Source: Saccostrea cucullata (Eukaryota). From it: a stretch of 64,000 nt of DNA. A program made the position numbers and the translations under genes. The notes under the pieces were generated by a model that had not been told where the DNA came from, did not search any database, and was given only the letters and a program-made list of their open reading frames with translations. The DNA is taken from positions 186,001-250,000 of the forward strand of contig NW_026926577.1 of the NCBI RefSeq assembly GCF_032062105.1, given 5' to 3'. Shown here in pieces: positions 1 to 64,000 of this stretch (the first letter of the stretch is position 1; every line of letters starts with the position of its first letter).

Positions 1-3000
1 CCCACACTTCTACATATAGATCTTTGATGTTTCAGTCCTGTAAGATCCACATCATTGTTTCTATTACAGAACAACAGGAATGTACATTACTCTAAGTAGG
101 GGAACTTTTCATTCATCTGTTCACACAAGTGTGAAAGGTGATACCAGCCTCTCTCCTCATCACTAGCAGTAATGTGACCGATGTGTAACTAATGACAGGA
201 ATATTATTCCCAGTACCAGATCATAAGCCAATTAGCAATAATTACCAGACAATAAAACAAAATCTCATTGATAGCACACAAACCTCTCCTCCATGGGGTG
301 TTTCATTTACACAGTATGATTTGTCAGACATGAAGTTCATTAATATTTCCCTCTAAATTTTTTTGTTTACATTTCACAAGAGAGATGATAGTTTTATAGT
401 CATTTGTGCAATTAGCAATAATTACCAGACAATAAAACAAACATCTCATTGATAGCATCAGTGGAATCAAACACTGTAACACAACACAAGGTCTGCCCTG
501 TCATGTTTATCCTTCATAACCAAGTGACACTGTTAATTACCTACAAAAGCCCACAGCATCATGTACCAAAGCCATAGGGCTCTCACAGCATCAAGTAACC
601 CTTGCCAGAAGGCTAAGTTCTGCCAGCTTGCATAAAGGTTTCTTTGCTGTTTCCTGCATCTTCATCAAGAAAGCTTGTCTTCACTTTGCCAACATGATAC
701 AGCTATATTGCTTCCAATCCTACCAATTCCCTGGAGCAGCCCAAACACTTTCTCCCTTCTGATAACTTTTTTCCTCTCCCTGATAAACCTTCCAAATACA
801 ACAGACTGAGAACCCGACATCTTACTTTTCTCCGCTACTTATAATAGACATTGTTCATTCCTTTTTACAACATTCCGAGGGTATCAAGGCCAGGAATATT
901 TTCACATTGCCAAGATCTTTGTGGCAATAAATACTATTTCTATTCTCTTACAAACTACCTTAACATTATGGCAGTCTATCTTCCCTCTACTATCTGATAA
1001 GTATTGAAGTCTCCATAGATTACTTCAATCTGTTTGATTAATTCTCTGGAAATCTGGGCATTTCTACAGACTATATGATACCTCCAAGACTAATATACAA
1101 GTATTTCATTAGGAATACTTTATCAAGTTGGGTTAACATACTGTGGGCTCATTATTTTTCATGAAAATCAGAAGCAAGTCATTTCCATTTGTCCAGAAAA
1201 GGTTGAAGACACAGAAGTTGTATTGATATTGCATGTAATCTGCTGTTGCATTATACATTAATTGACATCTTGTATTTAGCAAGCCAATTCGATTAGAGTT
1301 TTATTCCACAATTAGATCCAACCAACCTGCTGTCCATTAACCTTAGGTCCAATATGGAAACCATTAGTTGCCCTCTCAGAAATTAAATGGACAATACCCC
1401 CTGAACTTTAACAAAAAGTTTCACACCATAAGTCACAAGCCATTACCAAGAAACAATACCCAGATCCTTACAGACCAACACATTAAAGATATAGGAACAT
1501 TACAGCCCAATAAAACTACGGAAGCTAGTTCCTGATGGCCTTGTGGCGATGTCCAATCTTATATTGATCAGGAGATTAACACTGAATAGTCTGTCTATAT
1601 TTCTTAGATCAGTGTCTATCACATTAAATCTACATGTGTTTTTCATAAAAAATCAGCCTTCATGATCAGGAAAAAATTCATGACAAATGTTTCACACCTT
1701 GACCGCTAATGATAAAGTATTGATGAATGTGATCAAGTAATTATTTTAATGCGGCACAAAAAAAGTTCCTTGTATCAATATCTGTCGGTAGTCAATGTTT
1801 ACAGAGTCAATCTTATAAATAGCACACCTTAATGAAGGCAAACAGAGTTCTAAATAAAGTGCTGACGATATAAGGCCTTGTTATGATAATACGTAAATTT
1901 GTCGTGAACAGCTCTGCCAGCTGCTTCCAGTGAAGATTTTTTGTAACTGAGGTTATATCTCTGGTTGTATCTCTTCATAAGCCGTGTCAGATCACACCGT
2001 TTTATCAGACTCCTCACAGCTGAGGTAAGGTTTTGGTAGATCCGTCAGACAGTGGGCAGTTTCTATCAGTGAAGCTGACACATGCCCCTGGTCACTGGTA
2101 ATAATGGTTACCTGTTTGTTATAAATCATTGCAGAAGTACCTATCTCCAGCAGCAGATAGCGGCCTCCTCAGCAGGAAGTCTGCGGAGGTTCACAGCTTA
2201 TCAGTAGCAAAAAACACCAAGACCTGTTGTGATTTATTGTAAAATGAATTTTAATTGAATTTCAATCAGGACTTTAAAAAATCAAACTTTAATTTTCAGA
2301 AAAAGGCCTGTCAACTATGTGTGGGAAATCTGTCCTGACCAGTGAATTTAATTGAAAACATTAGCTTGGACCATTCTTTGAGTGTGAACCACTGGAGATT
2401 AATTCTTCATCTGCTACAATAGTGTTATGTCATAGTGGTCATTTCTGCTGACCAAAGGATCACAAGCCATAAGCTTCCGTGTTAGGTTCCCTGTGGACTG
2501 AGTATAGGGGACCAATAGCCAGTGGTGACAAAGTTGCGACTGGTGTTCACACCTCAGGAGGAAACGAGCTACCCCTGCTGGTAAGAGTGGGCGAGTTGTG
2601 AAAGTCACGACAACTAATCCAGCACAAATACATCCATCTCCAAAAATCATTACTACACATGGAAAAGTGATCAAACACAGTGTACCTGTACTAGCTGCTA
2701 TATACTGAGTATCAACTTTAAAGGCCAGCTGCATTAACTCAAGTAAGTGGGTTTTCATTTTTGGAGGGGTCAGCATTTAATAGTTATGAAAATGATTGAG
2801 AATATATGACCTAGCTGTCCTCAATTTATGAGGAAATTAAGTAATACAAATTATCAGTGTCATTCAGGTAACATTTTTTTATGGAAAAAATTGTTAGATA
2901 ACCCAAGACTCTGACTTTTTATTGGTATATGGTCAATTGACATAAGTAGGTGGGTTGTGGATTTTGATGAAGTTAACATTTAGAAAGTAAGAAAATGGTT

Positions 3001-4264
3001 ACAAAAAAAATCACCTGTCCTAAATTTATGAGGAAATTATGTAATAGAAATAAAAAACATTTTCTACATATAAAAATTGTTGGATGACCCAGTTGTAAAG
3101 CTCAAAATTTTAAAAAATCAGACTAAAACTGAAAACTCAAGATTCAGTCTTTTTACAAGTAAGAGGGTCAATTAAGTGATGCTTGAGTGAATAGATAATT
3201 AGCAAACAATGACAATGACCACTTGACCATAACTGAATAATAACCAGATTGGATGGATTAATTTTCTGCAGTGATAATGAATAGGTCACCAATTAACCTG
3301 GATTTTTTTTACCCAGAGAAGTAAAATATGTCAGGTGTATATGCCATTTGTTCCCCAGAGATTTATTAATGTCACTTAATGATTTTATATAAAAGTCTCC
3401 TAAGCAAGATAATTCAAGCACCTGGCATAGGTTGTATGGACTGATTTAGTATGCCTAAAGTTCTGGGCCTGTAGAATATAAAGCATATGTAAGCATGTAT
3501 TTGTAACTTATTCTGACTTTGTATATTATCTAAGATAATCTTATAAAATTTATGATTATTATTAATGATTGGTTATGATAAACTGTTGTATCATTAATCT
3601 AATCAATATCTATTTTTTGTAACATGACTGTTAATATTTCAGTAAGACTCAGTATTGGCCCAGGCGTAGTGGGAGTTCTAAGCAGTCGTAAACGACATGC
3701 ACAGGAAACTGGCCAATGACAAAACACATCATCGGGAGGCAGTGGTCACGGTTCAGTGAGCTCCTAAACACCCCACCAAACAATCGCAACTGTCGATATT
3801 AATCAGTGGACATAATCAGAGCTAGCACCCCCAGCAAAACTATTGTAATCCTAGGAATTTACTCCGCAAGGTTAAATTGACTGCAAGAGGCAAACAATTG
3901 GGCACCGGAGCTCCTCAAGTTCACAATTTATCAAACTTTTCTCACAAGCTCATCTAACCCTTGTGATCAGAAGATTTTTGCATTCAATATGATCTTTTAT
4001 GCAAGTCATTGACAAAAATATAATAAATTGTGCTACTGGAAAAAATTCTCAGAGCTGAATCGAGCCAGCACAGAGGAGGGTGTAAAGACATCAAACGGCG
4101 GCACTGATTGTTTGTAAACAAAAGGCGATTCGTAACAATCGGAACTAATAGACAAAAAATAATAATGGAAACATTACACAATATATAATTTAACAATGCA
4201 CCAGTATATTTGAAGATTATAATAATTATTATTGAGCTAGGAGTTCAAAAACAGTGTGTTAGCT

Positions 4265-7160
4265 ATGAAGCTGCAAGGACCTCCGATTATAGTGCTTTAC
4301 GGATTTTTAACGGTGAGTGTGGCATCAAATATGGAGGAAAAAATAACAATGGATTACAGAGACATTGGAAAGTTGGAAAAGACACAACAAATTCCTTCAA
4401 ATTGTGAAGAGGATTTCGCTTCTCAGATCCTGCATTGCATTGAGCCATTTTCTCGTAAAGTCAAACAATACACTCACATCAAACCAGAGAACCCATTTGT
4501 TTACCAAATTTTCGTCAAGCATGCTTGCAGGTAAGAATTTTTTTTTTTTTTGTAATTTTAATGAAACTGGCAAATTTCCTTCTTTGTCAACTCTTTCTAT
4601 TCCTTTCAAATTTTTTTCAATTAAGAGCAGTCCTATTAAAAAAAATTCAATACTGATCAAAATAAATAAATAAGAAAATCTGTAAATTGATGCATAAAAA
4701 ATCCTATTTTAAGTACAATTTTTCAATGATAAGAAATGGTATAAAGAAAAATACCCGAATATTTAATTCATATGAAGTTGCAGATATTGTACTTAATTTT
4801 TAATGGTAATTTTACTTACATTGATTTTCTTTAAAATTCAAATTAATATAATAAAAAAAAAATGAAAGGGCAGGTTAAATATCTTGAATATCATTCCACA
4901 AAGTCTTTCAGTTGTGTAAAATAATGGATTTACTGCATGATCAATTAGTTTCATAATATCTTTTTCAGAATATCTCCATTTTTCTTTCTCTCTTTTTTAG
5001 GGGTTGTAGCTTGTAAAATTGAAACCATTAGCAGCTGTGCAATGAAGTGTGTAAATGTTTATGGTTGATTACACTTATGTCTTTCTGTTAATGAGTGCGG
5101 GTTAAGACTGTACGATCTTCATTATCCCTGAGTAATTATTACAGTGTGCTGAGCTACATTCAGGAGAAATATTAAGGGTGTCTGAAATTCAGCATGTCCG
5201 TCTCATCAAATATTCAAAATATAATATTAAAAAAAAAAGCTACAACAGCTGCATAATGCATCTCGGGAAAACAAAGGTTACATAGAAAATCAATTTACCA
5301 GCCCCTGACACTTAAAAAACCACTTACGCTCCTCAAAACCCTCATTTGAATAACAAGCATTCAAAATTAAAACTCTTATCTGCAGAAAAGCTAGCATCTT
5401 TCAAGAATCGAACTCAATTTTGCCTAAGTATGACACATCATTAAAATTTCATGCCCTAAGTTGCAATTATTTTTGATGGGTAGATTTTAATTGAAAAATG
5501 TGTTGATTCTGAACAAGATAATCTGTCCACATCACACAGAAACCTGATCTTCAAAAATTTTCACTTTCATTTTTTTTTTTGAGAAAATATGATAGCATAT
5601 AAAAGACTAAAGAAACACATAGAACACAAAAGAAATGGAAATTGCAATAGGAGACTTTTATGCAAAATTCTTTTGAATAGATTCCAAAGAATTTTTGACA
5701 AAATAATTTTTCTCTACGTTGGCTAAATGTTAACAAATTTAGATCATGCCATCTTCATGCAACCAATATACATAGACGATAAATTAAAAAAAAATGAAAA
5801 ATGCCTAGTTCAGTCAATTAGATTAATATATTGATGTTGCATATGAACCTGTCCACTAATAAAGAAAACTGAAACTTAGAACTTGAGGCTGATTGAAACT
5901 TGATCAGTAGACCTTATTGATGAGGGAGAGATAGAGAGTTCTGCTATCATTAGTTTAAGAATAGCAGCTGATTTCATATTGACCCATGATGGTAACTGAG
6001 TCACATGTAATTAGATGCATTCATAACATCCCTGCCTCCGCCTCACTCAAAACAATCACAGCAAGCTAATAGCAGCTAATTTCCCCTCTTTCGGAAGACT
6101 AACATGAAGAAATTGACAACCTTTGAATTCCAAAATTATTGGTCACACAAATGAAACAAGAATGTAGCACTAGAAATAGAAAAGCAAACTATTGTAAAGC
6201 TATTTTAGTTTTGTGTTCTTTTGATATCGAGGGGGGAAAATTGAGCTGTTAATACTTTGCTACGATTTTGGCGCGTGCGATGTCGTCATTAAACATTCCT
6301 ACCCACTGATGTCTTCATCACATTCTCTTCTAAATCTAGGAATTTTTTTTTCATTAATTATAGACTATCATCTTTATCTTCAAGTACTTCCTGTTTAGGT
6401 GCAACTATATTTAATTCATGCAATTTGCTGCACCCATAAGAGATAAAGAATTTTAAATTTCAAGATAATGAAATGGGTTTACATTTCCTTCAACCTTTTT
6501 TTCTTTTATTTTAGGAAATACAAGAAGATGCTGTTGTGCGTTCACACATATCTGACCAACTGTCCAACACAGTCAAGTTACAGCACTGTTCAGAAAAGTT
6601 TGGACCAGGCCTGGGTTCCTATGGTTAATCAGATGTGTAAAATAAACACTAACTCCTCCAAAGACATTGCATCAAATGTGGACCAAACACAGGGCAAAAA
6701 TAAAGCTAGTGTCTCAACAGAACAGTCCCCCCTTTACCAAATACAGAACGATTTCCCAGTAAGGGAGGGGGCATCATCCCCTCATTCAGGGGAATTCCAG
6801 GGAAGTATTAGTGTTATCACATTCTTGGATAGAATAGTCTTGCCAAAAATAGATATGGACTCTCCAGTACCTGTTATTTTAAATTCCAAAGACCAAATAA
6901 CAAAAGGACAAATTTCCAGTAAAGTGTCTGGTAAAAGAATTTCCAAAGACTATCATGACTTAGTGAGAGGGAGAAATCTACTTCATTGGATGTATATTGT
7001 GATTGGGAATAATGACTCTCAAAATAAACTCCAGTATTACACAGATTCAAACAGGGATAACCAAGGGGAAGTAACTCTGTCACAGAAATCCTCAGCCAGT
7101 CATGTGATACTCAGTGTGCTGTGTGTTTGGCTGGTACTCCTTGTGGTACCGTTTCTCTGA
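4265..7160 (+). CDS. Two-exon predicted secreted/GPI-anchored six-cysteine protein (neuritin/DUF19-like cysteine pattern), ~303 aa; exons 4265-4530 and 6515-7160
   Basis: ATG at 4265 starts a hydrophobic signal-like segment (MKLQGPPIIVLYGFLTVSVAS). The donor AG|GTAAG at 4530 and the polypyrimidine acceptor TTAG|G at 6514 join in phase 2 (HACR|KYKK). Cysteine spacing is C-x10-C-x29-C-x8-C-x7-C-x24-C. The protein ends in a hydrophobic tail (SSASHVILSVLCVWLVLLVVPFL*) with no cytoplasmic residues. Confidence 0.75.
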
Positions 7161-10106
7161 TTATCTCCCTTAGCACTTCCAGGTCATCAGATTGGTTTCC
7201 TGTGTTACAGACAATAGAACATGGCAATATGTGCAATAGGTTATAACACGTGTTGTTCTCTGTCTGACTGATAGAGATCAGCGGTAACAGACAGTGAATG
7301 GGATCTGTTGGGGGGTAAAAAACCGTGTTACCGTACACACAGTTGACTCTTCATCAAGCTCCATATATCATCATAAAAATGGCTCATTTCTCCCATATTT
7401 TTTCTTCGGACCTGTCTGTGATGAATTAATGATACTCCTCTTGCATCTTTTGTTTTTTTGTCCCTCCTGTGGTTTTATTGTGCAGGGTATTGGAGGAAAA
7501 AAGTATTATATTTATAAAAAAATATTGTACATAGTGTTGTATATACGTAAATGTAAAGATAAAATAAAAAAAATCATGTTCCATTCACTTGATGTTTTTA
7601 CTTCTTTCAACTTATCAAGGCCAAGATCGATATCAAGTTTTTAGAAACAAATGGTGTCAGAGTTTTATCCATTTCTCAAATTATGCAGGTAACCTATAAT
7701 ATTTTCTCCATTTATTTTTTGGCTACATATTGGAAGAACTATCCAATGATAGAGAGAGCTGAACTAAGACATTTCCAATATATGATCAAATGAGTCATAT
7801 ATCAGAATGCATTTGTATATTTGTTTTGGGTTATATACAACCACCACCATCATAACAGAATCGGTCTGTACATGTATCTTTACTCTGTCCCTCTTGCCAA
7901 ACATAAAGTGTGAGAAATCACTGAGATTCTCAAAAAACCTCAAAGATCAGCCGTGTGTTATTGAACATACTAATGAAGACTCGAGCTTTACAGCTCCAAC
8001 AGAAATTGATGGGGAGGAAAGAGACAACATTACATGGCAAACAATCAAATCAATCAGAATGGCTAGACTCGCAAGACCTGGCATGTTTTAAAATCATCAA
8101 AAGGGATCAAATCCCACACAGTAACGGTGTAGGAGGATCCAATGCTTGTAAGCTCTTCACCTCATACCCAAACTATGTGCGAAACTTTTCATACAATGTA
8201 ACTAAAATTCTCAATGCTAAGTTAAGTACATGTATACTATTACAATCCTGAAATTCTCCAGAAATGATGCAAAATCAACATCACTTTTTAATTATGATGT
8301 GAAAGATGTTTTGAAATTACAAGCAAACTTTCCATAATCCACTCATAACTCATTGAGATTTTTTCTCCCTGACGTACAAAGAATCATATACAAATGACTT
8401 AACTATGGATATGCTCTAGAATACGTATCCATTTCAAATATATAACTCTTCATCTTTCAGATGAAAAATATTAATTAGAATTCTAAATAGATGGAAAAGT
8501 CAAAGTTTAACCTACATGACCTATGGTAACAATCCTTCAAACTATGCAAAAAAAAAAAAAAGTGATATTATGATAATTTTCCTGGAATACTAGAGATCTG
8601 TATAAATTTCAGTAGATAGAAAGTTTGAATCATCATTAAATATTGGAAAGACATCAAAAGAACCTATAGACAAAACAGGTGTTAATTCTATTCCTCTCAA
8701 TAAAAGAGATTTTTTTTTAAAATGCAAAAGTATGTTCAGCCAGGAAAGATGAGAGGTATTTATGATTAGATTGTTCCTAAGCACATTTTTTAAAGTGGCG
8801 GAATTTTCTTACGTCCAAGAAATGAGGAAATGACACGCCCCTTTTCTGTCATTCCTCAGTCTGCGATACAGACAGGCGACTGGCAGCTTTCTGCTGAGGG
8901 TCTCAACAACTGCCGCAGTTGGCAACCAACTGCTCTCCCTGCCACTCATTATGTCAGACAGATACGCTATGCAGGCGATTTTTTTTCGGGGATGGAAATG
9001 CATTCAGACAATACATCAAAGATTGCCACTTTCCCCCCATTCATTGTTTCTGCTGAATAAACACTCCACACGAACCAGGAATCCAATTCATAGATTTTTT
9101 ATGGAATATGGAGCAAATTAACAATTTTTATAGAATCTGAACTCATTTTTTTGCAGATCCATAAAGGATTTAAAATCTTTCCTGCTGATATTATCTTACA
9201 CACATGTTAATAATACCAAATATTTTTTTGTATTGACGTTATATTACTGCATTGAAAGGGAGACAACTCCTATATACTTGTTAGGTTATGTCATGGAGTA
9301 CTACGTCTCAGGAAATGTAAGAATGTATGTAGCATTCTCTGCATTTCTTTTGTATCTTTCTGACACTTCAACATCTGGATCTCTTGATTCTTAATCCGAA
9401 TTTATCAACTGTGTAAAGCATACTACTTATCACCTTTATGAAGATTCTTTTTCCAAATCAAACTTATCATCTTAAGCAACAATTGCTTTTCAATGCACTG
9501 GCAGTATAAATAGAAAGGAAAATTCTTGATTACCAAACAGTAATAATATACAGTATTTTGTGATAGGAGAATTAATGTGCCCTAGTGTTGCTTACTCTTC
9601 TGAATCTTTACAACTATTCAACAGAAATAAATCATCTGAATTTTACTGAAGCTCAAGTAACACAAGGTGTCTTATTAAAACATGAGTGGAACTTTGGTTC
9701 AGATTCCAAGACTTGTTAAGTATACTGTAGAAGCACAAATTTTCGTGGGAATAAAATTTCGTTGATTTGTCTTCAAAAAAAGCTTCGTGGGCATTAAATT
9801 TTGTTGTTTTAAAAGACAATATATAGTCAAATATATATAATAATTGTATAATTTATCCCCAAGAATATTTGTGCTTTTACAGTATATAATATATAGTTAG
9901 TTTTTGAATGGAGCAAATAGCAGAATGTTCCATTCATTTATCACTCCTCATACATCAACATTCAACACTAAATGAATGTCATGCTATTTCTTATTAATTT
10001 CAAGAATTTTAAGATTTACGAAGGAAAAAAAGGACCTTTAATCTTTAACCCCTATAAAACCTTTGTGTATGGCCGCCATGTTAGTTATGAGTATATTTAG
10101 ACTTAC

Positions 10107-13100
10107 CCTGGCCTCAATGATGTCAGGAATAGCCGGTAAGAAGTCCTCCACAATACATTTATAAAGGTCACGCTCACATTTGACCTTGCTATCCTTCAGC
10201 GACTCCGCTAACCCTTCCCAGTCATCCATATCCACACAGATCAGGTGCCAGCGAACATTTGGATTCAGTGGTCTCTTTGGGTAGGGCTGGCGTTCTTTTT
10301 TCTCAGTGACCTCCATCTTTGGAGTCATTTTATCAGTCCCTTCACTGTAAAAAAAAAGGTTTCTCTTCTTAAGTTCGGTTTATATTAAAAGATACGTTAA
10401 GTAGTCAGAGTATGCAGTAGATTATGCTCATACTCAAGTCCATGTGACCTTAAATAAAAATACTGTAAATCACTTTTTATTCGCGAGAACTTTATTTTCG
10501 CGTAATTACGCAAGACGATATGCTTGCGAAAATTTAATTCTCGCGTATGATTGAATTCCTTAAGATTATATAGAGCAACGACCACAATTCGTGAAAATTT
10601 TGTCTCGCTAATAAAGAGTCAATGACTATCTCGCGAAAATAAAGTGTCGCGAAAATTAAGTGATCTACAGTATTTGTTTGTTGTATTATTTTGTGTGTCC
10701 TCAACAAAGAATTTTTAATTAATACCTCACACATTCGAATTTCTTGAGAGAGAGTGAAGGAAAGAGAGATGATGTTCATTGATAGCCCCGCCTCTTATTA
10801 ACAATTATTAGATAAACTAAAAACTATGCTGGGTGGACGTTGTTTTCAGGAAGGTGACGCTAAATCATGACACTAAGGCATTGTTTATGTATAAATTATC
10901 TACCTAATATAGTCCTGTATTTGTACATCATGCTATTATTAATAAAACTTATAAACATTTTGAACTCAATTTATTTACAACTTGGTAGAGAAATTGCAAA
11001 AAGACTAAATATAGGGCATTACATCCACTCATTTTTTTACTCTTTACGTTTACAGCATTTTACAACAAAACAGTATAAAGACCACACATCTTTCCATACC
11101 TGACGTGACTGTTGCTGTCAGCCGTGGCTCGAGCTCGCAGTTTCCTTGGAATCTCCTTTATATCTTCACCATCCAGAGTTGTCTCCTCCTTGATATCCTC
11201 CATGAACTCTGACCTAGTGTCATCCTTATCTTCATCTTGTTCATCTGCCTCCTCCTCCTCTCCATTTTCCTTTTCAATCTCTGTGCTTTCTGGTTCATTT
11301 TCCCTGAAAGAATACAATTGGCCATTTCTTAAGTTTTCACACACGTTTATACAAAGTACATTAATAGAATTCTTAAAGCTCTTAGCAGAACTGATAAACT
11401 ACCGTATATACTCGCCTATAAGTCGGTATTTTGGGAGTTAAATTTTGGTTCAAAACTCTATGTCCGAACTTATAAGCGAGTCATAAATATACAAGTTTTT
11501 CTGGACAGTGAAAAGTAGCACTTTATATATGTTTCCGACGATTAGTGAAGAACAATGTCCATATATGTATAACCATTTATGCATTCAAATATTATACATA
11601 AAGTACAGGTATTAACTAAATTAAATAGTGTTATTTTTATCTTAACTCTGCATTTCGAGCTTATATGTTTAATGATCCAAAATTAAATATTGGCGTTATT
11701 TCAAAAAAATATTAATGGAAACCAAGTAAAACCATCAAAGCATTGATTTAAAATGTCAAAAGGTTTTGGCAAAGAGTTTTACCGACTTATAAGCGGGTCA
11801 ATAACAAATCCCTCCAAATTAACCTTAAAATATACAACCGACTTACAGGCGAGTATATACGGTAGAAAATTTTTCCATAATTTGCAAACACTTCATCCTC
11901 TTTTTCCATATTTCTCCTCAGAGAACATGGAAATAGTAAAATTCTTACTGTATACAGGATAATTTCCACCCCCATTTCATTTTCGCCTCTTTCATCCTTG
12001 ACACAAGTGAGTGGGCAAATTTTTAATGGGCAAATTTAAAGAACACAATAAAAATTCTTTAACAGAACTCTGACTGGGCAAAATTAAAGCAGGGTAAAAT
12101 TGATAGCAAGTGTAGAAGGGCGAAAATAACAAGGGACAAAAATAAGCCTGTATGCAGTATTAATATTTAAAATTAAAAATTATTATGCATTTGGCCTCTT
12201 ACCCATTTTCTTGAGGAATACTCTTCTCCTTCTTTTCTATCTCCTCTTTGCCCTCTGATTTCTCTTCAGCAGCAGGATCTTCAGTGTCTTCCTTGATTTC
12301 CAGTTTATCTTGACTATTTTCTTCTTTACTGCATTTGTTTTCATTGCTGCAATATATTATAGTCTTTTTAAAAGTTTGAATATAACCCATACATGTCCCT
12401 CAGTAAAATAATCTTAGTAAAATCACCTAGCTTATGTTGAAGAAACAGATAAGATTTCTTTATATCTCTGACTGAAAATACTTAACAATTACTTATGGAT
12501 TCAATGAATTTAGTGCATTTTTTCCATGGAGAAACCTGTTAATTTTAAAAATTGAATATATCATGCTATTTTGCAATTGTTTTCTTAAATATCTTGATGT
12601 GACAAGATACTTTTTCTTCACCATACACAACTTTACAGACAGACATAGTAATTACAAATCTCCTTTCCCTTTTCCTGACACTCAGTTGAGAGGTTTTTTT
12701 TTTTTTAAATATTTCACCTGAAAACAAAACAATATATTTTGACATGTTTAACTGTACCTGTCATCTCCGTTCTGTAAATCAGCTGACAGACTGTTTGCTG
12801 TTTCAGGATCCTTTTCAAGTGTCTTAAGTGCCCTAAAAATTAAACAAAACTTAAGACCCTCAACAAATTGATATAGCAAATCACACAATTTTTCAACAAA
12901 AATATATAGCAAAATTTATCAATTATCATCAGATTTTTGCAAAAACCTATATAAAAACTTTAGCTAGCAGTAAAAAGCTGAAACCTTTTTTTTCAGTTTA
13001 CCCTTACATGTTAACTCTACCGATTTAGACGGGAGTCTACCGCTTTTTCACTCAATCTCCCGCCTACCGATTTAATTCAGAAATCTACCGCTTTTCTACA

Positions 13101-16100
13101 ATAGTTGCGTCTAAAGTATTTTTGGTTCAACACAGGGTATCCATTTTAGAAAGCCATTCTGCATAAAAATCTCTCGTTAGAAAAATCGCATGATTTGACT
13201 CGGAAGCATACAAATGCTTATTTAGTACCGATGTGTACATAGATTTCAAGCATGAATTTGACAACGACAACAGCACAAGATTACCAGTGATTACATTGGT
13301 TACGATAAATTTAGTCAACATCACTGCCATGAAAAAGGAGATAACGCTTTTAAAAATTGGATGAAAACGTTTAACATCATCTATAAAAGCACAGGAGCTC
13401 ACAATTTTATCAATAAAGTCAATAGAAATCACTTGATTGACAAAGCCATGTGGCAAATAAACAAATTATTTCTTTGCAAATAAGAATAATTTATTCAAAA
13501 TAGTTGTTTATATAACAAAAATAGGAACTTGTTTTATTATTTATTTCATTTAAACCATGTTATCATTTGTTTTGTTTAACAACTGAATGAACATTCAGAA
13601 TTATTGCTTCTAGGCTATATCATCAAAAATCACTCTTCAAAATACTAAGTTAAACAGCCAATCCAAGCAAAATGATGAGCATGAAAAATATTTGAATTTG
13701 TACAATTTATGTCAAACTAAAGGTGTTTCTGTCTTCTTTGCAGTTGATATTTAAGATTAATTACTGTAGGTTTCTTTTAAGGCTATGATATACATACATG
13801 TATATTACATGAAAAATATTGAAAATCCAAGCGTAAAATAACGCGCGCGCAATGCTACCGCTTTTGAGGTCTCAATCTCCCTATTTTTCATCACAATAGG
13901 TTAACATGTATGGTTTACCTGTCTGAAGTGTCCTCATCCTGAACCATGGGCTCCTCAGTTTGTGGTGTGCTGTCTTCACCCTGGGCCATGTCCTCTGCCT
14001 GGACCATGCTGTCCTCTGCTTGCGCCATGCTGTCCTCAGAAGGAGCTACACTAGCCTCAGTCTGAGCCATGCTGTCCTCAGAGTTACAGCGAGAGGAAAG
14101 TCGGGATGATGATTTCAATGGAGTGGACGCATTGTTGTTGCTAAATCAAATGGAAATGAAATAAAATTGAAATGTTTTAAAATTAATACATGTATAAAAT
14201 TTTGATAAGTCCTTTTTGAAAAAAAAAATGTACAAACATTTTGAGTAAGTTAATTCTCTTGAGTGGGTGTATACAAGTAGAAAAGTTCTACCCTACCTGT
14301 TTTTCTTACGAGGTCTTCCCCTTTGTACTATTGGTGGCATTTCAGGAGTACCTTCCCTTGAAACCCTGCATAAAAAATTAAAGTGTCATGTTTTTGTTCT
14401 TAAAAACATCTTTAATTGAAAGAATATTAAAAAATATCTTAAATTGATACTAGAACACTGATATAAGAGAGTATACATGCATGCCCTTTAATAGGTCCTA
14501 TATAATTTCATAACTTCAAATTTATCCAATAATTTGTTACATTTGTTTCCATTCCTTGTAAAATAATTCTATTGTTCATGGCTACTTTTAAAAAATACTG
14601 ATTATTGTCATTCAATTTTGTGTAATAAATTACAATGTCTGTTTCCTTCCACTTCGAGATCGAGGTGTGTTAGTGTCATTCATGCTTGACAAAGAATTCC
14701 TCCTTGAGGATCTTGGGGTAATGCTATCACCCTCATTTTCCTCCTCAATTCCTGAATCACTGCAGAGAAACCATTTGTCATTTTTTAAACCACAGATTCG
14801 TCAAAACAAAGAAACATTTGCAAAAAGATGTCTGCAACTCTTTGAAATCTTTGGAAATCTATTGGCATATGTAATATATAAAAAAATTACATAAATTGAA
14901 CAAAAGATTGATATAATGCCCTAAACATTATTAATTTTAATACAAAAATGTGTAGTTGTGGAGTGTGAATCTATTATTTATGTCTCTGGTCAAATCCAAC
15001 CCATCTCACTATAAACATTATAAATTTGCAAAAATCAGTGAATGAGATATCTACAACAAGAGGCCCAAGGGCCTTGAATTGCTCTTCTGATAAATTGTAC
15101 AATCTATCACTTCTATTAGAAGCCTCCAACTCTATTAGAATCATAAGACCCAAAATGCATCAACTTACAAAGTTTGATAATATTTAGCCAGTTAAGACTG
15201 AAGATATTATAATATAATTATAAAATACCATAAGTAGGTCACAGTGACCTACCTTTTGATTGAAATTTTCTGAGGACTCAAGATACATTAATTGACAAAG
15301 ACTGATGATTCTAATTAAATAAGTACCTGAGATATTCAAAAGTAGGTCACCATGACCTACTTTTTGGTCAACATTCTCTGAAAACCCAAGATGCATCATC
15401 TGACAAAGTTTGACGATTCTAAGCCAATTAGTACCAGAGATATTTAAATATAGCCATCAAATGTCAAAAGTAGGTCACCGTGATCTACTTTTCGGTCGAC
15501 GTTATTCAAAAACCCATAATGCCTAAATTGACAAAATTTGATGATTCTAAGCCAATAAGTACCTGAGATATTCAAAACTAGAACTGTCCAATAGGGACAA
15601 ATACCCCCTGCTGGGTTTTTCCGAGAAGGTGCCAATTCACAAATACTTTATGGATCTAGAGGTGTTCACAATTTACTTACAAAAATTTGCAGTGAAATAT
15701 AATTGCCCATTATGTTTTTTAATGAATAAAACAAAGGTACAACCAAATGAAACATTAATACTAATACATTGTAATTCCATTGTAACATTTTTTTTATTTC
15801 TGCATTAAAAAAATATATTGCAATTATGTGTCATGACACTCTGCTAACTGATTGTTGAAAAAAAATCATATTATACAAAATCAAATCAATCTTGATAACT
15901 TAATATCAAATTCATTTTGAAAATAAATAGATGGTCATCCAGTAATGAAGTGCTTTGACAGACAATAAATTACAATTAAGATAGTAAGAGAAGAGAGATC
16001 TTTAATTCTTGTGCCAAATTCCCAGGAGATTTAGATAAAACAATTGATAAGCTCATGAGCCCAAAATGAACAAGTCAATTAAAATAAAAAATAAAACCTG

Positions 16101-19100
16101 TAAAATGCAGAAAAATGAACAAATAAAGTTGAAAATTCCAGGTGCACACCTTCATATGGTGAATAATAAGTGTACAAATTTTCAGATAAATCCTTGCAAT
16201 AGTTTCTGAGAAACGGTCTGCACAAAACCACAAAATAAAAATGAAAAAACACCTGTAAAATTCAAAATAATCATCCAATCAAGATGAAAATAGAGGTGCA
16301 CACCTTCATATGGTGAATAATATGTGTACAAATTTTCAGACAAATCCTTTCAATAGTCTCTGAGTAATGGTCTGGACAAAATCTCGTCTACAGACAGACG
16401 GACGGACAGACGGACATGGTGATTCCAATATACCCCCCCCTAAACTTCGTTTGGGGGGTATAATTAGGTCACCGTGACCTACTTCTTGTTGGACATTCAA
16501 TGAAATCCTAAGATGCCTCAACTGACAAAGTTTGATAATTCTGAGCCAATAAGTACCAGATATAATTAAATATAGCCATGAAATGTCAAAAGGGTCACAG
16601 TGACCTACTTTTTGGTCGACTCTCTCCGAAAACCCAAGATGCATCAACTGACAAAGTTTGATGATTCTAAGCTTATACGTACCTGAGATATTCAAAAGTA
16701 GGTCACGGTGACCTAATTTTTGGTCGACATTCTCCGAAAACCCAAAATGCCTCAGCTGACACAGTTTGATGATTCTTAGCCAATAAGTGCCTGAGATACT
16801 TAAATATAGCCATAAAATGTCAAAAGTAGGTCACTGTGACCTACTTTTTGGTCGAAGTTCTCCGAAAACCCAAGATGCATCAACTGACAAAGTTTGATGA
16901 TTTTAGGTCAATAGATTTTTCCAGAGATACTAAATTATAGTCACAAAATGTCAAATGTAGGTCACCATGACCTACTTTTTGGTCGTCATTCTCCGAAAAC
17001 TCAAGATGCATCAACTCACAAAGTTTGATGATTCTAAGCCAATAAGTACCGGAGATACTTAAAGCCATAAAATGTCAAAAGTAGGTCACTGTGACCTACT
17101 TTTAGGTCGTCACTCTCCGAAAACCAAATATGCATGGACTCACAAAGTTTGATGATTCTAAGCCAATAAATACCTAAGATACTTAAATATAGCCATAAAA
17201 TGTCGAAAGTAGGTCATCGTGACCTACATTTTGGTTGACATTTTTCAAAGACCGAAGATGCATGACCAAGTTTGATGATCGTAGGTCTGAAGGTAATCAA
17301 AATATGCGTTTTAAACAATTAGAAAACAAAGGTCTGCAAAGTTCAAGAAGTAGGTCACAGTGACCTACTTTTTCATAAAAATGTTTTAACGTCCCAAGAT
17401 GCATCAACTTACAAGATTTGATGATTCTAAACCTCCCAGTGTCTGAAATAATGGGATTTAATGTTTTTAAAAGGATAAGTCATAAAGTTCAAAAAGTAGG
17501 TCACGGTGACCTACTTTTAAGTTGACATTGTTCAAGGACCCAAGATGCATCAACTGACAAAGTTTGATGATCATAGGCCTTAAAGTGTCCAAAACATGCC
17601 TTCAAATCAATCTGAAAACAAATCCCCGCAAAATTTAACCAGAAGTCTCTGTCGAGACTGTAGCTCTACTGGTTTGTACTTATCAAAAACCATTGCACTA
17701 TTTTATATATCTTGGTGTAGTCTACTTGTGTGCCAAGTTATATTGAAATCGGACCAAAACTGTAGAAGGAGTAGCGTTTTAAAGGAATTTCACAGAAAAT
17801 TCTTTTTTTAGTAACCATGGCAACACCGTTCATTGAAATCAAAAACCAATGCACTATTCTATGTATCTTAGTATAGTCTACTTTTGTGACAAGTTATATT
17901 GAAATCAGACCAAAATTGAGGAAGGAGTAGCGTTTTAAAGGAATTTCACAGAAAATTCTATTTTTAGTAACCATGGCAACACCGTTCATCTAAATTAAAA
18001 ACCGATGCACTATTCTATGTATCTTAGTGTATTCTACTTGTGTGCCAAGTAATATTGAAATCAGACCAAAACTGTAGAAGGAGTAGTGTTTTAAAGGAAT
18101 TTCACAGAGAATTCTATTTTTAGTAACCATGGCAACACCGTTCACCAAAATCAAAAACCGATGCACTATTCTATGTATCTTAGTGTAGTCTACTTGTGTG
18201 CCAAGTTATAATGAAATCAGACCAAAATTGTAGAAGGAGTAGCGTTTTAAAGGATTTTCACAGAAAATTCTATTTTTAGTAACCATGGCAACACCATTCA
18301 TCGAAATCAAAAACCGATGCACTATTCTATGTATCTTAGTGTAGTCTACTTGTGTGCCAAGTTATATTGAAATCAGACCAAAATTGTAGAAGGAGTAGCA
18401 TTTTAAAGGAATTTCACAGAAAATTCTATTTTTAGTAACCATGGCAACACCGTTCATCGATATCAAAAACCGATGCACTATTCTATGTATCTTAGTGTAG
18501 TCTACTTGTGTGCCAAGTAATATTGAAATCAGACTAAAATTGTAGGAGGAGTAGCGTTTTTAAAAATTGTTTACAGACAGACGGACAGACAGACAGACAG
18601 ACGGACGGACGCCGGACGCATTCCTATCGCATAAGCTCTTTTGGTCTCTGACCAGTAGAGCTAAAAAGTAGGTCACCGTGACCTACTTTTGAGTTAACAT
18701 GATGTGAAGTCATAAGATGCATCAACATACAAGATTTGATGATCCTAGTCTTTATAGTAAGCAAAATATAAGCGTTTTTATTAATTGTAAATTTAGGCTA
18801 ACTTTGAAGTGACCTTGAGACCACGCCCTTTGCCCCAGGGTAATTCCCCGTGCAAATTTTAATCTTCGACATATCCTGATCCTTGTATGTAAGTTTAGTG
18901 AAAATCTGCCTGGTGGTTATGGAGAAGAAGATTTTTTAGCAACCAGTACTTTTGGGTTTGTTTTCCTGATTATCTCCCCTTGTTTAAGGGTCTCAACCCT
19001 TATTTTAGGACAAATGGTAGCCCTTGGGCCAAGGATACCCTGTGACAAATTTGGTACTGATTGGCCAAGGGGTTCTTGAGTTATGGCCCATATTCTAAAA

Positions 19101-22100
19101 AGTTTACGCACACCGCACAAATGGCCATAGTATTAGCTCTTTGAGCCTTTGGCTCAGAAGAGCTAAAAAGATTACTTTCTATTGATAAACAGCTTTACAA
19201 ATTTGCATCTTTTGCACCTCCTTTTATACTTTTGATAGAGTCTGAAACATTTACAGTTTTACACTGCCTCATACACCAGTTACCTGTTGGCCTCTTTTTC
19301 TACTGCGGCAGCAGATCTGCGTGTGCTCCTCCTACCAGAATTGGTGGGCGTGGTTAATCTAAAAATATAAATGTAAATCTGATTATCATTCAAATTGCAG
19401 TTCATTGAAAATTACATCTAAGAGCATGTTCTGAACACTTTAAGTTCACATGTTATTTGTTCTTTAGTAAGAGTATGTACAAAGACTCTCTTTTTTCCCC
19501 ACTATTTTTTAAATTATTTTCCCCCATAAATAGGATATTGGCAAACATTTAAACAAATCTCACTTCAGTCCTTGGCACAGGTGAAGTATAAACTTAAAAT
19601 CAAACCTGTTCTTGATATTCTTTTTTGGAGCTGGGCTTGGTTCACTGTCGCTGTGTAGAAAAATGAAATACATTGTTAGTAGTGAGACCTACATATTTAC
19701 ACAAATTTTAAGTGATCACTAGTATTGAAAATCATTAATTTTCTCAAACACATGAATTTACAATGTGCCAGTGAAGAATGACAATCTTATTATAAGTGCC
19801 ATTTGCTATGTCTGATTAGTTCTCTTGTATTTTGAGTAGAATGAAAATCACTTTACTACAAGTGTCAATCCATAATGCCTTCTCTTTAAGTGGTATATGG
19901 GGGATATTTATTTCGAAGTCAAACAACAGGTCAAAATTCCTTAAATCAATCAAATATACAGAATAATTGAAAAAAACAGCAGATTTTCTAACCTGTACAT
20001 TGGTCCTTTTTTCGTAATAATTCTTCCTCTGCTACTTCTCCGCACTGGAGTTTCCTCACTAAAAATACAGCAATATTTAAGAAGAAATTACACCAATGCA
20101 GGCAAATGCAATAAATTTTTTTTAAAAAGTCTAGTTCCAACAAATATTTAGGTCTTTTTTCCCCCAAAAAATTACAGAGCAAGTTTAAAATTCCAAAAAT
20201 ATTTTGATGCCTATTTTCAGATATCTCTATTTTCAGGTTATAGTATTTTATAATTCAGTTATAATTCCTCAGTTTCTTATTTTTTTTTCATTTAAAATTC
20301 ATAAAACTGGACAGGGCAATATACTGTAAACCAACTTTTATTTGCGTGCGAAAACTATCTGTGAGTTTCGTGATATACTTTAACTCACAAGTTTTGCGAC
20401 GTACTTAAACTCGCAAATATTTATCGCCACGAGCCAAGTATTTTGCTTTATATTTGTAGAAAATGTTTCCTCAGTCACATAAAATAATCTGTGCAAATCG
20501 ATTTCAAACTGATAAATTGCGAATAAAAGATGACATGAAGTTGGTTTACAGTGCCAGAAAGGGTCCATTTGGTCTAACTAATATCAGATTATCTATCATC
20601 CTCATAAACATAAACTTACTCATCTTAATTTTGTTTACTGACAACAATGCAATGCATGTAATAAATAATCAAATTTAAAAAGATTGTACCTGTCTTTTAA
20701 TTCTGCCACTCTTCCTTTCTGCCTGCCAGGTGTTTTGTTTTCATCATTTCTACAAATTCGGGATTAAAGCTTGTACCACAATTTTTATTTCTTACAATTT
20801 ATAATACATGTTATTTACAGTTACAGACGGTTCCTTCTACCTATTCCAACTTTTTAAAAATCAGGTAGAAAAAGGTAAGATTTTATGTGGGAATAGGTGG
20901 AATTTTTGTGTAAACAAATAATCAACTATGAAATCATATAATTACTGTTCAAACAATGATTAATGAACACCTGTTGGAATAGAGGACAGGTATTGTTTGC
21001 TAAAATATTAACTTATAAATCAGGACCTTTACTTACTAATATTTGAAAGAAAAAATGGATTTTTAATTGAAATTATATTTTTTCTCCTTTTATCTTTTCA
21101 TTCTTAAATCCACCTATTTCAATGCTTTTTTGGATAAATCTATTTATTTTATGTTCTTAAATCAAGATATTAAATTTCTTTTTCTTGTAAGACACACAAA
21201 CAAACAGGAATCACCATTTCTGTTTAATACGCGGGTAGAAAATTACACGGATTTCTTAAACTCTCACTATTAGCCTTTTATGCATTTTAAATACGAGGGG
21301 ACAAATTTCGGCAGAAAATTTGTGACCGCGTACATAGCGTAAATAAATACCACGCGGAAAAAAGTACTTCTACAGTATTTAAAAAAAATCCCATATTAAT
21401 CATATTTTCTCATAGATGTATTCATTATTTTCTGTCCTAAAATGTACAAAATACAGGTAAATCTTAAGAGCTGATGTAATATTAGTCTAATTCGTGTAAA
21501 AGCAAATTAATTATCTAAACATCTATTGTTATTTGCAAGTGGGAATAGGTGGAATTGAGATTTTCAAAAAGTGGGAATAGACAGAAGACACCACCAACAC
21601 CTTACATATATTCTCCTGAGTACTGTACATACTCTACAAGTCATAAGTCTTTATTGATTAAAATTGGCTCTAGCGGTTTTTGAGAAGAAGACAAAAATGT
21701 GAAAAATTAACAATTAGACAGAAAAATGGATGTCTGATGATGGGTGATCAAACAGGAAATTTAAAAAAAATTATATTCTAATGAAAATATTGAACCACCC
21801 TTTCATGCATATATTCAGATTCTGTCTTATATTCATGCTTAAATTACCCACACCCTCATCCCATCCCTAGAGAAAGTGGAAAATATGAAGATGTTTCATT
21901 GTGATTCATTCATCCTTAAAAACCCAAGCTTAAAAATTTACCATATAGTGTATAATTGTGTACCCCCCCTTCCCCCCCCCCCCAAAAAAAATCTAAAGAT
22001 TCCTTTGTTCTTACTTTGTTTTCTTCCTGCCCCTGGGTGTGGATCTAGTGGACAGCTGGGACAAACTGACATCATCCTCTGAGGCTGAATCTGACCCCTC

Positions 22101-25100
22101 TGTATCCTCTTCTTCCTCTTCTTCATTCTCCTCACTACTACAAAACACCATGCAGTTTTACTATCAATTAAGCCTCTAGTACAAAACATGATACAATTAC
22201 ACCAACAAATAAGCCTGTACTACTAAAATGACAGTTTACAGAAGATTGTGTTAAAATTGAAATCCATGAAATAATGTTCACAGGGGTAATTTAATAAGTA
22301 TGTAAAATTGAAATTAACAAGAGGCCCATGGGCCTTATAGGTCACCTGAGTATCATGCAACAACTTTCCAACAATTGAAATTGATTCATGTTTTAAACCA
22401 GAGGCCATGAAATTCACAATTTTGAAAGAGGCACCGCTTATCATAATCATACACTCAGCATGCTTACTTTGGTTACTTAATACCCAGAGGTATCTCAGAG
22501 TAACAAAGAGAAAATGCATTTTCCACCTTATAGTTGTGCACCCCATGCCACAGGAAGAAGACCTTGGGGCCACATCTTTCAAAATTTTGAAATTGTTAAA
22601 TTTTATTTTCATATTGTTAATGAATACCAAAGTGCAGATTTCAAAGCATTAAATTATGTATCCCCCCCCCCCAAGTACCTCTGTCCCTGGGGCCAGGAAA
22701 TTAACCATTTTTGGACGGACACACAGCTTTCTACATAAATATATACTAAGATCATTGGCATAATACCCAGGAACCAAGTAAAAGATTTTGAAAGGATTCA
22801 TGCATTTTCAATATTTAAATATTAGAGCCCCACCCTAACACTCCCTGAGCAGGGGCCCTGAAATTCACAAATCTCAATGAGGCATCCTTCCTCCTCATAA
22901 CTTTAAAAAGTACATTGGTTTAATACCCAGGTGCAGAAAAGAAGATTTTTAAAGAATTTATGCATTTTCACTATATAATCTGCCTGCCAGGGGTGTTTCA
23001 GAATTTTGGAATAGGCAGCCTTATTTAACAAAACTATGTACTTGGTTAGTTCATTGAATACTCAGGAGCAGAGAAGAAGATTTTCAAAGAAATAATTCAT
23101 TTTTTACTATATAATCTATATAGCCCCGCCTAGCACTAGAACCCCTGACCCTAGGGCCATGAAATTCAAAATTTTGAATGAGGCAGTCATTTTCAACATC
23201 TACTACGCACTTGGTTAGTTTATTTAATGACCATGAACAGAGAAGAAAAATTTCAAAGAATTTATGCATTTTCACTATATAATCTATATAACCCCTCCCC
23301 AGCACTAGAACCCATGACCCTGGGGCCATTAGATTCAAAATTTTAGAAAAGACAGCCTTATTCAACATAACTATGCACTTGGTTAGTTTATTTAATGCCC
23401 ATAAACAGAAAAGTAAGTTTCAAAAAATGCATTTTCAAAAATATATACAGCACCTAATAAAGACAGAAATATATTGTTCAATAATCATGAATTGGTAATG
23501 GTGCAAAAAAATCAGGATAATTTAAAAAAAATTTATATTCTTATCATGTTTAAAATATTATACATATATACATCTCTAAGAGATTTCATGCATATATTCA
23601 ATTATAACAAATAATACATTATATAATTCTAAACTGGCTGTGTTAGAATTAAGGAAATGCCACACCCTCGAAAATTTACTATTCTTTAGACTATAAAATT
23701 CTAAGTGAGAGAAAGTGCAAATATATAATAAAAATTGAAATGAATTTTTTTTCATTGTAGTTTTCTATATTACACAATCCTTAAAAAAATAAAACACAAA
23801 TTTGTTTTAAAAATTTACCATATAGTGTATAATTGTGTACCCCCCCCTCCCCCCCAAAAAATAACAATCTAAAGATTCCTTTGTTCTTACTTTGTTTTCT
23901 TCCTGCCCCTGGGTGTGGACCTGTTGGACAGCTGGGACAAACTGACATCATCTTCTGAGGCTGAATCTGACCCCTCTGTATCCTCCTCTTCGTCTTCATT
24001 CTCCTCACTACTACAAAATATGATAAAGAACAACTGATATACAAACAAATATATATAACATGATAGTTATACTATCAAATAAGCCTCTACTTCAAAACAT
24101 GATACAATAGTCTAGTCAATCTACAGAAAAAATAGCTCAAACGGAAACTAATTGCAACAGAAAGTTTCACTGCATTTTTAGAAACTTATAAGTCTTCTAA
24201 ACATTATATAAAAAGTTTAGAGCATTTATATATGGGGAAAGTGTTTTTTTACGGTGATAAAAATGCCCATTTTTGACAAAGACTTACAACTCGTATATAC
24301 CAGAAAAATCTTATACATGGAATATATATGTTCTATTAACCATACAAATGTAAATCCTTTTAAAAATTTATTGAAAATGCAAAGCTGTATATAGACCATT
24401 TTACCTATGCATGTATTTATAAACTTTCCGATGAAAATATTAATTTTCTTCACAAAACACTTACTCCAACAAATAAGCCTGTACTACTAAAATGACAGTT
24501 TACAGGCTAATGGGTCACTTGTGGGAAGATTTGAATTTTTTCTCCAGAATTCCTTTGAAATCCATGAAATAATGTTCACAGGGGTAATTTAATAAGTATG
24601 TAAAATTGAAATTAAAAATTCAACTGAAGGCTTTTTCTGTGAATTAGTAGGCAAAAATGTATATTTTTAACAACAGGAAAATGAAAAGAACAAAATCTCA
24701 TTTCTCATATACATTCTTGTCTTCATGATAAATAATAAACAACAAACTGAGAGCCATTAAGAATAAACATAACAGATATCGCTAATCAGGAATATCATGT
24801 AAACTATTACCTTTCCTCCTCTTTAATAACTTTCTTTACTTTTCGTCCTCTGGAAGTTTTCACAGTTTCCTCTTTTTTAGTTTGTTTTTTCTTCTTTTTA
24901 TTTTCTCCCTTGGTTTTCTTCTCTTTTTTCTTACTTTTTTGTCTACATGACATGGCAAAATAATTTCAATTCAAACATTTCAACTAAATATTTAAATAAC
25001 CTAAGGAACCCAAAGTAACTAATTCCTTCAGAACTTATAAATCTATGATAACACATTAGTAATATTTTCACTCACTTAATCTCTTCTGGCTCTGGGTCTT

Positions 25101-27583
25101 CTTTGTAGAGGCGACTTCCGTAGAAGTACCAGTATTTCGCTCCAACAGCATCTTTTCCAAGAGGTTCTATTCTCATATTATCGCCATCAAATCCCTGTAT
25201 ACAAGACTTATTTAAATATTGATACATGTATTTATAAATATGGATATTTATGCCTGTTTGTGCAAATTACACGAAAAAGGGAGAACAGGATAAAGTTTGG
25301 TTAAACTGAATAAATTTGTTCAAAGTACACTGAAAGATAATTATGAGAAAATTTTCTTCAAACTATGTGGCGGGTGCATATCATTTCCGCTACATTTTTG
25401 AAATTTTCATTACCGCTACATAGTCATTATCGCTACAAAAAACGTTACATTACTGCTACATTGCCTTTTTCATTAGCCATCAACTTATGCGATTAACAGA
25501 TTGATTTAAAGTACAACATATATAAGTATAAGTCGATCCTTTCCTGTTTCCCTGCACACCACGGGGAGGTGGAAGTAGGACTTTGAGAGGGATGTTTTTC
25601 ATTTATTTAATCTTTGTTTGTCAATGAAATTTATTCTATTTCACAAAACACTTTTAAATTCAAAAATTAAATCAAGCACTGATCATAGATAAAACTCACA
25701 ATCTTCACATTCTCCTGTTTAGAATTCAAATTGTACTTTACTACATATTGAGTGAATTGTGTTGATTGGTTCTAATATTCTGTACCATACCTGGCTATTT
25801 CAATATGTAGCGGTAACGAGTTGTTTTTGGCTGATTCAAGATGTAGCGGTAATGTAACTGTTTTTCGGCCAAAAAAAGTCTCTAGCGGTAATGATACAAA
25901 ATCATGGCCAAAATTTGAAAAAATGTAGCGGTAATGAGTTGAAAGTTTTGGCGATGTAGCAGTTATGTTGAATTAAATTTTCTTCAAATGATTTAATTGG
26001 CATAATTTACCTTCCTAAAAACAATTCTTTTCCAAATGTTAATCATAATGTGTAGTATCTTTATAAACATGGTAAAACAGATTTAGAATGAAAATGTTCT
26101 TTCAACTACCTCATTGACAACTGTTATGACAACTGTACCTGTTTTTCAATTTCAGTATAAAATTTGGGCACAAAGTAATTCCAAACTTATTATAAACTAT
26201 TTCACCCAAGTCTCTCTCTAGGTTGGACTTTGGTGCATGTCACTTACAAAATCATGGCTAATACTAAAGACCTGAATAAAAATAAATAAATTAACCTTCA
26301 GTTGATCCAAAATATCAGCTGCATCCAGTCTATAATCACACAGACATTGTAGTATCTCTACTTTAGTCCTCAGGGGAAGATCTTTGAATTCTGCATTAGC
26401 AAGGGGGTTTTCCTCCCTTTTTTCTAGCATTTCCCAGTTGTATTTCAACGTGTCTTTGAGGAAAACCTCACAATTATATGTTCTATAAGAAATAATCATG
26501 ACAATCAGTTAAAACTTGATATTTTTCAAACATTTTAAATCTTCACAGCCATAAAGCCATTCAATCAAAATAAATAATTATTGAAAGTATCCTTATTTAT
26601 CACTTTTAACATGTTTAAGATGCAATTTTATGGAGACGTAAAAGTTATATTTATTCAGTAGGGTTGATTTCAAAATGAAAATCAATGAGTAAACCCTGAA
26701 TTTGAATAAAGTGAGCAAATGTATTTTAAGATTCGTAAAATGTGGTAAGAAAAAAAACCCAATAGATATCTGTGTTAAAACTAAATCAAAATAATACTGA
26801 CTCAATGTCATCTCTGCCATAGTATCCCCTCAAGATTTTACACATTAAATCTGTCAAAAAGAAGACATTTTCCTCCTTTGACGAGTCTACCAGAGCTTCC
26901 TCCAAGTCCTAAGGTACAAAAAAGAACTTAGCTGATATCTAGTATAACAGATGGCTTAATTATCTAAAATAGGACTTAAATGATTATCTAATGATAGCCT
27001 CTACATTTGTAAACAAAACCATGCGACTTTCACTTTCTAGTTTCTGTTTAACTATCTGAAACAAAAAATCTTGCATGGGAGATAACTCTAAGAGAAAATC
27101 CATAGAAAGTTTTATTTTTTGAATTATTACTCTGACAAAATAAACAAATATGATTAGCTCTACCTGTTTTACTAAACAAGAAATTTGTAAAGAATAGAAT
27201 TTTAAAAATTATACGAATCACAAAGTGAAAGTAAATGATGTAAAAATTATGAAAATTTTTGAAAAGCAAAGTCGTCTAAAAACTCTTGGAATTCATTTCA
27301 TTTAATCGTTATTTACCTCAATATCAAAGTCTGGAAGGTCGAATGCCGATCTAAACAGGGAGCAGAAATGCGCAATACACGGCACTTCCCACAAGGACTG
27401 AATCTCTACAAGCAATAAATAATCGACATTGCATCGTTAATCGTTAGGAAATTGCACCAATTTAAAACATCTTCAGTGTCATAAATACACATGAAATGAA
27501 TTTTATACCGTATATCGTTTTTCATATTACAATTATTTCAAAGATATTACTTTACAATTACTGAACTTACCTTCCAAAGACAT
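10107..27583 (-). CDS. CECR2: CECR2-like chromatin remodelling factor (DDT-WHIM), 5' portion. Exons: 27583-27571, 27405-27317, 26908-26802, 26482-26296, 25194-25076, 24942-24811, 24010-23891, 22137-22015, 20749-20690, 20058-19993, 19650-19606, 19358-19284, 14759-14634, 14365-14297, 14140-13919, 12832-12758, 12346-12203, 11303-11100, 10344-10107
   Basis: The spliced translation contains [98 protein letters not shown], an AT-hook RGRPRK, and [17 protein letters not shown]...[16 protein letters not shown]. These closely follow the CECR2 N-terminal motifs. All junctions are GT-AG and in phase. The last exon ends on a donor (AGG|GTAAGT); I found no bromodomain exons in the window. Confidence 0.9.
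10463..10670. mobile_element. TA-flanked Tc1/mariner-type MITE
   Basis: TA|CTGTAAATCACTT ... AAGTGATCTACAG|TA, with internal TCGCG/CGCGAAA repeats. Confidence 0.7.
11402..11862. mobile_element. TA-flanked pogo/Tigger-type MITE
   Basis: TA|CCGTATATACTCGCCTATAAGTCGG ... CCGACTTACAGGCGAGTATATACGG|TA. Confidence 0.8.
11949..12157. mobile_element. TA-flanked MITE
   Basis: TA|CTGTATACAGG ... CCTGTATGCAG|TA. Confidence 0.55.
13006..13910. mobile_element. Probable non-autonomous TIR element
   Basis: TACATGTTAAC ... GTTAACATGTA termini, with subterminal CTACCG repeats near both ends. No clear TSD. Confidence 0.4.
15577..16463 (-). mobile_element. HINE-like element B nested in element A
   Basis: Ends are ACTAGAACTGTCC..GGACAAATACCCCC and TATACCCCCC..GGGGGGTATA, with a (GACG/GACA)n microsatellite. 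It interrupts a TTCAAAA|TAGGTCACC repeat unit of A. Confidence 0.6.
17638..18663 (-). mobile_element. HINE-like element C nested in element A, carrying a 156-bp tandem repeat (~5.7 copies)
   Basis: A hairpin AGTCTCTGTCGAGACT plus subterminal AGCTCTACTGGT is matched by ACCAGTAGAGCTA at the other end, with a (GACA/GACG)n microsatellite. GTAACCATGGCAAC recurs at 17811, 17967, 18123, 18279 and 18435. Confidence 0.7.
20324..20552. mobile_element. Tc1/mariner-type MITE
   Basis: TACTGTAAACCAACTT ... AAGTTGGTTTACAG. Confidence 0.6.
22318..23440 (-). mobile_element. Truncated HINE-like element with ~167-bp satellite-like units
   Basis: Begins ACAAGAGGCCCATGGGCCTTATAGGTCACCTGAGTA, the same end as the elements at 42974 and 58441. 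It has degenerate GAAGAAGATTTTCAAAGAA...CCCCTGACCC units. Confidence 0.7.
25362..25974. mobile_element. Probable TIR element with inverted subterminal (ACCGCTACA)n arrays
   Basis: CGCTACA repeats on the left are mirrored by TAGCGGTAA repeats on the right. The direct repeat AAATTTTCTTCAAA occurs at both edges. Confidence 0.45.
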
Positions 27584-27925
27584 AGTTCTTATGGAGAGTA
27601 CCGTCCTTTTTCATGCAGTAATGCAATGGAGGTCCGTTATTCCTTTCTTGGGGTAAACCAAGAGGAGATCCGAAAGAAGAAACAACTTCCGGTTGCTTCG
27701 TCTTTCTGATTTAACAAGTGAAATTATAGTGCAAACCTCTAAAAAGCAATGATTTTTTTGCTACATAATCTATATCAATAATGAGAACGTGAAGCATTTG
27801 ATTTTTTTCTTTATTAATCAGGTCTTTCTGGCACCGGATAAATCATGTCATTTCCACCCGTAACCCCTCGTATTACATTGAATGCTGGGTAATAATAATA
27901 GAAAGATGGCAAATCCATGGCCAAG
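27584..27925. promoter_or_regulatory. Putative bidirectional promoter between the CECR2-like gene (-) and the QSER1-like gene (+)
   Basis: The CECR2 ATG (27583, minus) and a plus-strand first-exon donor (CCAAG|GTAGT, ~27925) lie ~340 bp apart. There is an ETS/GABP-type ACTTCCGG at ~27685 and a YY1-like AAGATGGC at ~27903. Confidence 0.55.
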
Positions 27926-29775
27926 GTAGTTATGTTTATATGTATTTTGCTAGGCCCTTCCATTGATACATTGAAAATTGTACTCTTTGTAAATGTTTAA
28001 GGAACACATTGAAGTTTAAGAATTAAACACACAGGGAGTGTACCTCTCAACTGAAAGATGTTAACATGTTGAAGTTAAAATTAAAAATAACAAATATTGA
28101 CAGCAAATCACAAATGTAATGTAATGTTTAGTGCAATCACAGAAACAGGCAACATAGAATATTAGAATAAAAATAATGGAATGCATGTCTTGTAAATTGA
28201 AATAATTCGAATTCGTAATGAATTTATAAATTAAATAAAAACATGACGTCTTAAGCTGGTTGCATGGTTCATTTTCAGATCACAAGTCCAGAACAATCTC
28301 CTCATTTAGATATTTGGTTTGATTTAGCCCTTCAAAATATCTTGATAAAGCAATTCATTTATTTGTTTTTTATTACAGACTTCACAATTTTTCAATAAGA
28401 AATGACATACAACGTCAGGGTTTTCGTTAACTCTTAAGCATTGGATTTCCGACAGTATATTTCATTTGATATTCTATTGGCTGATTGTGGAAATGTCTTT
28501 TGGAAAAATTACAAATCTTGATTGTTTTTCTTATCTTTTGACCAATCACATTCAATCTTTTGGTGACAAACCACCTGTTAAATGAACCAATGAGTTGTCA
28601 ACTGCCTACTTTCTGTTTATGTTTATATTAAATTAACTTATGAAATCCTCTGTCTGATTGGTTCTCCTTAATGAGGGAGGAAGCCCAAAGAATATCATAT
28701 GAAATTTGTCAATGGGTCCAGTGGCAATGAGTTGACTTAGGACCCCTGAGACATTGAGGGTGAAGAAACAGATGTTGTTTTTAGATTTCATTAAATAAAT
28801 TAATTCTTAGAATATTAGAATGATTTTTTGATACAGAAAAGTGTAGGGCTTTCGATAAGGAGATGCCTCCATCAATATTGATATTTTTGTGGTGAATAAC
28901 AAACCATATTTAACACCAAAAGAGTCCATAATTGTTTATTATACAGTCTGGATTTATATAAATCGGACATTGAAGGCTGCATGACGACACCATTTTCATT
29001 TATGAACTTCCGTCGCTGAAATAAAAGAAATATTAAAAGAAAGTCCAGATTACAATTTGTAGCCTCCGTGTATTCCTTTCTGAGTTTTGCTGTTCAAGAT
29101 GTTCATAATGAATGTTTTAAATTAATCATTTGTTTAAGTTAACATTTTTCCTGCTCAGATACATAGCTTGCTGCGGCCGTTACATCATTGCTTACACTGT
29201 TGTTAGTATTAATTGTGATGTCACAATGCCGCTGCACATGCACTGACCCTCCAGTGAATATAGCCTCAAATCAGGGGGAATATATAGTGTTATGAACTGT
29301 TTGCCCTTGTATAGATTATATAATAGGGACTATAAATAGACTATATAATAATACCTATTAATGACCCAGAACCTTGCCACTTCTAGTTTAATAATCAACA
29401 TTGTAAATTATTGGAAATTATTCTAAACATGCTAAAGCAGCCTTTTGAATGTTAAAATGGATGAATTCATCTCATCACTTCAATCTTATTGAAAGTCATC
29501 ATGGTCATGAAATCAGTATACTAAGACGTCATGATTTGTCAATTCTTTTTTTCCTAAGTTTTGTTATTAATTTAAAAGATTAATGTATTAATTAGTCCCC
29601 CCTCCACCCCCCAAAAAAGATCATTGTGTGAATTGTACTGTATTTACAAACAGTGGTCAATCATTCTCATGAATCTCTGTTTAAACTTTTTACTTGTAGT
29701 AGCAATTGTAATATCTCCTTATTCATGAATCTGTTTATAATATCCAATATTTTAGATTGTAAAATAACTGGCAGC

Positions 29776-32700
29776 ATGGACCCTAATCAGTGGAGAAACT
29801 TTAATCTTCCGTATGGACAGTCTCCTGGCATTGGTCTGGGTTCAGGGCTGGGACGACTGGACATGGGACAACAGCAGGCACCGGGGTTCAGTCCAGGTAA
29901 AACATAGCTAGATCAGGTCTAACATAGTATAAAGATGAGGTTCAACACAGTTCAAGTAAAACAATATATTAAAAAAAAAAACCTTATATCAGGTCTAAAC
30001 ATCTCTTGATAAGGCCCCCAAAAATAAATTAATAGTTTCTCAGGCCAAAAAATTCAAAATTCAATGCGGCAGGCAGGCTTTTTTTTTTTTTTTTTTTTTT
30101 TTTTTTCTGAAGCAGGTTTTACACTTTTTTTTAAGCCATATGTTCAATAAAATGATAATATCTATTATCTACTAATTCTTAATTTTTGTTCTCTGAAATT
30201 AGTTATAATATGTATTCAACTTTAAATAATATGTTATTCCAAAACATTTATTTAAAGGTTAATTCATAAAATACTGTAAATTTAGTAGAAATATGTTGTT
30301 TTTCTAATAAAAATGTCTTTTTTTTAGCATTTATGAAAAGGGGAATAACTCAATTAATTTTATTTTCTTTTTCAACTTGGAAAAATAGAAAATAGTTATT
30401 TCCCTTTTCAATATGTCAATAAAATTGATCAATGCGGCCGTTTTTGAACTGATGCGGCGGTGCCTGAGAAATTATTGATTAATTTTTTTTGGCCTAAAGC
30501 TATATGTAGCTTGAGTAAGCTTCATATAGCATCACCATTGGTTGATCATGTTGATTAAGCTATTTCCCAATTATGTCTTTCAGTGATATAAATGATAGAT
30601 AGAATTGTTCAAATATATGGCTACTCATGTTAAATAAATTGTTGAACTGAATAAACTATTTAAAAAAGCAAAGTCAAAGATAGTTTAAACGTTGCTTTTA
30701 AAGCAAAGGATATATTTCCATTGTTTGGATAACTCTTTAATAAGATTACTTGCCCTGGTTTAGTATTCTTTGACATGTAGATGAAAGCTGTAGTAATGTT
30801 TTATCTGATAATTTTCTTTGTATTTGTAGGATTTGCCCTTCCACAAGGATTATCAATCTCTCCTCACCATAGTGCTCTGGAGAACTCTCCTTTAAGTGCG
30901 TTTGGACTGCCCAAAGTGTCACCCCAAGCTCCGTTTTCGGAGGCACCATTGCTGAGGTCCCCTGTAGGAGAGCCTGTAGGTCGTAGTATTCCATCACATT
31001 ATCCACCCGATGCCTTAAAAACCAGCCATGATGCTGACAGAGGACTGTTAAATTTAATGAACCCAAACCAGCTCCCTTTAGAGCTGTCAGGACCACCCCC
31101 TGCTCATTCTGGATCCACCAATCAGTCGTTATCTCGAAATCCTTTGGCAGCTGAAAACTTCATTCAACATCAGCCTTTCTCTTTGAAACTTCAAAACCAA
31201 CCAGAACCTTTGAAGATTTCTGTTCCGTCTTCAAAAGTTGGATACTGTGAAATGAGAAGTCCTACCAGTTCTCTTCTGTATGGCTTAGCAAGCCCAGGAC
31301 TGGAGGAACACCATCAGACACAATCCTTGTATGGATCATTTCCATCAACACAGACTTCTAAGCCTGAACAGTTCAGTACGACCCACGGTATGAACTATGA
31401 CCCGGTGAGCCCCGTCTCTGATCACGGACAGCAAAGTGAGGAATTTTCTCATGTGGACTTTAATGATCTTTCTCGTGTGGACCCCTCTAGAAACTCTGTC
31501 AAAGTAAATCAAAACACAGTCCTGATGCAGCACATGAATGTTCCTAAGTCACTAGCACAAGACCTTGGACCAGATGAGAATACATACATGTCAAGCCACC
31601 AGTTCATGCATGGATCCCCTTCAGTACGTACTAACAATAGTAACCCCAGTCCAATTCATCAGTCCCCACACAATCTTAGTCCACACGTAAACTCAGCTCG
31701 AGAAAGTCCACAGTTACAGCAACCAACATCCACCATGATATCTTCACCTCCTGTGCATTCAGTAGCAGACTCTACATCAAAGAGTAAAAAATCAAAGTTT
31801 CACAAGCGGAGGTCAAGGGATGAAAATCATCAAAATATGGAACTGGTAAACTCTGTGAATGTGTCAACCAGTAATCAAGCATACACTGTTCCAGGGAATT
31901 ATTCTTCTTATAGTGCACCAAGGAACCATACAGACAGCCCCCAGAATCTTAACTCATTCAGTCCCCAGTCCTATAGCCCTCACATGCAGCACCAACATCA
32001 ACAAATGCAAGGAAGCCAACATCAGAATATTCAAAATGGCAGACACTCAAACTCTTCACTAGGAAGTAACAACTCCCCTGTAATGAATGAATACACCTCA
32101 CTACCACAGAGTGTAATTGGAACACAAAGTGTATCTTCTCACACTGTGTCTCATTCCATGGAGAGCCCTTTGATTAATCATAGTATGAACACAAGCATGA
32201 TGTCGCCACACACACTTCACTCTGGTGGCATGCCCTCCTCCATGGCCCCAGGTCCTACGCCCTCCTCCATGGCCTCAGGTCCTACGCCTTCAAACCCCAT
32301 GCAGATCTCATCCATGCAGAGACCTTCAGTGGTCGAGCACCAGCCTAGTTTAAATTATAATTCTGGGAATTCAGTGAAATCGTCTCTCAGTGATCCCCTT
32401 GGCATGCAGGCTTTAGGACTTGTTGGAGACAATGAGTATCAAGTGCCGTCTGCTGAGAGCAGTATGTATGGTAATATGGACAATTATGGCAATAGGTTTG
32501 ACATTAATGGCGAGTGTCTCGGATATCAGGTGAGTCAGAGGAGAACCTCCACCATTGATGAGGATGCTTTATCAAGTCTGATAGGAGGACACCCTGCTCC
32601 TAGTCACTACCCTACAACAACACTGCCTTCAGTACAGGATCAGCCTGTAGGATCAGAGGGGTGGAACTGTACTCAGGAGAGCATGGTCTCCCCACCTAAG

Positions 32701-35700
32701 ACAGTGGCAACCAAACCGGAGCAGGATGATGAGTTTGCTCATCTTCAAAAACCTCCCAGTGCTGTGGTAAACAAAGAGACCAAGCGTAGTGATAGTCTAT
32801 TTCAGAACCATTCGCTCAATACTAAACCTGCTCCTCCTTCTGTTGTGCAAAAACCGGAAATCAAGAAAAACCCTAATTCAGGATTTCTTAATTCATTTTT
32901 AAGCTTCATTCAAGGAAAAAAGCCGGAAACATTATCAAGTGTAAATACCTCAGTTGTGAAACGACCAGAACTGCCAAAATATATTCCAGAACCTCCGAGA
33001 CCGAAACCAGTGCAAAAAGCGGAGAGAAAATTCAGCAGTGATAGTGCTTCACCAAAGCCTGACACAAGTTCTATGTATTCTCCCTCCACTTCTCAAGCAT
33101 CTACATTTTCTGAGGAGGAGGATCTAGGAACTTCAAATGTCAGCAACAAGGTTCAGGGTATTGTGCAGCAGATCAAAGAGGATGGTAAGCCAAGTCTGAA
33201 AATGAAAATCAGTCTGGGCAGGGGGCAGGGGGGTCAGAGTGTCAAACACACAGTAGACCAACCAAAAGTGACTAAACGCAGAAACTCAAAAGCTACAAAA
33301 AAGAAACGCAAGGATGATTCAGATGATGCATATGTGATGTCATCAGGTGATGAGGTGGACTTTGATAATTCATTTGTAGAAAAGCCCCCATCTCCCTCAC
33401 TTCCTAAAAGGCAGCTGTCTTCTCGAAAAGCCAAGGAAAGGGCTCAACAGAAGAGTGAGTGTTCTATTTCAGAAAAAAAAACAAAATTTCTCCAAAATAT
33501 ATACTAGTATTATTTACCAAGAAATTTTATAGGGTTGACAAAGTTCATGAAAATAATTCAGGAAGATATTACGTTACACAGTGGCATGATGCTTGTTCCA
33601 TTCCAAAAATGACAATCAAGGATTTTCTAAACTTGACATTTTATAAAACAACCCTATCTTGACATAACCTTTGTCTTTGAATATTTTTTTTTCAATTTTC
33701 AGGTACATAGTTCACATGTAATAAAAGTGATTTTTTCAAAGGAATTTTAACACTTAATACATGTAATAATGTTAATGTCAACAATACATTTTATATCTCC
33801 TCTTTCTCAAATTTTGTTCTAGACTTCAAGTCCTGCTAATCTTTTGGATTCTTGTATTAATAATCACATTTTATGTTGCAGTTAATGTAAAACGTAGAAA
33901 TGTTTCATGTTGATATTAACCTGTTATTGACCTTACAGAGAAATACGTAGAATCAGATAGTGATGATGAGGTTATGGGCCCCATCGCTCCCTTCAGCAGG
34001 AAAACGCCCAATGATGAGGAAGCCTACGATTCTGACAGAGACCCAGACTGGGCACCCTTTGAAGTTGTAAGTGTTAATAATGTCATCTCTGAGTTTCAGA
34101 AAAAATCTGTTTGTCATCATAAATCTTATTTGTTGAGCATGTAGAGATTGGTTGGGTTTCAAATTTCAAGTATTGTAAATTGTCTCTGGTATCAATATTG
34201 AAATATTAAATGTAGTGTATATTCTAAAACCCGGATTTTACTGAAACGTAAAGTTACCTGCATTTTGTTTATAACACGTCCAATAAATCCAATGCTTTAC
34301 TTTAAAGATTATATCTCATCTCTTGTATCTCATTATCTCATTCTTTGATTTCAATACCATATATGTCAGGAGGTGTGGCTTGTATCTAAATTAGCTCAAG
34401 AATTAGCTAACGCCTAATAAAATCCAAAAAATAAACTCACTTTACAATTAAGTCAGCAAACATCATTTAAACAATTATGAATATCAACAGTTATAGATGA
34501 TTTTTTAAATACTTTTTAGGAAACTAAAAAGGAGCCTAAAGCAAAAGCACCAAGGGGAAGAAGGTAATTAATTAAACTTCTGGATACAAAATTCATTTAT
34601 TCAGTCTGCAAAAATAATTTGGTTTGTATTCAAACTGTTCAACAAGTGCAGCATTTTTTCCCCCAAATAAGAAATGTTATAAAAATTTAGTTCAATGTTA
34701 CAGAGTTTACTGGAAAAACAAGGTAAAGAGTGTCTTTCATGTGAAAAGATTGCAGCAATTTTAGTTGTTTTATTGAAGGCGACGCACCAATTCCAACAGA
34801 GCATCATTAGACGTGGAAAACGAGAATACTGATCTTAGCAAAAAGAAGGCCAAGGTGTTCACTCCGGTAGATAATAAACCAGTTGTACCACTTACCAAGC
34901 AAGAACCCAAGCCCCCAGAGTCTGTGTTCCCCCTACCAGTGTTCAGGGTAAGGTGGACCCGGGTCTTATACTACTACACTGAGTCACAGGTGTATTGATT
35001 GATAAATATTACTCTACTGTGCTGTGTAAGTTAAGATTTGGTGTAAAAAGGTGTTACACACCTATACTCTGATAATACCCTGGGTATCTAACATGAGGTC
35101 TACCAAAATGAATACAACTGTACCTCACATCACTTTATTTGAGTAGCTGTACATATATATAATAGGATGAAGTGTTTAAATTTGTACAGGATTGTTCCAA
35201 GTGTCTGTGTATGATTAAAACTATTTAATTGCAAAATATTAAATATTTCATAAATGAATACATTGTGATATTTCGTTGACTTGCATAACAAACTGGATTC
35301 TCAATTCATTTAAGGCTAAAATATCTCTAGGGATGCAACCAAAATGGGAGAGGATCGCACATTTTGGCCGTGGTTTGTGAGGAAATCCATGTAAAGTTAA
35401 GAGATGATTTATTTGATATATTGTAAAAGATCAAAAAAATCGCTTTACCTTTCAAGGAAATTTTCAAGCTTTGCATCTTACAGATAGGAGATTTTGTGAT
35501 GGCCAAAAATGACTTGAACAATTTTGAGCGTTTTCCTATCTGGAGGATAGACCCTGGTAAAATGATGAAGAAATATGAGTTATTTACTGACCGGGGGAAG
35601 ATACTTCACATGGCCACCTGTACAGTAAGTCAAAAATATTTCACCAAATAAAAAAACTCAGGACTTATTTATGGGTCTCTCCATAAGTAACAGTATTTAT

Positions 35701-38554
35701 AGGTTTAGGCTTTTTTTACTCTCTGAGTATGTAGGAACAATATTTTTTGGATGTTTATATCTCTTAGCATGTTCTCTCATTATAAGAGTGTTAAAGAGTT
35801 AGTGTGTAATTTAGTAATGGCCTCTGAAATGTAGAACATAGTTAACTGTTTTTAGCTTTCATTCAAGGTTAAAATTGAGTGTTAATATTGCACTTGTTTA
35901 TGAATAGAAATGTGACATGGTTGAGTACTGATATGTTTTATCCTGCTATTGCTCAGACTAGATTTTAGAATGTATAATTGCATGAATTTTAATTTACTTT
36001 CAGTATTCCAGTTATTTGCCAAAAATGGATTTAGAATACATCCCAATAAAAGTGACCACCATTAAAAATGAACGAGACGGTCATGTTGTGGAGGTGTGTG
36101 AAGCAGATCGACCCAAACCTAAACTGGACTCCAGGTGAGAAAGATAGAATTAAATTCATTGTAACAAGTATAGGTACTTTAAGGCATTGAAAGGTACACT
36201 TTGATTTAACTAGACTGTGATATTGGCAGACCTACGTGTTATTTAAGCAATGTATATTTTTGAATATTTCTATGCTTATTTATTAATGCATTAAACAATC
36301 TGTTTTAAATCATAAAATGTTCATTGCATTTGTACATACAGTAATTAGGGTTCCTCACGCCTTTTAATGACCGTTATCGCATATGGCAGTGTTTATACAG
36401 TAATTATCGTGACCAATTAAGCACCTGCTACCTGGCTTTTCTCACTTCGGCTGTCTTCTACCCTTATTTTTGGTTTGCTGAATAATTATTTGTTTTCATT
36501 GCATCGTTTAAGCTATTATTTTTATAAAAAATTTTCAAACTTGTGAGCCATATTCATGAAGATCAAATGATATAACACGTGCGATTGTTGATTTGGTTGT
36601 GTTTAAATACATGCCAATACAAATGGTTGAAGGTAAAGGCTTGAAAAAAACTGATGTCCATCGTTGCACCAAACTACAAATTACCGTTAAGTAATACTGT
36701 AATAAAAGTATGCAGCCAAAAGTGAGGAATTTGAATTTTAAAGCTTGTCAAGTCCGAGTTTTTTTACTGTTTTTGTTACAGAGTCACATATACGGAGCAG
36801 ATTATCTAAAAAAAAAAAAACCACTGTGAGCCACTTATGATATGACTTTATTTCTTGTGTACATCTGATAAATAAATTGAAGTTATAAAATGTGATAAAA
36901 AATTTCGTCGGGCACAATGTGCTCATCATTGTTACAAAAAAACTATCAGACTGTTATAGGCAAAGAGTTTACGATGTGCTTGTAGTCATCAATTTTCACT
37001 GTTTACACTTTTACCGAATAGCTTTGTGCAAATCAATTTAATATTTACGATTTGACATAAAATTTTAAGGCATTTGAAGGTACACTTTGATTTAATATGT
37101 GTCACCTGTAAGCAAAATATTTTGAAAATGTTAGAACATTATGAAGAAGAAATGGCAGACATGTTTAACGTTTATCTGCAGATTTTTCTCAGTTGTGCCT
37201 TAGAGCCTGGATTTCTCACCGCAATACTGGATAACAAAGGTCAGCAATGTTTTACTGAAAAATTTGAGCTGGAAGGTATTTTGTCATTGACATTCATGTA
37301 AATATAGACCAGTTATAAAGCATTTCCATTTGCTGTCTCAGCATCATATTTACAAAAATTTTCAAACTTTTGAGCCATATTCATGAAGATCAGAATGAAT
37401 TTCCTGCATTCTGTACACACATATGTCAGTGTTTTGATATAGTTATAAAAGTATTTTGCGAAGATCTTAATTGTTAGCATTGTGGAAACTGCACCAAGTT
37501 TGTATTAGGTATGCAGCCATATGTGAGGAATTTGAATTTTAAAGTCATTAGAATTTTTTACTGTTTTTGTTACAGTGGAGTTTTACCTAGGACCCTTAAA
37601 CAGCATTGACGACTTGATTGACAAAAAGTTGATTGAAATTGATGCCAAATTACAGTGGAAACAAAAGTTCAAGGTTAGAGTGTTCAGTTTGGTTAAAAAA
37701 ACATGAGACTTGTTTAGGCAAAGCATCTCTGATGTGCCACAGTGCTTGTGTCTTTGTAATCACTGTGTATGTTTATATGTGATGCAATAACTTAATTTAA
37801 TACACATTGACTAAATATTTACTGCATAAAGATATGTAGAGGATGATTAAAGAAAACATCAGTTTATATGTGTCACTGAATCAAAAATCAAAATGTTAAC
37901 ATTACTTGAAATGTATTTATATTTATTGCATTCTATGAAATTTTCACAGAATATCAAACAGTAAAAAATGGATTAAGATGATCAGGGTTTTTTTTTTGTT
38001 TTGAATAACTTCATATTTGTATTAACAATATGTGTATGAAAAGTGGTAAAAAACATTAAATTGATTTTCTTTCAGAATGCTCTACAATCCAAACCACATA
38101 TTAGGGAATTAGATCGACTAAACCTGAAGGTGGCTTGCCAGGTAAGGTTATTTTTGTACGAAAATCAAAAGAAAGATTGCATCCCCTTAATATAAAGAAA
38201 TTGAAAAACTGTTAAAGATGTGATTAAGATCCAAATTCCAGAGTTTAAAGTTTATTATTTGTTTTTAGGCCTGTCGCTTTACCAATGAGCCCGCTATAAA
38301 ATCTGTCCACCTGTTTGGTCAGTCCTATGACCACAGAACGCTAACAGAAAACAAAGCCACAGTAGAGGACGGCAGTGTGGTAACTAAAAAATCTCAGATT
38401 TTTAGAAGAACCACTGTGCCAGGAGAAGGTGTTTATGCTAACAGATATTGAAAAATTTCTCTAGATGTTAAATTGTTAAAACCATGACCCCCAGGGGTAG
38501 GGCGGGGCCACAATAGGGAATCCAAGTTTTACATAGAAATATGTAGAACAAATC

Positions 38555-38588
<34 letters not shown>

Positions 38589-38723
38589 GGAAAGCTGAAA
38601 GTCATATGGGTGCATGGGTAATATAGATATTAAATTGTTAAAATCATAAAAGGGAAGGGGGTAGTGGGGCATGATAGGTATAGCAAGAGGGGGGATCTGG
38701 TAAGAACTGCATCACCCAAGTTA

Positions 38724-38757
<34 letters not shown>

Positions 38758-39581
38758 GCTAATTGTTACATGTTACTTCTTTGTAGGAATTTCTGATTGG
38801 AAAAACAGCCTCCATGTATGCCCTACCTTTTCACAGTCTGTACCATTTCAAGTACAACTTATCCAAGCGTTGCCAAGCCAAGGTAAAATACAAGTATTTC
38901 AATGCAATTGTACTATTTTAAATCATTTCTCAACTGAGCTTTAGATTTAAATGTCTCATATAACATTGTAGTACAGAGTCTGTTGTTTGTTTATATGAAT
39001 TCCTGCAATTTTCAATTTTATAGGTTGATATTTTAAGACAAGGAAACAGCAAGCTAGGCAATGCTGAAATTCTTGACAAATGTCTCAACAACAGAACTTG
39101 GGTGCTAAAGGTAGGTGTCATAGTATTGTGATTTATTTAATTTTGTCACAAAGATGGGATCAGTTAGAAATGATAGTTAAGTTAATATGGTTGAATCAAA
39201 CCTTGAATTTACAATAAATTAGGAAAATGTTATAGGGGGGAAATTTTGTGAATTTTATTTTGAGCAACCTGAATTCAGTTTTTTTTTTGATACCTAAATT
39301 TCAAGGACAATTTTTATCCTGAAAAGTCAGGAACAAAATATATTGAATAAATAAATATATTCCTTCAGAACATCTATCAGTCTATTAATGAATTATTAAT
39401 GATTATGAAAAATTGAAACTGAACAAATATTTAAATTTGTATGTCAAATTTTATTATAAAGTACATATGATTTATTCTTGCAAACATCTCTCATATACAG
39501 TGCATGCCAATTTATTTTTATTGACAGATTTTTGATGATCTGAAAAATCTACTGGAAAAGGATAATTATATTCACCAGTGA
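29776..39581 (+). CDS. QSER1: QSER1/PRR12-like protein with C-terminal DUF4211, ~1330 aa. Exons: 29776-29896, 30830-33454, 33939-34066, 34520-34563, 34779-34947, 35484-35624, 36004-36134, ~37113/37134-37239, 37576-37673, 38076-38141, 38269-38379, 38787-38882, 39024-39110, 39528-39581
   Basis: A 2.6-kb Q/S/P-rich exon carries the SGFLNSFLSFIQG motif. C-terminal motifs MFNVYLQIFLSCALEPGFL, FYLGPLNSIDDLI, GQSYDHRTL, FHSLYHFKYNL and ILDKCLNNRTWVLKIF match the QSER1/PRR12 DUF4211 region. Splice phases are consistent except at one junction (36134 to ~37113). Confidence 0.8.
30013..30495. mobile_element. MITE with GGCC termini
   Basis: AGGCCCCCAAAAATAAATTAATAGTTTCTCAGGC ... GCCTGAGAAATTATTGATTAATTTTTTTTGGCCT. 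Confidence 0.55.
36260..36820 (+). mobile_element. Degenerate fragment of the same hAT family as 57531-59905
   Basis: Reverse-complement similarity to ~57840-58440, e.g. TGTACATACAGTAATTAGGG, CCAATACAAATGGTTGAAG..AAAGGCTT, ATATACGGAGCAGATTAT. Confidence 0.7.
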
Positions 39582-40891
39582 TACATAGGACCAGCAGAGA
39601 TGGAAGAAAGGTGGTTCACAGTGTCAATCTAGTCACAGCTCAATGCAATTATAATGGGGACCAGCTGATCAACTGTCCAGTATACCAAACTTCAAAGACA
39701 TAGAAAGCGCAGTCTTTGTGCTTTCTATAAAAAATATTTTATGGTTGTAGAAGGATTTATATGTTTTGTTTGTTTCTGCGTTAGACGATTCTCTATTTAT
39801 TATGTAAATGTAACAGGTATAGTTAATTTAATCAGCTATAGTGCCATACCGGTATGTAATTCCATACAGTAGTCGCTAGTATTAAAATAATAATCAACTT
39901 GTAGTGCAATAGAGGGAATATTTATTAGCTCACCTTCTTTATTAAATTGGGCCAAGTAGGCTTACCCAGATTAAGGTGTATTCTTAATTACCTATATCGC
40001 ATACACCCTAGAAAGCTTTATTCTCTCCACTTTTAATCATCTTCAACTTCATTAGAATTCTGTCAGGGAATAAGCCAATCCTCCAAGCAATACAGTCCAA
40101 ACTGGGACTCCAAACTCCCTTTGACATGCATGTAATCATATGTTTTTCAATGGGAAATTGGTAATCTTGTTAGTACTATTTGGAGTGATGTTTTACAGTT
40201 TCTCTGCTAGGAACTCTGATTACCTTGACCTTGCTTTTTTGGTCTGACCATGAGATGTTGCTACATTAATTTTACAACAACAGAAATTTTCATTTGGGAA
40301 GGGTTCTAAACTTTGGATATCTACTTAATGCTAACAGATATTGAAAAATTTCTCTCTGTGAACTGGCTGAAAAAAAAAGCTGTAATTGATTGACATTAAT
40401 TTTCTACTGATATTAGCCTTAATAAAGTAAATAAATTCATGTAAACAGAACTCAGAGGTGAAGATGTTGCTTCAAACACTTATGGAGTCCATCTTGAAGA
40501 ACCATTTTTATGACTTGTTGCACTTAAAGAATCCTTTTATGGTTGCTGTAACTTTATTTATTCTTTGCTCAGTTTAGTTGCACATTCAGTTCATTTATAT
40601 ATGTGCTTTAAAAAGTGCTAAATCTTGCTTAAGGGAGCTTTGTGACTTTGTGAGGTATTGTCCTCTTTTAAGCAGATAAAGCTTTAGAATAAATGTGTAC
40701 ATGTACACATTTATCTGCAGTTATAAAAGCAATGCATTGAGAAAGAACTATATGTGGTATATTGCATATACTTGCCCCAACAAAAGTTACATTTTGAAAA
40801 CTTCATGAAATGTGCTGAATTCTATAAATTGTATGAGAAATATAAATTAACAGAACATATTATAGTTTCAAAGCAGCTTATTCACAATTTT

Positions 40892-41022
40892 TAGGTCACC
40901 TGAGTAAACTCAGGTGACCTATTGCTATCCGTTTTCGTCCGTCGTCGTGCGTCGTCCGTCGTCCGTCGTGCGCCGTGCGTTAACATTTCAACATTTTCAG
41001 CTTCTTCTCTGCAACCACTGAA

Positions 41023-41053
<31 letters not shown>

Positions 41054-41299
41054 TATGGGTGAAGGGGAACAAAAATTGTGAATTTCATGATCCCTGCCCC
41101 CCTGGGGCCTGAGGGGTGGGGCCAAAACCACTAAAATTAATGCAATCTTTAAAAATCTTCTTCTTTACTCCTGGACTTCAAGCAGTCAAACTGTTTGCAT
41201 GATTGTAATCAGCAATGAGTCCTCTACCAAAATTGTGAAATTCATGGCCCTGGGGTCAGGGGTTCAAGTGCTAGGGCGGGGCTCAATAAGTAGGTAGTG

Positions 41300-41333
<34 letters not shown>

Positions 41334-42974
41334 GCTCCTGGGTATTAAATAAACCAACTAAGTACATAGTTGTGATGAGCAAGAGTGCCTCTACCAAAAT
41401 TGTGAATTTTATGGCCCCAGGGTCAGGGGTTCTGGTGTTAGGGCGGGGCTCTATTGATTATATAGTGAAAATACATGAATTCTTTGAAAATCTTCTTCTC
41501 TGCTCCTGGGTATTAAATAAACTAACTAAGTACATAGTTATGATGAGCAAGAGTGCCTCTACCAAAATTGTGAATTTTATGGCCCCAGGGTCAGGGGTTC
41601 TTGTTTTAGGGTGGGGCTCTAATAGTGAAATGCATGAATTCTTTGAACATCTTATTCTTTGCTCCTGGTTAATATACTAATGACCTAATTACATATTTAA
41701 GGCCAGGATTTATTTTATTTTCAGTTTTACAAACCCTCCGCTCAAGGTTTTGAATTTTCAGAAAAAAAATAAAACAATTTTTTTCTTTCCGATGTCAAAT
41801 TTGAGTCGGGATCGAGATTTCAAATTTACGAACTCGCACTTCCGGTTTTAAGATGAAACGGCGGGTAAATAAACTTTAATTATAAAGCTAGATCTGAGCT
41901 TGGTTTAGTGTAAAATTCATCGATACGAGTGCCATTCAAAACGTTTCACCCGTTCAAAGGACAAATAAAATGCTGACGACTTTGCTGCACAATGACATGC
42001 TGGTGAGATAATTATGTATTCGTTTCAAAAGTATCTGTCTGTAAATAATTTTCCTCCCCCAGGTTTTAAACTGCCCGTGGGAGCTATTGCATATTGCCAG
42101 CGACATTGTTACAGTTTAGGTCTCTGTTATAGCTTACAGTCTAAGCATCATTCTTCAAAAAAGGGTTGCTTATGCATCAGATGTAATGAATAAAACTATG
42201 GGAGAAGTTAAGTCCATTTGAGGAAGAAATAAACAATAACCTGAAGAAATAAAAAAAATTCAACTATTAAAAGGCGGCAAGAATATACAAATATATACAG
42301 GCATGTAGTATCAATTATATCAGCCAGAAAAATTATTTTACAGTTAATTGAAAAAAATGTTCACCATACTTCCCAATACTCCCTGTCTGTTTTATGATAG
42401 GAATTATAATTTTAGGCATCAAGTAAATTTTAGAACATTGTCTACACATTCATCTAACACATATTTAAAAAATGAAGATAAATTGAAAGACTTTTAAAGA
42501 ATTGATTTTTTAAAATATATTTTGACCAACATCACAAAATTTATATAACTGGCCCAAGCTGGCATGAAATAAGCAATTAAATGTTCTACTTTCCTATTTG
42601 TAAGTATTATGTGTCCAGTTATAAGGAGCCTACTAGAATAGCATAAAAAAGAATGAACAAATGTTAATAATTGATTTATCAAAAATTCTCATGTTCATAA
42701 CTAAACCTAAACATAAAAAAAATGCTGGCCTTATAATGAAGAAAGGGGTCTCTTTCAAAATAGATAATTTCAGGGCTGCTGGGTCAGGGGTACCAGGGGG
42801 GTACTTTGACTAAAAATAAATTAATGCTTTGAAATCTGCCCTTTGATAAGCAATGGTGCCTCCTTCAAAATTTGTAAAATTCATGGCTTTTTGATTAAAA
42901 CACGAACCAAATACAATCACTGGAAAGTTGTTACATGATACTCAGGTGACCTATAAGGCCCGTGGGCCTCTTGT
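40892..42974 (+). mobile_element. Complete HINE-like element with ~167-bp internal repeats and a nested TIR element
   Basis: Has a 5' palindrome AGGTCACCTGAGTAAACTCAGGTGACCT, a (CGT/CGTC)n microsatellite, and a 3' end CTCAGGTGACCTATAAGGCCCGTGGGCCTCTTGT. Confidence 0.8.
41701..42730. mobile_element. Non-autonomous TIR element nested in the HINE-like element
   Basis: Inverted ends TAAGGCCAGGATTTATTTTAT ... ATAAAAAAAATGCTGGCCTTA, with TTAA/TTAT flanks. Confidence 0.5.
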
Positions 42975-42981
42975 TGTTTTT

Positions 42982-43260
42982 ATGACGTCACAAACTAGTC
43001 CAATTTTAGAATTTTTTTCAGAAAGAGGACAAAATGGACAAAATTTCAACAATTTTAGCTTTTAAATTTATAGAGCGCATGTTTGTTCAGGATTAATATT
43101 TATATATTTCATTGATATTATCATTCTACACATTATATCAAAATATTGATCCTGAACACACATGCGCTCGGTGACTTTTAGTCAAAATATCGACAAAATA
43201 TGTACATTTTTCTGTAGAATTCATTAAAAACTGAAATTTACGTCATGTTTGTGACGTCAT
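42982..43260. repeat. Imperfect fold-back repeat
   Basis: Outer pair ATGACGTCACAAAC / GTTTGTGACGTCAT and inner pair GAGCGCATGTTTGTTCAGGAT / ATCCTGAACACACATGCGCTC. Confidence 0.55.
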
Positions 43261-44469
43261 TACGTACATATGATGCCATTACTTATGAAAATAATCAGTG
43301 CTTTGAAGTCAGCATATACTCCCCTGTTTAAGAACTTAATTAAATATATCTCCATCAAAGTTGGATTTGAGGGGCAAATATTGCTTATTACCGAATAAAG
43401 TTCTTTAGCAGGTACATGTACATTCTTGTTTAAATTAATTAGTTAAGATAATTCAGCTCCTTTTAGATGTAATGAACATTGAACATATTTAAAAACAAGC
43501 CATATTTTAACAAATTATTGTTAAATACATGTACCGGTATTGTCAGATGCAAGAACTTTGTTTTCGGAAGCAGACTTTGTGTAATTTTTATGTGAAAATA
43601 AAAGTTCTTGCATTGATTTACTAGAATATGTTAATAATAATTTCTGCAAACAAAGTTTGGGGGTGGGGGATATTCCTGTTTACCTGTGTATCTCTTTGTC
43701 TGATAATTTCTTGGGTTCCCCAAGGAACTTTTACCAAATGTTTGTTACTTTCTGTTTGGTAAAAAGGAGGGAAGGGGGAGGGGAGGGGGTTGATCCTATG
43801 GTCTGCAGATTAATTTCATCATTTATAAATTGCAAAAATTTGTTGTCTTTTTTCATTTTATGTTGTGACCCATTTTTATAAAGTAAGTGAATACTGCTCA
43901 ATATTTGCGTTTTTTGTTTAACATTGGTGTAATAAATATAATCATTGTCTTACTGATAAAATTCAGATATCTCATAATCCATTAAAATATGTTTTGTACA
44001 GGAGTATTGTTTGTTGATCACCTGTTTATGTGAGTGATTTCTATAAATATATGTAGAGAAATATTTAAATGTGTGACTTGTAACGATGCTTTAAACTGAA
44101 TACATGGTCAAAATAGTTGCATTTTTTTTACCCAGAGAATTGAATATGTGAATTATTTTCAGTTTGTTTTTCTTTTTAAGACTAGATATATTTTAATTTT
44201 TTAAGATTTATTTTATGTATAAAGTATGTTATGATGGTGATATCATTTATATTTGAACAGAGACTTATATATCATTCACATATGTTTATACGTCTCTATT
44301 TGAATGCCTTGGAAAATTAAATGATTAATGCACAGTGAGTGTATATTGAATTTTGCTTGTTTGATTATTTCAATGTACATTTCATAGTAGTCAACAAGTA
44401 GTGTTTGGTAAACACATGCTTATGCCTTACAGTGTATGACAGCTTAAATAACAAGGTTGAAGTTTCTCA

Positions 44470-45330
44470 AATGCAAGTTAAACTCTAGGGATGGGTATCG
44501 CCAAAAAATTTCGTATCGCGATATATTACGATTTTTTCCCACAATATCACGATCAAATCATGATATTTTTAAAAGCAGTTTTTACAATGATTTTATATGA
44601 AAAGTCATTATTTTCCTAAAAAATTTGCTTGAAAAACAAAATTTTATTTTCTTGAAATATTTATGTACATGTATATAAAATCAACTATGTTTGGACGATA
44701 AGATGCCGTTCTTTTCACGTTTTACAACATTTTTATACTTTCTGTAATTGTAATTTGAAAAGATTAAACGAATAAATGAATAATTTCTGGACTTTATAAT
44801 ATATACCTAAAAACGGTATTTAGGTCTCCATATCACGATACGTATCATGCATCAAAAAATCGCGATATACCGGTATACCGATAAAATCGCACATCCCTAT
44901 TAAACTCCATGGTCAAGGTCAAAAGGTCAAAATTGTTGATATCCAGAGGAAGGTTACACCTGTAATTACTGTTCAAATGTTATGGCCAAGGTTAAAGTTT
45001 TTTTAAGTGGGTCAATTAAGCTGTAAAATCAAGGTCAAAAGATCAAAAATATTTATACCCATCTTGTCACAATGAATACACATGTCAAGTATGAAAGCTC
45101 TATGAAAGGATAAAATTTTAAAAAAATTGTTAGAAGTGGGTCAAACTCCAAGGTCAAGATGTCAAATTTGGTGGTACCATAAGAAAGATATACACCTGTG
45201 AAATATGAAAGTCATAGCCCCATTCACTCAAAAGTTATGGCCAAGGTTAAAGTGTCTGCAGACAAGAAAACAGCTAGACAGACAGGGCAAAACTATAAAC
45301 CCCCTGAACCCTTGATTACGGGAGCATAAA
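44470..45330. repeat. Degenerate HINE-like fragment with GGTCAAGGTCA units (interrupted by the hAT MITE)
   Basis: Recurrent CAAGGTCAAAA / GTTATGGCCAAGGTTAAAG units, ending in a (GACA)n stretch and a short hairpin near 45300-45325. Confidence 0.45.
44486..44899. mobile_element. hAT-type MITE with 8-bp TSD
   Basis: TIRs TAGGGATG...CATCCCTA are flanked by the direct repeat TTAAACTC on both sides. Confidence 0.85.
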
Positions 45331-46002
45331 AAACAAATATCAAAGTCCAAACAAAACAAAATCCGGGGTTGGGGGTGCCATGATCATGGATTGATTATTT
45401 ATTTTCTTGTCCATTTGAGGACAGATTTTTTATTTTCAATATTATCGAGAGTAGATTATTTATTCCATCCACCATCCCCTTCAGATTCAAACAGGGTCCT
45501 CCCCTTAGTTCAAAAAGAGCACTTGTTCAGATGTCCTTATGTACTACAACCAAAATTACCATTTAAATATCTTACATTTTGACATGAAATATATTAATGA
45601 GTGGACAAATTGCTTTATAGAAGATTAGAAGTTAACGCAGCACAAACTGAAATCTAAGCCGACTATTTTATGAACGAGTTATTCAATGTAAAACGAAAGT
45701 GAAAGTAACGTTGTTGACACTCGCATCACGACGAATGTTTTTAGAATTTCATAAAGGAATATTAATTGAGGAAGAAATTTTGCGAGCACCGAACTGTTTG
45801 GAATGTATGTATATTACCTGTAAAATATTTGCCTGATGGACAGGATAGTTGAGTTACAGCTTTTACATTTTATGTTAATTATTTGTGTCTGTGTGTAACA
45901 TACGAGTACGCGAGTTTAATTGATCTTTTATGTGTTTTATCAGTTATCATATGACTCGTTGTCTTTTTGTTACAGTGTTTTAACAACTTCCAATTACGAC
46001 AC

Positions 46003-49000
46003 ATGGACCGGACTTTCTGTGGCCAGTTACTTCTGGTAGGGGAGGGGGATTTTTCCTTATCAGTATCTCTTCTGGACTGCCTACCTCAGACTTTGTGGGG
46101 AAATATCACGTCTACCAGTCTTGAGACAGAGTCAAGTATACTGAAACACAAGAGTGCATCAGATAACATAAAGTGGCTCACACAGCAAGGTGTGTACTGT
46201 GTACTTACATGGTTCAACATACCATTTAACATTTTAATCACTTGAGTTTAAACTTTTTACACTTGCTTTGTGCCAAGAATAAAACCATACATGCTGTTCA
46301 ACTATGAATTTGAAGCCTTGGCATTTTTTTGGACCTCTACCCTACATTTTTCATTAACTTTCAGTTTGTAATTTGTTTCAGATATCCTCTTCAAGTTCAA
46401 GATATTTTCACTTGACTTCTTTAAAAACTACAAATAGATGCTATACCTATATAAAATTAATATATTAATTTTTAAAAACAATTTTTACAGGTGTAAATGT
46501 GTATTTGAACACAGATGCTACTCACCTTATAAGCCAGGAAAAAATAAGAACTAAGAAATACAGTAGAATCATCTTCAATTTCCCACATGCGGGTGGTAAA
46601 TCAAACCACAAGAAAAACCGCAAGCTATTGAAAGATTTCATCTCCAGGTGTGTTGAAGTCCTCCTTAATCCTAATTTGTATTAATTTGATTTTAACATCT
46701 TCTTCTGTGAGATTTTAATCTGGAAATATTTCTTTTAAATTTTGCTAAAATTTTAAAAATAAAATAATTACATGTGTAACGGGAGAGGAGAAAATGCAGC
46801 GTACCAGACCGGGATTTGAACCTGGGCCCCCTGAAACTCCGGTCAGGTGCTCTACCAACTGAGCTATCTGGCCACCAGCAAATGAACCCGGCTGACCGCC
46901 ACATTCCTCTCTCCTTAAAGGTCTTTGGCCCTCCAAAGACCTTAACCCAGGCTCATTCCTGGCAGGTCTTTCACCTGTTAGTCCCTGGTGACATGGCACC
47001 AAATGTAACAGGAGAGGAGAAAATACAGCGGACCAGACCAGGATTTGAACCCGGGCCCCCTGAAACTCTTGTCAGGTGCTCTACCAACTGAGCTATCTGG
47101 CACGGGCGATCGAACCTGGCTGACCTCATGGAATTAAGTGGTGGCGTTTCCAAATGAGTAAAAAATTCTCAAGAGGGATGTTAGACAACATACATGTATA
47201 TGCAAATAAACTTTACACTCCAAGGGAGAAAATAAGGTGCACACCTTGAAAAAAATATTTAAATTTACTGTCACTAATAGAATTCACAAAGATTTTCGAG
47301 TTACAAGATTTTTTTTTATTTCTAGTGCTGTTGAAGTATTGGATGTTGGAGGTGAGATTTACGTTACTCTGTGTAAAGGACAGGGTGGGACTCCGGCAGA
47401 TAACCCCCGCAGAAAATGGCCTGACAGTTGGCAGGTGGTTGCCATGGCAGCTTGTGCTAATTTAGTCCTTCAAGAAATTGTTCCTTTTCATGCTGACAAA
47501 CATTCCGAGTACACATCTACAGGCTTTAGGTATGTATATTAGTATTCATGGGATTATTTTATTTAGTTAATTGGGCAATTAACTGACAAAATGCCTTTGT
47601 TAGACCTTTCCATAAAGTGTTCAACAGAATGTGTGAAGGGTAATTTTTGTGGTTCAAAATTTTTGCAGTGTGAACCTTCAAAAAAAAAAATCTGTTTTTC
47701 CTTTCATTATATTTGCAATGTCATTGATTTGAAATAGGGTACTTAAGAATTATTTTTTGTGTGATTTTGACTGAATGAAACTCTGCCCAAAATAGACAAC
47801 CTTAGAAATTACCCATTATGCAGTATTCATTTCAGTGAACATGCACATATCAATTTTAAACTTGTACCTTTCTGTTTGTGTTCAGGAGTCAAGACAAGGG
47901 ATTTAATACAGAGGGAGCTCTAACACACATCTTTGTTCGTACTGAACCCATCCCCATCCCAGACGGGAACATAATAGAGCACCACAAAATGACCTGTCCT
48001 TGTAATAAATATGTACAACAAAAAATATCAAGGTACTAGTTATTTGGTTTTTTAATTTAATTTCAAGATATGCATACCGTATAATATTTTATTAGCATAT
48101 AAATGTATCTTATAGATACACTACAATAATGCCTTTTTGAGACTTAAATATGCACTGCCAGGAAAATTTATGTCATGCTTAAAATTATGGCAAATCATAT
48201 GTTTACTACTCTTTGTTGTATACTCATCAAAAGAAATTAATTAAAAAAACAAACACCTAACAAACTATTGAAACTGACCATTATTTCTTAATTAGACAAC
48301 TGCACAGGGAAGATGGAAATCCAGTGTGTTATCTTTCACAAAAACTAGAAGAACTAAACAAGAAGATTAACTTCCAGATTGTTGAGGATGTCTGGGATCC
48401 TACAATAAGGAAACCCTCTTACTGTCAATGTCAGATTCCAGAAAACTGTAGTGAGGATGAACAGGAAGCAAAATTATCCACGTTAGGGGCACCACAACAG
48501 AATGGTCACCAGAGTTTCCCCGAGGAATTACTATTGGGGCATCCCACCTTATGTTCCCTCCAAAGACTTGTGGATGTTCCTGTTAAATTGGAGTGTCTCC
48601 CAGTTATGCATTATATGATTGGGTGTATTCCTTCACCTAGTGATTCAATGCTCTTTCAAAATGTAAATGAATTTTTAGGTGGTATATCCAATGGAACATG
48701 CAAAATTGAAATATCAGATACTCAAATTCATATAGAAACCCATTTTACTAATGAGAAAATCTCTCATGAAATAGGACATGTATTTTCTCATACAAAAGAT
48801 GACACAGTATATGACATATTCTCTTTGAATCTGGACAAATTAGCAGTTCTGTTGTTCCAACTGCCAAATATTCGATTACTGTGGTCAGTAGACAGTCGAG
48901 TTGTGGAGGTTTATCAGAGGATATTGAGTTCTGACCCCCCACTTCTCCTCCCAACCATAAGTCTCTATCCCCTCCTATTCTCCCATGATATCAGTTTCTG

Positions 49001-49247
49001 GGAGAACAGCCAGCTTCCATTCAATGAAGCTGATTTTTTATCTGTAATTCGAGAAGTTTGTGGAGATCTTGTCGTGTGTGTAGAACTCCTGGACAGATTC
49101 CACAGTGTAGAACTGAACAAAGTCAGTAGGTGCTATCGCTTGCAGTTCCAGGCTTATGACAGGGCTCTAAGTTACGAAACTTCCTGGAAAATCCAGAGTC
49201 ACCTCAGACTGTGTGTAGCCAGTGTAATGAAGGTGGAACTCAGGTGA
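46003..49247 (+). CDS. FDXACB1: Ferredoxin-fold anticodon-binding domain-containing protein 1, ~548 aa; exons 46003-46189, 46491-46647, 47326-47529, 47886-48032, 48296-49247
   Basis: The N-terminal DUF2431/Bmt5-like methyltransferase motifs are present: LLVGEGDFSLS, DAT, IIFNFPHAGGK, VTLCKGQGGTPAD, DSWQVVAMA, YTSTGFRSQDKGF. The C-terminus is FDX-ACB (HDISFW...VELLDRF...SRCYRLQFQ...VELR*). Exons total 1647 nt, in frame. Confidence 0.92.
46775..47128 (-). mobile_element. Miniature non-autonomous LTR retroelement (TRIM-like) with tRNA-like sequence in both LTRs
   Basis: Two ~125-129-bp direct repeats (47128-47004 and 46903-46775; TG...ACA) each contain an A box (TAGCTCAGTTGG) and a B box (GGTTCAAATCC). 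A PBS-like TGGTGCCATGTCACC follows the 5' LTR and a PPT (AAGGAGAGAGGAA) precedes the 3' LTR. Confidence 0.8.
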
Positions 49248-49375
49248 ACAAAGCTAGCAGGTGCTACCACCTGCAGTTCCAGGCTTATGACAGAGCTCTA
49301 AGTTTTGAAACTACTTCCTGGAAATTCCAGAGCCACCTTAGATTGTGAATATGTAATGAAAGTGGAACTCCGGTA
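49245..49375 (+). repeat. Tandem degenerate duplicate of the last ~135 nt of the FDXACB1 CDS
   Basis: TGAACAAAGCTAGCAGGTGCTACCACCTGCAGTTCCAGGCTTATGACAG...GTGGAACTC parallels 49114-49247. Confidence 0.85.
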
Positions 49376-49554
49376 GTAACTACCGGTACCTGAAAATGTA
49401 TGCAAGTAACCATGGAGGAAGAAATTCCCTATATGAGACTTATTTCAAATGTGCTTTTTAAAATTCATGTATGTTGCTGGGCATATAATAAATAAAGAGG
49501 TAAACACATTGTCTTGATGTGATTTTAAATCAAGTAGGTGAATCTTACAATTAA

Positions 49555-50124
49555 AGGACAAGATGGGTAACAGACGAATCTGGCCCCTTATTTGATATAA
49601 AAATCAGAACACTGGTAAAATTGTGATAGTTTGTAGTAAAGAAGTTAAAATGATGCTAACTTTAAGACAAGCACTAATTTTGATTCAAAGCTCACATGGA
49701 AGCCACTAGAGGGTGCAGAAATAGGACATTTTCCCGAATTTCCTCAATTCTGGTGGAATTTCATTATATTTGGGATACATTTCTCTTTGGAAAACATAGA
49801 GTACAAGCTTGCCTATCTGAGATTTTTACACATATACTGCATATCAGTGTATAAAATATATAAATTTGGTAGATAGGCAAGCGTGTGCTCTATGTTTTCC
49901 GAAAGAAAATGTGCTGTAAAATTAAAGAAAATTTGCATAAAATGAGAAATTTCGAAAATTGACCTATTTCCTGACCTCACTGTGACCCCTGTGTATTCTA
50001 AATCTTAAAACCAATACTCATTTTGTGGCAGGGGTGAAAACAGGTTTTCATAGATAAACTGTTGGATCATTCTGAAAGACACCCAAAATCGGGGGCCAAA
50101 TACTGGTCTTTCCCTATCTTGTCC
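49555..50124. mobile_element. MITE with AAAGGACAAGAT termini and an internal palindrome
   Basis: AAAGGACAAGATGGG ... CCCTATCTTGTCCTTT, plus an inner inverted pair GGAAAACATAGAGTACAAGCTTGCCTATCT / AGATAGGCAAGCGTGTGCTCTATGTTTTCC. Confidence 0.6.
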
Positions 50125-50242
50125 TTTTTTACAGTATTAGGCTTAAAGTAAGCCTTCTTTGATACCATAAAATACGGCCACTCATTCAGCCATCACAATG
50201 TAAAACATAATTTAGACACTGTATTATGAGTGAGGCAGTTAA

Positions 50243-50636
50243 GGGACTCCGACCCTCAGCCAGGAAGGACAACTCTTTAATTTATAATTTAATTCAAAAA
50301 GTCTTTAAATGAAGCTTGAAAATTAAATATTTTAATGCAACAATTTTCATTATATGCCTCTCAATGTGCTTCAAGGTTCTTTGCAAAGCTTCATAAATCA
50401 CTTCTAATTTCATATCATGTTAATAAATATTGGTATCTAAAAATGCTTTTTCAGGAAAAAAATTTCTACTTTTAATTAGACCTTTCTGAGAAGTTCAAAG
50501 ATCCTTGAAGCACATTGAGAAGCATATAATGAAAATTGTTGCATGAAAAGATTTAATTTTCAAGCTTCATTTAAAGACTTTTTGAATTAAATTATAAATT
50601 AAAGAGTTGTCCTTCCTAGCTGAGGGTCAGAGTCCC
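50243..50636. mobile_element. Fold-back MITE with TTAA TSD and ~140-bp TIRs
   Basis: TTAA|GGGACTCCGACCCTCAGCCAGGAAGGACAAC ... GTTGTCCTTCCTAGCTGAGGGTCAGAGTCCC|TTAA, with long near-perfect inverted arms. Confidence 0.85.
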
Positions 50637-50903
50637 TTAAGAATGATGGAATAAATTTTAACTGTTTTGAACAGTTTACGCTTTCCAAATTTGTAATTGT
50701 ACTCTTTCCATGTTTTACTGTGTTGCAAAATAAGTAAGGTTGTTTAAAACTGTATTTCTTTATTGGTTAACTAACATCAGTAACTAAATACCAGTAACAA
50801 AAACATTGTAAATTCATTCATTGCAAATTGAACTAAAAAGCATAATGATAAAACAATCAGCATCCTAAGAAGAGTTTTTGAATCCATTCTCACAACCAAA
50901 ATA

Positions 50904-53900
50904 CTACCTATTTGAAGTGAGATGCATATATTCGATGATATATTCAGGATAACACTGAGTACTGTCGAAGATTACGAATATACTGGGTTTATGTGGAGTA
51001 TTAACACAGGAATTGAATGGCCTCCCTTTGGGATCGGCGGGATCCTCCGGGGGTTTTCTCATTCCCGGTCGTCCCTGACCCGGTCGTCCAACCAAAACAC
51101 GGGCCACAAACATGTACTTGTGTTTCTCTCTCAGTATCTGTTTGATATCGGAGATCACTTTAGGCTTGTCTTGAGCTGTAGAGGATTTGGGTTTGCTGGA
51201 AGTTTGTGCAGGCTGGTCTGTTCCGAAGGGAGTTCCGTAAGTGATTGTGCCGAATCCAGTCTGACTTCCTATTCCACTGAGTGCATTTGGGTTTTGTGAG
51301 GCTCCACTGCTGCCAGAAGAGGGTTGTTGTTGTTGTCCTCCAGTTCCTTGTACTGTGATGAAATATATACTGTTTCCTACTCGCTTAGGAACGATTTGAG
51401 CAGAAGGAGGGGGAGCGACTGCATAACTAAAGTGAGCGGGAGGAGCCGCACCAAAACTGAATCCCAACGGTTGATAGGGGTTACTTGGGTTAACAAGCCG
51501 ACCAGTGAAGTGCTGGCAGTATCCATCTGAGTACTCTGCATGTTTAGCAAAATATGTTCCTGAAAACATACAGAAGACTAGGTTAAGGGAAAAGAAAAAG
51601 ATAATGCAATTTGATTTTGTCTTGAAGACCTAAAAGTTGGGAGTGGGAAATTTATTCATTCTAAAAAAGCAGTCTTATCTTTTGTAATGGGTAGTTGGGT
51701 ACATGTTTAAAATGACTGGAGTACACCTTTAGAAATCCACATCTTACCCTGTCCAAAGGCCACCCCATTTTCACCACACATCCTCCAGTCCAGACCAGAT
51801 CTACATATTGCCTCTATAGCCTCACACTTGGTGCCATGAAATAACTGCTGCTCATTTACCATATTGGGACCAAACTCCTCTGAAATATGCTTTCTAGCCC
51901 TACAAGCATAGACATATTTTGCAACACAAAACATACTTAAACAAGTTTCTTTCAGTGAGGAATTGAGTCACTAGGGTGACACACTGACTCCTTGATATAA
52001 TGAATTATAATTACAAATTAAGGACATACGCAACGTACCTTACCTACTGATAATTTTCCAATATATTCTAAATTTAAACTTATAATATCATTACATGTTC
52101 TCAGACAAAAAATCAGCATGCGTTACCAGGGGTTTTGAAAAGATATCGAATTTTGAAAATTTTCGCATTATTTAACTTTGATTCATGTTTTAAGCCAGAT
52201 GCTATGGCATTCACAATTTTGAAAGAGGCACCATTGATCATAACTATACATTTAGCAGTTGATTAGTTTGGTAACTTAATACCCATAGGCAGGGCAGAGG
52301 AACAAAAATGCATTTCAACTAATCAGTAATATTCAGCAATAATCAGTAATGCCCCTACCACACACGAACCCAGACCCTTAGGCCTAGATCCATACATTGC
52401 GAAATTTTTGAAAAGGCATCCTTGCTTTTCAAAAATATTTGATTAATACCAAGGAGCAGATTTCAAACAATTCATTCATTTTCAGCATATAAGTACAGCC
52501 TCCGCCCCCCCCTGCCTCTATGGTACCCCTGACCCTGGGGCCTTGACATTCACAATCCTGGAAGATTAGGGCCCTTGTTAATAACTATGCACTTAGTTAG
52601 TCTATTTAATAACCAGGGGCAGAGAAGAAGATTTTCAAAGAATTCATGTATTTTCACTATATAATCAATAGAGCCCCGCCCTAACACCATAAACCCTGAC
52701 CCTGGGGCCCTAAAATTCACAGTTTTGGTAGAGGCACTCATGCTCATCATAACTATGCACTTAGTTAGTTTATTTAATACCTAGGAGCAGAGAAGAAGAT
52801 TTTCAAAGAATTCATGTATTTTCACTATATAATCAATAGAGCCCTGCCCTAACACCAGAACCCCTGACCCTGGGGCCATAAAATTCAAAATTGTGGTAGA
52901 GGCACTGTTGCTCATCATATCTATGCACTTAATTAGTTGATTTAATACCTAGGAGCAGAGAAGAAGATTTTCAAAGAATTCATGTATTTTCACTATATAA
53001 TCAATAGAGCCCCGCCCTAACACCAGAACCCCTGACCCTGGGGCCATAAAATTTAAAATTGTGGTAGACGCACTCTTGCTCATCATATCTATGCACTTAG
53101 TTAGTTTATTTAATACCTAGGAGCAGAGAAGAAAGTTTCCTAAGAATTCATGTATTTTCACTATATAATCAATAGACCCCCCAACACCAGAACCCCTGAC
53201 CCTGGCACTATAAAATTCATAATTTTGGTAGAGGCATTCTTGCTCATCATAACTATGCACTTAGTTAGTCTATTTAATAACCAGGGGCAGAGAAGAAGAT
53301 TTTCAAAGAATTAATGTATTTTCACTATATAATTAATAGAGCCCCGCCCTAACACCAGAACCCCTGGCCCTGGGGCCATAAAATTCACAATTTTGGTAGA
53401 GGCACTCTTGCTCATCATAACTATGTACTTAGTTGGTTTATTTAATAACCAGGAGCAGAGAATAAGATTTTCATAGAAATAATGCATTTTCACTATATAC
53501 TTATTTAGCCCCGCCCTAGCACTAAAACCCCTGACCCCAGGGCCATGAATTTCACAATTTTGGTAGAGGACTCAATGCTGATTACAATCATGCAAACAGT
53601 TTGACTGCTTGATGTCCAGGAGTAAAGTAGAAGATTTTTAAAGATTGCATTAATTTTAGTGGTTTTGGCCCCACCCCTCAGGCCCCAGGGGGCAGGGATC
53701 ATGAAATTCACAATTTTTGTTCCCCTTCACCCATAGATGTTTTGTGCCAAATTTGGTTGAAATTGGTTGAGTGGTTGCAGAGGAGAAGCTGAAAATGTTC
53801 AAATGTTAACGCACAACGCACGACGATGGACGAAAACAGATAGCAATAGGTCACCTGAGTTTACTCAGGTGACCTAATAAAAATGTACAAAAATTACAAA

Positions 53901-56900
53901 ACATTAATTCCAGATATTTTTATCATCAAAAATTGTTTTAGAAGAGGTGTACAAATCCACATATGGAAATTTAAAATATTGCACACAAGTCCTTCATTTA
54001 GTGGAACTCTTCAACTCCAGGGAAGAGCCCATTAGAGTTCAAACTACGTTGCGTATGACCTTAAAGAAGTAAAATTACTGAATTTATCAACAGTTAGTTC
54101 TTCCTTGTATAAATAAAACTCATCCTATACTTACAGACTAAATTTTTGCCACAACCTTGGATTTTGAACTCTGTGTATGGATATAGGATGAATGTGACGC
54201 ATTGATGAACAAAATAAATCTTTAATCAGAGTAAACTCCCTTCCTTGTCTATCCAACTCAACCAAGATAAAATCCTAAAATTTCAAAATAATTTCTTGCT
54301 ATTAAAAATATACACAAAGTAGATTTTTAGAATCTTTTTGGCCGCTAGTTTTTAGATTAAATGGAAGTAAAACATAATTAATACATAATAAATGAAACAC
54401 TGAATTCAAGTTTGTAACAATGTGCACATTAAAATTTACATCTCCTTTTTACATGAAAATTTTAACATTTAAGTGAATTTACCAGTTATCAAATAAATAA
54501 TTAAACTAAAATTTTTATTTAACTATTCACAGTTAGCATTAGTATTCTCTGATATTTTGAACTTGGCAAACTTTGAAATGGCCAACTAATGAGACCCACC
54601 TGTTGTTCGTCTGGCATTGGATGCCAGTATCGGGGCAGTTCCAGATGTTCTTTACTCTCCTCCGACAAAGTCATGAAAGCAGTGCAAGATTTGTGGTCTT
54701 TCTCATTCCATAGCTTCTTACAGTATTTACAGCTTAACTGTAATAAAACATTTTATTTAAAGAACTGAAATCATATAACACACAAATGGTCCAATATTAG
54801 CTAGCCCCATACTGTTAGCAATTTATTATCTGATTATAGAACATTCTTTCTATGTATGCTGTATGCATTAGTAAGTGGGGCCCTGCAATGTTGTTAATGA
54901 GTGTGAATTTGGCTTTACTGCTATACATGTATACTTTAGCAACTTGATGGATGGGAATTCTTGAAATTTTAACATAAACACCTGTCCAGTGGACTTACTT
55001 TCACACAGTCTGGGTTGGGACATAAAAATTTCTTCAATCCGTGGTCAACAGCAACAGGAAACTCACAAAATGGACAGCTGAAGGGTAGAAATGTACCAGA
55101 AAATGATAATTGACCGATATACCAGAAAATGTACATTGAGCTGAATGAAGACAAGACTTAACTTATCCACTTAAATTTCTTAATATGAAATAGGTGAAAG
55201 TATTAACTTTTATTAATAATACAAACCATAGTGAAACTAGATATACCGTATAAAAGCATGTATATTAAATGAACTAAACCTATGGAAGCTGAAAAGGTAA
55301 ACATGCTCACTGACAGGAATATCTGTGTAGTGTACACATTTCAAACATATTACAAAACAGGTTTTAAACTTGCATGTACAACCCCTATATTTACATTTCC
55401 AATGTCTTTGTCCGAGATAAAATTACCAATTGTAAATGTAATTGATTTCCTCATGAATGTTTTGGCGCGGTTCCAAAAAAAACCACGTGCAGGGCGGGAC
55501 AACACCTAGAGAGAAGCAGGCTTGGAGCCCGTGGATTGGCGGAATCAAAGCATGTAAATATAAGGAATAACTGTCATATTTTTCGAATTCATGAAGATGA
55601 TCAATGGATTGGCTTGTGTGATAATTTTATGCATAAACGCCTTTGGCGTTTATGCAAATTATCACACAAGCCAATCCATTGATCACTTCATGAATTCGAA
55701 AAATATGACAGTTATTCCTTAATAAATGTATCTGGAGAGCCACACGTGAATCAATCTAATTAAATTAGATGTTAATAGATCCACTTTCATACTTGCTACA
55801 CTAACATCTAACAATATCCCATTGAGTTTCACGTCAGATGTCAAATTATATAAACCAATCAAATCATTGACTGCAAAATCTTTGTATATTTGATGAAGCG
55901 AATAAGTCTAGAGTTGTTCTGAATTTGACCTCGGACGTGATACTCTTTGGGATGTTGTTAGATGTTATTGTAGCAAGTATGCCAGCGGATCTAACATCTA
56001 ATTTTAATTAGATTGCACCTGAATAGTAAAAAAAACATAAATGTACACTGGGTAAGGAGCAAACCTGTGAAAATCCTCCATTTTTGTAATTGACTCCAAT
56101 GCCTTCTTGTTCACTTTTTCTTCCAAAAGTTCCATGATCAGTGGTGGTAATACTTTAGATGCCTGGCCTTCAAACAAAATGTTAATAACTCTTTACAAAT
56201 AAATCAGGTATTATTAACTCATTTTTTGGTAGTGTAATACATAGAGTGAAATATGAAAGTAAAATGATTAACTTACTTTCAGGAATGTATGTTTCACAAC
56301 CATTGATGGGACATGGAATCTGTGTCTAAAATGAAAAAAATACTGTTGAGTCTTCAGTGCTACTATTAATTATTTGTAAATTATTCAAAACATAAATCGT
56401 TTACAGACACACAATACAACAGTTTATCAAATCCTTATTAAATTTTGGTGAGTAATACAAAAATAGAATATGAATTGCAAACAGCCTATCATTACATGTT
56501 ACATGAATGTGGACATGCATGTAAAACTTTAAAAATGTTATTCCCTCCTTTCATCTACCAACTACCAACAGTCTACCAATACATTCACTGTCATGTTGCC
56601 AATCTTTTTAAAAATAATATTAAGTTTCTTTTTTGTTTTTTTTTTAAATCCTTCAAAAGGTATAATTATGGTAGCTACTGATCTTGCTAGCAAACCACAC
56701 TGATGGAGGTTGACAACTGTAGATTATACCAAGACAGAAGACCTGTAGTTTCCAATGTAAGAATCTGGACAATTATTTTTAATTTGTACCTCTTGACTGT
56801 CAGGGGAGATAACCTTCTTGACCTGCTTTTCGACACAGGATTTACAGACGAGATGATCGTTACAGCACTGACTGAGGAACGTCGTGTCGTGACTCTTGTT

Positions 56901-59052
56901 ACACCCATCACACTTTAGCTGGGAGGAGGACACCTCTATAACAGACAATAACATACAGTATTTTATTTACAAAATTATCAAAATACTTGAGTTTTATGAT
57001 TGAACTTGGTTGTAAAATTTCCAAAACTTCTGAATTAAATGCTTGATTATCTATATGTTTCTTTCTTCATTTACTGGTAAATTTATTAAGGAGAAAAAAT
57101 ATTTTGGAGATATGCGTCTTTTCATACTCCATACTTGCCTGCAAAGCTGACAGGGTGTTTCTCTGTTGTTGCATTTAACAATATGACATCACTGTCTGAA
57201 GAATAACTATAATTATTGTCAACACAGCCATCCATTTCCATCATATTAACATCAGATTGACAAGGAGATACCTGTTAAAAACATACATGTGTAGTTCTTG
57301 TAATAATGAAGACATAAGATGAAGCTTCATTTTCTATCTCAACTTTTGATTATGCTATTATACCATTGCATGCAGTTTTTATGAGTGCAGGTGAATGAAA
57401 TTTTCTTACCCAAACATGGTTTTCACAACAACAAAAAATCTTCAATATAAATATTAGCATTTTTATTATCTCCTGTAATTCTTTTTCTCTTACTGTAAGA
57501 TGTGAAAGCAAAATGCAAATGTAAGTAAATTAGGGATGTCAAATCGGTCAATTTTTAATACTTGGTTACTCGGACGATTTTCCGATCGAGTACCCGGGTA
57601 CTCGGTAAAAGTGTAAATAAATATGAACAAGTAAATTGATGAATATAAAACATTGTAAACTCTTGTAGAAATAAAACCACATACTCTGATAGGAGGTTTA
57701 CCCATTAGTGTATTTCTTTTGTAACAACGATGAGCACTTCCTGCCCGATGAAATTTGATATTACATCGTTTATGTTCAATTTATTTATCAGATAAACACA
57801 AGAAATAAAATCATAAGTGGTTCAGAGATTTTTTGTTTTAAAAAATAATCTGCTCCGTATATTGTAATGTAACTCTTTGTTGCATTTGACGTCCAGGTAT
57901 CAGTCGTACAGTTTGACTTGAAGTTGATCAAGTTCGCCTAACAGAGCGGATTTACGGTTTTAGTACACATTTCGATCATAGATTTTCTATGGGACGGTAT
58001 TTCGTAGTTTGGTGCAATGATGGCCATCAGTTTTTTTAAGCCTTTGGCTTCAACCATTTGTATTGGCAGGTAATCAAACACAACCATATCAACAATCGTG
58101 CGGGCAATATCATCTGACTCTTTTCTCGAGAATTTTTAAGGCTTCTTGCGGAATCCACAAGATTGTCAAATTTATTTAATCATAATAGACCTTAAACGAT
58201 GTTCAGTGAAAACAAATAATTAAAATTAATCAAAAAATAAGGATAGAAGACAGCCAATGGTGAGAAAAGCCAGGTAACAGGTACTTGGTCACAATAATTA
58301 CTGTATAAACACTGCCACTGGCGATAACGGTCATTTAGAGGAGTGGGAAACCCTAATTACTGTATGTACAAGTGTAATGAGTATTTTACGTTTTAAAACA
58401 GATTGTTTGATGCACTAAGAAATAAGCTTAGAAATATTAAACAAGAGGCCCACGGGCCTTATAGGTCACCTGAGTATTGTGTAACAACTTTCAAACAATT
58501 AAATTTGGTTCGTGTTTAAACCGGAGGCCATGAAATTCACAATTTACAATTTTGAAAGAGGCACCATTGCTTATCATAATTATTAACTTAGCATGCTTAC
58601 TCTATTTACTTAATACCCAGAGGTAGATCAGAGAAACAAAGAGACTTTATAACCAGTTGTGCACCTCACCCCAAAGGAACTACTGACCCAGGGCCATATA
58701 TTTCAAAATTTTGCAAATTTTATCATAAAATGGTTGATTAATACCAAAGAGCAGATTTCAAAGCATTAATTCATTTTCAGGCTATGTAACCCCCCCCCCC
58801 CCTTTGACCCTGGGGGCATTAAAAACCACTTTGCTAGATGCACCTTTCTTCATCATAAATATATATATACTTGGATCATTGGCTTAAAACCCAGAAGCGA
58901 AGAAAAATATTTACAAAGAATAAATGTATTTTTACTATATAATCAATACAGCCCTGACTTAACACCAGAATCCATAAAATTCACAATTTTGGAAGAGGCG
59001 CTCTTGCTCATCATAACTATGTGCTTAGTTAGTTAATCTAATACCCAGGAGC

Positions 59053-59086
<34 letters not shown>

Positions 59087-59221
59087 CACTATATAATCTA
59101 TAGAGCCCCGCCCTAACACCAGAACCCCTGGCCCTGGGGCCATAAAATTCATAATTTTGGAAGAGGCACTTTTACTAAGCATAACTATGTACTTAGTTAG
59201 TTTATTTAATTCCCAGGGGGC

Positions 59222-59255
<34 letters not shown>

Positions 59256-59389
59256 CACTATATTGTCTATAGAGTCCCGCCCTAACGCCAGAACCCCTGA
59301 CCCTGGGGCCATAAAATTCACAAATCTGGAAGAGGCACTCTTGCTCATCATAACTATGTGCTTAGTTAGTTAATCTAATACCCAGGAGC

Positions 59390-59423
<34 letters not shown>

Positions 59424-61640
59424 CACTATATAATCTATAGAGCCCCGCCCTAACACCAGAACCCCTGACCCTGGGGCCATAAAATTCACAATTTTAGTAG
59501 AGGACTCAATGCTCATTACATTCATGCCAATAGTTTGCCTGCTTGATGTCCAGGAGTAAAGAAGAAGATTTTTATAAATTTCATTAATTTTAGTGGTTTT
59601 GGCCCCACCCCTCAGGCCCCAGAGGGGCGGTGACCATGAAATTCACAATTTTTGTTCCCCTCCACCCATAGATGCTGTATACCAAATTTGGTTGAAATTG
59701 GTTCAGTGGTTTCAGAGAAGAAGCTGAAAATGTTCAAATGTTAACACACGACGCACGACGGACGACGACGGATAGCAATAGGTCACCTGAGTTACTCAGG
59801 TAACCTAAAAATATACGTATCCGAGTAACCGAGTACCGATTTAGTATTCGATACTCGGACGTTCGATCGAGTAGCCGGTTAACCGGGTACTCGTTGACAT
59901 CCCTAAAGTAAATCAAAGCTCCAACCCCCTACCCCCTTGTTGCAACTTTTTTTGAAGTATGCATCAAAGTCACCAATCTCAGGAATTTCTTACTACAGTC
60001 CAAGTCAGTTATGAGGGTTAAAACATAAGAAAAGGTTATTGGGATTGCATCTTAAGTTTGACATATCCCTGGTACATGTATTTCAAGATATTGGTGTTCG
60101 AGATAATGAGGTTCGGCTGTATTCCTGTGTCTTTTTCACGTGACTTTTTCTTCATACCTGCTGATTTTTTATTTTCTCTGCTGGTGCCTTTCCTTTGCTG
60201 CTAGAGGCAAATGACCCTTTCTTCCACTTTCTCGTTCTTGAATGTAAAATGGGCATGTCATCTGTCTGTCCAGAAAGTGATGAACTTGATTCTAAAAAAA
60301 AAAGTTTTTCATAGACTTACAGAAAGTATACTTCATATAAATTTCAAAAGTGCTTACAGTATATGCACATAAATTTTACAACTGCCATATCACTTACCTT
60401 GTTTTAGAATATTTGGGCGAGGATTCCCCATTGCTGTCTGTACGTCTTGTGAGGATGTTTGCCTCCCCAGTGATGATGATGAAGATAGTTCCTGGTAAAA
60501 ATAGTCCACATATCACTAACACAAAGAAAATATTATCATCAACAGCTCTGTCACAATTATTGTTTATCACTGTCAGTCACAGATACTAGAGCAAAGGAGG
60601 AGTGGTTGGGGCTGAGAATATACATGTACTGGTATATAAATACAAAAGTGATAAAGGATTAAGATAAAAAATTCTTACCTGTGTTGTTAGAATAAATTCA
60701 ATCACTCTCTGCAGGATGTCATCCCCATTTAATTGTTGTAATTCATCAAAGATTTTCTGAATTGTGATTTCTTCTATGTCTGGAAACATTTCTCTCTGGA
60801 AAAAAATATTAGTCAGCAAATTGGTACATAAACTTGCTTTGTAACTAAATATCATTTTGATCCCAGCCTTCTTAAAGAGCTGTTCTGTAGGGCAAACTTG
60901 CGAGATTGAAAATACCCCATGCAGCTTACATCATTCCTGTCTGCTACTGTAAAAAGCATTTGACGATATATTACATATTTTCATGCTTCAGGTGAAATAA
61001 AATTAAAATTACATACCACCACTTTAAAATCATCTGTTGAAAGTGAATTCTTTCTGAATGTATCTGCCCTTGGAGAAGAACTCTTTTGGACAGATTTATC
61101 AGCAGCTCTGCTTCCTTGATCAATGTTTCTATCATTTGTCCTTCTCCTTACAACCTTTTCATTCTTTGCTTCCTTAGGCACTTTTGGTGATAACTTGAAA
61201 ATTTTAGACAAGTTACATTTGTCAAAATTTTCCTCAGAAAAATCTGAGTGCCTCTTTCTTGATTTCGCAGTATCCTGAATTTGGAGTTCACAACTAGTGT
61301 CTTTCACAAGGAATGATTTTCCAGGTTGAAGCAGTGTTTCTGAATCTGAATCATATTCCAAACCATTGTTTGTGTCTGAGGATTTGAATTTTTTTCTCTG
61401 AAAGACAGGAGAAGAAAATTCATCTTTGATGTTGTCATAATCTTCCAGTTCTTCTTCAATGGGAGTGGTAGTCTTTCTCTTCGGGGGACCTTCAGAAGAA
61501 CTTGGTCTGTTACAGGATGTAGAGGGTTCTGAGGGTCGTTCATCATAGTATGCTGTGTCAGTGGATCTGGAGTCATCTTGGTCAAGGTCAAAGTTTTGGG
61601 GCGTGTCACTCAGGTCAAGGTCATCTTTCTCCTGAGACAT
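50904..61640 (-). CDS. CUE-like + RNF216-type RING1-IBR + PARP catalytic (H-Y-I mono-ART) fusion protein, >=854 aa. Exons: 61640(acceptor 61656)-61017, 60795-60679, 60491-60398, 60291-60158, 57271-57139, 56935-56790, 56325-56277, 56167-56065, 55077-54999, 54737-54600, 54274-54135, 51899-51748, 51559-50904
   Basis: The spliced ORF is 2565 nt and in frame. It contains REMFPDI (CUE-like), CDGC...QCCNDHLVCKSC...CPINGC (RING1), CPFC...FLCPNPDCVKLSCKYCKKLWNEKDHKSC (IBR), and LPRYWHPM, IHRVQNPRLWQKF, NEQQLFHGT, GLDWRMCGENG, FGQGTYFA, MFVARVLVG, NSCVN, PSIFVIFD, QCYPEYIIEY (PARP7/11/12-type catalytic domain). Further upstream exons are possible. Confidence 0.85.
52022..54060. mobile_element. TTAA-flanked TIR element (Kolobok/piggyBac-type TSD) containing a nested HINE
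   Basis: TTAA|GGACATACGCAACGTA ... TACGTTGCGTATGACC|TTAA. Confidence 0.75.
52175..53876 (-). mobile_element. HINE-like element with ~6 tandem ~167-bp satellite units
   Basis: Palindromic end AGGTCACCTGAGTTTACTCAGGTGACCT at ~53848-53875. The unit AGAGAAGAAGATTTTCAAAGAATTCATG recurs at ~52621, 52788, 52956, 53125, 53289 and 53456. Confidence 0.8.
55561..55721. repeat. Near-perfect ~160-bp palindrome (fold-back MITE)
   Basis: TAAGGAATAACTGTCATATTTTTCGAATTCATGAAG ... CTTCATGAATTCGAAAAATATGACAGTTATTCCTTA around a TTT loop. Confidence 0.85.
55754..56013. mobile_element. MITE with ~65-bp imperfect TIRs
   Basis: ATCTAATTAAATTAGATGTT...CATACTTGCTACA vs TGTAGCAAGTATG...AACATCTAATTTTAATTAGAT. Confidence 0.6.
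57531..59905 (-). mobile_element. Internally deleted hAT transposon with transposase remnants, 8-bp TSD and a nested HINE
   Basis: TIRs TAGGGATGTCAA...TTGACATCCCTA with TSD AAGTAAAT (57523-57530, 59906-59913). Broken minus-strand hAT motifs lie at ~57870-58110 (DYLPIQMVEAKGLKKLMAIIAPNYEIPS; TTDTWTSNATKSYITI). Confidence 0.85.
58441..59807 (-). mobile_element. Complete HINE-like element nested in the hAT element
   Basis: Same termini as 40892-42974 in reverse orientation, with ~167-bp tandem units at 58900-59500. Confidence 0.8.
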
Positions 61641-62600
61641 CTCCAACTGAATGTCTCTGAAAAGAATATACATTTTTTTAAAAATAAAATTTAAAATAAA
61701 TATCCGATAACCAGTAGACAAACTAGAAAATATCAGCAAGGGCCCCGCCATGGGGTAGAGTACATAAACAATTAGAATAAAGCAACAGCAACATGTATTT
61801 TAACCCCTATTCTTAAAATTTCAACATAATTCCTGAATATTCAAAAACCTGAAAATAATATTCTTGTATTTACATTAGGCTTTACAATTATGAATCAATA
61901 TTCAAATATCATGAAAATTCTAGGCTACGTGAGTATTAATGATGGGGTTCAAACAAAAATAAATTATAAAAATTTATATTTAAATCCACAATTGGTCATA
62001 TAGTGAAAATACATGTACATTAATAATTTTCAAATGTATATCCGACAACCAGTAGACAAATTAAGTGCATGGATGTCATGAGCAAGAATCTACCCCACCA
62101 CCCCAGCTCCAAACTAGAAGACATACAGAATCAAACTTAGCATCAAAATATGTCTTTCTGCCTATTAAACTACCATACCAAATTTAAACTTGATTGGGCA
62201 ACCATAAAAAAAGTTATTAGAAAAAAACAGAAAATTTGTGGACGGAAGAGTGACAGACGGACAGACAGACAGACAGACAGACGGACGGACGGACGGACAG
62301 ACAGAGTGATTTAGGGCACCCGCAAAGAATCAGAATTGTTGAATACATTGCACCAGGTTACAGGTACTTATTTAATCCTCCTTTCCTTCTCCAAAAATTA
62401 TTCTTCCATCACATATTTACAATGGATTCCATATGGAAAATCAATAAAAAAAATGTAGAATAAATTTGATTAAACAAATTATACCAGCTGGTATTATAAA
62501 AAAGATTTTGCTCTGTGTTCCTTTGAAATTTTTTGACTCATGACTAGATGCCACCATTTACAGTTGGATTGTGAGCCTATTTTTATTCAGCAATTTTTAC

Positions 62601-62879
62601 TAGCATTGGTCAGTCAACTACCTTTTACTCCTTAATTCTAAGACACATTCTTTAGCCAAAATGTATATTTTATCCACCTCCCAAACATTTATAGTTGTCT
62701 CTACAGGCAATAAACTTCCTTGAAGTGAATTTTCAGCAACCTAACAAATAATTTTAATTAAGCGAGTTTATCACTTGTAGAGGCGACTATAAAGGGTTGG
62801 AAGAAAGATAAAATATACAGATTAGTCAAATAATGTGCCTAGGATTAGGGAGTGAAAGGTAGTTGACTGACCAATGCTA
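62601..62879. repeat. Inverted repeat pair (MITE-like)
   Basis: TAGCATTGGTCAGTCAACTACCTTT ... AAAGGTAGTTGACTGACCAATGCTA. Confidence 0.55.
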
Positions 62880-62986
62880 GAAAGTGGTGATATTCTCCCC
62901 AAAAGTGCGCAAAAAATATTGCGCCGTAATTTGCACCTTTTTTGCATTACAGGATCTGTAGCGTTATGGTCAAAGACAAATATAAA

Positions 62987-63523
62987 ACAAGAGGCCCAGG
63001 GGCCACATTGCTCACCTGAGCAATTGACTAGGAAAATGCACATAACAGATCAGAACTGAAAGTTTACTGGGGGGACTTGAATTTTAACCCCCCAGGGGGT
63101 CATGATTAGAATCTACACTACCTAGGCTAAGGATGATTCCCTATATTCACTAAGCATGGCTTTGAATTACTTGAAAAGAAAAGATGATTTTAAAAGGTTT
63201 CCCTATATATTCCTATGTAAAACTTTTATCAGCCATTTGGCCCCACCCTACCCCTGGGGGTCATGATTTGAACAAACTTGAGTTTCTTCTTTCCTGTCTC
63301 AATGGTTCTTGAGAAGAAGATTTTTCCTTTATATTCCTATGTAAAACTTTGAAATTTTAGTCCCACCCTATCCCCGGGGGTCATAATTTGAACAAACTTG
63401 AATCTACATTACCTGAGGATGATTCCACATGAGTTTCATCTTTCCTGGCCCTGTGGCCAGAAGATTTTTTAAAAATGCCATTAATTTTTCTCTAATTCAT
63501 AATTATCTCCCCTTGGAAAAGGG

Positions 63524-63569
<46 letters not shown>

Positions 63570-63577
63570 ACTTTGTA

Positions 63578-63609
<32 letters not shown>

Positions 63610-63610
63610 T

Positions 63611-63652
<42 letters not shown>

Positions 63653-63707
63653 GACTACAACAACTACAGCGACGACGAGGACGACAGACAACGGACAAAT
63701 TTTGATT

Positions 63708-63744
<37 letters not shown>
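62987..63744 (-). mobile_element. HINE-like element
   Basis: ACAAGAGGCCCAGGGGCC..GCTCACCTGAG at one end and AGCTCACTTGAGCCTTCGGCTCAGGTGAGCTA at the other, with an (ACG/ACA)n microsatellite and internal repeats. Confidence 0.75.
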
Positions 63745-63748
<4 letters not shown>

Positions 63749-64000
63749 CCATAATGCTACAGATCTGCAGCTATTAGAGCCTATGAGTAATTGATGGACC
63801 TTCTAAGTTGGAACCCACAGTTAATATGGTACTCATTGGTTTCCACCTTGACAGGGAGATTTGAACCTTCAAAGCAAGAATCAACTCCTTTCTTCTCAAT
63901 TCTGAAATGAAAGTTCTAACCCCTGTAACACATGGGTGACTGACAATGTTGACTCAGGGCAGTGAACAGGTAGATTCCTCTGTTCATCACTTAACACCTC

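Follow-up and report, generated by a model that had tools for sequence, protein, structure and literature searches.

Positions 46775-47126 of the window (the whole stretch of 64,000 nucleotides from Saccostrea cucullata analysed here) hold, on the minus strand, a miniature LTR element made up of an LTR, a tRNA-His primer-binding site (PBS), a 100-bp internal region, a polypurine tract (PPT) and a second LTR. With high confidence we assign it to Helenus-1_SaGl, as a copy that has decayed slightly. Its RNA is likely a Pol III transcript driven by the tRNA-like boxes of the LTR, and the proteins of a Gypsy element primed by tRNA-His likely carry out its copying and integration. A first-pass annotation of the window had read it as a non-autonomous retroelement (TRIM) of the order LTR–PBS–internal stem–PPT–LTR, and all of these parts were found in the sequence (Table 1). 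The extent of 46775 to 47128 given there stands at the 3′ LTR end but not at the other, where the LTR starts at 47126 and the TG at 47128 is part of the CATG outside it.

Table 1. Features of the Helenus-1_SaGl copy and of its host intron, in window positions
Feature	Position	Strand	Basis or remark
Intron of the FDXACB1-like host gene, second in the coding sequence counted from the ATG at 46003	46648-47325	+	GT at 46648, AG at 47324-47325; frame open across the junction
5′ LTR, 5 end bases missing	47004-47126	-	Alignment with a young-copy LTR (L004)
Cloverleaf of 5′ LTR, tRNA-like (A box, B box, 8-nt anticodon loop, no CCA)	47029-47101	-	ARAGORN 47028-47103; Rfam RF00005, 45.8 bits
TTTT 3′ of 5′ LTR cloverleaf, predicted Pol III terminator	47020-47023	-	Putative function; full-length RNA must read past it
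tRNA-His PBS, 9/10 matches (one CpG-type change)	46992-47001	-	tRNA-His genes of own genome
Internal region, 100 bp	47003-46904	-	Sequence
Second tRNA-His-complementary site, candidate half of a split primer site	46944-46954	-	Would pair with tRNA-His gene positions 45-55 (variable loop, T-arm), 11 nt
11-bp hairpin immediately 5′ of PPT, perfect in window copy	46918-46943	-	Fold and alignment
PPT	46904-46917	-	0/300 variant cells in 20 other copies
3′ LTR, 129 bp, ends TGT...ACA intact	46775-46903	-	122/129 identical to L004 LTR
Cloverleaf of 3′ LTR	46873-46801	-	ARAGORN, Rfam RF00005
TTTT of 3′ LTR	46794-46791	-	Sequence
CATG target site adjoining intact end	46771-46774	.	Found in empty allele of organism B
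CATG adjoining eroded end: target duplicate, or host's second CATG moved up by a small deletion	47127-47130	.	Empty allele carries CATG twice, 7 bases apart

The window copy measures 352 bp, compared with 361 bp in young copies. Its 5′ LTR is followed on the minus strand by TT and TGGTGCCATG, and the alignment of this LTR to that of L004 (123 columns) contains five CpG transitions, four other changes and six gaps; between the two LTRs of the window copy identity is 88.6% over 123 columns and 93% over a 98-nt core. In young copies the same 11-bp hairpin is formed by nine Watson–Crick and two G–U pairs. With two LTRs, a size below ~1.3 kb and longest stop-free frames of 103-108 aa, the element has the predicted size and coding capacity of a TRIM.

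Each LTR carries the tRNA-like cloverleaf with A and B boxes and 8-nt anticodon loop that had been proposed: ARAGORN reports both as tRNA-??? with a 4-base anticodon, Rfam RF00005 scores them at 45.8 and 44.0 bits against a gathering score of 29, and the 8-nt loop is visible when a young copy is folded. Two tRNA-like calls, and the 52/73 identity of the LTR cloverleaf to a tRNA-Lys gene of its own genome, might also be expected of two neighbouring tRNA-derived SINEs or tRNA pseudogenes, or of a local tRNA gene duplication; however, the LTR–PBS–internal–PPT–LTR order is fixed in 29 other loci, the TGT...ACA ends and 4-bp target-site duplications (TSDs) enclose the two-LTR unit with no tails, the anticodon has four bases and the site is empty in a related organism, B, which leaves such an origin with next to no probability. 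SINE-like tails and a single-copy tRNA duplication were also what the first-pass annotation had named as speaking against its own reading, and neither was encountered. Its warning of tRNA mis-annotation was justified, both ARAGORN calls in the window (2/2) being false, which is the practical effect of Helenus. Within the LTR, the U3-like part of 30 bp (46873-46897) has a second B-box-like word and is 68% like the T-arm of the cloverleaf.

Three other classes were discarded. SINE2 was rejected on the presence of the LTR–PBS–PPT order and the absence of 3′ tails. Ajax and Cassandra were set aside as no 5S-derived LTR sequence was detected by Rfam, which returned no 5S match in 44000-50000 and, over the element, matched tRNA only in a scan to E = 1. 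A retrozyme was rejected likewise, Rfam giving no hammerhead ribozyme match in the LTR to E = 1.

Kojima 2024 named the tRNA-bearing TRIMs Helenus (TRIMp3) and the 5S-bearing ones Ajax (PMC10886601), so that the earlier naming of tRNA-bearing analogues as Ajax was mistaken. Data S1 of that paper includes Helenus-1_SaGl, from Saccostrea glomerata, and in a by-eye comparison the 3′ LTR and internal region of L004 agree with its Helenus-1_SaGl-LTR and -I entries letter for letter; Table S1 gives an LTR of 129 bp, an internal region of 103 bp, a total of 361 bp and a TSD of 4 bp (PMC10886601). The young copies found here share the 129/103/361 dimensions, the 4-bp TSD and the tRNA-His PBS, whereas the window copy is 8% diverged, has lost 5 nt at the 5′ end and has an altered PBS-proximal segment. 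By sequence comparison the window element is a slightly decayed copy of an already published family, and the novelty implied by the first-pass annotation falls away, the exact family being present in Data S1 and Table S1. The structural features that define Helenus were found, namely an A/B-box tRNA sequence in each LTR, a host tRNA PBS with a PPT and no coding capacity, and the 4-bp TSD is present at 21/25 other sites and ambiguous at the window copy. Ajax and Cassandra resemble it in being non-coding TRIMs, in forming tandem arrays and in having Pol III-type small-RNA sequence in both LTRs, but carry 5S rRNA sequence where Helenus has tRNA (PMC10886601); Ajax further differs in being nemertean, Leu-primed and flanked by a 5-bp TSD (PMC10886601). 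The biv-TRIMs are likewise bivalve TRIMs that occur as solo repeats and tandem arrays and have a hairpin in the internal domain, but are a separate family with 202-218-bp repeats, a 77-80-bp internal domain and no clear PBS as described (PMC6934838).

The host gene is identified by three exons matching BMT5-like PF10354 (profile positions 1-54, 62-115 and 114-167) and a last exon matching FDX-ACB PF03147; these and the GT and AG ends of the intron confirm the annotated placement, antisense within the second coding intron of FDXACB1. Twenty sequencing runs contain part of the stretch, with word shares ≤0.23, and reads of runs X21, X1, X2 and X3 were mapped to it. A contig of organism B (runs X2 and X3) spans the orthologous intron without the element, an empty site that, coming from one sample, may be a species difference or a polymorphism; the intron itself is ~94% identical in B, differing by ~6% (18/309 and 32/588 letters). 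In organism A (run X21) one single read covers the empty site, too few to count. CATG does flank both sides, as had been noticed, but its status as a TSD is ambiguous because the empty allele of organism B carries two CATG 7 bases apart, and the one at the eroded end may perhaps be the host's second CATG instead of a true duplicate. An age estimate from the LTR divergence (~11%) was discarded: the figure overstates age because 10/16 LTR substitutions relative to the young copy are CpG transitions, and the intron is only ~6% different from organism B. The window copy would be passive intronic cargo with one LTR end lost, for which the host gene would have no need. An unrelated short repeat of very high read depth (47136-47194) adjoins the element in the same intron.

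The genome-wide copy search that had been proposed as a check showed the element to be multi-copy. A DNA search of its own genome gave 1398 first-look candidates, 40 of them scored; 30 loci were fetched and, less the window copy (L001) and the duplicates L003, L013, L026 and L029, represent 25 distinct other sites. LTR–internal–LTR order is present in all 29 other fetched loci. Perfect 4-bp TSDs, comprising 18 different 4-mers, flank 21 of the 25 sites and show that integration produces 4-bp target duplications; the four exceptions are L005 (truncated), L019 and L020 (3/4 bases) and L030 (an interrupted array). Four copies among the 25 sites have identical LTR pairs, and tandem arrays occur at five sites. 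The exact 22-nt LTR–PBS junction occurs 107 times in the genome, compared with 0 for the reversed control, a lower bound in which some sites are present twice in the assembly. The window copy is 328/357 identical (92%) to L004. Outside CpG sites, in 21 copies whose selection by similarity to the window copy biases such figures, variation within the LTR is lowest in the A and B boxes (3/504 and 0/294 variant cells, compared with 12/840 in the U3-like part), and the T4 run, with 4/168, is no better conserved than its surroundings. Mixed arrays, some inverted, of Helenus-1 and a sister LTR ~80% alike (Helenus-2 type) were seen at L005/L003 (C2442), L018, L049 and L102.

The tRNA-His primer named in the first-pass annotation is borne out by tRNA-His genes of the same genome, which match the PBS at 10/10 nt in young copies and 9/10 in the window copy, and by a junction census of all 72 genome matches to TTACA-N0-8-TTGGTGCCGTGACCAGG (LTR end, then 16 nt of tRNA-His complement). 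Host tRNA-His is shown, in the form of DNA footprints, to be the primer of Helenus-1, because 19 Helenus-1 junctions in the census carry 16-19 nt of exact tRNA-His complement instead of the usual 10. At these junctions the tRNA complement substitutes part of the internal region and rejoins it at several different points, and by its sequence it is a trace left by plus-strand copying of the primer tRNA. Such copying normally halts after 18 nt at m1A58. In L046, L073 and L101, which are sister or hybrid copies, the junction has 33-39 nt of tRNA-His complement, and these lengths beyond the usual 18-nt stop may represent read-through on an unmodified primer. A tRNA-like unit adjoining the primer site could suggest that the LTR cloverleaf is the element's own primer, yet the complement of the cloverleaf 3′ end does not match the PBS, host tRNA-His does, and the extended junctions agree with host tRNA-His over as much as 39 nt; self-priming is thus hardly conceivable, and was negative in Kojima 2024 as well (PMC10886601). 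A tandem tRNA cluster, Lys-Thr-Met with a ~1.27-kb period, was seen at L112 and L113 (C2564).

A second candidate pairing site for this primer lies ~40 nt 3′ of the PBS, where in young copies a 12-nt stretch complements tRNA-His gene positions 44-55 with one G–U pair. The site was spotted first and then tested, and in these post hoc tests dinucleotide shuffles reached the observed length in 0/200 cases each for the young copy, the window copy (11 nt) and Helenus-2 (13 nt). In two Gypsy families discussed below, A and B, the final 250 bp of the LTR hold a match to the same tRNA-His segment: 12 nt in family B (0/200 shuffles), 10 nt in a second family-B copy (4/200) and 10 nt in family A (11/200), with 25/25 family-A junctions keeping the match 91-94 nt upstream. 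Control matches were 5-7 nt for tRNA-Lys (6 nt on the young copy) and 8-9 nt for the element's own cloverleaf. Among the young copies the site has 5/240 variant cells, a conservation no higher than that of its neighbours, and the Helenus-1 match shrinks to 7 nt when another variant of the tRNA-His gene is used.

Comparison by eye with the families of Data S1 extends this pattern. Among the 15 His-primed bivalve families (Fig. S2C, PMC10886601), six match the segment at 12/12, two have one wobble, four have one mismatch and three match more weakly; many of the Lys-primed families carry ACCCAC(G) a few bases 3′ of the PBS, which is the complement of the corresponding tRNA-Lys segment of the genome analysed here, and the Ile-primed Helenus-5_SaGl retains part of the second site. 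This apparent variation with the primer tRNA across bivalve families suggests a split primer site. The arrangement is not general, because the His-primed Helenus of fish, with an 18-nt PBS, are without the motif (0 hits for the expected sequence in the supplement, PMC10886601), and the second site was rejected for those families.

We lean slightly towards a reading in which bivalve Helenus would hijack their helper via a split primer site, consisting of a 10-nt PBS and a T-arm-pairing segment that switches with the primer (His or Lys complement), with His-primed Gypsy carrying the same segment in the LTR upstream of the PBS. HIV-1 has, besides its short acceptor-stem PBS, a primer activation signal that pairs separately with the T-arm of the primer. 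Bipartite primer-binding sites are also known in yeast Ty1 and Ty3, which have in common with the oyster arrangement a short acceptor-stem PBS and a separate T-arm-pairing segment (PMC5371799). The Helenus segments differ from those of Ty1, Ty3 and HIV-1 in lying both within the 100-nt internal region, ~40 nt apart, with a pairing predicted from sequence.

A likely autonomous partner sharing PBS and PPT, for which the first-pass annotation had suggested looking, was found in the His-primed Gypsy family A, which has a 1230-bp LTR and encodes PR-RT-RNaseH-IN in the Gypsy order. Kojima 2024 had inferred a Gypsy helper, Gypsy-39_CGi, from PBS similarity alone (PMC10886601). Families A and B have PPT and LTR-end words in common with Helenus and both make 4-bp TSDs; family A also has the same PBS, and its PPT is 15/16 identical to that of the young Helenus copy. 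With the shared PBS, PPT, LTR end and a 9-nt second-site word set aside, further internal similarity between Helenus-1 and Gypsy A or B was limited to scattered 9-13-nt words with E above 1, and the hairpins are not in common.

The 72 census junctions include 21 native to family A, 4 native to family B and 7 Helenus/family-A hybrids; 15/72 have one side without family attribution, and the pattern, which requires the LTR end TTACA, misses His-primed helpers with other LTR ends. In the hybrids a Helenus LTR is joined to a family-A internal region, or the reverse, precisely at the PBS. The seven rows represent five independent sites, three of which involve Helenus-1 (L042 = L068, L085 and L102) and two its sister Helenus-2. 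A TSD encloses the whole hybrid at three of the five (CAAT at L101, CATT at L102, TTAT at L050 = L088), the only Helenus-1 hybrid among these being the internally rearranged L102. At L069 and L100, Helenus-2 LTRs flank a Helenus-1 internal region and TSDs are present.

Because the TSD spans the whole hybrid, we infer that the hybrid predates integration, and read it as the product of co-packaging and strand transfer at the common PBS. Hybrids arising by DNA recombination of integrated copies, or by misassembly, would leave the helper unnamed, and there is some ground for this in a repeat-rich draft of 23869 contigs, in the two sites of five that have no spanning TSD and in the rearrangement of L102. 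The 4-bp TSDs around whole hybrids at the other three sites, the 38 nt of tRNA-His complement at the L101 junction, as expected from reverse transcription, and the occurrence of two hybrids each on two contigs with allele-like surroundings (98.2% and 99.6% identical) nevertheless make this account unlikely. On the evidence of the hybrid junctions, one His-primed Gypsy family, A, likely supplies the Helenus enzymes; the absence of family-B hybrids in the census comes from 4 native B junctions only, and family B may be a helper too.

How the dependence of TRIMs on an autonomous partner is maintained is listed as not known (PMC10886601), and for oyster Helenus the PBS-joined hybrids, together with the second site, provide an answer that is concrete and can be tested. 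Neither is described in the main text and the parts of the supplement of Kojima 2024 covered here (PMC10886601), nor in the Helenus passages of a meeting report (PMC12859917), and the open literature listed on co-packaging and chimeras has nothing on Helenus helpers. Relative to that portion of Kojima 2024, the new elements are thus the PBS-joined Helenus/Gypsy hybrids and the second tRNA-His-pairing site, which are modest mechanistic leads. If true, the split-site reading and the hybrids would give a named helper and a minimal 100-nt set of cis-signals for a Pol III-type TRIM, a point listed as unknown in Kojima 2024 (PMC10886601), and an LTR-to-PBS junction census sorted by flanking sides could be used to seek the helper of Cassandra. 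At L043 and L063 (C4640, ~2240-3100) a Helenus-1 LTR and PBS lead straight into an integrase-like frame that neither Pfam nor blastn against Gypsy A and B matched, and the locus may be a hybrid that involves a third element.

In the life cycle that we propose, Pol III would start at the 5′ cloverleaf and most transcripts would end at the TTTT ~80 nt on, with rarer read-through to the TTTT of the 3′ LTR yielding a terminally redundant RNA of ~315 nt that could serve as template; a leaky terminator giving a short tRNA-like RNA and the ~315-nt RNA is the simplest model. The Helenus RNA would be packaged together with Gypsy RNA, as the hybrid copies suggest, tRNA-His primes, the second 12-nt site may pair with its T-arm, and integration produces the 4-bp target duplications. 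For the transcription step there is a rival account, in which the RNA is a Pol II product, arising from a weak promoter in the LTR or by read-through from the host, and the tRNA portion acts as a passenger or structural signal. The TTTT after each cloverleaf would halt most Pol III ahead of the primer site, and Kojima 2024 itself states that the Pol III function of Helenus is not validated (PMC10886601); against this, the A and B boxes vary least among LTR parts outside CpG sites, the element has only two T4 runs, one per LTR and each after the cloverleaf, and the U3-like part is just ~30 bp. On balance a Pol II origin seems improbable, and Pol III transcription is the reading that we prefer, although the first-pass term "Pol III-driven" was too strong for a promoter that is putative both here and in Kojima 2024 (PMC10886601).

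Several other features of the window lie outside the element. Tandem repeat arrays with a period of ~165-170 bp occur inside dispersed elements at 22316-23454, 40888-41699, 52172-53880 and 58440-59812, and resemble the oyster satellite carried by Helitron-like elements; further arrays, with periods of ~118-156 bp, occupy 15145-18577. Long palindromic MITE-like elements are present at 49718-49970, 50239-50640, 55561-55721, 55752-56015 and 62597-62883, the first of which gives sub-threshold Rfam miRNA hits. A single open frame of 908 aa at 30781-33504 (+) starts with a signal-peptide-like stretch.
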